In this document: positions 1 through 64,000 of the stretch, piece by piece | Layout: each line of letters begins with the position of its first letter | Numbering within the stretch: position 1 is the stretch's first letter | Position numbers and translations under genes: made by a program | Origin: Thalia democratica | Taxonomy: Eukaryota | Length of the DNA: 64,000 nucleotides | Assembly (NCBI GenBank): GCA_965202585.1 | Contig: OZ241832.1 | Coordinates: forward strand, 56,358,001-56,422,000 | Direction of reading: 5' to 3' | Notes under the pieces: generated by a model | What the model saw: only the letters and a program-made list of their open reading frames with translations | What the model was told of the DNA's origin: nothing | Databases searched by the model: none

Positions 1-790
1 AAATTTTAACAACCTGCAAAAATCGAAACAAATTTCTAGCAAAAAAAACTGTCATTTTAGTATGTGAGTCTTTTCTTGATTGCAACGCAACTGAGAAAAG
101 GTATGCGTCTTCTATTTCAATCCTTTTTTAAACCATTTGTCTTGCCCCCGACTCTTTAAAGTTTTGTAACTAAACAGGCAAGAAATAGAAGATCATATAA
201 ATATCATGGAATTTTGTTTGTTCGACAGAAGTTTTTTAAAATGTATTAAACAATAGATTTCAACAAAATTTAAAAGATAATTTGAAAACGTAGAAAATGA
301 ACATTGATAAGACAAATATTATCTTTCTTGGTTTATTGATTACATAAATATCTACGATATGCGCATTTGTCCGTTGTCGACAAATATTTAAAGTTAAATT
401 AAAAATAGATCAACTAACTCAATCTTTGAATTGTGGTTCAAGGTGGTAAAACACAACATTTATTCTGATCAAAAGAAACTCCAGATAACTAAATTTATCA
501 CCGTTAAAACAAAACTTCACAAGTTATAAAAAAATAATATCTGACAAAATGATTCGTTGTGTTCTAGATTTTTGAAAAGTTCAGTTTTAAACAATGCTTA
601 CAGAAGTAAACTGAAGCTTTTGTACTTAACAGTTTTTTTTTTGTAAATGTGTCAATCACTGGGTTTAAGCTTGAAATATTAATAAATCATTTTCTAATAT
701 AAAAAAGATGCAAACTAATAATAAATTATAGCTCCCAGAAGTTAGCCTACCTTTCTTATTGAAATTTAGAATCAGCATGTAAGGGTTCTA

Positions 791-928
791 AGAAGTGAGA
801 GAACCAACAATTACGCTGAAGCGGCTCATCGCGCCCTATACTGCGTGTTATATGGAACCAATCCTAATTTATGGAGCTTCGTACAAATGCTCAAAACAAC
901 TCAAAATACAAGAGACCTTTTTGAATAA
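791..928 (+). mobile_element. Mutator-like (MULE) transposase C-terminal remnant
   Basis: Translates RSERTNNYAEAAHRALYCVLYGTNPNLWSFVQMLKTTQ, matching the invertebrate MULE motif RTNNxxExxHxxL...HPxIWxFIxxLKxxQ. Fragment only. Confidence 0.75.
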
Positions 929-929
929 T

Positions 930-1030
930 AAAGTTTGAATAATTACTATTTTACTAGTTTTCTACATAAATTCTTATATAAAGTTGCACAAATTTCATGT
1001 TATCAAATGTTAAAAAGTTTTAAATTAAAT
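930..1030 (+). repeat. Dispersed repeat, second copy at ~11462-11565
   Basis: aataattactattttactagttt...ctacataaatt...tatataaagtt(g/a)cacaaatttcat is shared by both sites. Confidence 0.75.
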
Positions 1031-1429
1031 CAACTTCAAGAATTGTTAGCGATACTACGGTCTGATTCCATTATATTTTATGTGGTGCCAAAAGAAGCTC
1101 CCTAAAGAGAACATTGCAAAGAGAAAGACAAGCATGAGATAAAATTAGCTAGTTCTAGCATGGACAACAAAGTCTTATCTAACAAATGTAAACTGTAATA
1201 CTCCTAAAAAGTCCTAAAAGTAAATCAAGTTTCTCAGAAAAATCAGTCATCCAGTGTATGCTTTCTTAAACAACATACAGCAATCAAGGCTGGCTAATTA
1301 ACTTCAAAAAGACTTGAAATACAACAAAAGAGAACATAAGCAAGCCTGAACAGTTCTTTTTAAACCTATTAAAAATTTAATTCTTGAGCCTAGTAATTTT
1401 TTTAAAAACACTTTAAAAAATCTTACTAT

Positions 1430-1780
1430 AAGTAGTCCTGCAATATTGTCTTCAATAGAAGTAATAGATTACTAAATACAGAGAAAAACACCTTTTACTG
1501 ATGCCCAAGATATATAAGTGATTGTCTTAAAAATTTTAAAACATACTTTTGGTAGATTTGCAGTTAAAAAACTGACACAACACCTATGTCTGACTCAACA
1601 ATAGATAGAAGATGCATGCTTGTAAATCATACCAGATATATTCATTGTAAAGCATAACAGATAAGGGGTCAATAATCATGAACGACTTCAGCTATGCATA
1701 CAATAACATTAAGAACCTAGTCACTACAAGGTTATACATCTTATTGGTTTTGTAAATTCTTTTAACCGTTTTTAATAGCC
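1430..1780 (+). mobile_element. Merlin (IS1595/ISXO2-like) transposase remnant, homologous to 6960-7330
   Basis: Shares aaaaaactgac(a/t)caacacctatgtctgactc...agaagatgcatgcttgt(a/g)aatcataccagatatattcattgtaaagcat with the 7 kb copy. Many stops. Confidence 0.55.
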
Positions 1781-2650
1781 ATATAAGAGGCAGGCGACAT
1801 AAAAATATTTAAGCAATTCTAACGCATTTTTACATTAATTTTTAAATAAGAAACAATTTTATATGAAAAATATAACAAGTACTTTTTTTCAACTTCTGTT
1901 AATAAAATATACAATAACAAACAGATATAAGATATAATATAAAACTTATAAAGCTGCATGCGGGAACAACTTCCACATGAACATATTTCACACAACAACA
2001 CATAAACTTGTTCAATTTATATGTGAAAAACCAAATTGTACTAGTTGTAATTTATACAATCAGAAAATAAATTTTCTTAAAAATAAAAGTTTAACCTCAT
2101 CCAAAAATTTTATTGAAACCCTTATATATATAGGGACGCACAACAGGTGTCAAATATGAAAAGAAAATGTGCTGTAAATGATAGTAGTGGTAATAAATTT
2201 AGAATATTTAAAAATATTGCAGACGAATTTTGATCAATCGAAAATTGAAATTTTCAAATATCATTTAAGTTAATGAATAACACTAATGACAACTCAATTG
2301 ATCGGATTTGCCTGCTGTCATATTAGATGACATTAAAATGTTTAAGAAAGTGATGTTTTCTTCACTAAGAAATAAATTGATTTTGTACTTTGACAAAACC
2401 TTTAACTGCTCAGTATATCATATCAGCACAGTTTCTTTTCTTTCAGAAAGGGTGATACAAAAAAAATGATTATGGACTCAGATATGAGGGGTCTATTTCC
2501 TCCATAAATCTAGTAACAAAATATTTTTACTGGATTTTATGGTCATTTTAAAATAGTTAAGATGTCCTTTAAAAATAAATATAATTCAAGTTATTTCTTT
2601 GAGAATTTGTTTGCATTTTGCTCAGATAAGGAAGGAGGCATTGTTTCGGC

Positions 2651-3120
2651 TCTAAAAGAATGCTTTAATAACATTGACACATTTTATTGTTGTGTTCATG
2701 TATAAAAAACATTTCACACAAACTTAAAAGTAATCCTAACTTAAAATTTTTGCTAAGTAGTTTGACTAAATGTAAAAAAAAAGAAGAATTAAATGATAAA
2801 TATGCTATTATAACAAGCTCTGAATTGAATATTATATAAATAGTAATAAAAATATTCAAGATTATGTAAAAAAGATGTATTCTGTAATCAAAAATTATGT
2901 AATACACACTAAACAAATTTTGTAAATGCAGTAGTGACCTGTGCAATTGTTCTGCAATAATGAACGCTTGCGCAGAGTCAGCAAACGCTAAAATAAAAAT
3001 CATTTAAAACTTAAAACTTTAACTCCATCAGAGTTAATTGATAAACTTCTACTCCCTTAGAGAGTTTGAGAGAATTAAACAATCATCAACTTAACCACTT
3101 CAAGCAAATGTTTTCTAATA
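2651..3120. repeat. Dispersed ~470-bp repeat, second copy at ~8419-8890 (probable decayed TE)
   Basis: ctaaaagaatgctttaataacattgacacattttattg... and following sequence align across both copies with substitutions and indels. Confidence 0.85.
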
Positions 3121-3869
3121 AGGGTGACTATTAGCTATAAGTATTTTAAATTAAAGCCAAAGCAAGCTTTAAATCTAATTTTCAATTGCAAAAAGTTTAT
3201 GATTTAGATGAAATTTTAAGTACTGATTTATCTAACAAATATTTTATAAATCAAATAACTTTGACTTGAAGCATATTGTTTGTGTCTGGAAAAATGTAAG
3301 TGCAGTACATTATAAATTTTAAGTTTTTTACAATACTGAAACAAATTTTTGTTCTGTTCTTCGTGTAAAAAAATCTTATTTAATACCTGTAAATGAAACG
3401 GATGAAAACATTAATAAATTTTACAACAAATATTACAAACCAAATTTTAGATAAGCTTTTTAATACTGAAAAACAAAAAAGATTTGTAATGCTCAAATTT
3501 AGTACAGTAAAAGTTAAGGGGAAAAGACTTATACGCAAAAACAAAAGTTTCATGTCGAATCAGCTTAATTTTTTTTACTTAAGCTCTTCAGTCAGCAAAA
3601 AGTTACAGTCAAGTTTGAGCTGCATCCATTATTGGCAAATAAAAAATATATGAAAAAAAGGTTTGATCAAAATAAAAACAAATTAATTGCTGAATTTACT
3701 AGGAAGAAAGTTTTAATTGATACAACTCCAACAACAATCACTTTATTTGTAAGGATATATAATCCAAAATGTAGTTCTATATTTTTATGATGGTTTTTTA
3801 TACCAATAAATTTAAATTCTTTAACCTTATAGGTAACAAACCTAATTGAATGTTTACCTAATCGCCTCA

Positions 3870-4030
3870 ATAAGCAAATAACCACTTTAACATTGAATTA
3901 AGACAAATATCCTAACGGAATTTATTTAAGTCATTATAATTCATTTATAAGACGCTCAACAAATCTCAAACCTTAAAAGAAAAAATTCTGATATAGTACT
4001 AATTATTTCAAAACGTAGCTGTTGAGCTAC
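3870..4030. repeat. Dispersed repeat, second copy at ~11655-11820
   Basis: ttaa(c/t)attgaat...agac(g/c)ctcaacaaa...tttcaaaacgtagc...gctaca is shared. Confidence 0.65.
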
Positions 4031-5112
4031 AGTTTATTTAGAATTAATAAAAAAATAAAGATGTTTTGTTAATAATGTCCATAAAATTGAAAAAATTTAC
4101 TTGAATGGTATATGCACTGATCTCCCAATAATAATATGTTAACACGAACTAATATTAGCCGAAATGTTAAATAGTGCTAAAAATAAAAGTTTATTGCAAT
4201 TTGATGAAACATTCAATACATCTATATACCGTTTATAATTTTATCTCACTAGAAAAACAGGTGCTTCAGCCCTCATGTTAGCTATATTTTTGATGCATTC
4301 AGCTGATGATGGAATCCCTTTTTGACATGTACGGATAAGACATCACCTTTGAAAAGCTTGAAAAAAACCTCAATGATGTTTGCCCAGCTACGCATTATCG
4401 AAGAGAAAATATGCACCATGAAATTTTGGACTTAGATGAGAAGGGGGCAATTGGCAAAAGTTAGAATTCCGGGAAAACCAAAAAAATAACTATGAAAATT
4501 ATCAGTATAAACAATACTGTTAGATTAAACAGCTTAAATGGGACTTTTTTTTATTTTCTATAATGTTAAAGATGTCCATCCATAACTATACTCTGGATAA
4601 AATCAAAAAGTGGAGTGAAGAGAAAACATAAACCTAGATGGTATTGAGTTAAACAGGCTTTTAATTTGCAAGTAATACACTGAATCTGGATCAAATGTAC
4701 AACAAGTTATAATCCTGGGTGCCAAACACAAGCAGGGTGAAGACAAATGACAAACAGTTGTCTGACCACTTGAAAGTGATAAAAAACATTGACTTGGTGC
4801 TCATTGCAATTGAAGAAAACTATAGTTACATCAACTAAGATTTCCACTGATAAAATAAACAAAAAATTGTTGTCTGACAGCTTGAAAGAAAATATAAACT
4901 GAGTTTAATTATTTTACACTTAAACCATCTGCAACATACAGTGAAAATAAAAATAAACTTATCCAACTGATTATTTTTGGATAGATTGCTTACCCCTTTA
5001 GAAGGTCTTTCAATAATTCCTGACAATGTAAACCAGTTTGAATACTGTGTTTTCAGTGGTGTTGTAATAAAAAAGGAGTCTCATTGCTCTTTCAGCACTT
5101 ACCTGTGAGCTT

Positions 5113-5450
5113 TTATAAAAACTATAGGGATATCTCCGCATATACTCTGTATTGAGCTAGTGGCTCGGGGAAAAGGCCACTAGCTCCATACTTCTGGGTA
5201 ACAAAAAATTTGCAGGGTTACTTGCCTACTCACCTATAAACACAACAACTCTTCCTCTAAATTCCAGTTGCATTTAGTTTGTCTGTACAAAAGAAGAACA
5301 TTAAAGATGAAGAATACAAATACAATTTTGATGTAAACTTGCTTCCACCAAGTGTCACGGAACGGGAATTAAGTATGCCAATAAGATTGACAAGATTTTT
5401 AATCACAACAAATGTTTATGATCCATTTAATAAAATGGCATTAACGAAAG
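5113..5450. repeat. Dispersed repeat; second copy at ~11050-11385 abuts the viral element
   Basis: aaaactata(g/a)ggatat(c/a)tccgcatata...gagctagtgg...acacaacaactcttcc...aaacttgcttccaccaagtgt(c/g)acggaac is shared. Confidence 0.85.
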
Positions 5451-5679
5451 ATACAATTACAAGGAAATATCTTTAATTTCCTTTAACAAACAATACCACC
5501 CAAATGTTTCCTTTTTTAATTAAAACAAGCAAAATATTTTACTCTACCTTCGTTTTCAATATGTTGCAAATAAATATCCTTTAAACTTTAATTTTGATCT
5601 TGATGTTAATAACCAGAAAAGAAACGATGTTGAAAAAAAAAGATAAATTTTACTTATAGTTAACTAGTATGCTGTAAGT

Positions 5680-6140
5680 AAACTAGATAAAAACTTTGGT
5701 AAGGAAGAAACACCTGAGTTTTCCTAAGAAGGTTTTGATGATGAACGTTTAGTTTTGGTTTTAGAAAGTTATACTTCAAAGGAAAACCATTATCTATGTA
5801 ACGTATCCACGAAAGAGCGTGGAAAATCAAGAAAAAGCAACATCCGACCAATGGGGGGCTTACAATGTCATTGAAAGATTAGTAGATAGAAATGGTGAAC
5901 TGATGAATTAAGAACACCACACGGTTAACCATAAAGTAGGCTTGTTAACTTCGAAAACTCGTGGATACACACCCAAACCATTGAGCGGCACTGGGATGAA
6001 ATGAAGGAAGTTATCAAGAGTAGAGGGGTGAGTAAGAAGGTTGAGCAACATTTGTATAAATATAGATTTAAAAAAAATATCCATTGAACACGCTTCACCA
6101 TTTAATGGTTGAAGCAGGGAAACCATTCCCTTATTCTAGG
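5680..6140 (+). mobile_element. Merlin (IS1595/ISXO2-like DDE) transposase remnant
   Basis: From 5840: TSDQWGAYN...EHHTVNHKVG, then after a frameshift HTQTIERHWDEMKEVIKSRGVSKKVEQHLYKY. Matches the Merlin SDxWxAY...TVNHS...HTQxIExxW signature. Confidence 0.85.
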
Positions 6141-6959
6141 TTTATGAATACCCCATTATACTTTCATAAAATTTATATGGTTAAAAATGGTTTGGGAGAA
6201 ATATTGAGAAAAGAAAATCCTAGGCTCATTTCGCTTTTTAGCACTAACCATGCTTTGCAAAATGCTTGTTTGAATGCAACAAAAAAACGATGTCTAAATA
6301 AGTAAGTATTATTTTTTTATTTAAAAAATAGGTTGATGACCTGATAAATAAAACATTTGGTTATTTCAAGCTTTCTCACTTAAGGAGAGACGAGTATGAA
6401 GACCTAAGCCTATACATAAATGGAGAGATTCCTCTGAGATTCAAATCCTTATGCATAACGCAATGGATTTCTCATCGCGTTATGCATAATCGTCATTAAA
6501 TGGATAACTCTCAAAATTTTTTATAATCAAGTAAATTTAAATTAAAACATAAGTTGCTGTATTTATTCTCAAATTTGTGTGAATAACAAATGACATTCCA
6601 TTAAAAACCTACATAATTTATATACAAGTATAACTCTGACATTTTACCAGGATTTTAAAAAAATGAGTGTCCCTTTGACTCCACTTACATCTAATGTATG
6701 TTGATTTAGTTAAAATCCCTTTTTAGTAAGTAATTAGTATGTAGTTTAATATGGGTTTATCTATTACAAATTTTCCATAAATAGCAGATCATTTATGGTT
6801 ACTTTTTGACAATTATAATATTAAAAAGGCTAATGAAATACTTTCTGTGAATGATTCCAATCAAAGAATACAATCAAAAAATCTGTATATAGGAGAGAAA
6901 AGAAAGCATAGTTTCCAATTTTTTTCAAAACACTAAATAATTTTATTACAATAATATTA

Positions 6960-7330
6960 TTTCCTGCAATATTATCTACAAAAGAAGTAGTACATTACTT
7001 AATGCAAAGAAAAAACATTTTACTGGTGCTCAAGATATAAAAGTGATTGTCTTGAAAATTGTAGAACCTTTTTTGGTAGAAATGCAGCTGAAAAAACTGA
7101 CTCAACACCTATGTCTGACTCCACAACAGCTAGAAGATGCATGCTTGTGAATCATACCAGATATATTCATTGTAAAGCATTGATAGCGTTGTAGACGCCA
7201 ACAAGGTGTCGAAGGACTATAATTGCCACAATAAATCACGGTATCAGTTTTGTCAATTCTTCTAACCGTTGGGATCATACCCAAACGATAAAAAGGTTAT
7301 GGGAGACCTGAAGGAGCACATAAGTGGTCA
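6960..7330 (+). mobile_element. Merlin-like transposase remnant (internally deleted)
   Basis: TINHGISFVNSSNRWDHTQTIKRLWET near 7235-7312, preceded by a Cys-containing N-terminal-like segment with stops. Confidence 0.7.
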
Positions 7331-8418
7331 TGATAAAGGGATGGTTGTCAAATAAATGTTTTAGATATTTGTTTTTGAAATTCATAAAACAAACTACTTT
7401 CATCATTTGTTGCTTGAGTGCGGGAAGTCATTCTTGTACGAAGAAAACTAAATATTAATTTTAGCTCAACAAAAAAAAAAACTGATATTTAAAAGATTGT
7501 AAATAAATAAATAATTAGAAACAGCTCTGAAACTCAAAATGATGTTGAGTATTTAAACTCTAAAAACCTGGCAGTTGTTGCATAAGAGGGAAATAAGCAG
7601 GTTACTTTACCAGACCAACTTTGACTAATAGCATTTAATAAATCCTGGAAAGTTTGGCTCAGCAAATGAAACGTTATGAAGCAAAGTCAGGCAGCTGTTT
7701 GACAAACAGGATTTTCTTATGGACTAGTTGCACTTAAAAGCCTCAACGAAAGTAAAATAATACTTGCTAAGCGGCTGAATCTTAATAAAGTTTTAAATCG
7801 AATTTCTATATTACAATTGTTGTTATAAAATTACAAAATAGAAAGTTAAACTTAAAAAGAACATTTAAAAAAAATAGGATTTAGAAATGAAATAAGATTC
7901 CAAACGCTTTTATTGTTTTTATTTATCAATACAGGTCCTACAGCACTAAACTGCACCAAAAAATTAAACGTTGCCACACATACATGTTTCATAATACATA
8001 TTACACGAAAATACAATAATGCTTCAAGCTGACATTATGTTGCACTGTTAAAGACTGTAATGTGAAATGAAAAGGAGCTTTTAACAAAGAAGTGATTGAA
8101 CTGCAAAGACTCGGTGTTCCAAACCACAAACACACCAATAAAAATAGGAGAACTAAGCTTAGTCAAAAACAATCTGGTAATAGTTGTATAAAATTTAAAT
8201 CGTAAACATCAATATAAATAACAACCTTTTAAACATATCTAAAATAGTAAATTGCTGCTTATTAAACTTATGTTTAAAAAAATATTTTTCAAAATTTAAT
8301 AGTTTAAAGATATTAAAATGTTGCTTTTAAAACAAATTTTACTTAAAAAGAAACTATAGAACATCTGTTAGACGAAAACAGCAGCATTTACTTCAGGACG
8401 CACAGATCAGGAAGGAGA

Positions 8419-8890
8419 CTCTAAAAGAATGCTTTAATAACATTGACACATTTTATTGCTGTATTCATGTAGAAAAAACATTTCACACAAATTTAAAAGC
8501 AATCCTAACTTAAGATTTTTGCCAAGTAATTTGACTAAATGTAAAAAAATAGAAGAATTAAATGATAAATACGCTTTTATAACAAGCTCTAAATATTATA
8601 TTGTAGTATTAAAAATGTTCAAGATTATGTAAAAAAGATGTATTCTAAAATCAAAAATTATGTAATATACCCACTAAACAAATTTTGTAAATGCAGTAGT
8701 GTTCTGCAATAACGAACAATTGTGCTGAGTCAGTCAATGCTAAAATAAAAAATCATTAAGAACTTGAAAATATTACCAGATTGTTTTTGACTAATTTTAG
8801 TCCTATTTTTAAGTCTTAAACTACTCAAGAGTTAATTGATAGTTTGCGAGAATTAAACAATCATCAACTTATCAACAAATGTTGTCTAAT
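8419..8890. repeat. Second copy of the 2651-3120 repeat
   Basis: Direct alignment with 2651-3120. Confidence 0.85.
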
Positions 8891-9632
8891 TAACAATGCT
8901 GACTTTATATTTACTGGTGGTAGTTTTGAATTGAATAGTGTAGATGAAGAGTCTATAGATTGTTTGTATGACCAATTTTTTGAAACTGACCATTTTTCTT
9001 CTTCAGATGAAAAAAGTAATATCTAACCAATTAGGAGAAGGAATTTTAAATTGAGTAGGGGAGCATCAGGAGAATTATAAACAATCAGGTTTATGCTGAG
9101 TCATCAGACAAGGTTAGTTTGTATCCTATATTAGCATTATCCACAGCTCATCAATAACATTTTTGTTGCATGGTAAAAGTTAATACTGATGTATTTATGT
9201 TCATTTTTAAATAACTTACTTCTTTCATTTTAATTAGGCATAAACTAAGTCTGATGAAGATATGAGCTGTTTAACATAGCAAAGTAGAATATAAAATTAT
9301 TTTACAAGCAATAAGTGAAAATTTTAAGAAAATAAACTGATAACAACCTTTCAAAGTTTATTTAACAACAGTTCTTCAAATAACATTCCAGATCAACTTG
9401 AAAAATTGATAGATAATAAAGTAGATGATCTTTTGTAAAAAAAGATTCATGAGTTTTAAGTTGCAATAGTACTAATGAAATTAACAAAAACTCTTTAAAA
9501 TTTTTAAATGAACAGTGTCGAGCAAGATATAAAAAAGGATCATATAAATAACATGAAATTATTTTTAGCTTTTTCAGTCAAACCATCTGCACCATATAGT
9601 AAAAAGAGAAATTTAGTTACATATTCTATTAG

Positions 9633-11057
9633 GATTTTCAGATAGATCACTTACCTATTGCTTTGCACTGCGCCAAAATTGACAAGGCGTTTGCGATTTA
9701 TCAAAAACACCATGACAACATTTACAGCAAATTAAAGATTGACCCTTTTTTATCTATAATAGGAGCATATAGAAACGAAATTGAAACTCACTATAGACTT
9801 TACCTTCTCAGGTCACTTTTCAGTCAATATGATCTGAAGCTGGAGACCATTTGGAATTATGGCTCTGAAGTAATAAGTTTATTTTTGAACCTTTTTGACG
9901 GTGTCTCCCCTGAAAAGACAATAACGGCACAGAGCCTTGCCAGCCAGGAGACTAGTGACTTGGTTAACCAAGTTAAAGAGTTTCTTACGGAAAAATTTTC
10001 AAATTTAGATAAACCTGTTTTAAGTATTGTCGGAACTGTCACTGCCATGATCTGTTCACTGATAGGAGCCCCTCTCTTTTGTAGAAAGAAGGAATCATAT
10101 TTTTCAACTTTTGCCCGCTTTGGTGGCAACATATCCAAAATATCCGGTTTCTCAAAAGCTGACAGCATGTTTACGTCCGCTCTCAAAGCCCTTGGTGTTG
10201 ACATACTTGATATTAGTACTCAAGCCGAGAAGGAAGACCTTAAGGAGCTCTCTGAACTGATGGAGCACCTTGAAGATTTTCAGCTTCTTTGTACCACTAG
10301 CCAATCCGCCACTTTTCAAAAATTGGGGGACTTCATGGAGCTGGATAAGACATGCAAAGAAGTTGACAAGAAGTATGCTAATTTAATGAGCAAGGAATCT
10401 TACAAATTATTAGTGCCTGTATATAATAATTTCAAAAAATTGAGAGTTTCTCTCACAAAAATTTTGAAAGAATACATGAGCACTACTGAACGCCAAGTCC
10501 CCGTTTGTCTTTATCTTTATAGACCTCCGGGTGTAGGAAAATCTGAACTTCTACAGGAATTATCTTGCAGATTGCATAAAAAACTTGGTATAGCGAACAC
10601 CACCTATCCTCGATCCCCAACGGACAAATTCTAGTCGAATTATTGCGGGCAAAGTGTTGTTATGTACAATGACATGTTTTTGCTGGCCGATGGGAAAGAC
10701 GCGCAAGAGTTTATTTCAGCTGTCACTGCTGCCCCTTATGGTATCAATATGGGCGACCTCAGTGACAATGGAACTCATTATTCCTCAAAGTTTCTATTTT
10801 GCGCATCTAATACTGCGTACTACAACCTTTCTAACGTTGTTACTAATCCAGATGTTACAGACAGGCAACGCCATCTTATGTTTGAAGTCAGTCTTGCGGC
10901 TCCTTTCAATCCTAACAAAAAGAACGGGCTTGATTTTGACTTCAAGAATGTTATCTTGAGGCGAATGAACATTAAGAGGAATTGGATCGATTCGAAGTAC
11001 CTAGTTAATGATAGAAAGAGTAAGGCCAAGAAAGCTAACGAACAAAATTATTTATGA
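9633..11057 (+). pseudogene. Endogenous viral element: picorna-like (Picornavirales-type) polyprotein fragment, 2B-like region plus 2C superfamily-3 helicase
   Basis: ORFs 9663-10634 and 10662-11057 are in the same frame, split only by TAG 10632-10634 at the conserved W (DKF*SNYCGQ). RQVPVCLYLY-RPPGVGKS (Walker A, 10521-10544), VVMYND (Walker B, 10665-10673), INMGDLSDNGTHYSS, FCASN (motif C), DRQRH (Arg-finger position). Upstream are a candidate TAQ/S protease site (9924-9935) and a hydrophobic segment LSIVGTVTAMICSLIGAPLF. No ATG start and no introns. Confidence 0.9.
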
Positions 11058-11385
11058 AAACTATAAGGATATATCCGCATATAATTCTGTAAGGAGCTAG
11101 TGGTAATTTGCTGGGTAACTTGTTCTTTCAACTGTTACACAACAACTCTTCCACCACATGCTATTTGAATTGGGAAATTTAGCTTGTCTGTATTCAATAA
11201 ATGCATTTAAGTTGATGAAATAGGTTTTTTTTTAATGATACAAATACATTTTGATGAAAACTTGCTTCCACCAAGTGTGACGGAACTGGGATCAAGTATG
11301 CTAATGAGATTGACCGCACTTTTAATCACGACAAATGTTTGTAATTTTTTTGATACAATAACATCAAACAAAGAAGCCCTAATCA
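11050..11385. repeat. Second copy of the 5113-5450 repeat, directly 3' of the viral element
   Basis: Direct alignment; the right arm of the GC hairpin seen at 5154-5186 is deleted here. Confidence 0.8.
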
Positions 11386-11859
11386 AGAGATTTCTTCAAA
11401 TTTAGATAAAAATTGTAATATTTTAGAATTCTTAAAAGGAATTTCAAACATCTGTAATTTTCAATAATTACTATTTTACTAGTTTTCTACATAAATTAAT
11501 TATATAAAGTTACACAAATTTCATTTTACCAAATATTAAAAAGTTTTAAAATAACTTAAATTAAATATATTTAATATATATAATTTAAATTTTTAAACTT
11601 CATAGGTAATAAAGTTAATTGTCTATATACCTTATAGCGTCACTAAGCTAACAACCTTTTAATATTGAATAAAGATAAATCTTCTCGCAAGATTTATTTA
11701 AATCCTAACAATTTATTTAAAGACCCTCAACAAACCTAAAACCTCAAAGAAAAATCAATGATTAACTTGAGTGGCAACAAAAAATTTCAAAACGTAGCCG
11801 AAGGGCTACAATTTATTAAAATGTGTTAAAAAATAAAGATATCCCAACTAGGAGGCGCT

Positions 11860-12230
11860 GCCAGTTGTCTACCAGAATCTAGCAAATGCTTGGGTTGATC
11901 GTGTTATTTTCCAAGAAAAGTTTTGTTCGTGAGTGAGAAAACTTTGACAAGTAGAAAATACTTTTTTTACTTCAAAAATTGCTCTACACATCCAAGTGAG
12001 GAGGAACTAATATAGGCTGATAGGAAAATCTCTGCCAAGTTTCTGCCTTCAAATGTAACTGCAATCTTACAGCAAATAGATCAAGGTCTGCTTGTGTCTA
12101 TTAAAAGGGTCTATAGAAAATCAACTTTATGAGATTTTTTTCTGCAATCAACCTTCAACGTACAAGATTATTAAAAAGAACCTACATGATAAAAATTGCT
12201 GATACTATTGCATCAGCTTGGGATATGGTA
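11860..12230 (+). mobile_element. pogo/Tigger (Tc1-mariner superfamily, DDE_1) transposase remnant
   Basis: LPVVYQNLANAWVDRVIF...QNCSTHPSEEELI*ADRKISAKFLPSNVTAILQQIDQGLLVSIKRVYRK...IASAWDMVT. Matches the pogo LPxNxTxxxQPxDQG motif, with stops and frameshifts. Confidence 0.88.
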
Positions 12231-13599
12231 ACACCTTCTGGAATAAGAAAAACATGAAAGAAATTGTTGCCAATATTAAGCTCTTCCATGCAAAACAGTA
12301 ACCCTTTGGAAGAAACTGCATATAGCGAGTTTAGTTGAAATACTGGATCCTGACCCACTACTTGAAATTATTAAATTTAAAGAAGAGAGACTATCCCTAA
12401 GAATCAATCACATTAGAGAAATTTCATGTATCTCTTTGATATTTTTTGTTTCATTAAAAAACTTTAGAAATTATTAAGACAGAGTTAAGAAATGCCAAAT
12501 TTACAAATTTTCATGTTGATTGTACCAGTAGTTTAATCAACAAATATAAAGTTAACATTTTACTACTCCATTTGTTTACCCAGTATAAAAATTTCTTTTT
12601 CAAATGACAGTGATCTCCTTGATACAGTTGCTGATGCGATTTTAACTTATTATATTACACCTTCTATTGAAAATTTTCTAGGTAAGTTACTTCAATTGCT
12701 AGAGAAACATACTAATAAATCAAATCAAGTCAAAAAAGTAGAGTGTAGTTTTTCAGGGGGTTTAATGAATTCACTTATAAGAAAATCTTATAAATGTGAC
12801 ACCAAAGCCTTTATTCAGTGTTCTTTTAATCATTTCAATTCAGTGTTCTCTGCAGCAAAGAATTCTGTACAAAATTTTCACCTTCAAAAAAGAAATGGTA
12901 AAAATTTATTCATTTTGTCCTGCAATATTTATATTTTTAGGTTAACATTTAGCTTTTTTACCCATGTGGTCTGTTGTTTATGAAGTTCATCCTGTAAAGA
13001 ACAATGACACCAACCCAAGTGTAAAAAACTAGTTTTGTGTGATAAGAAAAAATGTTTTCAAAAATAAAAGATACAACTGCAAAATTGTTGTTTTAAAATT
13101 ATATATAAATTGAAGCAGGCGATATACTGATAGAAAAATTATTTCATCTGTACAAAATGTTTGTAAGGCAAATTAAGAAAGCTAGAATATAATTAGATAA
13201 CAGCAGTTCATCTCTAGCTGCAGAGATGTGGTCTTAGAAGAGAGCTACAAGTTATCCCGTATAAGAATTAAACAAAATACTATTATGTTTCACCTTTAAG
13301 TAAGTCATGTTTAATAAAGATATATCTTAGGTAATTTATTTTACAAGTCATATACAACGACCGACTACTTTGAGTCGAAATACTGTATTGAAGGTCATGT
13401 ATGGAAGAGTTAATTAGCTGGTAGTTTGAAAATTACAAAACATTTGGCAAACAAGAAACCCTCCACTTTATTGAGATGAAATATTTGTGTTAAAATGTTT
13501 TTTTAAATATTCATGTATGATCTTTATTTGAATAACTAATACTTTATTTCTAAATTGTTATGCACTTTTGGCTGAAAGATTGAATAGCAAAACTAAAGC

Positions 13600-13720
13600 A
13601 TTGTACCAAGCATTGATAGAAAAATTTCGAAAGCAAGAAGGGGTAAAAAACTTAGAACATGGACATAGGTACCTTTTTTTGTTCATACACTTCCAACACA
13701 TTTATAACAAAACTATGTTT
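13600..13720 (+). mobile_element. Short Merlin C-terminal remnant
   Basis: aaggggtaaaaaactt(a/t)gaac...catag(g/a)taccttttttgttca(t/a)acacttccaac is shared with 14555-14620. Confidence 0.5.
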
Positions 13721-14489
13721 TAGATTGTAAAAGGAGTAATCCAAGAGTTTGCCATTTTTCTGTTTAGAATCATATTTCATGAAGAAATTGATTTAAGAAT
13801 TTAAAACAAAAACTAAAGAAAAAGCTTGAGTAGGTGCTGTGCATCGACTCAACTTATGGCTTTTTTGATCAAATAGAAAGTCAAAATGTCTACTATAGAG
13901 TAGCATTAACTCAAGGTTACTTTATTGATTATTTAAAGTGTAACATATTAATTAAGAAAAAGTTTGTGAGTAATATGTTTTTATATAGGAAATGACGGTG
14001 AAATATTAAAAAATTAAAACACACCACCACCCATCTTTAACAGTGTCGAGCATGATCTCAACCAACCTCGACAGAACATCCTACAAGCTGTATCCGGCTA
14101 TATTAAAGAAAGACTAAAAAGTGAGAGTAAAAAAATATTTAGTTGATAATACTGTTAGCAGTTAAAATTCATGAAACAACTTTTAGGTAAGGAAGTGAAA
14201 AGGGTAGAATGCAATTGTAGCTACCCTATACTTCACGCAGTGTATGAGCAATTCAATGGCACCACACTAGATCTATACCTTAAACTATGCTACATGATTT
14301 TGCATAGTAATGGTAAGTCTTTAGGGTAAATTTGTGTGACTATTTTGTTAAGTAATATTTTTTTTTTAGAAAAACAACTTCTGTTTGATTCCTATATGAA
14401 ATATGCTGTTCATGTTTGCAGTGCGCACAACATGAACAACATGAAACGGTTATTTACAAGACATGAGGTTAAAGATAGCAAAGTGACGA

Positions 14490-14670
14490 TAATGAAGAGG
14501 TCCACACCCAGAAAGTTGAAAGCTTCTGGGGTGACCTCAAAGATAAGGTAATAAAATAAGGGGTAAAAAACTTTGAACTACATGTACATAGATACCTTTT
14601 TTTGTTCAAACACTTCCAACCTATTTCACAATTTAATGGTGGAATCAGGCAAAGCCTTTCCTTTTTCTAG
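14490..14670 (+). mobile_element. Merlin transposase C-terminal remnant
   Basis: EVHTQKVESFWGDLKDKVIK*GVKNFELHVHRYLF; the 3' part resembles 6090-6140. Confidence 0.75.
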
Positions 14671-15281
14671 ATTTATTGTTGAGCCATAGTTTTGAATAAT
14701 AATTAAAGGGTGCGTACTTTACTCCGGTGTGTACCTTACACCAGTCTCTATTTTAAGGCCTGTGAGTGTGCATTATTTTAACTTTACATACATAAAAACT
14801 AACTTAAATTCTTTTAAATTAAAAAAAATAGTGCTACCTTACGCAGGTGGTAAAGCTTATGCGTACTTCATAAGTTACAATTCTAAAATTAGGGTTTGTT
14901 ATAGAATATAAGCTTTTCAATTTCAAAATGAAACTATTTTTCACTTTGATATTGGTGCAACATCATACTAGGCAATTACCAAAATACAGTACATTTTTTT
15001 ATATGATACTTTTTACAGAAGAGACTTTATCTCAAAAAGGATAAAAATTATATACTTCACATAACTAAAGGAGTCATTGAATTTTTGTATAAATGTTTAA
15101 AAAGAAGTCTTTACCAAATGGCCTAAAAGTTTAACAGTGATACCATCTGAGGTATTAATTAAAAATATAGATTAATAAAAATGCCTACTCAATATTTTAA
15201 GGATAAATTTTGTTTATTATTAAAAGTTTCTTTAACAACTTAAATAAAAAAAAAGGTATATTTCTTCAATACAATATTTAG

Positions 15282-17497
15282 GGAGTAAAAATCAGCTAAA
15301 TTATCATAACTTGTATCATATTTGATGCCTTTAATACCAAATCACAAGAAAAGAGCAAAGGAAAAGAAATTATAGATAACATTAAGTTAGTACATTTTCA
15401 GCGATAGTTATATAAAGTTGTTTTCAACTTTTACTGCTTCTAGTAACAATAAGTATAAGATAACATTTAATTTAATTTTTATTAAAATAGGCGACAAGTT
15501 AAAAGGGATATTGAGTTATTACAGAAAGTGAGTGAACTTAAAGCTGTAGAAATAGACCACAACTTACAATCAGACAACACTAGCTGTGGACTACATGTCA
15601 TCGAGGTAAGAACTACAATAAATTATTTTGTAATTGTTCTTAGAAAATAAAAGTTTTCCTTTTAATATTAATCTTCAGGCTGCAGAGCAAATACTCTCAA
15701 GTTTTCTGCTTTTACCAGAAGAAATAGTACTAAAAACAAGGGGGACAAGAACTATTTAAAACGATTAGACGTGGCAACAAAGTTGATAACGGATGGAGGT
15801 AAAACTAATTGTTACAAAACTTTTTAAGATAAAAAAGTAACACTTATATAAATTATATAACTAATAAGATTACATGTTCATGGTTGCCACTGATCAAGCT
15901 GAGAAAAATTTCCTGACTTTTCCTGACTTTTTACCAAAACTAACCTGACTTTTCTAAATCAAATTCTTAAACTAAACTTATTCTAAAGTACATAATCTAC
16001 CACTTGGAACTATATAAAACTTTCAATCTAAATTTAGTACAGGTTGAAAACAACAGTTTTTTGCAGAATTCTATCATCAAACTTCCAGTACATTACTTAA
16101 ACCATCTGTGTATGATTGATGTTTGTAATAAACAGCTCTATCAGCAAAATACTTGTATTATTACCTTATAAATACAGGTTGTCTGAAAAAAGACACAATT
16201 TTTTAGCATTTCCTAGCATAAATGTATTTAGATAAACAAACGACATATAAGGAACTTTTACAATTAAAACCTTGAATTAATAACAAACTTTCACAACTAA
16301 AATCTTAAAACAATAACAAGTTTTTACAGATGAAACCTTAAAACAATTTAAAAAAAATTTGGAATTTCCTAGCATAAATGTATCTAAATAAACAAAACAA
16401 CATATAAGGAACTTTTACAAATAAAACCTTAAATTAATTAGGAACTTTCACAACTCAAACCTTAAAACAATAACAAACTTTTACAGTTAAAACATTAAAG
16501 AACTTAATCAATACTGTTTTTTTAAATGTATGTAGTAAAATTTATTTTCTGTTTTTTTATTAGCACTACAACCTCTTCATCTAATGAAGAAATGGTTTGA
16601 TAACTTTGATTTTAAAATTATGCTAGATAAACTTTTTTGTATATATCACAGTTTCACTATGGAAGTGTCCTTGCTACAGATTATCAATACTGAAAAACTT
16701 AGAAAATCTGCTTGTTCAAGTAGGGTACTTGTTCAATATATTAATAGTAATTTTTTGCAGTTTTATAAAGGATATTTTACTAATTTAAACCAGATGAAGG
16801 CATTGGAAATAAAATCTCAAAAAGTTATAAATTTATAGGAAAATTTTAGAATTTTTTCTGACTTTAAAGGACTTTTAATTAATTTTTACCATTTGAAGGC
16901 TCTAGAAAACAAGGAATTTTGTGAATTTAAACTGACAAAATCTGAATTTTTTTTTTAATCTTATCAAATTTCCTGACTTTTCCTGACTTTTTTTTTTAAC
17001 CCCCCATTTTTTCCTGACTTTTCCTGACTTTTTTCATTTTTTTAAATTTTTCCTGACTTTTCCTGATTTCCTGACTTTTCCTGACCGAGTGGCAACCCTG
17101 CATGTTTTATATAAGAAAATAGTTTTCAAATATAACTAAAACTTTCTCTACAGTTGTAAATACGAATGCTTGCAGCATTTGCAAGTATTTTCACCCTGTT
17201 AGAAGGCAAGCTGAAAAAATTGGAAAGAACAAAAAAGTTAAATGGGTTAGATTAATTGATTGTATCAAATGTATGTTAATATTCCAAAGACTAGTACTAA
17301 ATAAAGTTAAACTAATAATTTAAGTAGACAGTTAACTAATTAAAGTCATTGATTTTCAGTTAGGATGTCATAACTGCAATAAGTGGTATCACATATGTTG
17401 CCTGGACATGACAGAGGAAGAATACAATCGGCTAGAAAACAGAGAATACTTTTGTAGTTTTTGTGACTGTATAGCGCCAAATGAAATTGAAGAATAA
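15282..17497 (+). pseudogene. Spliced Ulp1/SENP-like (C48) protease C-terminus plus PHD finger pseudogene, probably transposon-borne
   Basis: GT-AG exons 15491-15605 (...HNLQSDNTSCGLHVIE, QxDxxSCG catalytic Cys motif), 15679-15798 (1-nt frameshift), 17154-17245 and 17360-17497. The last two join to CSIC...KW|LGCHNCNKWYHICC...YFCSFC, a C4HC3 PHD finger. Upstream exon 15282-15385 contains a stop. Confidence 0.8.
15879..17100. mobile_element. Non-autonomous hAT-like element with CA(G/T)GGTTGCCACT TIRs, TTCCTGACT subterminal repeats and 6-bp TSD
   Basis: catgtt|catggttgccact...agtggcaaccctg|catgtt; includes an internal ~155-bp tandem duplication near 16200-16500. Confidence 0.85.
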
Positions 17498-18325
17498 ACC
17501 GTTAAATGTGATATTGTTTGTTAATGTTATAAAAATTGACATTACTGTAAAAAGCAATGAAATAAAAAACTATCATAAAACTAAACAAACAAAAATTTAA
17601 AAATTTTATGTCAAAGAGTTATATATTAAATGCTTTGTATTAGTTAAAATAGTAGTATATGTAATAGGTATAATGATAGTATAGGTCAAAAGAACAGCGT
17701 TACGTTTTTGGTTAGACGCTATATTTTATAGTAATTTTTGGGTACTTAACCATTTGTACAAAAATGGTCAAATGACCAATTTTATTGACACCTTTTGGGG
17801 ACAAGACCTAGTAATACACAAATAAAAAGTTTCAAAGTTCTAAGTTAAGGTTTAGTATGTTAAAATGTTAGAAGACCAGTGCACTGAAGTTTCGAAATTT
17901 TTAATTTCGAATTTTGTAGTAACTTCTTGTTCATACTTGTTTTAAAATTTAAAAATCCCATATTGAATTATTAAAACAGTTCTACAAAATGTAATTCTAA
18001 AATTCTAAGGTTAGTAAATAAAAGTGCAGGTAGACACATTTTGTTAAAAAAAATAAGTAATAAGTAAAGTGCTCCCTATAACTGAAAATGAATAAATTTA
18101 ATATCATCAGAATTACCACTCTTTAAGGCAAAAAATCCAACCTGATTGAGCAAAAACTAGCATGAGTTGACTTAACTTTATAGTTGAATTAGACCTTATT
18201 ATAAGCCAAAATTTTGTATAGTATACTATCTGCCAAGCTTAAATACCTAAAATTATTATACAAATAACTTTTGAACTTGACAATGAAAATTTTATTTTTA
18301 AATTGTTTGAGTTTTAAAAAACTTG

Positions 18326-19096
18326 GTTATGGTTAACTTTAGGTTAGCACCAATATCAAGCTCCAATTATAATACATTTGATGTCATTATTTACAGGGTT
18401 GCCACTCATTTTTTCAAATTTTTTTTCAAGTTTTTCTAAATTTCTTCCAGGTTTTTAAAAGTACACATTTTGTGTCTATTTTTAGTTTAAAGTTGAGTTT
18501 AATGTAAGAAACTGTGTTAAATAGTATAAAAACATAGAAAAGATACTGTAAGGTACTTTAAATGTGTTTTTAATAGAAAAGTTTTTAGGTGATGACAAAA
18601 AATCTTATTAATATGATAGATTTTTTGTATCAAACTGAAATTTTACTACTGAATTGTTAAAAAAAAAATGTTCAATTGTTAATAATTCTAGGTTTTTCCA
18701 GGTTTTTTGTTCAAAATTCCAGGTTTTTCCAGGTTTCCAGGTAAAGTGGCAACCCTGTATTTAATCATAATTTTGAGCTAAAAATTTATCTTTTATAAAT
18801 ACATGAACAAAATCTAATTTATATAACATAAACTTTTCAGATTAAATATTTAATTGCTTTTATTTTACAATACAAAGTGATTATATTAATACTATAATTC
18901 ATGTTGATTATGATATTGTAAAATAATATTAATTAAATATTTACTTTATAATATAATAATTTAGTTCTTACTATGTATTTATATAGCTTGTTTAAAACAA
19001 ACTATCATTTTTTAGCCTAAAATTATGGTTAAATAAGACATGAAATGTATTATATTTTAAGTAAGGTATTGGTGCTCACCTAAAGTTAACCATAAA
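18326..19096. repeat. Long imperfect palindrome (foldback element) centred near 18885, left arm interrupted by a MITE
   Basis: 18326-18393 is the reverse complement of ~19030-19096. Inner arms 18758-18783/19008-19036 and ~18843-18877/18911-18942 also pair. Confidence 0.8.
18394..18757. mobile_element. MITE with CAGGGTTGCCACT TIRs and 6-bp TSD
   Basis: tattta|cagggttgccact...agtggcaaccctg|tattta; ttccaggt subterminal repeats. Confidence 0.9.
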
Positions 19097-22000
19097 CAAA
19101 ATCTTTATAAAAAGCCTAAGTAGCAACGCTTTCTTATCAGACAAAATTTAACCTAGTACTTCTGATAAATCTAAACCATTTAAAGTCAATTTTAATTTAT
19201 ATAAGATTACTTGAGTTTTCATTTTTTATTGACTAACAACATTCAATACTATTTGACTTTAGTTGTGACCAAATCTAAGTTTCATGAATTATTTGGAAAT
19301 TTCTTCATCTAATATACAGGTAAAAAAATTATTTTTAATTTTTTTAAAAAAAAAGAACTGAAGTTAACTTATTACAAATTGAAATAATTAACTAGTTTTA
19401 AGGACTTTAAAATTAAAACTGATTTTCTACTAAAACCATTGTTGAGAATAATATTTACTATAATATATAACAAAACTCATTAACTGAAAATAATTAAAAC
19501 AGTATTAGTTAAACTAACTATTGGTGGTGAGACAGCCATTTTGCTAAGAGAGAGAGAGAAAGTGATTAGAAAATTTTTTGGTGCACATATTGAGAAGCAG
19601 GTATTATTTCTTCACAATGAAAACTTAATTTAGACTTTTTTGACCTTTAACCTCAGTGCTACCAATCAATATTAAATTAGTAGCGCGGAGTTTAAATCAA
19701 GTAAACTAAATTATCAAAGTTAAAAAATCAAAAATTAGAAATATAAAACAATAAGAAAACATGTATTATCAAGTACATGATCATCAATCTAGTAGTATTT
19801 TTTTATAAAAAATTTCGTATGAAAATATCACGAAAAAAATCATACAACTTACAAGTATAAATCTAGCATTTTATAATAAAAATATATACTTATAATCATT
19901 AACTTAAAGTTATTTTTTCTTAGATATCGTTTATACAGACTATTAAAGGCTTTTTAATGTTATTATATACTCTGTTGTCGATAGAATTTTGTTCAAAACA
20001 TTTGTGTTGAAAATTTTTTTTTTAAGGTTTTTTTTTGTATCTTAAAATACTGTTTAAGTTGACCTGTTTAACATAAGTTTAAGTATTTTTTTCTTATGTA
20101 TTGATTTCTCTATTAAATCAGTTTATAGTGTATTTAGTGGTTTATTAGCATAAAAAATAATAATAAAATTTAACTAAAGTTAAAAGAGAGATTGGTATGG
20201 AAATGGAACCTAAAATACTTTATTTGTCTAACTGTCATACGTTGCTAATTTATGGTTATTTTCTTTATTACAAACGAAATAAATAAAAAGAAGTAGCTTT
20301 ACATGTTAAATCTAAAGTTTAAAAGAATGATATAACTTTTAAAAACGTAAAAAATTATAAAATTAGATTATTTCCCTATGGTGCTTAACTTAATTTTCGG
20401 GTCAACTAATTTTAAGAGTAGTTTTATTAAATATGTTTAAGATTAAATAAATAACAATAAACTAACTTATTTACTTAGCTGAAAATTAAGGTTTCTAACG
20501 GAGTTTCAACTTTACCACGTTTTTTTAAATTAAAATTTTACTAATAAACATTAACCTTTTATCAGGTTTTTGTTTTGTTTTACCATGTGTTCTACGTAGT
20601 GTTTCACAATAGGTATGTTTTTTCAAAGTGTGTTCCAACAAAACAGAAATATTCGTTAGGATGTTATACAGAAGTTTTTCCAAAGCTTCAACATTAATAG
20701 GAATTTATAACAGTCGGAAAACATAACAATGTTCTTAAAAATGTACAATTAATTTACCGATAAAGTAGTGCCTTGTTACCGTTTAAGTTGACAGTGCAAA
20801 AAACAGAAGAAATAACAACGAAACTTGACCGAAAAATTCAACGAATATAAAAACATAAATAACAAACTTCAAAAAGAATTTAACGCTGATAAAAGAGATT
20901 GAGTGGAGACTAATAATGTCAGAACACCGAAGAAAACCATTAAACTGATCATTATAACAATTTTCAGCATACTTACGATTTAATACACATACAAACGTTT
21001 GAGTGCTCAGCTACTGGTGGTCAGTCCACATGTAAACGTTTTTGTGTCAACTTGGCCGCTGGGGGCGTAACAGAGTGATAGGTGATAGACACTCATAAAA
21101 AGTTCATGTAAAAAGAAAAACCAGCGCTACAATCTGTAAATAGTTAATCTAGTATTATACCATTACTTAAAACTTTATTTTTTGCACATCAATTTAACTT
21201 AGAACCATTGAAAAAATACATATATCAATTAAGGCTGAAATTTATTTATATATATTTTTTTTAATTTAAAATGTAACTTGATTAATTTTCTGATACGCCA
21301 AACATTGTATTAACTAAAATTAATATTAGAATAAAATAGCTAAAGTTGCTGCTTTTCTTATAGTTAAATGTAACTATTTTATTTTTAACTAACAAAGCTA
21401 ATTATCTGAAAAAGTCTCATACCTATTATTTGCAACATTTGAACTCGGATCATAGTTGTTGGTAAAATTTGGAATATAAACATATTGAACAGCGTAACTG
21501 CATACACAACGTAAACCTTGATCAGCATGGAGGAGATAAGGACCCTTAACCCTGGTTCCTGTCCAACCATTGGTTAGGAGGTTAAAAACGTTGGGTCATT
21601 ATTCTTCCATACTTATCTGGTCATTTTTAACTGACGGTGGTTCACTTGTCCTTCTGGTTCATGATGAGTCCTTATCAGAATGGTTATAATATTGGAAATA
21701 ACGTGGGAAACATATTGTTTACTTTTGATTTTGTGGGTTAAATTGTTAAGATAATTACATTAAAATTTTTCTAAGCATTTTGATTGCAGTCAAAAGAATT
21801 TTTAGTATAAAACAAAACATGTTTGTTTTTTTAGTAAGTAAAGTTTACTTTCCGACTATTTTTTGTCAAGTTTAACTGCCCTTAACACTAAAAGTATATA
21901 ACGTAAAAGTTTAAAAATTTATAAATTTTACTATCTTAAATATAAGAAAAAAAACTTTATTTTAAAATATATAAATATGGTTTATCTTTTAAGTTTCTAT

Positions 22001-22609
22001 GCTTATAGTTTTGTAATTCTAAAAATAAAAATCCTTACTCATCAAACAATTAATTTAGAAAAAAAACTATGTTTATACCCTTTATCTAAACCCTTTTGTA
22101 ATAAGTTATGCATGTGTTTATAAAAACCAAACAATGAAAAAGAAAACAGGTTTACCTAAACCATAGAAAAATTCAAGTGGCTTAATTCAAATTTATTACG
22201 CTTCTTTTCCACAATTTCTTTTCAAATTTAAGTTAAGTAGTTGGGTAAAAATTTTCTGCACAGTTTGTTGTATCTTACCTACAACTAGTCTAAAATCTAT
22301 AACACCAGTTATTAAAAATAAAAATCCTTAAAAGATTACAATTTAAAAGTTTTTCATAAAACAAATTTGTAAAGTAAAATAAAAGTATTCCGAGCGATGA
22401 TTTGTATAATTTAATTGGTAATACTAACCTTTAACCTACTTAAGTTTCGGAATTAATAATTAAATACTATATATAAAATGTATTACTAATCAAATTTATA
22501 TATATTTAGTTCTTAATCATGTAAGACTTCGTCTATTTCTTTTTTTTTTGCTAAAAAGTTTATCGTCAATTTCTTACTTAAAGTTAAAAGACAATATCAT
22601 ATATAACTA

Positions 22610-23300
22610 CAGTAGACTACCGCTTAAGTACGCACTTTTTTTGGTACGCATCACGCCTTAAGTACGCACTTATCAAGAAAGGTAGAATGTCCAACCTGCT
22701 GAGTTAGCCTAAGACTTTCACAAATTTTAAACTAGGGTGAGTAATCCTTAGTAGTCTAAGTGGCATGAAATTGTGACAGTCCTATTATTAAATGTTAATA
22801 AACTAAATACTTATGTAGTGGTTGCAGAAAAGTGAAAAGAATAATGATATTTGAGCTGTAATGCTAACAAATAAATAAATCTACATGACAAAACTAAAAA
22901 CCTACAAATACAACATAGTTAAATCATAACTTAATTTAGATGTACACACATTGATGTTTTCAAAATGTTTGGTAAACATAATGTAGTTTGGTACTTTACC
23001 TATAACAAAACAAAATATGGCTTAATATTCTTTTCTATACCATTGACTGACATTGACTTTCTATTTTAATGGTATGTATTAATTATGTAGAAACGTTTTA
23101 TAGACAAAATAAATCATTTTAAAATCTAATAAAAAGTTTTGCAGATTAGAATTATGTATTAAATGTTATTTAAAATAAAAAGACTTGTTTATTTGGTTTA
23201 ATTATTTAATGGCTAGTTGTAAGAAAGAAAACAAACAACTTGAGTTCATATTATACTTTTTGGTCGGGTTCAATTTGCGTACTTAAGCGGTAGTGTACTG
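22610..23300. mobile_element. Tc1/mariner-pogo type MITE (TA TSD)
   Basis: ta|cagta(g/c)actaccgcttaagtacgca ... tgcgtacttaagcggtagtgtactg|ta, 25-bp TIR with one mismatch. Confidence 0.9.
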
Positions 23301-25379
23301 TACTTGTATTTTTTGCTAGTCTTAACCACTAAAACTTTATGCTATAAAACTAAAATTGTTCATTGTTTTTAGTTTTCAAAAATTAATTTACTCGAAAAAA
23401 GTTGTTAGTAAGTTGTAAAAAGTTAGTAAGTTTTCTTGTAAAAAGAATAAATTTTTTCCAAAGCTAGACTTTTCACAAGAAGTACTACTAGGTAACAAGA
23501 AAGTAGTACAGTGTGTACTTACCCAATTAAAGGTTATTTATAAGAAACTGATTATGTTTAGTTCTTTTTACAATTTAATATTCATAAGTGGTTAACTCTA
23601 AGTATATTTCTGTATTTTATTTTTTAATGAAAACTAAAAGTGATTTGAATTGTAACAATTTAAAGAGTTGCTTGACGCCCGGAGGAAAAGCATTGGCATT
23701 GAAGTTACTAGTGTCAGCCAGCTAAGACATGGTATAGCAGATGTTGATAATTGGGATGTTAATAATCCAACAAAGTATGCACTTGTATAACTTTTAAAAG
23801 TATAAACAGTGATTAGAAAATTTTGATAAGGAAATCTTGGGCATAAGGTCGAAAGTTTTATTTACAAATTAAATTTTAGTAGTTTTAGGTTTGTCTGTAA
23901 TTACTTGGTTTCTTGTTTAACAATACTTAGTTCGCTATAAATGAAATGAGAACAAACTTGAGGTTTGTTGGTTTTTCTATGTATTATGTTGTAACTCAAA
24001 TATGCATACTTAGACATAAATCTTTCATGTCTATAAACTCTGAGTTTTAAATTAGCTACCTATTTGTTTGAATGTAAATTATATTTTAAAGAAAAAATAA
24101 AATATTGCTTATAGAGCTGGTAGACAAAATTTTACTAAAAACATGTATAAATTCAAGGGTTGCCATTCAAGTCTGAAGAACCTTTATGCTGTTCTTAATT
24201 TGGAAAATTATCTAAGAAATATTTATTACAACAAGATTTTAATAATTCGTGTATCAAAAAAGAAAGTATGCACAAAATGAATACCATAAAAAATTAAATA
24301 TCTATCGTACAATTTTTATGAGAAAGGTTTATAAAATTCATTTTAGCTAATAGACTTTTATAATATGAAAGCTTTTATCACTAACAAACTACTTCATTTT
24401 TTTGAATTTAACTTAAGGATGCGAAAACAGATTACAAAGGCAGTATTCTAGGAAATAGTTTATTACTTTCCGAGTAATCTTAAGTTTTATTCTTTTCCGC
24501 CACTTGAACAACTTTATTATAAAAATAAAGTTAATTATGATGTTGTAAATGCTATAAACCAAACAATTTATAGTTTAAGTCTGAATTTAAAAACGCAATC
24601 AGAAAGGCATTGAAAACTAAGCATTCTAATTACAAATATAACTGTAAAATATTAAAAAAATTGGAGTTATTAAAAGTTTTCTTAAAGAGTCAAATAAACT
24701 TAAAGCGATCAAGAATATTAAGCTTAAGCTTTGTAAACAAAACCAACTTGTTATAACTTTTTATAATTTTGAATAAAATTGTGTTTTTTATGCTTGTTTG
24801 AATCTTATCTATTTTATTTTGTGGTGCACTAATTTTTCTAAGAATAGTTTTTATATTATTGCTTATTTACTAACAAAACTGTTAAAATATGCTTGAAAAA
24901 AAAAGATTAAGTTAACTTTATTTCAATAGCAGAATTAAACGAGTTTTTAAGAAACTATTTATAATCTAATCATTGTACACTTAAAGTTAAATAACAAACA
25001 AACATTTTTTTTCTTTTTTTTATTAACCTGATTTAGCGGGTGAAAAAAGCTTGAAAACGACAATAAATAAACAAAATATATGAAATTGCGAGTCCTTGAA
25101 ACAGTAATAAATTTGAAGAAAGTAAAAATTTTTCTTCGATACGAAAATATTTGGAGCGGAGATCAAACGGGGTTTGTATAAAAAATATGAAATTTCATCA
25201 AAAAAAAAAGCGGTCTTCAGTCTTCAATTAAAATAAAATGTTCGAGTTGTGATTAATCAAGTATTTCCAAATTACCAAAATTAATTATCTGTTTTTTTTT
25301 GCTTTTATCCAATCTGCCGCCGACAGTTCCATCGAAATTTCCTATTTAAAAATGATGAAAAGTGTTTGTGACGTCACAG

Positions 25380-25612
25380 TCACGAGCTGTTGGCGAGGAA
25401 CTTCTTCAGCGCGCTCAGCACATTCCTCGTTTCCGCCTCGCTCACCAGTTTCGACTTGAGGGATTCCCCGCCGACGCGCACCAGCTGGCACGCCAACCTT
25501 CCCGCCTCCTTGCTGACGATCAGGTTGCTCGATGACGTCATCATTACGTCGAAGAGCACTTTGAACACGTGACGCTCGAGCATCGATTGTGACGTGATGC
25601 GTGGCAGCAGTG
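25380..25612 (-). CDS. TOGARAM1: TOGARAM1-like exon 32 (stop)
   Basis: LLPRITSQSMLERHVFKVLF...KKFLANSS*. Confidence 0.9.
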
Positions 25613-28600
25613 CTGTTGATTGATAAAAATTAATATTTAATAATGAATATTAATAAATTAACTTTTAATAATATTGATATTAATTAATAAACCAACTAGT
25701 TTAGGAATTGTAAAAAGCATCATCTTTTAAATATGATAAAGTGGAAAAAAGCATTGCTGTTGTGGAATTAAATAAAATTTAGTAAAATTAATTAACAGCT
25801 AATTGAAAAAAATAGTCCTGAGACTGTATAAAAGTTTTAGAAAATTAAAAAAAGTTTTACTGGTTTAAAAATATTTTTGTTTGCTTAAAAAAACTAAGTT
25901 GTATATATTTTTGTAACTGACCAGTGAGTTTCTCAAAAGCGTATTTTCTCGCTTTGCCTTGCGCGAATTTGGCTTGATTGCAGAAAGGTCCAAGCAATAT
26001 GTTTGCATCTGAAATAAAAGAATAAATTAATTATTATAAACGTATAAAAGATTAGTAGTTCTCAAATTAAACTGAATAACGACTGATAGTCAAACGATCC
26101 GCTAAAAACACATTTTTCTTTTAAGTTCTATTTTAAGTAAGACACTTAGAATTTCAAAAAAAGTGAAGTTTTATTTTATTATACACGGTGAGGAAAAATA
26201 AAACTTAAAAAATACTTTTATTTATTTATATAGCACAAAAACCGACCAATTTTACTGCAGATGTTTTCGACGACCTGCTTGGCGAGGTTGTGGTACTTGC
26301 TGACGGTGAGTTTCAGAAGAGGGGGAATTATGTTGTTGATGCTGGTTTCCTTCCACACACTGGTGTGAGCTTGCATCAGCACGTTGAAGTTCTCCAGCGC
26401 CAGCAGGTTCGCCTTGCTGTTGCTAGTTGTCAGCAGCGTGGAGAAAACTTCCAATACCTGTAGGTTGTTTTCAATTTGTTAAAAATGTTTACAGAAGCTT
26501 AACATATGTGAAATATTTTATGTTAAATCGTTGTGAGTGTAAATAGTCAAATACAACTTATTTTGAAATGAGTTTTATAAAAAAATATTTAAAACATACA
26601 ATGTAAAGAATACATCGACATACTTATATACATATAGTAATAAATTAGTACAAAAAAAAATAATGCTAATAAAACTTGTATAATATTGGATTTGTGTTAA
26701 TTTCAGCCAAAATTAAAATGTTATAAAACATTAAATAAGTTAAAGTGGTTATGATAACGTTAAATAAAACTTTACTTTTAACAATTAAAACTTTTAAAAA
26801 TACAAACTTTTTTGAACGAATCCTCGTTGAAGCTGTTGATATTTTTCTGAAATTTGGTCAGAAGGTCGTTGAATGCCTCCTTTTTGCTCTGGAAGTCACC
26901 CTTGTTCACGCGAGACAAAATATCTTTCAAGTCTTCAGTGCTCTGTGGATGCAATTGTTGAAATTACCACAATCAAACTTACAACTTGATCTCACAAATA
27001 AATTTGAACTTTTACATTGTAAACTGATACATCAACACTTAAAGTTAAAAATTCTAAAATGCTAGTTCAAATTTATAACTTCTAAATCAAAATTATTTAT
27101 TATCTGAACGTTTTATAACATAATGCTCATTTAAAAACAGCGAATGTTGTAATTTCAAGACAACTGAAATATTTATTATATAGCAAACAAACCTGCTGAT
27201 TGATGTAGCTCATTCGGCCGCTGCTGTTCCTCCTTGAACTATTGTTTCTACTTTCCCGCATGCTGGCTCTCTTGCCTCCGATGTGCGCGCTCTTTAGTCC
27301 CTGTACATGCATATAGACTATTATTAAAAAAAGAATTAAGTTTTTTTAATTAACACTATACGAGTAAATATGATTGTGAAACTTAAACGTTAGTAAACTG
27401 AACATGTATATAGATTAGTAACACACAAGAATTAAGTGTAAATACTTTTTAATAAAAACCATAAGCTTTTAAGTCCCTGAACATATTTTTAGAACAAAAT
27501 TACAAAAGAATTAAGTTTTATTTTAATTTAAACCATACGAGTAAACAAGACTGTGAAACTTTAAGGTAAGTTTATCAAATAAGTATTAATAACATTAATA
27601 TCTAAAAAAAAAGATTTTACTAAAAATTTGAATGAAAACAATTAACTTGTTTACTATTTTACATTCATTAAAATTTATTGCTTGATAAAAATTTTTGGCT
27701 GAAATAGCTTAAAAATTAACATTTTTGAATACCACAAATTTTTTAATCATTTAAAAACAACAAATCCTCTCTTTAATCTGATGGGCGCTCTTGCTCAAAA
27801 AAATGTACCATTTTTATTGTTATAAAAATATATAAATTTATTTGTTATAGTGCCTAAAACTTTATATTCAATTGTAGTCATGTCTGAAAATAATATCAAG
27901 AACTTTTTAATTTATCAGAGTTTATTGCTTCATAAAACTTTTTGGTTGAAACAGCTTTAAAAATTAGCATTTTTGACAATCACAAAGTTTTTATCACATA
28001 TAAAAACGAACCCTCTCTTTGATCTGGTGGGCGCACTTGTTCATGGCCGACTGCTGGTTGGTATCGAGCAGGTTGTCGCAAGCCCTCCTGAACTTGACCA
28101 ACCCGTCCTCGGTGCCGATCAGCTGGTTGACTATGCACCTCCCGTGGTACCTCACGTCCTGGTGGCTGTCCACTATGAACTGCGATGTCTGTTTGGGTGT
28201 TGATGTTAGCTTGTTTATTATACGAGGCTTTTACAAAAGCAATAAAAATATAAAATATTCTACCTTTAAGTTTAAAAAAGATGTTGATAAAATGTTAAAT
28301 TTTTTGATGTTGATTTTAGCTTAATTTCAAATAGATTAATTTTATAGTATGATATTGTTTACAGTCTATATGTAATTTTTATTATTTGGATTGAGGTGTG
28401 TAGTAAACTTTCTATAAATAGTAAATGTAAAATAAACTAGCCTGGTATTTCTTAAATAAATTTTAAACTTGGTATACAACTTATACGTATGTAATTAATT
28501 ATTGTAGTGTCTTGAATAAAATAAACTAAAAAAAAGCGTGTAAAAATAAATTTACCCTGTATTTAAGTAATACATTTATAACTCACGCATTCAAAAAGCC

Positions 28601-31600
28601 TCTGTTGAAAGTCCTTGGTGTAGATTCTATCAACATTCTTTATTTTTTCACAAACAAGTTTGCTCACATAGTTGGAACATGCGCTTCTAATGTCCTTGTT
28701 TTTGTGTCTAAAAATAATAAATATTTATAATTGTGCTTAAAACATTTAATAGCATTTGTGGCTGCAATTATTTTATTATAATTTTAACCTTAATAGATTT
28801 ATTTGATTTTTGCTAGTTAACTCGTATTATTTTGATAATTTTATACTTTTTTTTAAATAAACGCTTCAAAAAATACTTCTAAAATTCAAAAAGCTACTTA
28901 ATTTTTAACTGACTTGGCCCCTATATCTAGGAGAGTGTTGAATATTTTTCTGTTTGAGCAACTGTACAACATTGCTTCTAATGTTTTGTCTATTTCCTCT
29001 CTCATGAATACGTTTGTCTTGCCATATTCAATAACCAGGGCTTTGAGGGGAAACTGAAAAAAAAAACATTAGTCAAGTTTAAGATAATCTTAACTTTTAA
29101 AACCAACTGTATTTTTATATATTGCCAGACACTAAGTATAGAAAAAAGTTAGTTAAGTAGAAAAAAACAACATTAAGAAAAAAAAATTGAATTACAAAAG
29201 CCCTGATTATTATACTCTTTATATATATGTTAAAAAATAACTTTTTAAAATAAATTGTGCATAAATTTTACTTTTAAATTCTAATAATCGAAAACTACAA
29301 TTAAAAACAATAACAAACTTCAAGGTCGATATCTGAAGTGGGCTTGCTGATATTGGTGTACAAACTGCAAAGTGTGGACACCGCTACTCTTGATACCTGA
29401 GATCTCAGGTTTGATACCTTATATCATAAAATTTAATATTTATTTAGATTTGTAATAGCAGATGTATGACTCTTCATAATTGCATAAAACGTCTATGACA
29501 AGTACTAAAGCAGCTTTAAATATTTAGAAACTCAAGATTACAAAATTAAGAAACATTTATCACTCTTACTCCTATTCAAATATTTTTGTTATTGATCAAA
29601 TGCTTAACTATTTATCAGTTATAAGCAAAAAGCAGCTAAACCAAAACTCAATCTTTAAACTTGTGATTTATATAATAATAGTGCAAAAAAGAATTAGAAA
29701 AAATCATTGGCAAAAAACCAATGAAAATACATCTTGTTTACGGAGTAGCCTTAAAATTTTTTTTAATTATTCAGAAACATTAAAAAAAATTAAAACTTTT
29801 AAACTAATTAGAATTATTATTTTACAGCATTCAAATTATAAAACGCCAACCTGTTTGCTGAGTAGCCTGACAACATTGGAATATCTGTTGACGACGACGG
29901 GGGAGTTGTTCTCGCATATACTCTGCACTTGCTTCATGCTTGATGCTATCTGTTTCCACAGCTCGTTGTCTGTAGTTTCCATCTGTGTCAACGCTTGTTG
30001 CAGGTCCTTGTCTGTTGAGAAATAACAATTACTTTAGTTCAAATTTTTTTTTTGTTTGTGAAAATAGTTATAAAAGTTTTGAAATAAAAATTATTTATTA
30101 ATATATTACATATAACCTGTTTCAGCAAATTTTAAAATTTCAAAAAGGTCTATAACTTTTAAGTCTTTACTTATAAATTTTAAACCAAAACTTTAGTTTG
30201 AATTTCTATTAAGTAGTTGAAATTTTTATCGCTTGTTTTCTATAAATGTATACAAACTAACCACTGAACGAAGCATTGGAATCTAACATGTTGTTTCCAG
30301 ATACACTCATTGAATTTTTAAATGAATCAGTCTTGTTAAGTGTTGACCTTCTGTTAGCTGTAAGAACATTTATTTGTTTAATAAAAAAATTATACAGTGG
30401 AAAGTTTAATATATAAAAAAAGTAATAGTTATATTATCAACTACAAAAAGTTAAACGTTTTATGTGTTAAAAAAAAAAAAATATTTTATTACTGCAACCT
30501 AAAAATTAAGGAACAAAAATTGAAAACTAATGTCTAAAGAAATACTACAAATAAAACTAGATCAATTTAATTAACAAACAACCTCTTTTATTGAAGTTCT
30601 TGTTGGTGCTTGGTGACCAAGTGTTCATTAATTCGTCCGAATTTTGATTTCTCATTCTGTGTTTGCTGTTGGATGGCGAAAATTGATTGCTGTACTGCAC
30701 ACCTACAAATGTGTTTGTTATTAAAATTAATAAACTTTATTATATGTTAATTACTATAATACTGTTCAAAAACCAACTTAGATTATAAATAGTTTGCATC
30801 CAAAAAAAAAGAGAATAAAATCTAGAGTTAATAATTTTTTTCCTTACTTGAATATTAATAGAGTTATTAAGTTATTATAAAGGGATAAATTTTTATATAA
30901 CAAACTGCCCAAGAATTAGCCTTCAATGTTTACTTAATAATTAATTAATACAAACCTCGTCCTTTCACGTTGATGATTTGGGGTTCGGGAGAGTCATCGT
31001 TGTTGATGCCGACCCCCACAAGTTTCATGTTGTCATTAGCAACCGTGGTTGTAAACTGCCTGCTCCTAGAAGTTTTGGGCGAAATTGACAATTCCTCCCT
31101 ACTGTTGCGCTTGTGCATGGGTGGGCGGTTCTGTAAATTGTTTAAATTAATTAAGTACTTTGTTATAGGTATAATAAAACTAATTGTTAGTAAAATTAGT
31201 TGGTTTGTTTCTAAACTTTTAATTTTCAGCTAAATAATGTTAATATTCGAATAGAAATTTTTGTGGGTTGCTGTTTTGTAAAAAAAAAACTTTTACATTT
31301 TTAACGAAAATAAACTTATATAACAGTTTTTAAATATGAAATCATTTTAGATTCGAAATATTGTGAAAAAACTTTAAGGTAACTTATTTTTTTCCTATAA
31401 CTCTCTATCAAATTTGTACTCACAGTAAACTTATCAAGGCTCTTGCATTAAAATAGTAATCGAATTTTACCAAACACATAATAATGTTTTAAGAAAACTA
31501 ACACAAAAATTGTGTTTTAATTGCACTAAAAATTTAACAAAGATGACCTACAAAAACTTTTAACAAAAAACAAATTGAAACGAGTGTTGATGCTTATTGC

Positions 31601-34600
31601 TCTCTGTGACGCGAGCGGACACAAGTGGTTATTATTATGACGTAACAATAGTGACAATAGTAGGCAAGTGTTCATATGTGCCGAACTTTCTTAATATTTT
31701 CTTGACAAGTATCAAAAAGTGCAAAGTTAGTAAATGCTGTTTTTTTTAAGGGAAAGTTTTTATTTTTTATAATTTTATTGTTGATACAACTTTTAAGATA
31801 AAATAAAATCAACTTATTAGTTGTAGAGCGCAATATGTCTTTAATTAATTTTTATAGTTACAACTTTAAAGACTTGTAAAAGTTTAAAATTTCACTGGTT
31901 TTGTAAAAACAAAAAATATACTGATGTTCTAATAAATTAGTGACTGTTCTAATAAATTAAGTAACCAAACAAACATACAACATACAATTAAATGAAGAAG
32001 TTTAACTTAAACGACATCAAAACTTACATTTATGATAGGTTGTGTTGGGGACTGGTCTATTTTGCGATGGTAATTGTTGTTTGTTTCGATCAGATTGTGG
32101 CTCGATGATTGCTTTTCACTGTTTGTGGGTGATCTGTTTAAATATAAAATGTTTATTTACATGTTCGATTGATACTGTTCCAAACATTAAAGTGGTTTTG
32201 TTAAGTGCAAAATGAAACTTTTATTCTTATTTATCTCCCCTTATGGTGTGAGAAAGTTTTGATATTAACACACTCGAGTCTAGACCTAATTCAAATAATC
32301 CACTTGAAAGGGAAAGATCTTTTTTTGTAAAAACGAGAACAAATGAAATTTAAAGATTAAATCTATCACTTCCGACAAGTAACCTTATGTGATACACAAA
32401 AAGTTATACTAAAAATGACAAAGAATAAGTAGAGTGAAAATTGTTTTGACAAAGTTAAATTTAAGTATGAGAATTCAAAAATAAAACTTGGAGTGATATA
32501 AAAAATTTAATTATAGAATATTATTTAAACTACTAGAAATAGGTTATGCATAAACACAATATAGTTACTCATAAAAAAAATATTATAAAAAATATACATA
32601 GCTTGAAAAGTAAAAAAAAAAGTATTAACTACTAGTTATAAATAAAAGAGTAGTACCAGATCAAGTAACAAACTTCACTGACCGTTTAGCAAAACTTGTT
32701 GGCTATTACTAAAAATCTGCTAACTTTTCAATATTCAACAACAAAATACCTGAAAGAAGATTGCGCAGAGTGTGTTTTGTTCCTGGTGCTCGGAACTCCG
32801 TTGCTGATATCGTTGCTTGTCGGCTGGCTTCTCAGCATCCTGGCTCGCTTGTCCTGCGCCGATCTCCTAATTGAAGCCATCGATGCCTAAATTAGGATAA
32901 AAAAGTTGTAATGATATTTTGAATACTTTATTTTCTCACTAACAAATATCAATAATATTTGTTGAATTTTCGTAAAAAGTTTAGGGGAAAACTTGATGAT
33001 GACGAAAGCATTTTTATGAAAAATAATCAAAAAGTACCCTAAACCGTATAAAATAAACGACAATTTCACAGTTGAGTAAACTAGATTTTCAATCGCTGTA
33101 GTTAAGAATTTTACTAACACGACACAATAACTGCGGATAACATGACAAAACAAATTATATTCAAACGAACATTATGCGGCATTTCGCTGTCGAAGAACGA
33201 CGGCTGCTGCGATTGTGACATCATGTTGCTTTTCACGGTGACGGGCTTGCTGGTGACATTTCTCTGCAGCGGAGAAGTGTCGCTAGGAGAAGGCGCGTGC
33301 TTCGACATCCTCGAAGATTGCGCTTCAATTGCCGATTCAACTGTTTATAAGTGTTTGTTTTATTTCGTAAAATGTGTATAATGCAGAAAAAGGTTTGAAA
33401 AAACAAAAGATAAATTTTTAAGTTGCTAACAAAAATCTAATAAATGGTTTTAACTCAAAATTAAAAACTAAATCATTAAACTTGAGGCAGTGGAGGTCTG
33501 AGACTAAGAACTAGATAAAAAACTATTAAAAATAAATAAAAAAAACCTTAGCTAAAAGCTAAATAGTATTAAAATTAAATTTTAACTAAAACAACAAAAT
33601 CAAACTCGACGCTTGCGATGTGAGGCCTGCGATGGAGTTCAAAGAATTCGATTTCTTCATCAGGACGGCGGATGGCGTGTACGAAGACTGCGATGACGTC
33701 ACCTTGTCGTCACGCGCCCTGTTGTTCCTCGTTGCCAGGGAGTGGTAGCCGGACGTCGTCATGGAAGCGTCGTCGTCGAGCAGCTTCGAGGTGCTTCCCC
33801 GCTTCGAAGAGGCTGTCGGCGACGTCAGTGCGGAAGTGAATTTCTCCGCTGACGTCATTGTGTTCTGTGATGTCATTAAAAAAATATTTCGTGAAAAATA
33901 TACAAACCTTTTTGTTAGTATCTATAATGAAAATCAACGATTATATGAAAAAATTATATGTTTACTTAAAAAAAAATAAGGCTATCATTAACTTTAAAAA
34001 ATATAATTAAATTAATATAAAATAATATATAAAAACATTAACTAGTTTTTAAAAAAAATTTCATGTAAATTCTAAATCTTTTCAGGGATGCTTTTCAGTG
34101 TTTAATTTAACCAGACTACTTTTAATTTAAAAATTGATAAATTAAATAAACAACAAACTAGATTCCTTGGTCTCTGGGACCCGTTGCTGTTGATGCTTTC
34201 GGAACTTATAATTTCCTGAGGTTTCTTGCGGTGTTTGGACGCGCTTCTGGCGAGAGCTGGTTTCGTCATTATCATGCGCGACTCCGCTTCTATAAATATA
34301 TATATTTCTATATTGAGAAAATATTACTTGAGACACTTTTTAGAGTTTCTGTAAGTATAAAATATATATAAAAATTAGCAATTATAACAGTGTTTAGTGG
34401 AAGAATACTTATTTAAACTTTTGTTTACGTCGCTCAAAGATGAAATATAGAATATGGTCTTAACATTATATTTATTTGTAGCATATTTATACTATAAATA
34501 AATAAAGAGTTGCTATAAAAACCTTAAACAAGTGTAAAACAAAAAGCTGACTTATTGAACTAAAAACATAATTTCATCATAAATTAACTTGACTTTTTGG

Positions 34601-37600
34601 TATGAACATATTTTAATTCAAAAAACGCTACAACTATAAACACTGACCGCTCATAGACTTTTCCGAGTCCTTGGGAGAAACTAAACTCTCCGACCTGGAT
34701 CTGCTGCTGCACCTGCTCTGTCTGCTGCTGACTGCTCTCGAACTCACCACTGACGCAACGCTGTCTCTCTGTGACGTAAAACTGTCTCTCTGTGACGTAA
34801 CACTGTCTCTCTGTGACGTCATACTGCCTCTGGGCGTGCTCTGAACTGAACTAGCTGGTAACTGTTCTTCTATCACGACTGTGAGAAACATGTGTGACTA
34901 TATGTACAGTTTGAGTTGTATTGTTTACTACCCTACTAAACTTTTATTCTCACTGTTCTGTACTTAAAGATGAACTAACTCATATACTTTAATCTGTATT
35001 GTAACCTCCAACCTTTTAACTAACTCTGCTAAACTTATAAGCAATCCCAAAACTAAACTTACTTTAAACAAAAGTTTTAAATACCAACAAAAAACACTAT
35101 CAACCATTTATTACATGAATATGAAAAAAAAGTTTCACAACGACTATAATTTTAATTTATCGAAAAATCAAAACAACTAACCGGAGGCGACTTTAGAGGA
35201 GAGGTTTGAGACCTGCTGGGAGATCTGAGTGTTTATGGAGGACATGCGGTTGATGGAGGAGCTCCTCAAAGGCTTGGAGGAGTCGAAGAAGGCGGAGGGC
35301 GCCGAGTCGGCGAACTTGCTGCCCGCCTCGTGTATGGAAGACGCTGAGTCGGCAATTTTGCTCGACGAGTCGTGGGCGGCGAAGGAGGGCATGTAGGAGT
35401 TCCTTCCTGTGGAAATAAATGGTGGGTTTAATATTTCTTACAAAATCTTGCAAACTTGTTGGAAATAAAATATACTTCATTTATTTTTAATACTCAACAA
35501 GTTAATTTTTCTAAATAATTCTTTCTAAATGGGCAGAATAATGCACCAGTTCAACTAAGTTTATCAGTAGTTTGCAATTATGAGGTATGAAATAGTATAA
35601 CTGTTTTTGGACATATTATTTAAACAATAGAAGACATGTTTATAAAAAAGAATCTAACGATATAAGTTCAAAATACCTTGTTTATTAGTGGGAGTTGCTG
35701 CTCCACTCAATAGTAATTGGTTGCTACTGTTACGTAATATATTACGTTTCATTTCTCTGTACTCCAATGTGGATTCCAAATCTTTATTAAATGGAGATAT
35801 GTTTGAAAATATACATATTTTTGAACATATTTGTACTAAATAACTTTGGTTGTTAAAACTATGCTTAAAGAAACCTAGTATATTATTAAAATTTATAAAA
35901 ATATCAATTTACTTTAAATTTTTGAAAATAAACTTTTTGAAAATAAACATTAAACTGATATAAAATTGATTAATCTTTTAAGTATACAAACTTAGTGAAC
36001 CATGTGGGTACTTAAAACAATTTGAGTAAAAATTTGCTATGTGTTAAATAGATCAACTATAAAAATATTACCTTGAGTACTGGACTTGTACTGGCCGAAT
36101 TCCTTGCTACCAACCAGGTCAGTGGCCCATGTCGAGTTGGCATCCGAGTTGTTGTTGTTGTGGTGCTGTCTCCTCAACGACGGTGACTGGTGACTCGACC
36201 GGATCTTTAAATTAAAATTTGTTACAAGTTTGTGCGGTTTCAATGCCTTCTGCCAATGGAACGCTTGTTTTATAAGATTTTCAAAATTTATAAAAAAAAG
36301 CGCGTTCATTGTAGGAAAAAAAGTATTTTTTTTATTAATACTCTTTTTGAACTTTATTAAAAGTAATTGCTCAGTTACAATGAGGTTGAATAAACAGTTT
36401 ATGTAAGCTAGTACTTACATTGTGTGTGTACATACAAGTCAGGTTTATAATAATTTCTCAATTAAGCCAGGAGGTCTACATACAAAACACGCACATCAAT
36501 GTACATGAAGTTTTTTTGAACGATAGACGATGTTAAACAAACAAATCAAAATTCTTTTGTAAACTGTCAGCTACTCGAAACTGAAATTCAAGTGCAGTTC
36601 TGTGTAAACTGTTACTGCTGTTTGTTGTTGTTTCGCCCTGAAGCTGCGCAAACTTCACCCACAAGTGCAAGTTTAAAATTTGTGACTTCAAAAGAAACGT
36701 TTATGTGTTGGTAAATAAAAATGTCGTTTTAATTTTCACGTGTAACAATGACTACAACGATCTCTAAGGAAAAGTGTTGTGAGTAAAACAGCTTTTTATG
36801 AAGTGTGTTTTACTTAAAGTTTTATGAAATCATAAAAAGTGTTGGTAATTTCTAAAACAATACAGTTTTTGTTATAATAAAAAATGCCACCAAGTTATCT
36901 ATGAAAAACTTAATTAAATTTTAATATCTTTTAAAGATTTTTTTCAAAACACAAGTCAAACGATAACTAAGAATTAAAATCAAAATGAAAGTAATATTAA
37001 AATAACAACAAACCTAAACCTATAAACATTCATAATTTTTCTCATTTTAAATAGGCAGTAAAATAAAATGTCTACACTATCAAAAACTAATGAATGCAAA
37101 GAAAAGGCAGATAAAAAAAAAATACTATAAAAAAACACAATGTAATTAAAAATTTATAAACAATTAGAAAAACACATTTTGTTTTAATTTACAACAAACT
37201 ACTATTTAAAATAAAAACACCTTCGCTCTGCCTTCCCCTAAAGTCTTCAGTTTTCCGCGAACCCAGAAACAGCCGAACTTGACCATTTAACTGAAAATTT
37301 TCAACCCTACCTTTAACTAAACATCACAACTTAATATGATGACAAATTAATCTTATATTTGCTGGTAATCTCATGTACAAGAGAGCAAATAAACCGGACG
37401 ATAAAGTAAATTTACCAGAACTTCAAGATGACCACTTGAATTTTTAGAGTGGAAACAAGCCTTTAATTTGGAGATAAATTTCCTGTTTATCGGTGTGTCT
37501 ATTATGACGCAACTTTTCATAACAATGACATCAAAAGCAAACTTCATTTGCTCCTCTCTCATTAAAAACAGCTTCGGTTCTGCGGACCCGCATATTAAAA

Positions 37601-40600
37601 AGTGTGTCGTAAAAAGTATGCAATAAAGCAATTAAATTTTAAACACTTGTGAAACGTTATATAACGAGCTTAATTTTTGAGAAAGAAATTAATGTTTGTT
37701 CAAGTAACGAATTGATTTATTGAAGTTTCGACTGAACAAACAAAAATAAAACGACTTTTACGTCTCAAACACCGAGCAACCACTTGATATTACAACAAGT
37801 AGTTGTATTAGTTTTATAAATTTTTAAAAACTTCGTACAATAATATTTGAACAGTTGGTTGCTGTTTAATTAAGTATTTTTGAAAAAAGTTTTAAGTAAA
37901 CAATCTTGAAAAATTTATTAAGATAAATTAAACGAAATATTTCTACTGAAAAAGTTATACTACTAAACCAGGGGTCGGCAAACTGCGGCCCGCGGGCCAC
38001 ATTAAAAGTTTTATTCATAAAGTTTAATATACTATTATTTTCGAAAACACTAAAATAAAATTTTAGTATTATATTTAAAGGATAATCTATCGCCTAAATT
38101 TTTTTTTGTTCATAAAATTGTCTTAAAATATTTTTTTTAAAGCACATAAAAAAACGTTCCTTTTTGACCTGCCGACCCCTGTACTAAACAAACAAATACA
38201 TCCAAAAACATTTGTCAATCTACGTGCCTTCTACACAAGCAGGTTAGACTTTCATACAATAACAACTTTAAAATTGCTTTAGAGGTATTTTATAAAATAC
38301 AAAGCAAGGCAAGAGAGAATAAAGAAGATACAAGCTAAATTTAAAGTTAGGCTCAAAAAGCTTTGTTTTCTTAAACGTTTCAAAGCAATGTAAACTTAAA
38401 AAAAACATGCTGTTAACAAGAATTGTTATAAAAGAAACTTTTGAAAGTTAAAAAAAAATAAAATATAAAAAACAAAATCAATTATAAAAAAAAACAAAAT
38501 CAAACCTAGCTAAGATTATAATAAAAAAAAGATTAGTTGAAATAAAAACATTGAAGAAAGTTGAAAAACCTTTTTTTTTTCAAAAAGTATACTTCTACGA
38601 TTTATTTTCAATGTTGTTGAAATATATTATACCTGTGGGGCATGTTGTGAAGAATTAATTGAAGTAAAAACATTTAAGATAGTTAGCTCAAACCAATATT
38701 TAATATTAAAACCCATTTATAAAAGTTTTTATCTTTATTTTTAACAAAACAATCAAACCTGTGGAGCGTGCTGTGAGGAGTTGTTGGAACCAATATCAAA
38801 AACCAATATCAAATTAAAGAGAGTTAGCTCCAGCCATTTTTCAATATAAAAGCCCATTTATTAAAACTAGTTTATTTTAATTTTCAAAAAAATTAAAAAT
38901 CAAACCTGTGGAGCGTACTGTGAGGAGTTGTTGGAACTCATCGCCTCACTGAAGTCCTGGTGGTTGTTGCTCGACGTCCACGGGAACATCTTGTTCGACA
39001 GTTGCTTCCTCAGCAGGTCCGCCGACTTTCTCGATTGCGGGGAATTTCCCTGCAGAGGCGGTTTCCCTTCGTTGAAGGAATTTTTGAACGGCGAACCTTT
39101 GAAAGTGAACTTTTATGTTTAATCATTGTTATTTTGTGAGGACTTATATTTAAAAACGATACATGATACTTATTTAGATTTATACAAAAAAAAGAAATAA
39201 TTTATAATGATACAAGTTGTTTAGTTTAGTATCATAAAGAAAATCATCATTGTAAGTAAGCATCAGGTGTAAATATTTAAATCAAAATAAATAAAAATAT
39301 TTTTTAACATTCAACTGACCAGGTCCCTGGAGGACTTTTTCTCTGGCGGAGTCTGTTTTGTTGAAACTGCTGTTTCTGCTGACACCGTTACTTTCGCGTG
39401 AGCTGTACGAGTTGTCCCTCGGCATGAAAACACCTTCTTGAGCTGAAAATATATAACAGGTCAGAATACAATATCAAGTTTTGTGTTAAGTATAAAATGT
39501 TTACACCAAAGGATATCACAATAAATTAGGTTTCCAATTATTACAACTTTAATAAAATATGTCCAGGTTTAGTTTATTTAAAAAAAATAAATTTGCAGAT
39601 AACTGTATATTTCTAGTTAAATACAGCTTGAAATAGTGCTCTTTAAACTACGTAAAAACAATTAAAAAAAATTTAGTAATTAAATTTTATTATAGCCATG
39701 TTCAAAAATTTTACAGATAACAACAACCAATCATATATAACAACATAAAGTATAATCTAAGATATATTCTAAATACTCACAAGAGAATTGGCATGCAGAT
39801 AATTGTTAATATATTTTTAAAAACTGCCTAATTTTTTATTTCTTTTCACTAAATATAAACTAAACATTTTTCAAAAAAAGTTGTATTTCAGTTTTTATTC
39901 TACAAGAAAATCAGGTTCTAATGATAAAATAACAAACAATCAATAACAAAACTACAAAAGTATACAACTCACAAGAGAACTGGCTCGTGTGCTGACTGAT
40001 TGGGTTGTTGGGCTGTTGAACCCATATAACGTCCGCGGTGGCGTACGATGGCTGCTTCGAATACTCCATCAGCAGGGTGGTCCGATTGAACCTAAGTATA
40101 AAAGTTGTTTGTAGTAAACAAGGATGTATAATGAATATAAACATTTTTTTAGAACATATAGTATAGACACTTCTGCCTACACTAGTTTTAGCTTTAAAAA
40201 AAATGCAACTAAAAGAAAATACTTATCAGTGAATTATGTTTACGAATGAAACAATCTAAAAACCAAGCATTTGCTTGGCAGCTTAACAACATTGAAGTGC
40301 AATTTGTTAGGCAGGTTTCATAGAAAACTATAAATATTTTTATTACAAATATCACAAATGAAAAACCAAAATTTTAAATACTGAATAAAAGTGCTTGATT
40401 TACCGACAGGTCTCGCTTTAATTCTTGGTTTCCATATAATCGTAAATAAAATAACAGTTAAATCAAACTAACTGTCTTCTGAAAAATTTGAGCTTTGTTT
40501 TTTTAATCCTTCTACCAATGGATACAAACATCTTCCTAGAGTTTTATAATCTGGGAAGATGTTTGTATCCATTGGCACAGGGCGTTAAAGAACTATTTTT

Positions 40601-43600
40601 TTTTTTCAAAGTTAAACTTTTCATCAACTCACTAACTCCCATCAAATTTTAATAAAATAACAATAAACTAACTTGGGCATCTGTTTTCTGACCAGTCTGG
40701 CGTTCACGGCTCCCATCAACCCCTCGGCTTCGTCGTGCAAAACTTCGATCTGATTGACCGCCTGCGCGATGATGGAGTTGCTCATGTGTGACGTGGCGAT
40801 GTGCCAGCCAATCACCGCGAAGCATTCCATGCAGGCGAGACGGGTCGACACGTTGTTGTCCATGAGTGAGCGCGCCAACCTGTGGTGTTGTTTGTTTTAG
40901 TTTTGGGGATTTTTTGATTATAAGAGTCTTGTTATCACGCTTTCTGCCAAACAGATGCAAACATATTTCCAAATTTTAAACATACATAGGGTTTTAATCT
41001 GTATGAGTTTTATAAATTATAGTAAAATGTGAAAATTACTTTCATTTCAGCATTCTTTTTCAGTTTTTTCTACTTGATAATCTAACATATTTACTACTTA
41101 AGTTTGTATTTAAAAAACCTCGGAAATTATACACGAAAATCATATTGTACCTCAAGCACATTCTGCTGATGTCCAATGGAGGCTTTCTGTTGTACTGAGG
41201 GTACTTCAACAATACAGAAGTGATGAAGTCCACCACCTCACTTCTCAGGTCCATCCATCCGTCCATGTTGTGCTTCCTCCACATCTGCTCCACTACCTGT
41301 TTCAATTAAGGGGATTTTTTAGTTTTAATGAGTGTGTTGGTTGATTTAATTATTCTGAGAGTGGATGCAAATAACTTCCCGGGTTTTAAAATCTGGAAGG
41401 GTATTTGTACCCACTGGCACAGGACTCTAATAAATAAATGAACTGAAAGTAGTTTCTCGTATTATATATCAAACAGTTGTGCAAATTGTATTCTAAAAAG
41501 CTTCAAATAAAAAACTTTAGTATACACTGTAACTTTAAGTTGTAATCTCACATTTTTATTCAATCTAACTTATTTAAGTGACCTCTGAAGTTCAAGTAGT
41601 TCATAACTATGTATTTTCATTAAACTTTTATAAGTTAAGAAACAGGACAATAGAACACGCACCTGTTGGGGTCCGCACAGGTCGCACATTTGGAAGAGTA
41701 TTTTGGCGATCTGGGTCCTGATGCTGACGTTGGAGTTGCCCATCTGGGTAATCACCGTCGCCGCGAACAACTCCAGGTGAGGAGTCATCTTGAAGCTCAC
41801 TTTGCGGAGGATGACCTGTGAAAATGTGAAAATATAAACTAAAATTATGAAAACAACTTTAAAGGACTGATATTCATTCGGGCTAAAGTTACAAGAAAAT
41901 ATTAGTAACTTAGTTTGTAAAATAAATCATAATGTAAGTACTAATAGCATCTTAGAACAAGCTGTATATATTTAAAAACGCCTTGACGTGGATAAGAAGA
42001 TGACACAAACTAACTGTCATATTATTCTTATTTTTTATCAAATTTTGATTAAGAAATCTCACCTGCAAGCAGCTCAACGAAGTGGAAACTATCTGCAGGT
42101 TCTTGTCCCTCACTGTGGACTGCAGGATGCTCACTAGTGTGAACGTGCAGTTAGTCAGCTTGTCCGCGTTCATCTCCGGAGACTCCAGTATCCTCTTCAC
42201 TTGCTCCACCGCCTTCAGCCTAATTTTAAACGTAAATTTTGTTCGTACTTGTTCAAATTAAAAATTTCTGTTTTAAGAAGTGCAAATTTGCTAACAATAT
42301 CTTTTAACAGAAATATTAAAAGAATAGAGAAACAACTAATTGTCCTCCACAAAGAAATTCAATATCTTATCATTTTGACATCCACATTAAACTGTCGCAC
42401 AGAAATAGTTTATAAAATACTCAAGTCAAATTAATGAAGTTTAAAAAAGCAACCAACCTGATGGTGCTTATGGGGCTGGCTAGTTCAATCAAGTTCTGCT
42501 TGGTGAGGAAGGGAATGCCGAAAGTGTTCTCCACCTGCTCCATATCCCTCTCCCGCAGGTGCCTCCTCTGCGACTTCTTCCCCTCCCCTCCCGTCGGGCT
42601 CCACTCGTCCAAACTCACCGAGTTGTTCCGCGGCTTGGGCGGCGGCACCGTCTCCGGCGACCAGGCGATGCTCTTGCTGGGCGCGATGCTGATGTCCGTG
42701 TCGCTGTCGACGCCCAAAATTTCCCTGCTCTCGCTGGAGGGGATGATCCTGCGCTTGGCGAGGAAGGCCTGCAGCGGTTGCGGCAGCCTCTCGATGCACT
42801 TGCTGAACTGCGCCGCTCCCAGGTAGTCGCCGACGATCTTCCACACCTTCCTGAGCGTCGAGCCGTCCTCCGAGCCCTCCTCCTCGTCGAAACCGAGCAC
42901 CAGGGTGTGCACGACGTCGAAAAAGTCCTGGTGCTTGAACTCGGGGAAGAGCAGCGACGGGAAGCTGACCAGGACCTGGTTGAAGAAAAATGCTTGTTTT
43001 TATATCAGAGTATTTCAAGACTAATTATCATTAATAAAAAATAAATAGTAAAAATACTTTTTTTGAAACTTTTAATGTGTTGCCACAAAAGAAAACAATT
43101 AAGGTGTCATATTGTTAATAAAATAAATTAGTTATCATAATATGTTTTTAAATATTGAAAAAATTAAAATACAATAGCAAAGCATTTAAAACAATACAAG
43201 CTGCTGCAATGGATTATTACTTTTCTATTAACCATAGATGATTTATATACAAATATACTACAATAATTAATTCTCTCTCACCTGGTGCCTGGTCTTCTTG
43301 TCCTTGTGGCGCAACCCGTCGTAGGCCAAGGACTGCACGACGTACTTGAAGTCCTGCGTCCTCTTCATGTACTGGTGCACCGTCTGTATGGACTCCCTTT
43401 GCAATTTGTGCTGGTTGCTCCCGATGTTGCACACCACCCTGGTCATGATCTTCTTCATGCACGGGTCCACCTCGTTTTGCTTCAGCAGCGGTATGAGCTT
43501 GCTGACGAGCATCGTGCACTGGATCTGGTGGGGAGTCGACCTGCGTGTTTTGGTAAAATTAGCATAAAATCTCATTAAAAATATTTAAATTTATAAAAGC

Positions 43601-46072
43601 ACATATTTATTAAGCAGACTTTTTAAATATAAACCAGAATGCAAAATGCATGTGCTCTAACATTTCATATATGTAATAAGTAAGTATAAAACTAAAAAAA
43701 ATTTAAAGTAACTCAAGAAATATGCATTCACGTCAACAATCATGAAAATACATCAAAGTTACCTGTAATCGGCCAGCACCCTGTGGAACTGTTCGAACAG
43801 CACGGACCTGTCCAGCAGGGCCAGCATGTTGCTGTTCCTCGTCACGTTCTTGTCGATGTAGTGGAGCGCCTGCTGCCGGCTCTGAGCGTTCGATAATAAT
43901 TCCACCAGGATCTTCTCGTCCAGGATGCCCTGCATGTGCGCGTCGCGGGAGATCCTGTTCATGTCCGCCTCTTCTTCCTTGCTCTTGAGCCTCGACGGGT
44001 GCGGGGGTTTCTGGGCGAGCAGCTTGGGTTCTGGCGGGCTGTCCTGCTTCTTGCCCTTCCTGCTCGACTTCAGGTGCACCGTGGGCTTCCAGTTGGGGTC
44101 CTGCTGGAGGATGGAGCAGGGTTCGGGGATGTGTCGCCTCGCGGTGAGCTTGACGGGCTGCGACAGCTCAATAGTCTGCTGCAGCAGTTTCGTCGACTTC
44201 GACAGTCCCCTGGATTGATCGGGTTTGGGGGCTTTTTTCTCGACTACTTTTAGCGGCTGTACCAGGTGCAGGTCCCCTTTGGGTTTCTCCTTGGGGACGA
44301 TTGCAGGCAAGAGGGTGGGCTTGCTGTTGGAGCTGGGTTGTTGGGGCGGCGGTCGCTTGGCAACCCGGTTCTTTAGCGCGAAAAGGGGGTTGTTGTCGCC
44401 GTGGGAGTTGGCTGTCTGGCCCCTCTGGTTTCTTCTTTTTCCTCCTCTTTTAGGGGTTTGCCCTTTGAGGCGCTCTTCTATCTGACGGTCACTCTCCTTG
44501 GCTGTTTATGAATAGAAAAATATGAATGAGAGAACTAGCAGAGGGCGAGGTTGAAAATTATTCTGAGGGTGGCAGTTACAGAGTCCATTTTTAATTATCT
44601 ACCACTATTTTAATAATTGTTTATCTATTTAAATTATAAAACCTGTAAAGAATGAGTTTTTTAATTGAAAGTTTTCGAACTTTTTTCTTACAAGCAAAAC
44701 AGTCAAATTAATTATTTAGAGTAGGTACTAGACTACAAAAACATGAAATAAAAATAGCAGATGATTATAATTTAAGATATAAGTTTAGTATTTTTTCAGA
44801 AAGAAAAAAACCTAATTGTTTGGTACTAAAACAGTCTTAAACTGCAAACTTGAATAAAAATTATTTTACATAACAATAAAACAGAGTTCAAATAAAGTAT
44901 TGCTTAACAATTTAGCATGGTGCAACAAAAGTACTTTAAAGCAGGCAGATTGTCAATATTTTCATAATAGCTCGAGAGCTCTTAGACTTGATTAAGTGGT
45001 TATTTAATTTCATAAAATGGAAAACGTGCAAAATGACAAACTTTTACTGTCATTTGTGATACTTAAACTTTAAAATACGTTTTATTTTTCTAAAAATAAT
45101 CAATAGTTTTTCAACTATACTTGACCTTACCAAAAAAATTTTAAGCAAAATTATTTAAAAAAAAGTTAGATTAAGATTAAAATATTAGTTAATTTTTTAA
45201 ACAATTGCTAAAAGTTCATCTACAAAATTTAACTAAATACAAGTTTTTGTGTCAAGAATATAAATAAGTCAAATAAATGCAATACTTGTAACAAAGACTG
45301 TTTCGATTTTATTCAAATACCTTAAATTACTAAACTTAGATACGATAAGTTAAAATATTTATATATATCTATAGAAGATAACACATACTAAGTTTAAAAT
45401 CAATGCTTTAAGTTTATTTTATAAGTCAAAAATAATTAAAGCTAACAATAAAATGTATATGCAGCCAAATAAACTTAACAGCAAAATATAAATACTGGTT
45501 TAGATATTATTCGCACAAGAAATGTTCAAGCTAACAAAAAGAGTCATTTAAATAAAAAAAACAAAGAAAGAAACAGCTAATATTAAATATAAACTTTTAA
45601 AAAACGTTTTAAAAAGTTTACATCCCACTAAATCAACTAAAAAAGTTAGAACAAAAGCTTTCAAATCAAGCAACACCATTTGCAAACAAAACAGTGTTTT
45701 AATGTTGCACTTGTTACTTAAACAACTATTTCTTTAACAATAAAATTTAAACTCAACATTTTCACAACAAAGAAACATTTTACGAACTTTTTTAACAGCT
45801 AAAACAAACTTTAAACTTAAAAAAATCATATCTTGCGCTTTTTCAAGCCACCTAAGACTTAGAGCTGTAATCGTTTCAATTGCATGTTTGAGTATTGTTG
45901 CTTGAGGTTAGCCTAATCCCTAACAAAATATTTTGCTCCGCTTTGCTTTGTAGCGCCAGTCAATTATACGAGGTTTGATGCGCTTTTATTGCTTAAAACG
46001 TCGCGGACATAACAAAACACAACAAATAAACTCACAGTGGACGTCGGGTAGAATTAAATTCGGCTTTTTCAT
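25380..46072 (-). CDS. TOGARAM1: TOG array regulator of axonemal microtubules (TOGARAM1/FAM179B/Crescerin/che-12-like), 32 coding exons, ~1967 aa
   Basis: All GT-AG exons join in phase from ATG 46072 to TGA 25382-25380, total 5904 nt. Family-like motifs: VRDKNLQIVSTSL (TOG2), KPALARSAS and SIRRSAQDKRARM (linker), NLRSQVSRVAV, TNVFMREEIDKTL, DSHQDVRYHGR (TOG3), TSNSKANLLALE, LLGPFCNQAKFAQGKA (TOG4). Confidence 0.9.
25922..26008 (-). CDS. TOGARAM1: TOGARAM1-like exon 31
   Basis: ANILLGPFCNQAKFAQGKARKYAFEKLT. Confidence 0.9.
26247..26457 (-). CDS. TOGARAM1: TOGARAM1-like exon 30
   Basis: VLEVFSTLLTTSNSKANLLALENF...NICSKI. Confidence 0.9.
26808..26942 (-). CDS. TOGARAM1: TOGARAM1-like exon 29 (TOG4 start)
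   Basis: STEDLKDILSRVNKGDFQSKKEAF...DSFKK. Confidence 0.85.
27193..27300 (-). CDS. TOGARAM1: TOGARAM1-like exon 28
   Basis: GLKSAHIGGKRAS...SYINQQ. Confidence 0.85.
28012..28188 (-). CDS. TOGARAM1: TOGARAM1-like exon 27
   Basis: TSQFIVDSHQDVRYHGR...HQIKER. Confidence 0.92.
28587..28707 (-). CDS. TOGARAM1: TOGARAM1-like exon 26
   Basis: HKNKDIRSACSNYV...QRLFEC. Confidence 0.9.
28914..29053 (-). CDS. TOGARAM1: TOGARAM1-like exon 25
   Basis: FPLKALVIEYGKTNVFMREEIDKTLEAM...LDIGA. Confidence 0.92.
29319..29417 (-). CDS. TOGARAM1: TOGARAM1-like exon 24
   Basis: VSNLRSQVSRVAVSTLCSLY...DIDLE. Confidence 0.92.
29851..30011 (-). CDS. TOGARAM1: TOGARAM1-like exon 23 (TOG3 start)
   Basis: KDLQQALTQM...ELWKQIA...VVRLLSKQ. 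Confidence 0.85.
30262..30357 (-). CDS. TOGARAM1: TOGARAM1-like exon 22
   Basis: NRRSTLNKTDSF...SNASFS. Confidence 0.7.
30583..30702 (-). CDS. TOGARAM1: TOGARAM1-like exon 21
   Basis: VQYSNQFSPS...NFNKR. Confidence 0.75.
30956..31130 (-). CDS. TOGARAM1: TOGARAM1-like exon 20
   Basis: NRPPMHKRNS...MKLVGVGI...INVKGR. Confidence 0.8.
32028..32133 (-). CDS. TOGARAM1: TOGARAM1-like exon 19
   Basis: SPTNSEKQ...SPTQPIIN, GTAAGT donor. Confidence 0.75.
32750..32886 (-). CDS. TOGARAM1: TOGARAM1-like exon 18
   Basis: ASMASIRRSAQDKRARM...AQSSF. Confidence 0.85.
33171..33340 (-). CDS. TOGARAM1: TOGARAM1-like exon 17
   Basis: ESAIEAQSSRMSKHAPSP...SEMPHN. Confidence 0.8.
33606..33864 (-). CDS. TOGARAM1: TOGARAM1-like exon 16
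   Basis: NTMTSAEKF...SGYHSL...LTSQAS. Confidence 0.8.
34159..34289 (-). CDS. TOGARAM1: TOGARAM1-like exon 15
   Basis: AESRMIMTKPALARSASKHRKK...PRNL. Confidence 0.85.
34648..34878 (-). CDS. TOGARAM1: TOGARAM1-like exon 14 (contains 3x21-bp TSQRDS repeat)
   Basis: VIEEQLPASS...MTSQRDSVTSQRDSFTSQRDS...SEKSMS. Confidence 0.8.
35182..35406 (-). CDS. TOGARAM1: TOGARAM1-like exon 13
   Basis: RNSYMPSFAAHDSS...SSKVAS. Confidence 0.85.
36072..36204 (-). CDS. TOGARAM1: TOGARAM1-like exon 12
   Basis: IRSSHQSPSLRRQ...YKSSTQ. Confidence 0.8.
37969..38181. mobile_element. hAT (Charlie-type) MITE in intron 11 with 8-bp TSD
   Basis: tactaaac|caggggtcggcaaactgcggcccgcgggcc...cctgccgacccctg|tactaaac. Confidence 0.93.
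38632..38940. repeat. Three tandem ~125-150-bp units, each beginning with a copy of the exon-11 3' end/donor
   Basis: acctgtgg(a/g)gc(g/a)t.(c/t)tgtga(g/a)ga occurs at ~38632, 38758 and 38904. Confidence 0.8.
38906..39096 (-). CDS. TOGARAM1: TOGARAM1-like exon 11
   Basis: SPFKNSF...RKQLSNKMFPWTSS...QYAPQ. Confidence 0.85.
39320..39442 (-). CDS. TOGARAM1: TOGARAM1-like exon 10
   Basis: QEGVFMPRDNSYSSRE...KVLQGP. Confidence 0.8.
39973..40091 (-). CDS. TOGARAM1: TOGARAM1-like exon 9
   Basis: FNRTTLLMEYSKQPSYATADVIW... Confidence 0.85.
40515..40575. repeat. Short hairpin element (22-bp perfect inverted repeat); diverged copy at 41360-41415
   Basis: ccaatggatacaaacatcttcc-tagagttttataatctg-ggaagatgtttgtatccattgg, followed by cacagg in both copies. 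Confidence 0.85.
40673..40879 (-). CDS. TOGARAM1: TOGARAM1-like exon 8
   Basis: LARSLMDNNVSTRLACMECFAVI...AVNARLVRKQMP. Confidence 0.9.
41151..41296 (-). CDS. TOGARAM1: TOGARAM1-like exon 7
   Basis: VVEQMWRKHN...RSEVVDFITSVLLKYP...ISRMCL. Confidence 0.9.
41663..41815 (-). CDS. TOGARAM1: TOGARAM1-like exon 6
   Basis: VILRKVSFKM...QMGNSNVSIRTQ...CGPQQ. Confidence 0.9.
42063..42219 (-). CDS. TOGARAM1: TOGARAM1-like exon 5
   Basis: LKAVEQVKRIL...VRDKNLQIVSTSLSCLQ. Confidence 0.9.
42458..42975 (-). CDS. TOGARAM1: TOGARAM1-like exon 4
   Basis: VLVSFPSLLFPEF...IELASPISTI. Confidence 0.9.
43282..43540 (-). CDS. TOGARAM1: TOGARAM1-like exon 3
   Basis: STPHQIQCTMLVSKLIPLL...YDGLRHKDKKTRHQ. Confidence 0.9.
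43763..44501 (-). CDS. TOGARAM1: TOGARAM1-like exon 2
   Basis: KESDRQIEERLKG...LFEQFHRVLADY, 739 nt open. Confidence 0.9.
46036..46072 (-). CDS. TOGARAM1: TOGARAM1-like exon 1 (start)
   Basis: ATG...MKKPNLILPDVH, T|GTGAGT, phase 1 matches exon 2. Confidence 0.75.
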
Positions 46073-46188
46073 TCGGTTTCGTTGATCAGATTCGATTCTA
46101 ACTTACTTTACGATTTTGGTTTTGCGAAATTATATTAAAAAAGTTAGATGTGGAATTTTTTATCGCAAATCGAATTGTTACGTCCTTA

Positions 46189-46202
46189 GTTACCGTAGAA
46201 AC
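46189..46202. promoter_or_regulatory. RFX X-box-like motif upstream of the ciliary TOGARAM1-like gene
   Basis: GTTACCGTAGAAAC (minus strand GTTTCTACGGTAAC) fits GTHNYY-NN-RRNAAC and lies 117 bp upstream of the ATG, within a CpG-richer patch. Confidence 0.65.
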
Positions 46203-49200
46203 GAAAATTGCGCTCGCAAAAATTGTATGAAAATGTGCATGCCTTGTATTTTGTCCACTTATAATTTGTCTAGGGCTGGAAAAAATCATTTAGACTTTGT
46301 TTTTATTACCGCTTAGTTTTACTGCAGATATAGTTGTAACTTTAAAGCTGGTTCAAGCTGTAAAGCATTTGAATGAGCATTAATTTTGTATAAAAATTGT
46401 CTGCAGTGACTTATTAAGTAATTACTAAGTTGTAATAAAACCAAAGGTAACATATACTTTATTAAATTATTTTTTGTAATTAATTAAAGGTTTTATAGTT
46501 TCATATTCACCATTACATAGTGAAAACAATATTTCCAATGTAGTTTAAACGTGTTCCAAAACATAAAAAATTATACCTTTTAGTTATAAAAGCACAGAAA
46601 AAATACCATTAATACATGTTTTTAAACTAAAAATAATATCAAAGAATTATTCAACATCAAAGAAAACAAACTAAACATTCATGACTTCAATCATGTTTCA
46701 GTTATTATCTTAGTGCTTAGTACATATTTATGTTGCTACAGAAAACTTGAGTTTCTAGATCAAGCACTGCTTTGTTGCGTTAATACTATTTTCTTTTTAT
46801 CTGTATAATATGTTAAGCAGAACTTTGTCCGGTTTATTTCAGTTCTATTTTCTACGAAATTAAATTTTGCGTGGGTTAAGAAATACCAAAAGGACCTTAA
46901 ATTTTAAAATCCTCAGTATTACTCAACCACACAAAAAAAACTTTCTACTCACAACATAAAGAATTTAAAAAGAACACTTGATACTTTTTTTTTTATGTTA
47001 AGGCTTGTTGCAAAAATTTGAATTTTTTTTATGAATATTCAAACAATTTTCTACTCACAATTGTTTTAGAGTGCAACAACGTATAATGTAATTATAACTT
47101 GATTAACAATGTCAAGATATACGTAAAACATTGAACAATATACCCTTTTTACACCAATATGACCACAAAAACATATACTGATGACTTTAAGTTACAGTTT
47201 TTTATAAAAATTTGAAATGATTTACTTAGTAAATTAATTAGAATAACATACAAATAGGTTATAGTTTGAAAAAAATGAAGTTTTTTTAATGGTTCGGTAC
47301 TACACTTTAAAATTAAAAAAATGTTACAAAAAAACACAAAATATAAAAAAGTGAACAAAGTAATTTGAGAGTAAATTTAAGTTTTAAGTTTATAGTTTTT
47401 TATGATTTCTATAAAACAAAGAAACAATATTTAAGAACTTCATTGTTGAATGTTAAAGATAAATAAAACTATTAAAAATAACTGACTTGTATCTTGCTGA
47501 AGTTTAGCTAGAATTCAAAAGTTTAACATAAACTTTACAAATCGTCTACTTAAATCAAAATTCAAGTTTAAAAACTACAACTTTGTAATGAAAATTAAGA
47601 GCTGATTAAACAAAAAAATTAACGTTCAGTAAAAAAATAAATATCTATCTTATCTATTTTAATTCTGAAAATTTCTACACATCTCTAACTCGTCTGTTTA
47701 TATTTAAAACTAAATATATTTCAACTTTTCCATTAATTTTTAGTTTTACATTTAGATACTTTTTAAGTCGCTATGTAAAACAGTTTGTAGAGTTGTTTTG
47801 ATTAGTTATAATAGTGATAAGGTCATTTAAAAGAATATTAATATTGAATTTTTAGTAACTATGAAGAATTTAGCTTGTAAAAATAAACATATAAGCATTC
47901 TAGCATGAGTAAAACGATTATGTATCAAAATATTGTAACATTAACACTAATATCTATACTCAAGTTTTAAACTTAATAACAGTACAACTATACTTTTCTT
48001 TAAATGATATATTTTATTTTTTATAAAAAATTTTAATACTCTTATTAGCTATATTAATAATATTAAATAAAACAAAACCTACATACTGACACTTTTAGTT
48101 TATGAAAATATTAATTGTTTCGTTCAAAACTATTTGTAACATTTTTTGACATATGTGTTTATAAATGCTAAAAATTATAAAACTAATCATTCAAAGCTTT
48201 TTTTTTGTTAGATACTTAAAATGATTTATTTGTGAACTTTTTTAAGGTTTTTACAGCATATTAAGTTTTATAATTAAACAAATAAATAGTAGTAAAATCT
48301 ATAAGTTGTTAAAACAAACACCATTGTAGTCAAAACAGACTTATGTTTACATTGGTGTGTGAAGAAAAGTCTGTTTTTTTGATTATGATATGACTTTGAA
48401 AAATAAAAAAGCGATCCAACTATACAAAGTTAAAAAAGAAATAACAGATAATTAAACCAGAAAAAGAGTTAGATACACTTGTATTAAAAGCACGACGAAA
48501 TAAAATTATAGGCATGATTAGAACTATAAAATATAATAACTTATTTTAAATTTTATGATCATTTAGGTTTTATTAGATCATTGATTATTCGGCATTAAAT
48601 TTTTCAAAATAACTAAAAGACTTTGTTAAAGATATATAAAAACATTAAAAATCACCACTTAATTAACTTAACTTAAAGTTTTTAATTTAGCATTGTTTAA
48701 ATATTTATTTAAATTGACAAACTTTTAATCAGCTTTTTACATTAGTTTTTAAAAATTAAAACTCTCTGTGGATCTAAAAAAATTAGAAGCATCAAAATTC
48801 ATTTGTTGAAAAAATAAAAGTAAAATGCCAAGTTTTTAATCAACAAAATAAAAGTTAGGTTAAACAATTAAATAAGTAGAACAACACTGAAACTAGATAC
48901 AATAAAATCGAACATAACCTTCCGAATAAGAACTTCAAAGAAACAAACTAATAGAAAAGGCTAGACGTAAACAAAAAATAGTTTGTGCAATATTTGAGAG
49001 CCAAGATACTTTATAATTTTTTGGTAAGTAGCGCTTGTAGGCCGCAACTTATAATTTTTTGTCTGCCCTTGTGAAGATTACATGAAAATTTACACAACTG
49101 CAAACAACAAGCTTTAAATTACGACAAAAACTAAACTATCAGTTTAAAAAAAAGGTGATCAACAAGTACAAAAGTAAATGGTCCTGATAAAGTCATTGTC

Positions 49201-51684
49201 ATTTGTTTTGTTAACATTCAATGTGTTCTAAACATTCTTAAACTCTTAACATAAGCAAACAATTTTATTTTAACACACAACAGACAATCTATCGAATTAT
49301 TTTAGGAAATTATATAAAGATCAACAGCTCCAAACCGTGTGAAATAGCTACTTGAAAATTTGAGGTGCAACTTCTATTTTTGTTCCAAGAACAAATAAAT
49401 TAGTGTAAATATTTTATGCTTTTTACCACTATGATTTCAATTCATAAATTTTTATATAAAGTTGTTACATGGGATAGATAAAGTTCACACGTTAGAATAA
49501 GAAGAAAAGTTGCTAAAAGTCATAAAAACCTAAAAATGTTTTTTATATACTTTAAACTTTTAAAATAAACCTTGACACCTAAAGCACCTTTAAAAATTTG
49601 TACGTAACCATAAAGCTTAAAAACACAGAAAATTCATACATTTCAAGTACCTATCATTGACTTCAGATTATAATCAAAACAAAAATGTTTAACTAAACCC
49701 AAAATTAATCCATGAAAATAATTTTTGAACTATTGAAAGTAAAACTTCGGTGATAATAATTATTATAAGAAGCTTGCGCAGAAAAGACTTTGTTTAAACA
49801 TGTATCCAGGACATCAAACTATTGTACAAACGAAAACACGGATATAGTACATTGGCGGTAAAAGTACAAATTAACGAACTATGAAATAGAATTAACAAAA
49901 CATTTGTTGTGAGTTAATTTAGAAACACTTATTGGAGATAAATAATTAAAGAGTATACAAAAGCTTTACCGGTTATGGTAGTCTTACCATTTATACTAGT
50001 CAGATAAGAAATTCATTTTACTAATTTAATGCAAAAACTAACAAAGTTTGAAATAATAAACTTCCTCTCATTTCCTAACAACTTGAAATAGAACAAGACA
50101 TAAAGTTCCAATAACTAAACCTTAAATATACATGATTTCTTTAAAGTATACTGAAAAACTTTAAATTGTTTAAAAAAACAAAATGTTTTATAAAAATAAA
50201 ACATTGATCAAAAAAATAAAGCTTAAAAAAACAATTAATGTTTATTTTCACGAAAGTTTTATTAAGATTTTGTTTTAAACGGTTCCTGATTGTTGAAAAT
50301 ATTAAAAATATAAATAAACTTTATGTAACATGGAAATTAAGTAGTTTTTAATAAAATAAACAACAAAAAAAAAATAAATTTCAACGTAGGGTTTACAAAA
50401 AATATCGATCCGAACTTGAACTATAAAGAATATGCCGCTTTCATAAATAATTTATTCCACAACATTTTAACCTAAATTCGCTGACTTTATTGGTTATGAT
50501 AAATGTGTTTAAACGTTTGAAATTAAAACATTTGAAATTTTAGTGTTTGTTATAGAAATAGAGTCTCAATTTGTTTTTAAAACATATGTTTATTATTTAA
50601 AACATATTATTTCATTTTCAAGTTTTCCAAACGAAAGTTCATTATTAAGTTTATAAAAAATTCTAAAATATAGCAAAAAAAAGTTTCAAGTTCTTTGAGA
50701 ACTATTTAAAAGTTTTTGATAAGTAAGCTTTACATAAACATAACCATTAGTATTTTTTACATTTGCTTTACCTTTAGAATAACTAAAAACACCTTCAAGT
50801 TAACTTTTGTGTAACTTAAACAACTAAAAAATCTAATATAGTTAAATACTTATTAAGTTTAAAGCACTTTCGCTTTTTTTTTTATTAAAACAGTATATGC
50901 AAATAAAATCTGTAAATAAATAAAAGCTCACCTCCTTTCTTGAAAATACTTCAGATGGTCCGTTTTAAGTTAACTTATAAACAAATTTTTCTTACTTACA
51001 AAACACGATTATAAAATAAATTTAAAAAAATGTATGATTGAAAAAAAAAAGTATTTCGTATAAATCACTAATAAACTGTAACATTTTTTAATTTTTTATA
51101 GAGCGCTAAAACTTACAAAGTTGATCAAAAATACAAAAAAAGAACAAATCATATACTTTAAAGAACTTTTCTGACAAAAATTCAAATAAAACACGTGAAA
51201 TTTTATGTAAATGAGAAAAGATCTATATTAATAATTTATCTATAAGCTTAGAATATTTACTGGCTAAAATTTAAATCATTTTTCAAATAAAAAGTTTGTA
51301 TAAATAATTCAATTCGAAATAAAAGAAACCTTAAAAGCTGTTTTATTTTTTTACAACTTTGTAGGAACAAAAAAACTAAATAAATACTTGAAGTATGTTC
51401 AAGTGTATTATAAAACTGCAAAATAAAAATCAAAAAGTTTATAACTATAAGCTTGTGCATAAAAACCATTTGTATTCGGTTCATTATCAAACTTTTTTTC
51501 ACAAATTCTTAACTAAAAGACTTAAAAACTTTAAAGATTTTTTTTCACAAATTCTACAACTGAAAGACTTGCAAACTTTAAACAATAAGTTCAAATAGAA
51601 ATTATTGACTTTAAGTTTAAAATAAGCAATTCTTCAAGCACAAATAAATCGTCTACTTTAGTAAATGAATATACAGTAACTTAC

Positions 51685-51721
51685 AGTGAACGTCCGGTAA
51701 AAATCCGTTGCTTTTTACCAT
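51685..51721 (-). CDS. Alternative/duplicated first coding exon of TOGARAM1-like gene
   Basis: ATG GTA AAA AGC AAC GGA TTT TTA CCG GAC GTT CAC T|GTAAGT = MVKSNGFLPDVH, with the same 37-nt length, phase and LPDVH end as exon 1. Confidence 0.65.
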
Positions 51722-52154
51722 ATTCTTTAATGACTTTAGTGTGAATTGTGTCTTTTAGTGATACTTTATAATTGATAACAGCGAAAATCATACAGAAAAG
51801 TTGAGTTACTAGTTTTTGGGATACGTCATAATGGAAAAATAAATTTTTGTTTACAAAATTGAATGATTTACGCTCAGACTTATTTAAAGGAGGTTTTCAG
51901 ACATTAAGTATATTCAAGCTTTGTTTTTGCAAATAAATAATTTTCAGTACTATTTTCCAATAATTTTCAGCAACAATGTTTACTACTGGTTTTATTAGTT
52001 TAAAAATTTTTAAAGGCACAATTTTGTTTTCACATAACAGATTAGTAAACATATAAAATGTTCTACAAAACTATAATTAAAATTGCTTTAACAACTATTA
52101 AGTTTTATATGTCTTTTGAAATTTCTTATCTAAACTAAAAAACTTTAAGGTAGG

Positions 52155-53215
52155 TTTTAAAAACACTTGCTTGCCTAAACCATTTAAAGACCCACCTAAA
52201 ACGCCAAACACAACTAGAAAGCAAAGAAAACAAATATTTTAATCACATAAGAATACAGTATCAAGAATACAGTATCTATTTTTGTTCACACGCCTTTGTT
52301 TACAGAAAGTTTAATTATTTTAATAATAACAAATTAAATTTCGATAAAGCGTCGAGGAATTAAAACATAACAGATTTGTCAAAAAACAAGTAAATACTAT
52401 AATATTTTTTATGTCAGCAGATTAAACAAGTGAGAGTCAAAGATAAAGGTAATAAACTAAAAAATAAGTATAAGTAAAAACTAAAAGATGAAAAACTATA
52501 TAAAGACTACAACTTTTTTTGATAAATTTTGGTCAACATAAAAACAATAATTAAGTCAAACATTCAGCTACAAAAACAGAAATATTTTATAGAAAACCAA
52601 AAGCTTGAAAAACGTTGCGAACAGCAGACTAAAACGTCTTAATTTAAATTTTTTATTTCAGTATAATTTTTTATTTTTCTGTATAAGTTTGAAACCTTTT
52701 ATTCAAGCATACAATCTTAAAAGTAAGTTTTTAAAACATTTGCTTACCTAGTCCATTCAAAGACCCACCTAAAACGCCAAACACAACTAGAAAGCAAAGA
52801 AAAAAATATTTAAATTTAATAAAAATACAGCATGAAGAATACAATATCTATTTTTGTACACACGCCTTCGTTTACAGAAAATTTAATTATTTTAATTATA
52901 ACAAATTAAATTTCGATAAAGCGTGAATAAATCAAGCATAATGTTACTTAAGTAAGATTTTAAATAAACCAAATAAAGTTAAAACTGTTTTTGTTTTTGC
53001 AGATTAAAACAAGTGAAAGTATAAGACCCGAAAGATAAGTAAAACAAATACGATATGATCAAAAACTAATACACGAGATACTTTACAAAGATTACAAGTC
53101 TTTAACATAACTTTTATCCGACACTATAACTAAATCAAACATAAAGCTATCAAAATAGAACAATTATCAAAAATGTAAAAAACACTGTGAACAGTAGATT
53201 TTCTTACTTTAAGCA
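52155..53215. repeat. Tandem duplication of a ~580-bp unit
   Basis: aaagacccacctaaaacgccaaacacaactagaaagcaaagaaaa occurs at ~52187 and ~52758, with continued similarity downstream. Confidence 0.85.
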
Positions 53216-56200
53216 TCAAAACTTTATTTATACGTTTAATGCTGATAATAAATATACACAATAGATTCAATGTACAATTAAAACATATTGGCATTTTATC
53301 TTACTTTAAATCATAAAATGATTTTTATAAACTCGCTTTAACTAAGAAAAGCAACAAATTTCAATTTACTTATATATTGATATAATAAAAAATACTTATT
53401 TCTTATTTTAATCTATTTGGAAAATATTTTAAAGTTCAAAAAATTTATCAGTTAGTAACCAAAAGTTCTTATATGTTCTGAAAACTATTAATTAGTATTT
53501 GTTGGGAAAAAAGCGCAATGTAAATAAAATGTACTGATTTAAACAGAACACAAATATTTTTTTTTGGAAAAAACTCTGCTACATAATTTGTTTTCGAATT
53601 TTATATTTTTCCAAAACCAAAATACTGTACTAAACGTAGATTTTGTATTGATCACTTTTTACCAAACTATATTATAACTTCATAAAGTACTCACTCATAA
53701 ATAAAAACATTTGAATTTTGGGTCAATTAGATTTTAAATTTTAAACTAAACTTAGTTTATAGAACATCGTCTTTAATCTTTTTTTATTTAAATTTCAATA
53801 CATATATCTAAATAAGAAACACTCAGTTTATTCAAACTTTTCAAGTTGTTATTTTTTTTCGGCCTGTGTCTACAGTACTTTGATTTAAATACTTGAATTG
53901 ACCAATTCGAACAGAACTTGTATTTGTTTATATACTCACGAAAAGTTAAGATATTAGTATAATTTAGAATTGAAACTCTGACAAAAAATAATACGAAATA
54001 TACTATACATCTTCAAAACTAATTTTACAAAACATCTAAGATACTTTATTTTCATTATCTTAATAAATTAAACCTAGCAACTTTTTAGTAACAAGAACTC
54101 GATAAAAACCAAAGTTTTTTATTTTCAATCAGCTACAACTTACTTTCAATTACAACACTATTGGTTTTAACAACTACAAAATATTCAAGCACAGCAAAAC
54201 TTTATTTTACTTTCAAAAGACACTAATCTGCTACTTGGGCCATTTGCTTTTAGTAGTAAATTCTTTCTTCAGTAAGCTGGCTTGAAATAACAAGGAAAGT
54301 TTGTTAAAATAACAACAAACCATGGAGCACAGAAGAAACATTCAATCAGGCTACTTCATTCACAAGCTTTTATTGAATTTAAAAAAATATCTGAAAAAAC
54401 ACATTAACAACTTAAAAACAAAACAAAAACTTATTTAATAATTTTAATTCAAGACAGCTTAAGTTTGATTCTGTAGAATGTCTTTTTAATGACAAGTTTT
54501 GTAATTAAATTTGGTTTTAAGTACAAAAGAAAGGCAAAAAATATAACAACACTTTGTTTTTTCATAGTTGTATTAACATAGCCTGTTGTAGCTATATTTT
54601 GTATATATTAACATATCAAAATTTTATGTAAGAGACCTTTAATTGAAAAATAATATTTTAAAATATTTAGTTAAACTTTTAAAAGGAAATATAAAATGAA
54701 TCAAAAATATATACTTAACAAAATTTCCAAATTCAAACAACTAAATAAACCTGAGTAACCTTGAGTTTTTTAAAAATCCTTAAATTTAATTTTGCTTTTA
54801 AGTAGTTACTACTTATACCTCATATTCGTTTTTCTTCTTAATAAATAAATGAAGGGTTGTAAGTGTAGTGTATGCTTCTACATTATATGTTCACTAAATT
54901 TATGAGTAACACTGCTTTCGAAGATTTATCATTAGAAATTTAAAATCAACTGAGATTAAAATATAAAAATTCTGGATAATTTCATGAAACCATGTTTATA
55001 AATAGTAGAAAATAGTTTGATTTTTTGTTATCATTATATTAGTTACCATTTTAGTTAACTTTCTTTAATCTTACCACATAAAGTACTCACTTGCAAAAAT
55101 AAACTGAAATCATGATAAATATTAATTTCAGATTTATAAAAACTACAACTTAATTTCTAAGAATAATGAAGAACTAGCCACAAGGCTAAAAACTTTAAAT
55201 AAGCATTTCAAAATCAAAAAATCATGTTTTTAAACAAAACTGTGTATTTAAAATAACAAAATACTGAGACTTGATCAACTTAATCTCATCCTGGATATAG
55301 AATAAAGTTTGCCTCTAGGTTTAGAAAAAGTTTTAAAACTATCCTGAGACTTTTGTAAAAAATCAAAACTATCATGAGTCAGCCTGAGTTTAATAAAAAA
55401 TCAAAAAATTCAGAGTTATCCCAAGTATCCCAAAGATTTTCTATAACTTTAAAATACCAGGAGTTTGATTGGGTTTGTAGCACTTCTGTTTAATGCAGTG
55501 GTCTTCACTGGGTGCATTGCACTCATGCACCAAAGTGTGCACAACATTTATTTTGAGGTGCACCAAACTCATGCAGCAATATTTTTTGAGATATGACCAG
55601 TTAATGTTGGGCAACATAATAGGTTCCCAATAAGAAGGAAAAACTAAAACAGCAAAAAAAAAGACTTTTATTTAAAATCTATCTCCTCCTATATTTTTCA
55701 AGCAATCTTTATACAATAACAAAAAAACTTTACTTAGGAACTTAAAAAAAAATTGTCAAAATAATAATTTTTTGAAAATAAAACACTTTTTTTTTTAATT
55801 TTTTTGATAAAATTTATATTTTTTTAAATTATTAAAATTCATAAGTAACATTTTTTCTTTTAATATAAGGAACATTTCTAAAAATTTAAAGAAGATTGCT
55901 TGAAAAATGAAGGAGGAGATAGAATTTAGTGAATTTTTAAATTTCCAAGAAAATTGACCCCAAAAAATTTGCCGTCCATACATTTGTATCAAAAACTTTT
56001 TACAAAAAAATATCTCAAAAGTCAAATGATATTTTTAAATTCTATAAAAACTGGCTAGTAGTTTGTATTTAAAGCTTTCATATAAAAGCCAAAGTTATTT
56101 TTGTAAAAAAAGTTGCTATAATTAGAATGTTTCAAAACTTTTTGTGAACTTTTTAGCTCAATTAAAACTTTAACTTTATTTAATTTAAACTAGCATGAAT

Positions 56201-56464
56201 TTTTGAATTTAAAAACCAAGTGGTTAGAAGTTAACAAAGCAAAGTATTTTTATTAGGCTGTGGGATATTTTCAAAGTGAGTCTTATTTTTTACATTAAAA
56301 ACTATCTTATCAGTTGTTTTTATTGTTGTTAAAATTTAAGTTAACTTTTGAGATCTAAAAAAACAAAGTTAAAGAGTACAATAGGTTCTTAAAGGGAGTT
56401 AACAACTAAATAAAAAGCAAAAAAGAATGTTATTCATAGATTTTGAAACTTTCTCAGTCTAATC

Positions 56465-57582
56465 TAGGGGTTGGCACTGTAAACAATCAACAGGCCGGAT
56501 CCAGAAAAATTAGTTCTTGGCAGCCTGGAGCATTTTGAGTTAGTGATATAACAAATCTAGCTGGATCCTTATTTAGGTCCCAATCCTAACTTGAAAGTAT
56601 TATCTGGATCCCGCTAAGTACCAATTTAAGATCCAACTAGAAACTAATTTCAAAAAAGAAGTGTATCTGGCTGGATGCTAATGGATTGGGTATTTCAGAG
56701 TTATGTATCCATTTATTATTTACTAAGTTTCTCAAGTATGAAATTTAATACTAATGTTTATTAAGTATTCATAATTCCATATTTATTATAACTCTGGACA
56801 AAATTAATACCAGTTAGTCTCTTAATAAATAATTTAGTTACTAAAAATTACTAAAGCTAACATTTATAACAAAAAAAAATTCTTAAGTACTTGTTGAACT
56901 ATTATCAAGTATAATTTTCATAACTGAAGTTAATGAGATATTACTTTGAAATATTTATCAAATGGTCATCACTATACATAACCATATAATTTAACAACAA
57001 TTCCTTAAAAAAATCTTTAGCATAAAAGATTGCAAACTGTTGTCTCAGCTTTGAATATTTTAATAAAATTTAAAGTTGAGCAGTTCAACTTGAAATAATT
57101 GTCAATTATTTTTTCTTAATATTTATAAAATCAACTCACTACTTATCTAAGAAGAGTAAGACAGCAATTTTTTCACATCCATTGTTTATGAAATTTATTA
57201 TGGTAGGTAAGATCATCAGTTAAGTAAACAAATTGATTTTGGATAATTTGAGTAAGGAAAATTCCAACTGACTTGAAACAGAACAAAATACTAGAACAAA
57301 ATGTTGTTTTTATCACTAAACAAAAATAAAAAGCCATTTAAAATAACGCTTTTAGGTCAAAGTCTTACGGTTTTGTTTTGTGAAAATTATGAAAAAAAGG
57401 TTTTGTTCAAATTTTGTAATATTTCTACTGGCTGGCCGAGTTTATATAAATTTTGAAAATACTTAGCGGGCTGGTCATTTTTGTCTGTAGGTTGTATTTT
57501 ATTTGAAAAAGATTTGGGGGCAGTCATTTTCACTTTGCAGGAGGCCAGATCCAGCCCATGAATTTTACCTTACCCACCCCTA
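56465..57582. mobile_element. Non-autonomous hAT-like element with 8-bp TSD
   Basis: gtctaatc|taggggttggca...tacccaccccta|gtctaatc. Confidence 0.8.
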
Positions 57583-59165
57583 GTCTAATCTATAATAATA
57601 CCAGGAATAAGTTGTAGAAAAGAGATGTTTAAATTCTAAGTAAAATCTATTTATTTAGAAATATACTAAAAAGTTATTAACTTTCATTTATAAGAAAAGA
57701 GAAAATTAGAACCTGCTTTCTACAAGTTGTTTGCAGTTTATCAAAAGACATTTCCTAAAATTGAAGTATGTATGAGGAGATCAATTAGCTATTTAATTTT
57801 GTTTAGTTTTGAGAAACTTATCATGAAAAATTATATCTATAGGTTTGTATTATACTATTTTTTACGAAAATGATTACATTTCTAGGTATTGCTAGGATTC
57901 TTTGATAATAAATAGCTTTTAGCATAAGGTGGGCAACGTACAACAAAAGTTTCCAGCTTGTAATAATTTTTAGCTTGAAAATAACTTTTCCAAATCAAAT
58001 TGTATAAAGCTTTTTTATATAAAAATTTAACTTTTAAAAATGCTCTTAATTTAGTTTTTAGTATAAGGAGACTATTTACAAACTTGCATTTATTAAGTTT
58101 TTTATAAAAAAAGTTACACAACTAAAAAAATTTTGTTTAGGTAAATTTGGATAAATAGAAATGTTGTCCAACTATATTATAAAATATATTTCCAAATACA
58201 GAAATAAGTTAAGGCCATTAACGATTTTTGTGAAAAAATGTAGTATCCTATACGGCTTAAAATTATCAAAAATCAGAGATGAACTTACTAAACACTTAAT
58301 ACTTATAATCTTACAGAAAAATCATACAAAAACAGCCACAACTTTTTTAACTATTCCATTTACAACTTATACTTTTTTTAGTATGAAAGTTATAATAAAA
58401 TAACTAATTACTAGTTCATTATTAAAAAAAACAAATTTTCATTTTCAGTTGACAAAAATTAACAAAGGGAAAGGTATATATATCTACACTTATTTCATTC
58501 AGTAGCTTAAATTTGTGATTCTTACAAAAAGAACAGTATAACTAATATTTTCAACTCAATATTAAAAGATGTACTACAACTAAAACTTGAAAACTTAATT
58601 AAAGTAAAAAGCATCAAAATCACTCTGTTACAATAAACATTTTCCAAACTTCTATTAGATAACATACAAAACTTATTTTTAAAATTTTTGATATCTATTC
58701 ATACTAAAGTATCAAAAAAACAACTTCCAATTTCTTGTTCTGCCTAAAATGTAATAATTAAAACTTCAATATTATAAAACACACCAAGAAGACCCTGAAG
58801 CTCAAACTCTCATGCAAGTTTTTACTAGCTAACAAATTCTAAATACATAAAAACTTGAAATAGTTCACAACAGAAAAGAAAGAGAACCAACAATAAATAG
58901 CTGTAAATACGTTTTTATACTACTTGACAATTTTTATAAACAAATTTTAGTTCAACTCCATAACTTCTTTGTTAACATTAAATACATAGCATATTTTCTA
59001 AAACTACTGAAACACATTTATACTTATAGAATTAAATATGAAAAGATTATAAACTAATATAAAACTAAACTAGTATAAAACATTAATATCAAAAACCATT
59101 ATCTAAATATACAACCTAACTTTTTTAACTTTTTAAACAATAAGAATTCAGCAAATTAGTAGTAA

Positions 59166-59548
59166 TAGGGTGGCAACTTGCTTTATAGAAGTTTTCTTCC
59201 AAGTTTTCTAAAGTTCTTCCACGTTTTGGAAAGTACACATTTTTTGTTTTTTTAGTTTAAAAATTAATTTAAAGTAAAAACCTTCATCAAGTAGTATAAC
59301 AACATTAAAAATATACTGTAAAACTACTTTAAATGTGTTTTTTGATTAAAAAACTTTGAGTATACCAAAAACTTTTTATCTATATGATAGATTTTTGGTG
59401 TCAAATAAAAATTTTACTAGTTAACATGTGAAAATTGTTGGAAAGTATAAATTTTTATTGGTTTTTATTCAATATTCCAGGTTTTTTAAGTTTTTTTTTC
59501 TTCAAATTCTTAACTTTTTCTAGGATTTCAGGTCTAGTGGCCACCCTG
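59166..59548. mobile_element. Diverged copy of the 18394-18757 MITE with 6-bp TSD
   Basis: tagtaa|tagggtggcaac...agtggccaccctg|tagtaa; internal aagtacacatt, aaatgtgtttt and atatgatagatttt are shared with the 18.4 kb copy. Confidence 0.85.
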
Positions 59549-61054
59549 TAGTAACAATTAATTTAAAACATAAAAAGTATAAAAATCATTAAATCAAAAA
59601 AAAACCTTCTAAATAATTGATATTTATAAACATTCAAAGACAAGAAAAATAAACAAAACACTATAAAGCATTTAACTATCTAGATTTTAAATAAGTTTAG
59701 AGCTTTTTATTTAAAATTGTGATAAAATTTACCAAAATAAATACTAATTACCTTTCACAGATTCACTTAAGAAAAGTATATAAAAAATAAAGAAGATTAT
59801 TTTGTAAGAAATTTAATTCTTTTTATTTACTAAAATTATATACATAAATTTTTTATTTAAATTCAGTTAAAGTAACAAAGTTTGTTATAAATGCTTTTAT
59901 TGTCAAGTCTTTTTGTTAGAATAATTTTAAATATCTAGAATAGACATAAAAATTCACTAAAATATATAAACTTAAAATCTTGCAGAAAAAATTAACATTT
60001 TTGTTAAAAAAACTCTTGAAAGAATTTAAACTTTACATGTATAAAATGTACTTCTACCACTTGAGGGTTGCTATAGTAATGAATTTTCTCACTTATTCAC
60101 ACAACAAGTGTATATTAACTGCTTAATACTGATAAAGTAATAGTAAAGTTTCTTTTTTTTTCAATAATAGTAATCAAAAAGTTTCAACTCTTACTAGATG
60201 GCATCATAATACTTCGAATCACTATGAAATACGAAAATGCATTTTTTAGTAGTTGAACTCCATTCTTACGAGAGAAAAATCTGACTAGCAATATCATTAA
60301 AAAAATGAGTCAATAATAAATGCTTTTTCTTTATAAAAATTTACATTAAGTCTTTGAACTTATTATAATGTCAAATGCTTTTTTAGTAGAAGATAAAGTA
60401 TGTTCATCAAGTAGAATACTGCTTTAATAGTTTAATATTTCTAAAAAAAAGGATGATTAAAATATAGCTAACAGAAAAACTATTTTAAATAAAATAGTAA
60501 CAGAAATTTATATAATCTACAGCTTTTACATAAAAAAATAATGTTTTAAACGTTTTGTTTAAACTATAGTGCAAAATATTTTTCATATAATACTTAATTT
60601 TATTTCGGTAATTAATAAAATTGAGATGCTTCGCGCAAATTATATTAAATATTTAGCCATAGTAAATTCTAATATTTGCTATTTAACTTAATATATAATA
60701 TAATCAATAACAAATATTTACTTTTTACATAATAAAAGAATCAACCACTGTTAGTTATTTTTGAGTAAAAAACCATTTATATTTAAAATTTATAATTGTA
60801 GTTATAAATTGTGTTTTAATATTTTTAAGCACAAGAAAATACATTTAAGATAAATTGAATAGTGCTTCATGTACTGTTAAACTTTACGTTTGGTTTATAA
60901 GTCTTAATCTGTCTTTTAAAATAAATATCTATTGATGCTAATTTAGATTTACATAAAGTTAGACCAAAGTTCAGACAAGTCAGTTATTTTTTCTGCGTCT
61001 TTTAAATATCTAACGAAGTTTTGCTTAATTAAAAAACTTATAAGAAAGTAAACT

Positions 61055-64000
61055 TGTTGGACATTTATGTGAAATTATACTTATTTCACTTCAACTGTCC
61101 ATATGTCGATGCATGCATTAGAATAAATTTTAAAATTTTTTTAAATAAAAATTTCTTTCAAAAGACAAGTTTCAAATAAATAATAACAACAGTTCTCTAA
61201 TTTATATTTTAAATTCTACTCGATATTTTTTGATTGACAAAGGCAAAATAAATACAATTTTGTATTCATTAATTGCCGTGTGCAAAAACAGGTGAGTATG
61301 TAAGCTGGCTATTAGAACCGTGCTGAGACACCTGCAGATTCCAACATGCACATTCCAACATGCCGAAACACTTGCAGCTTCCAACATGCAACGAGACACC
61401 TGCAATTGTCAACATGTCAAGCCACCTGCAACTGTCAACAAGTCAAGACACCTGCAACTGTCAACATGTCAAGCCACCTGCAAAAGAGAAAGTAAAAACG
61501 TATATAAACGATGAAGCACATCTACAAAGTAGGTTATTATACCTCAACTACCCTACGGAGCGGACCTAGGCCACTTCAACGGGGCGACTCTTCCTTCGTG
61601 GAAGTAGTTGCAGCTTTTCACGTGAGACTTCGAGGCCGGAGACGTGAATGGCAGTACGATACAAAATAGTTGGCTTGGGACTGCGCGGCCGCAGAGGTTA
61701 ACTAGAGAACGATATAAAACAGCTTACGTGAGACTTCGAGGCCGAAGACGTAAGCTGTGGTACGATATGAAACAATTTTGATAGGATTTCTACGTTCATA
61801 AATATTGTATTTTTCACTTTTATCGATATTGAAGTTCGTATAAGATTAATGTGTAGAAAACTTAAGCGTCGCGCACCATTTTGAATCGTTCGTTTGGGAA
61901 AGTAATAAATTGTACATAGTTTTTGTTGTTTATTTTATAACTAAATTAAGTTGCTATACCTATTTATATCCGTTAAAGATAGAGATATTTTTATATCCCT
62001 TTATTTTACATATAAATAAATATGGTATACAATAATGGCGTCCTCTAACAGCTCTTAAAACTAGCCTTTCGAAGACAAGGCAAACATAAGTAACGATTTA
62101 ATTAAAACCGATCAGAAAATAATTTATTTTACTAAGTTATTTTTAAAGAATTTATTTATTTTTTAGACTTACAACTCGGAATAATTTCTTCAATGCTTTT
62201 CTACGTGTAAAACTGAACTTAATTATAGTTTGCGATGATCGCTTATTTGATTTTAGTAAGGATGGTAGTGTAAATCACCGGTTTTTGTGACAGTGAGTGT
62301 AAAATTAAAGGTAAAAGCGTGTGGTAAAAGTCTACTGAGTTTTATTAAAATGATAGTGTTTATTTCTCGAGTGGTTTAATTGCTAGCAAAAAAAATAAAG
62401 AATTGCTTAATTTCCTTATGTATGTGCAGTTTTTTTTTGTCATCTATATTTTTATTTTTCGTGCTAAATGTGTACAAAATTTTAACGCAAAGCTTTTATT
62501 ATTAAAAAGTCGCTAATCGCATATAAGCCGTCAATGAGCGCATGTAAGCCGCAAAGAAAGCACTTTTAACTCCCATTGCACTTGTTTTTGTCGTAAAAAT
62601 ATAATCGCTTTTTATCAGCCGCACAGACATAAAGGCATTTAATTTGCAGCAAAGAAAATCACTCTTGATTTAAGTGCTCCAGTACAAGAAATAAAACAGT
62701 TAAAAAGAGTGCTTATGTATGCGTACTTATTCCACCCGGAAGGTAAAAACTCGATTTGGCAACAAAAAATATATGTATCTGAAGAAAAGCGATTGTTGTT
62801 CAAACACTTCATTAAATAATCTATGACAGCTATGTATCTTGAACAGAAGTAAAAGCACTTATAAAATGAAATCGACCAAGTCATTTATTAATAGTCTGCA
62901 AATCAACCAAAGTCAAACATTAACATCTACAGTAAAACAAAGCAAAGTTTAAACTTTATAAATAACTATAAAAACTATATATCTTTATATGTGTATATTT
63001 GTGTAAATATTGTTTAAACATAAAAATCTAAAAAAAAAACCGTTTGTTGTATATAGTTAAAATTTGCATATGATACAAAGTTCTCTCAACTATAGAAATA
63101 TCCTTGTAAAAATATTTACTCTTTATTTTGCTTAAGACATTTTATATGACTTAAGTATATATATTGAATTTACAAATTAAGTTGTTAGTTTTTAATTTTT
63201 ACTGCATAAGTTAAGTATTTTAAGAGTAAATGTTTCAAAATAAAAACTAATTTAACAATGTCAAGTTCATAAGCCTATTGTATCAACACTTAAATAACAA
63301 GTTGTTTACAATAAGATAAAAAATACTATGTGGTTTGTTTAAACAAATGTATGTTATTTTTTGCGTCAATGCCTTTGCGTTTTTAGTTCTTGATAATTGT
63401 ATCGATGATTCTCGTTTTTGGTTTCTTTAGTGATTGCTTGTAAATATTGCAGACAAAAATAAAGTTTTTGGAGTTTGAAGTTATTTTGGTGTTTTTATTA
63501 TTTAATTGTCAATGGCAACAAAACTCTATTACAACGTGTAAATTTTTATTTCTTTTTTTTTGCAAACTTAAAAAAGAAATTTTTTTTCAGAATAGAGTCG
63601 ATGTTGGACATTTATGTGAAATTATACTTATTTCACTTCAACTGTCCATATGTCGATGCATGCATTAGAATAAATTTTAAAATTTTTTTAATTAAAAATT
63701 TCTTTCATAAGACAAGTTTCAAATAAATAATAACAACAGTTCTCTAATTTATATTTTAAATTCTACTCGATATTTTTTGATTGACAAAGGCAAAATAAAT
63801 ACAATTTTGTATTCATTAATTGCCGTGTGCAAAAACAGGTGAGTATGTAAGCTGGCTATTAGAACCGTGCTGAGACACCTGCAGATTCCAACATGCACAT
63901 TCCAACATGCCGAAACACTTGCAGCTTCCAACATGCAACGAGACACCTGCAATTGTCAACATGTCAAGCCACCTGCAACTGTCAACAAGTCAAGACACCT
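61055..64000 (+). mobile_element. Putative non-autonomous LTR retroelement (TRIM/LARD-like); right repeat truncated by window end
   Basis: Direct repeats 61055-61453 and 63602-64000 (offset 2547, two substitutions seen). Homology starts exactly at TGTTGG. Candidate LTR end ...AATAAA-tatggtataCA 62031 is followed by PBS-like TGGCGTCC at 62036. No ORF internally and no clear PPT. Confidence 0.55.
61322..61482 (+). repeat. ~25-bp minisatellite rich in CACCTG E-boxes (repeated at 63869-64000)
   Basis: Units like gtcaag(a/c)cacctgcaactgtcaaca; five CACCTG and one CACTTG, followed by TATATAAA at 61501-61508. Confidence 0.85.

Follow-up and report, generated by a model that had tools for sequence, protein, structure and literature searches.

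Known systems

Aedes mosquitoes provide well-documented cases of piRNA clusters that trap viral pieces (EVEs); such clusters may be peculiar to insects or more widespread among animals. The Aedes core clusters, as the excerpt of 10.1101/2022.08.22.504762 describes them, are one-strand, rich in non-retroviral EVEs of one orientation, situated downstream of host genes and have gained EVEs over time. The flamenco and flam-like clusters are likewise dense in one-strand transposon fragments. According to excerpts of PMC10643416, strand bias in the DNA was used to predict flam-like loci, which small-RNA sequencing later confirmed; Gypsy LTR elements drive the bias of these loci, and they extend over 227-1085 kb in several species. 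EVE-derived piRNA-like RNAs come from a rhabdo-like EVE of the dog whelk (PMC6085071) and from borna- and filovirus EVEs of the koala (PMC8449507); the excerpted descriptions of these cases mention no cluster architecture, and neither picorna-like viruses nor reoviruses are among the vertebrate EVE families that they list. Excerpts of an amphioxus paper (PMC10145014) hold nothing on piRNAs, and a search of mostly non-subscription journals, without supplements, retrieved nothing about piRNA clusters or RNA-virus EVEs of tunicates.

Transposon pieces in the block

The window is the whole stretch of Thalia democratica DNA that was analysed (64,000 nucleotides). The mitochondrial code of this tunicate reads AGR as Gly, and its telomeres are TTAGGG. 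A sequence-only reading of the window had listed a MULE, at least four Merlin pieces, a pogo, an Ulp1-PHD element and a viral fragment, all on the + strand and packed into 17 kb with no host gene. All these pieces do lie on the + strand, with corrections to their limits and identities, and the packing is larger than reported, six further + pieces having been overlooked. No host gene was detected in the 17 kb, where short exons may escape detection.

The first piece (792..935, +) carries an RTNN..E..H motif, which we take to mark a MULE-like C-terminal part. Its strand is as reported and its translation looks MULE-like by eye; a homolog search with it (given earlier as a MULE at 791) gave no match. 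The MULE-A transposase fragments at 1938..3454 (+; 71-83% identity to dispersed copies) are permuted in order relative to intact copies; dispersed MULE-A copies carry ORFs of 748-819 aa, with PF00872/PF10551 on an intact ORF. A second MULE-A fragment was recognised from dispersed copies at 8400..9257 (+), and 3638..4298, listed without a strand, is a dispersed-repeat fragment with copies at ~70%.

The Merlin pieces are all +, as claimed, but represent three families, not four insertions, because the piece at 1395..1800 (+; Merlin-like in translation by eye) duplicates the 3' part of a Merlin-A transposase at 6917..7475 (+), with 84% identity between 1395-1655 and 6917-7180. The 3' part of Merlin-B lies at 5843..6174 (+; tblastn E 8e-43, 86% DNA identity to intact copies) and that of Merlin-C at 14482..14665 (+). 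When intact Merlin ORFs of the same genome were used as tblastn queries, they matched 5843-6179, 7228-7445 and 14482-14665, always on +. The earlier Merlin start at 5680 was wrong: 5680-5836 is part of a fragment of Fam136 (4894..5836, +), an unclassified repeat whose intact copies have a 403-aa ORF.

A MULE-like Fam056 fragment with a retained intron (7778..8394, +), identified by comparison with repeat copies, is the empty site of a nucleocapsid EVE 11 kb upstream of the window. Another Fam136 fragment (11051..11402, +; empty paralog, repeat copies) forms the right flank of the viral insertion. The pogo reported at 11860 proved to be a pogo/Tigger-type fragment (11899..12333, +) with a DDE_1 domain at 12016-12129 (+; E 6.7e-5). 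It is followed by fragments of a MULE-like element with an Ulp1 protease in intact copies (12336..13389, +; repeat copies, Pfam) and by a MULE-like Fam141 fragment specific to the window's unit (13698..14486, +; 90% to dispersed copies). The Ulp1-PHD element, placed earlier at 15282, occupies 15308..17881 (+); it is young and unit-specific, 95% identical to dispersed copies, has its PHD domain at 17336-17494 (+) and is split by a MITE at 15879-17100.

Strand bias of the block

The + strand is the coding strand of all 11 distinct repeat and virus families in the first 17.9 kb of the window. The co-orientation that had been reported is real; the large share of segmental duplication in the block had been overlooked. 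As 75% of it is also present in paralogous arrays, raw counts of co-oriented pieces overstate the bias. After duplicates were collapsed, 11 independent families on one strand gave a two-sided p of ~0.001, to be read with a window that was picked post hoc. Among 266 stop-free segments of at least 30 aa (124 plus, 142 minus; the two viral ORFs were run separately), only DDE_1 and PHD were found by Pfam at E < 1e-3, both on +, and the 142 minus-strand segments of the block yielded nothing below E 0.02. A dispersed copy at <=2 mismatches was found for 19% of the window 25-mers (3354/17876). A random control of 20 x 10 kb contained 4 library matches, both pairs opposed in orientation; the query library was derived from the array itself, which inflates the density contrast with this control. 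AT skew was rejected as an independent sign of co-orientation: it is +0.074 and positive in 12/12 five-kb bins (random mean 0.003, sd 0.042), and follows from the A-rich coding strands. In its density of transposon fragments and their strong bias to one strand, the block looks as expected of a uni-strand piRNA cluster.

The viral piece

The picorna-like piece is a real, single-copy integration. It spans 9659..11050 (+), a correction of the earlier limits 9633-11057 made from flanks that match an empty paralog, and comprises a 2C-type helicase (RNA_helicase, PF00910) and the preceding region. The identity to protein P0001 is 63% over 468 aligned aa; there is one in-frame stop (10632-10634), and Walker A is degenerate. 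The insertion replaces ~115 bp of a Fam136 fragment, with neither target duplication nor poly(A) at its junctions. Both junctions lie inside one 1491-nt short-read contig, with no difference in X1 and X2, which are one sample and possibly the assembly source; a contig from a second study has the right junction at 97% identity. The piece has the RNA-virus homology, host flanks and empty site of a non-retroviral EVE. Its atlas placement is Pisuviricota, no finer rank, and a search of viral contigs for a relative gave no match. The proposed anti-picornavirus guidance has no support so far, since no sampled viral protein is closer than 63% identity and the cognate virus was not found; this identity is probably too distant for base-paired targeting.

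Paralogous arrays and further viral pieces

A ~60-kb array that covers C8:56.316-56.378 Mb ends in this block, and paralogous arrays lie 26 Mb away on the same chromosome. From 68 kb upstream to 15.5 kb, 35/35 library matches are + (2 self-matches, 1 unassigned match of 72 bp); 12/12 are minus in an inverted paralog (C8:29.98-30.01 Mb) and 56/56 are + at C8:30.13-30.29 Mb. An opposed solo-LTR-like copy sits just past the far edge of the array. The pieces, 0.2-2 kb each, abut in units of tens of kb and are mainly DNA transposons (MULE, Merlin, pogo, hAT) and Penelope, with LTR pieces a minority. Five insertions (the picorna EVE, Fam141, Ulp1-PHD and two nucleocapsid EVEs) are unit-specific, with empty paralogous sites, and all are co-oriented; the pogo piece also occurs in a paralog and was left out of this count of late insertions. 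For three of the nine insertions tested, the LTR-reovirus element, a hAT piece and the 21-kb nucleocapsid copy, no empty site was recovered.

Pieces of phenuivirus-like nucleocapsid and of reovirus polymerase occur in the paralogous arrays, always co-oriented. In the array of the block itself, Tenui_N-like ORFs lie upstream of the window, at 11 and 21 kb (E 6e-4 and 2e-3), a homolog of them, P0023, is above Pfam's cut-off, and the reovirus polymerase piece matches PDB 7xr3 at E 2e-41. The nucleocapsid ORF had no match in PDB or the atlas, nor did two unassigned ORFs in PDB; family searches for Bunya RdRp, RdRP_4 and Helitron found no match anywhere, and their controls were equally silent. As in Aedes, several co-oriented non-retroviral EVEs occupy one locus.

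The same layout was found at C6:67.114-67.134 Mb, where a rhabdovirus nucleocapsid (E 2e-44) lies among 11/11 + matches (2 self-matches); this locus was chosen solely by its nucleocapsid match and shares just a MITE with the C8 array. Two regions on C5 are less clean, since host ORFs (kelch, lectin, actin) and a LINE of opposed orientation are interspersed with the fragments, and some EVEs are at loci without evidence of being clusters. The genome has at least 8 Piwi-domain loci, Ago and Piwi counted together.

The head and the direction of transcription

Six cluster units on C8 have in common a non-coding head of 1.2 kb at the unit ends (19150..20390, - in the window), which is a candidate promoter. 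An invariant 24-mer (19633..19656, -) is present in all six heads and contains, judging by the motif, what is presumably a DR1-like nuclear-receptor repeat. At <=2 mismatches it occurs exactly 6 times genome-wide, compared with 0 for the reversed control; head and 24-mer are found solely in the C8 arrays, and the motif is absent from non-paralogous loci. An Rfam search with the head gave no match, and a structured RNA was rejected, since the predicted hairpin shows two-sided change in only 1/31 pairs. A host TOG-domain gene (25383..44505, -), which we take to be TOGARAM/FAM179-like, ends 5 kb upstream of the head and is a possible source of read-through; two other heads are preceded by kelch ORFs at a distance of 4 kb.

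A MITE at 18388..18760 (listed without a strand) served as an orientation compass and is oriented as beside minus-strand host genes. Of its copies within 10 kb of a host ORF, 23/24 are opposite to the nearest ORF, and all 9/9 copies in the clusters (~6 independent) imply transcription against the fragments. The MITE orientation is an indirect sign of minus-strand transcription of the array. It also shows that insertions in this genome tend in general to lie against nearby transcription, and co-orientation by itself does not therefore single out piRNA clusters. Substitution asymmetry was rejected as a second sign of direction: on the + strand A>G is lower than T>C (ratio 0.68, p 0.0006; window singletons 0.71), and as dispersed copies show a similar value (0.79 on the coding strand, cluster singletons 0.80, Fisher p 0.58), it is not cluster-specific.

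Interpretation

The DNA evidence consists of co-orientation, serial insertion over time, duplication of units with their head, and EVEs of several orders. With a probability of about 0.65, we read the array as a uni-strand piRNA cluster of the Aedes/flamenco type. The cluster proposed by the sequence-only reading is in this respect partly supported at the DNA level, by one-strand packing beyond chance, the range of virus orders, the unrelated C6 locus that replicates the layout, the shared candidate promoter and, indirectly, the MITE orientation; its anti-picornavirus part is so far not. Counting against a piRNA cluster, EVEs of horseshoe crabs yielded no piRNAs according to the excerpt of PMC12282059.

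Minus-strand transcription of the cluster would come from the conserved head (19.2-20.4 kb), where Pol II may initiate or through which it may read. Pieces of transposon DNA and viral cDNA would be captured at breaks, as viral junctions without target duplication or poly(A) suggest; antisense insertions would be retained and sense insertions lost, and the transcript would be cut into Piwi-bound RNAs. Since the fragments code on + and transcription would be on minus, the small RNAs would likely be antisense to transposon and viral mRNA. Transposon silencing appears the more probable use; an antiviral action is possible.

In contrast to the Aedes clusters, the array belongs to a chordate, its conserved non-coding head has been duplicated together with the units, and not all six of them can be explained by read-through from a single gene. 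Unlike flamenco, it consists mainly of DNA transposons and Penelope in short pieces, includes RNA-virus pieces, has smaller units and shows no Gypsy-driven bias. The tunicate EVEs sit in an array, a setting that the excerpts do not describe for those of dog whelk and koala.

An unlikely alternative is that a long non-coding or read-through unit on the minus strand, or a region of relaxed selection, gathered antisense debris by the general purge seen near genes and grew by segmental duplication, making no dedicated piRNAs. The antisense MITE bias near host genes, the duplicated share of the block, the host gene that ends upstream of the head and the kelch ORFs upstream of two others speak for this, but by itself it predicts neither several unrelated RNA-virus pieces at separate loci nor a near-complete bias and a head kept in six units. 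Less probable again is a source of antisense endogenous siRNAs, or a dual-strand germline cluster. Antisense transcripts paired with transposon or viral mRNA can feed Dicer, and the same layout could do so. Flam-syntenic dual-strand clusters exist, but with reduced bias in the excerpted account (PMC10643416), whereas the bias here is complete, and salps and Ciona make piRNA-size RNAs according to excerpts of PMC5174732 and PMC5897368.

We give little credence to a giant composite mobile element that captured fragments in its own orientation and was amplified in tandem. The units are head-to-tail with a common end. Helitron- and Pack-MULE-like elements do capture fragments in one orientation, but the units are restricted to two places on C8 and not dispersed; a terminal structure was looked for at the head and none was seen, unrelated loci have the same layout without shared sequence, and insertions went on after duplication. 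That the orientation arose by chance with duplication, or that the viral piece is an assembly artefact, is highly improbable despite the post hoc choice of window and the many duplicates, given the p value for 11 families, the C6 replication and the contigs across the viral junctions.

If the array is a piRNA cluster, it would supply inherited small-RNA guides directed at transposons and perhaps also at viruses. A tunicate case would put EVE-trapping clusters beside the vertebrates, and what they carry would differ: DNA transposons together with picorna-like and reovirus pieces. At this locus the single-copy EVE is a unique-mapping target, the candidate promoter carries an invariant motif, and empty and filled paralogs can be compared; the array also records otherwise unsampled RNA viruses of tunicates. 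More tentatively, one-strand piRNA clusters may archive DNA transposons and at least four RNA-virus orders (picorna-like, bunya-like, reo, mononega) genome-wide, one cluster family spreading by duplication along with a nuclear-receptor-driven promoter of its own, and viral cDNA being ferried into it by an active LTR family. Were this so, a mosquito-style heritable antiviral memory would exist in the sister group of vertebrates.

One-strand fragments in the block

The coding strand of the fragments in window positions 1-17.9 kb was set by the long ORFs of more intact, dispersed copies, which own-genome searches recovered for most fragments. Eleven families code on the + strand and none on the minus strand: MULE-A, Fam136 (unclassified), Merlin-A, Merlin-B, Merlin-C, Fam056 and Fam141 (both MULE-like as judged by eye), a pogo-type DDE_1 element, a MULE-like element with Ulp1, an Ulp1-PHD element and the virus; this count leaves out one repeat (3638-4298) and the MITEs, which have no assigned coding strand. 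For 11 independent families the two-sided p is ~0.001, which agrees with the sequence-only reading that transposon pieces and virus are co-oriented on + in 1-17.5 kb. That reading also listed at least four Merlin pieces; their + orientation held, but the one at 1430 duplicates the one at 6960. The piece at 791 that it called a MULE is putatively one, judged by its motif.

The fragments are internal pieces of 0.2-1.5 kb, frequently abutting within a few bases, and make up at least 59% of the block. Introns are still present in at least two of them, and their source was therefore DNA or unspliced RNA.

The picorna-like piece

Positions 9659-11050 code for a 2C-type helicase plus the preceding region (PF00910; picornaviral 2C structures; Pisuviricota clusters). 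The piece is 63% identical to one protein, the sole match among 4212 longer candidates; one stop interrupts its reading frame, and its Walker A is degenerate. It is single-copy in the genome, has a GC content of 39% (29% around it) and took the place of ~115 bp within a Fam136 fragment. It is absent from three paralogous sites, where the gaps measure 108-121 bp. Neither a target duplication nor poly(A) was found at its junctions. One 1491-nt contig covers both junctions with 0 differences in read sets X1 and X2, which are one sample and possibly the source of the assembly. In X3, from a second study, a depth-4 contig over 9660-11080 has 37 differences (97% identity) and shares the right junction, while its left flank differs from the window (296 different bases); it represents either another allele or a related organism.

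The arrays on C8

Self-comparison revealed direct duplicates from ~53 kb upstream of the window to window 21.5 kb, and paralogous arrays occupy C8:29.98-30.01 Mb, in inverted orientation, and C8:30.13-30.25 Mb. Matches to a library of transposon and viral ORFs, whose one-strand counts in the C8 arrays are inflated by duplication, were 35/35 on + in the array holding the window (2 self-matches, 1 unassigned), 12/12 on minus in the inverted arm and 56/56 on + at C8:30.13-30.29 Mb. Penelope matches between and beyond the arms are of mixed strands. Of nine candidate late insertions, five are unit-specific with empty paralogous sites, all in array orientation; three had no recovered empty site and one is common to a paralog. 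Insertion thus continued after the units were duplicated.

Upstream of the window, at distances of 11 and 21 kb, and also at C8:30.15 Mb, are tenuivirus/phlebovirus-like nucleocapsid ORFs (Pfam E 6e-4 to 3e-3, short of the cut-off). Profile search yielded nine relatives; five of the seven scanned match PF05733, one passing the cut-off. The copy 11 kb upstream is a blunt insertion, its empty site being at window 7931. A reovirus polymerase (E 2e-41) occurs at C8:30.16 and 30.23 Mb, in frame with a gag-like, Y-box-type cold-shock-domain ORF and bracketed by 480-bp repeats, 99.6% identical, of an abundant LTR family; this is a very recent retroelement-virus chimera. The element spans L102:697-6749 (C8:30.231-30.237 Mb) and is also in locus L095; C4:0.295 Mb and C6:41.29 Mb carry pieces related to it.

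Other loci and genome background

For an out-of-sample test, 100-170 kb were taken around five other EVE matches. At C6:67.114-67.134 Mb, which has only a MITE in common with the window array, 11/11 matches are on + (2 self-matches); two opposed gag matches sit outside. This stretch holds two nucleocapsid pieces, and an open 461-aa rhabdovirus nucleocapsid ORF lies inside the one-strand cluster at C6:67.128 Mb (L212:8074-9456). Shorter pieces were seen on C7 and C2. Matches at C5:14.85-14.94 Mb are 7/7 on +, with an opposed LINE, and at C5:15.14-15.26 Mb 9/10 on minus; the second region has a picorna-like polymerase and an ORF resembling reovirus VP3, and host genes lie within both. The C4 and C6:41 Mb sites had few matches. 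Strand bias was also compared with the genome background, as the sequence-only reading had proposed: with a library biased to the window array, 20 random stretches of 10 kb gave 4 matches in 2 stretches, opposed in both.

On the minus strand of C5:15.19-15.26 Mb (L262-L268), SUMO-like and several unassigned ORFs accompany the picorna-like polymerase and VP3-like ORFs. By coordinates only, repeat families of the array are all + at C1:23.02-23.10 Mb, where a Mononegavirales polymerase EVE lies at 23.095 Mb, and all minus at C1:23.34-23.44 Mb. C1:23.0-23.4 Mb and C5:14.85/15.2 Mb together hint at divergent two-armed clusters.

The window lies at C8:56,358,001-56,422,000 of an assembly of 802 Mb, whose chromosomes end in TTAGGG repeats. 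Mitochondrial COX1 translates properly only if AGA/AGG are read as glycine (NCBI table 13), which together with the telomeric repeat marks the host as a tunicate; nuclear copies of COX1 lie at C4:56.84-56.94 Mb and on C757. A multi-exon TOG-domain host gene occupies 25383-44505 (minus strand; start at least 44.5 kb, last exon 25.4 kb) and has close relatives in environmental collections (89-99% on one exon). Window 61055-61505 and 63602-64000 are near-identical duplicates spaced 2.5 kb apart, with 26-bp and 53-bp tandem units.

Direction of transcription

The 1.2-kb non-coding head at 19.15-20.39 kb has six copies, all in C8 arrays (8/8 candidates scored), the others being 67-78% identical to that of the window. 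Five of the six stand at the upstream end of a fragment unit, upstream being taken for an antisense transcript; the remaining copy, a 96% duplicate, is followed by few fragments. About 47% of head columns are invariant, including a 24-mer that does not occur outside heads genome-wide at up to 2 mismatches and contains what we take to be a DR1-like nuclear-receptor repeat. We infer that the head is a candidate promoter. Read-through is a possible alternative transcript source: the end of the TOG gene is 5 kb upstream of the window head, and two other heads have kelch ORFs at an upstream distance of 4 kb. Between two head copies, 49 kb upstream of the window, lies an intronless 281-aa RING-finger ORF on + (L020:893-1735).

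The MITE at 18388-18760 has 50 copies in the fetched regions, 17 of them left unclassed in an orientation test devised after the data were seen. A host ORF is no more than 10 kb away from 24 copies, 23 of which lie opposite to it (~12/13 gene neighbourhoods), and 9/9 inside clusters (~6 independent) are oriented as for transcription against the fragments, which supports minus-strand transcription of the array. In this genome the MITE may be used to read the direction of transcription; substitution asymmetry failed its own control and was dropped. The same 23/24 show that antisense bias near genes is general here, and this keeps alive the main alternative, a minus-strand long non-coding or read-through unit, or a region of relaxed selection, that collects antisense debris without dedicated piRNAs.

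Comparison with known clusters and proposed mechanism

Aedes core clusters are described as uni-strand, read-through-driven and rich in antisense EVEs (10.1101/2022.08.22.504762), and Flam-like loci as located by strand bias, then confirmed by small-RNA sequencing (PMC10643416). In its DNA layout, one-strand and EVE-bearing, the window array resembles the former; the Flam-like bias is Gypsy-specific, unlike the array with its MULE, Merlin and pogo families and virus. Other reports give piRNA-size RNAs in salps (PMC5174732) and Ciona (PMC5897368) and EVE-derived small RNAs in dog whelk (PMC6085071) and koala (PMC8449507), the latter not being detected in horseshoe crabs (PMC12282059). Our literature searches did not find such clusters described in tunicates.

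The one-strand feature is real: transposon and viral pieces accumulated serially on one strand, and units were duplicated together with a conserved head. We consider it rather probable, at roughly two in three, that the locus works like an Aedes-type uni-strand cluster. A precursor RNA would be made from the minus strand and processed to piRNAs, which might also target viruses; pieces would be caught at DNA breaks, with viral cDNA supplied by host retroelements, and sense insertions would be removed by selection. Piwi domains occur at eight or more loci of the genome. Since 3354 of the 17876 25-mers in the window have a match in dispersed copies with no more than 2 mismatches, transposon targeting by small RNAs of the cluster would be feasible.

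Follow-up and report, generated by a model that had tools for sequence, protein, structure and literature searches.

A broken solinvivirus-like replicase fragment, very probably integrated in the chromosome of a likely tunicate

Described picorna-like EVEs and the present locus

As a mechanism, the formation of EVEs is already well known. In the part of the horseshoe crab study available to us (PMC12282059), 2 of the 20 EVEs belong to Picornavirales (the dicistrovirus-like TgEVE3/TtEVE3) and 11 are chuvirus-like, and the bumblebee NIRVS, as described in the accessible text of PMC12922265, do not include Picornavirales. Both sets fit the statement, made in an earlier note on the DNA analyzed here, that picorna-like EVEs are the rarer kind. 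As far as the horseshoe crab text goes, TgEVE3/TtEVE3 resemble our locus in being fragments of a Picornavirales non-structural polyprotein in the genome of a marine animal and in representing a minority class, but they come from an arthropod host and a dicistrovirus source, whereas here the host is likely a chordate and the source solinvivirus-like. The NIRVS located in piRNA clusters of Ixodes and Aedes, in the sections of PMC6580184 used here, are likewise fragments of unrelated RNA viruses lying among transposon remnants in a strand-biased locus. There, however, the piRNAs were sequenced, while the present arrangement is known from DNA layout alone, and its neighbors are mostly scraps of DNA transposons rather than the LTR and LINE elements of Ixodes/Aedes.

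No picorna-like EVE of a tunicate or other chordate was found in the literature covered, which consisted of abstracts and main texts of mostly open-access papers. The word "picorna" is absent from the main text of the amphioxus paper (PMC10145014) and "Picornavirales" from the accessible portion of PMC11097642, and the accessible portions of PMC10101049, PMC9854234, PMC5660997, and PMC6085071 held no comparable case. EVEs of positive-strand viruses are already on record for chordates, a reference to a pestivirus EVE in shrews appearing in that portion of PMC9854234. The element described below is a sound EVE of a known kind, unusual for its host and its context. With it, picorna-like EVEs would extend from arthropods to chordates. 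The element is likely the trace of an infection that became heritable in an invertebrate closely related to the vertebrates.

The window, a stretch of 64,000 nucleotides, lies within the 67-Mb contig C8. The mitochondrial COX1 gave GGGDP and FFGHPEVY only under table 13, among the seven tables tried; the reading of mitochondrial AGA/AGG as Gly is specific to tunicates. NUMTs on contig C4 (56.84 to 56.94 Mb; L038 and L039) are 79% identical to the mitogenome over 3 to 4 kb and have kept AGA/AGG at 24 of the 32 aligned AGR codons, indicating that this mitogenome lineage is native to the host. Judging from these sequences, the host is highly likely to be a tunicate. PF01341 and PF03552 (cellulose synthase) gave no nuclear match in an exon-by-exon search, in which the control was also silent for one of them. 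The mitogenome itself (C1833; L043 and L044) is 14.1 kb long and divergent, with its recognizable genes all on one strand.

The insert and its source virus

The earlier note had pointed out a frame of about 470 codons interrupted by a single TAG, without start codon or introns, encoding an SF3 helicase preceded by a Q/S site and a hydrophobic helix and richer in GC than its surroundings, and all of these features were recovered (Table 1). The plus-strand frame 9633..11057 comprises 474 codons with one internal stop, while the best frame of 500 shuffled versions never had fewer than 13 (mean of 23). A Met first appears at codon 139, the frame can be read without introns, and GC reaches 0.39 in the insert versus 0.27 and 0.29 in the 2-kb flanks. 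The extent given to the viral fragment held for 9660 to 11050 only; 9633 to 9659 and the part from 11051 onwards, including the first nine codons and the final stop of the frame, are host repeat sequence. A tblastn alignment with P0003, one of the two closest relatives, spans 9648 to 11048 at 63% identity.

Table 1. Position and basis of the features discussed (window coordinates unless a locus or contig is named).
Feature	Position	Strand	Remarks
Mutator-like transposase remnant	8471..9154	+	tblastn with the L015 ORF
Left host flank	9155..9659	+	Decayed repeat; last part is the 5' remnant of a DNA-virus-like SF3/D5 helicase ORF, junction residues read by eye
Virus-derived insert	9660..11050	+	5' portion of a solinvivirus-like non-structural ORF, truncated on both sides
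Truncated N-terminal leader, up to a putative 3C-type Q/S site	9660..9932	+	Predicted cleavage
Hydrophobic helix	10026..10082	+	Residues 132-150; 2B-like by position only
SF3 (2C-like) helicase core	10512..10814	+	PF00910, residues 294-394; non-consensus Walker A and Walker B
In-frame stop (TAG)	10632..10634	+	Between motifs A and B
Right host flank	11051..11402	+	Same decayed SF3/D5-like ORF continued; tblastn, residues 129-256 of intact copy L040
pogo/Tigger-type DDE_1 transposase remnant	11947..12150	+	PF03184, E 1.7e-6, above cut-off
N-like ORF copies	L021:3809-4450 and L022:3368-4467	+	Some 21 and 11 kb ahead of the window
RdRp fragment, about 1 kb	L005:5189-6203 (C5:15199188-15200202)	-	Two frames, PF00680

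With the stop codon read as X, the frame matched PF00910 with an E value of 1e-19 (71.4 bits, the cut-off being 21.5), and all seven PDB sequence matches at E<=0.1 were of the RNA-virus helicase type, labeled picornavirus 2C, genome polyprotein, or NTPase, the entries behind the last two labels being titled as hepatitis A 2C and norovirus NS3. The probability that the fragment comes instead from a DNA virus (parvovirus NS1 or CRESS Rep) or from a cellular AAA+ helicase is negligible: SF3 folds are shared, and a circovirus Rep reached a Foldseek E value of 2.6e-4 against the model of P0003, but the best matches are RNA-virus helicases, which rank far above (E values of 6e-10 to 1e-4), the long relatives carry RdRP_1, and the helicase tree keeps the two kinds separate.

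Upstream of the helicase, the Q of the putative cleavage site (9930 to 9932) aligns with a PQ/S in both close relatives, P0002 and P0003, the latter having a further PQ/C ahead of its second NTPase. The hydrophobic helix is also conserved, with a mean Kyte-Doolittle hydropathy of 2.0 compared to 2.1 to 2.2 in the same two proteins. In the structure predicted for P0003 (pLDDT of 57), the helix region is modeled as helical at low confidence; the model backs the helicase only.

Among 6,999 candidates, two matched the insert, P0002 at 67% and P0003 at 63% identity, both of them unnamed ENA proteins. Searching exhaustively with the part of the frame that precedes the stop yielded eight matches, namely P0002, six at 25 to 29%, and a zinc-finger protein discarded as spurious. 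The four named matches, at 25 to 29% identity, were Wufeng shrew picorna-like virus 26 (WPV63554.1), Pot worm picorna-like virus (WPR17634.1), Hubei picorna-like virus 69 (YP_009337104.1), and Wabat virus (YP_009272708.1). In the helicase tree (59 rows, with 8 duplicates and 1 short row dropped, L048 giving no row, and a midpoint root), the insert, P0002, and P0003 formed a group (100/100) nested in a clade of 11 rows (97/90), and 14 rows of small contigs, whose Rep-like label is inferred from their size and the absence of GDD, formed a separate clade; the deeper join was weak. The previous suggestion of a divergent, undescribed virus lineage is supported.

RdRP_1 was found in all five long relatives, and a second P-loop follows the helicase in P0003, in the five long relatives, and in L051 and L052, the only fetched contigs with two P-loops, both of which fall in the 11-row clade; the insert ends before it. 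In P0002, P0003, P0005, and P0006 a Met start lies about 30 residues before the left viral junction, so that the insert derives from the 5' beginning of a non-structural ORF that no capsid region precedes. In L052, a distant member of the clade, a Calici_coat domain (E value of 7e-16) is found in a downstream and separate ORF that begins at 5673, after a stop at 5594; Pfam detected no capsid domain in the five long relatives. The layout proposed before, a Picornaviridae-type 2B-2C segment behind a capsid, is not what the relatives show. PMC9013969, in the part consulted, attributes a second P-loop to solinviviruses and to unclassified viruses related to them. In Solinviviridae the capsid extends the replication polyprotein (ICTV profile, PMC12662029), an arrangement not seen in L052 or in the five long relatives, which were tested here in place of the source virus itself. 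The second P-loop in the clade, together with the 3' calici-like capsid gene of its distant member L052, points to a solinvivirus-like virus and not to a Picornaviridae 2B-2C. We call the putative source solinvivirus-like rather than a member of Solinviviridae because L052 has no capsid extension and our trees contain no named solinvivirus.

The four named viruses share with the insert and its relatives an SF3 helicase near the start of the non-structural ORF, followed by a second P-loop, and fall with them in one clade in both the helicase and the RdRp trees. They differ in that the insert, P0002, and P0003 sit on their own long-stemmed branch (0.71) at 25 to 29% identity, that the insert stops before the second P-loop, and that its host is a likely tunicate versus arthropods or annelids. 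The helicase lies at residue 316 in P0003, 328 in the Pot worm virus, and 735 to 769 in the other three. There are few means other than a chromosomal insertion by which a marine virus lineage of unassigned host can be connected with an animal. This one gives a likely tunicate host to two unnamed proteins and to a clade whose other names come from invertebrate or mixed samples.

Protein homology searches, which are weak evidence here, gave no longer relatives of the insert or of the polymerase piece on contig C5 (see below), and single-protein queries against viral and metagenome contigs gave no related loci; an alignment query recovered distant loci only (3 and 56). P0003, P0004, and P0005 share their terminal residue, while the ends of P0004 and P0006 differ although their contigs are 4.7 to 4.8 kb long, on which account P0003 to P0006 may themselves be endogenous (EVEs in another host) or mis-assembled. 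Other domains seen in members of the clade are an AlkB-like 2OG-Fe(II) oxygenase after the RdRp in P0007, P0008, and P0013 (below cut-off in two of them) and a NADAR domain in P0009.

The damage to the frame had been described as a single internal stop, which is correct but understated, as Walker A and Walker B are each altered relative to the sequence common to P0002 and P0003. In the helicase core, 15 of 134 alignment columns are changed in the insert alone, versus 5 and 4 in P0002 and P0003, and its branch is about threefold longer (0.19 versus 0.06 and 0.07). The insert is thus likely decaying, probably neutrally, without making a working helicase. Co-option as a host gene, with a truncated 2B/2C-like product interfering with viral replication, seems very improbable: about 460 codons have remained in one frame with a single stop, and the Met at codon 139 opens 195 codons, but motif damage, the longer branch, and the excess of core changes speak against it, as do the missing viral start and the location inside repeat debris.

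Integration, age, and capture

Both flanks of the insert are multi-copy host repeats. A paralogous block about 48 kb upstream, 83 to 91% identical over several kilobases, aligns with the left flank as far as 9659 (90%) and resumes with the right flank at 11051 (85%), with only 114 bases in between where the window has 1,391 viral bases. The left flank is 90% identical to L019:5407-5906 in this paralog, and L027/L028 match 9567 to 9655. Such a near-empty paralog is a rare base-level view of a capture site. Because it shares several kilobases of unrelated scraps on both sides and lacks the virus, the insertion occurred at its present site after the block duplication.

In runs X1 and X2, which derive from one sample, possibly the source of the assembly and so not independent of it, one contig covers 9590 to 11080 with no differences, the internal stop included, at a depth of 45/33 compared with 48 to 50/35 to 38 for exact flank contigs, i.e., at single-copy depth. 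It overlaps the left junction by 70 letters and the right one by 30, one under the bridging threshold of 31. Contigs from DNA runs do extend past both junctions; a stop 30 bases into the repeat is what we infer would be expected of a 31-mer graph at a true junction. In run X3, from another study and with another organism label, a 1,716-nt contig fits 9660 to 11080 with 37 differences in about 1,420 bases and ends at the same base as the X1/X2 contig, 30 letters into the host repeat, its first 296 bases being unlike the window. Its depth is 4, versus 36 to 117 for the repeat contigs listed in X3, for which candidate readings are a low allele frequency, a pooled or chimeric sample, or a second organism. 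The marine metagenome X4 contains three pieces of 151 to 155 nt with 3 to 6 differences each. Run X5, from the sample of X1, matched next to nothing of the insert, which weighs neither for nor against it. On the presence of the insertion across individuals, which the earlier note wished to see checked, the candidate evidence is this low-depth copy under a second organism label and the three metagenome pieces.

We consider an assembly chimera or viral cDNA contamination hardly credible. The best runs are possibly the assembly's own source, and contigs were compared rather than long reads, but single-copy depth, the presence of the internal stop in the run contigs, junctions located inside a repeat ORF that has a near-empty paralog, and the recurrence in a different study of a copy, 97% identical, that has the right end in common all argue against it. 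Insertion in host DNA is upheld by the paralog, the multi-copy flanks, and the run contigs, and the best explanation, very probably the correct one, is a broken 1.4-kb fragment of a solinvivirus-like replicase integrated in a host chromosome and decaying since.

The repeat interrupted by the insert belongs to a host family that combines a ubiquitin C-terminal hydrolase ORF (PF00443, E value of 5e-25) with a DUF5906/D5-like SF3 helicase ORF, found at L040:221-1183 and 4486-5694, L041, L042, and positions 4911-5847 and 11051-11402 of the window, with near-intact long-ORF copies on contigs C7 and C14. The right-flank ORF has DUF5906/D5-like proteins as its nearest Atlas clusters (score of 0.96). 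This repeat is possibly an endogenous DNA virus or a virus-like transposon, and it is apparently by chance that an RNA-virus SF3 helicase landed in its SF3 gene. The insert could also be cargo of this mobile repeat, which would have captured viral cDNA elsewhere in the genome. It interrupts the helicase ORF of the repeat in the same orientation, and the copies on C7 and C14 have intact long ORFs, but the paralog shares the flanking scraps at 83 to 91% identity without the virus and the P0003 query gave one genomic match among three candidates, which makes transport as cargo improbable.

Regarding age, sequence divergence places the insertion after the block duplication (9 to 17%) and, if the X3 copy is the same insertion, it would be older than the 2.6% split. 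The previous claim of a fairly recent integration stands insofar as the insert is younger than the decay of the surrounding transposons and than the local block duplication, and less so in view of its threefold branch (0.19 versus 0.06 to 0.07) and the 37 differences in the X3 copy. Tunicates evolve fast, according to the text consulted of PMC5174732.

As for capture, an infection probably reached a germline or stem cell, where the reverse transcriptase of a host retroelement likely copied part of the viral RNA into DNA. The latter step is proposed because viruses of this group do not pass through DNA; the insert itself carries no adjoining retroelement. The cDNA was then likely joined at a break, or by template switching, within the already decayed host repeat, and decayed in turn. 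Sequence inspection found no poly(A) at the insert, and a repeat scan found no flanking target-site duplication or terminal repeat. An internal ORF piece with neither poly(A) nor target duplication, and with 114 host bases missing relative to the paralog, favors break repair or template switching over LINE-type priming. The 114 bases might have been lost upon insertion or through a deletion that came afterwards, the differing left side of the X3 contig hinting at the latter.

Same-strand repeats and other viral fragments

From -41 to +13 kb, the 28 Mutator-like HSPs, the 9 of the SF3 repeat, the 4 N-like ones, the Tigger remnant, and the insert are all on the plus strand, the exception on the minus strand being one ORF taken by eye for hAT-like. 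Self-repeats in the bins from -30 to +10 kb comprise 0 inverted bases versus 5 to 17 kb of direct ones per bin. These HSPs are non-independent, as they include frameshift pieces and duplicated blocks at 83 to 91% identity, and the queries were drawn from the region itself and its relatives. Block duplication explains part of the strand bias; several unrelated families still share the strand.

These roughly 55 kb of same-strand transposon scraps around the insert resemble the layout of a piRNA cluster, and with the insert on the strand of nearly all the scraps, a cluster transcript from the opposite strand would give antisense piRNAs against the virus. The insert might thus have been kept as a template for antisense piRNAs against a related virus in a uni-strand cluster transcribed from the minus strand, a reading that is possible although we hold it to be doubtful. 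It would agree with the uniform strand, the lack of inverted self-repeats, and two bunyavirus-N-like pieces at about -21 and -11 kb, as well as with the enrichment of tick NIRVS in piRNA clusters, with 91% antisense small RNAs, given in the consulted sections of PMC6580184, and with the production of piRNAs by tunicates stated in those of PMC5897368 and PMC5174732. However, the HSPs are non-independent, the layout alone proves neither transcription nor benefit, piRNA pairing would be poor at 63 to 67% protein identity unless a closer virus circulates, and the surroundings of the related piece on contig C5 showed none of these repeat families. Mosquitoes and ticks have been argued to possess a piRNA memory derived from EVEs, and the locus bears on whether such a memory exists so close to the vertebrates.

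Repeat labels come from tblastn of the local sequence and from a set of 12 short references, a single one of which matched. The Pfam Mutator/MULE match of the L015 ORF was weak (E values of 0.0009 to 0.003, below cut-off), a Merlin-like label read by eye was not confirmed by the short-reference search, and Penelope-like and hAT-like ORFs, also labeled by eye, matched no Pfam family. A second cluster of the same repeat scraps is found at C8:30.00-30.23 Mb (L012, L018, L027 to L029, L035, and L036). Positions 42000 to 45000 of the window form a GC-rich patch (0.39 to 0.49) with overlapping ORFs of 130 to 250 codons, five of which were scanned without a Pfam match.

Outside this locus, a PF00910 profile search of the genome (28 candidates scored) gave no other match, and PF00680 matched two adjacent frames at C5:15.199 Mb with E values of 7e-17 and 4e-16. 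The larger of these RdRp frames has its nearest relative in Pot worm picorna-like virus (37%). In the RdRp tree, where rows L067 and L070 are anchored on the wrong GDD and unreliable, the piece falls in the virus clade of the insert at 98/96 on a long branch (1.56). Both fragments belong to the same clade and may, but need not, come from one virus. A query with the full Pot worm polyprotein detected no further genomic piece among five candidates. In the 50 kb around it, the repeat families of the insert locus were not found, and 1 of 12 queries, its own SUMO-like one, matched. Two SUMO-like ORFs lie 1.4 to 2.3 kb from the RdRp piece on the same strand.

The two N-like copies upstream of the window are 93% identical to each other and run into a Mutator-like remnant. 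Their Tenui_N matches are weak (E values of 0.002 and 0.0006, below cut-off), but they are 41 to 64% identical to L108 and L110, and L107, of the same family, passes the Tenui_N cut-off. Folded alone, the ORF gave a pLDDT of 38, and a PDB sequence search gave no match of note. They are probably nucleoprotein EVEs of a phenui/bunyavirus-like kind, as judged by this family relationship. A broader and speculative reading, which we regard as rather unlikely, is that tunicates, which are the sister group of the vertebrates, keep a heritable antiviral archive in which same-strand piRNA clusters repeatedly capture pieces of RNA viruses. The helicase on C8 and the polymerase on C5 would then be the first picorna-like EVEs of chordates, derived from an unnamed solinvivirus-like marine lineage and accompanied by bunyavirus-like N pieces, with the insertion possibly still segregating and P0002 and P0003 possibly representing independent captures.

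Further Tenui_N-like ORFs are located at C8:63.72 Mb (L107, a frame of 398 codons above the Pfam cut-off), C6:67.13 Mb (L108), and C5:14.85 Mb (L110). In L108, an additional ORF at positions 1-768 resembles, on visual inspection, a mononegavirus nucleoprotein.
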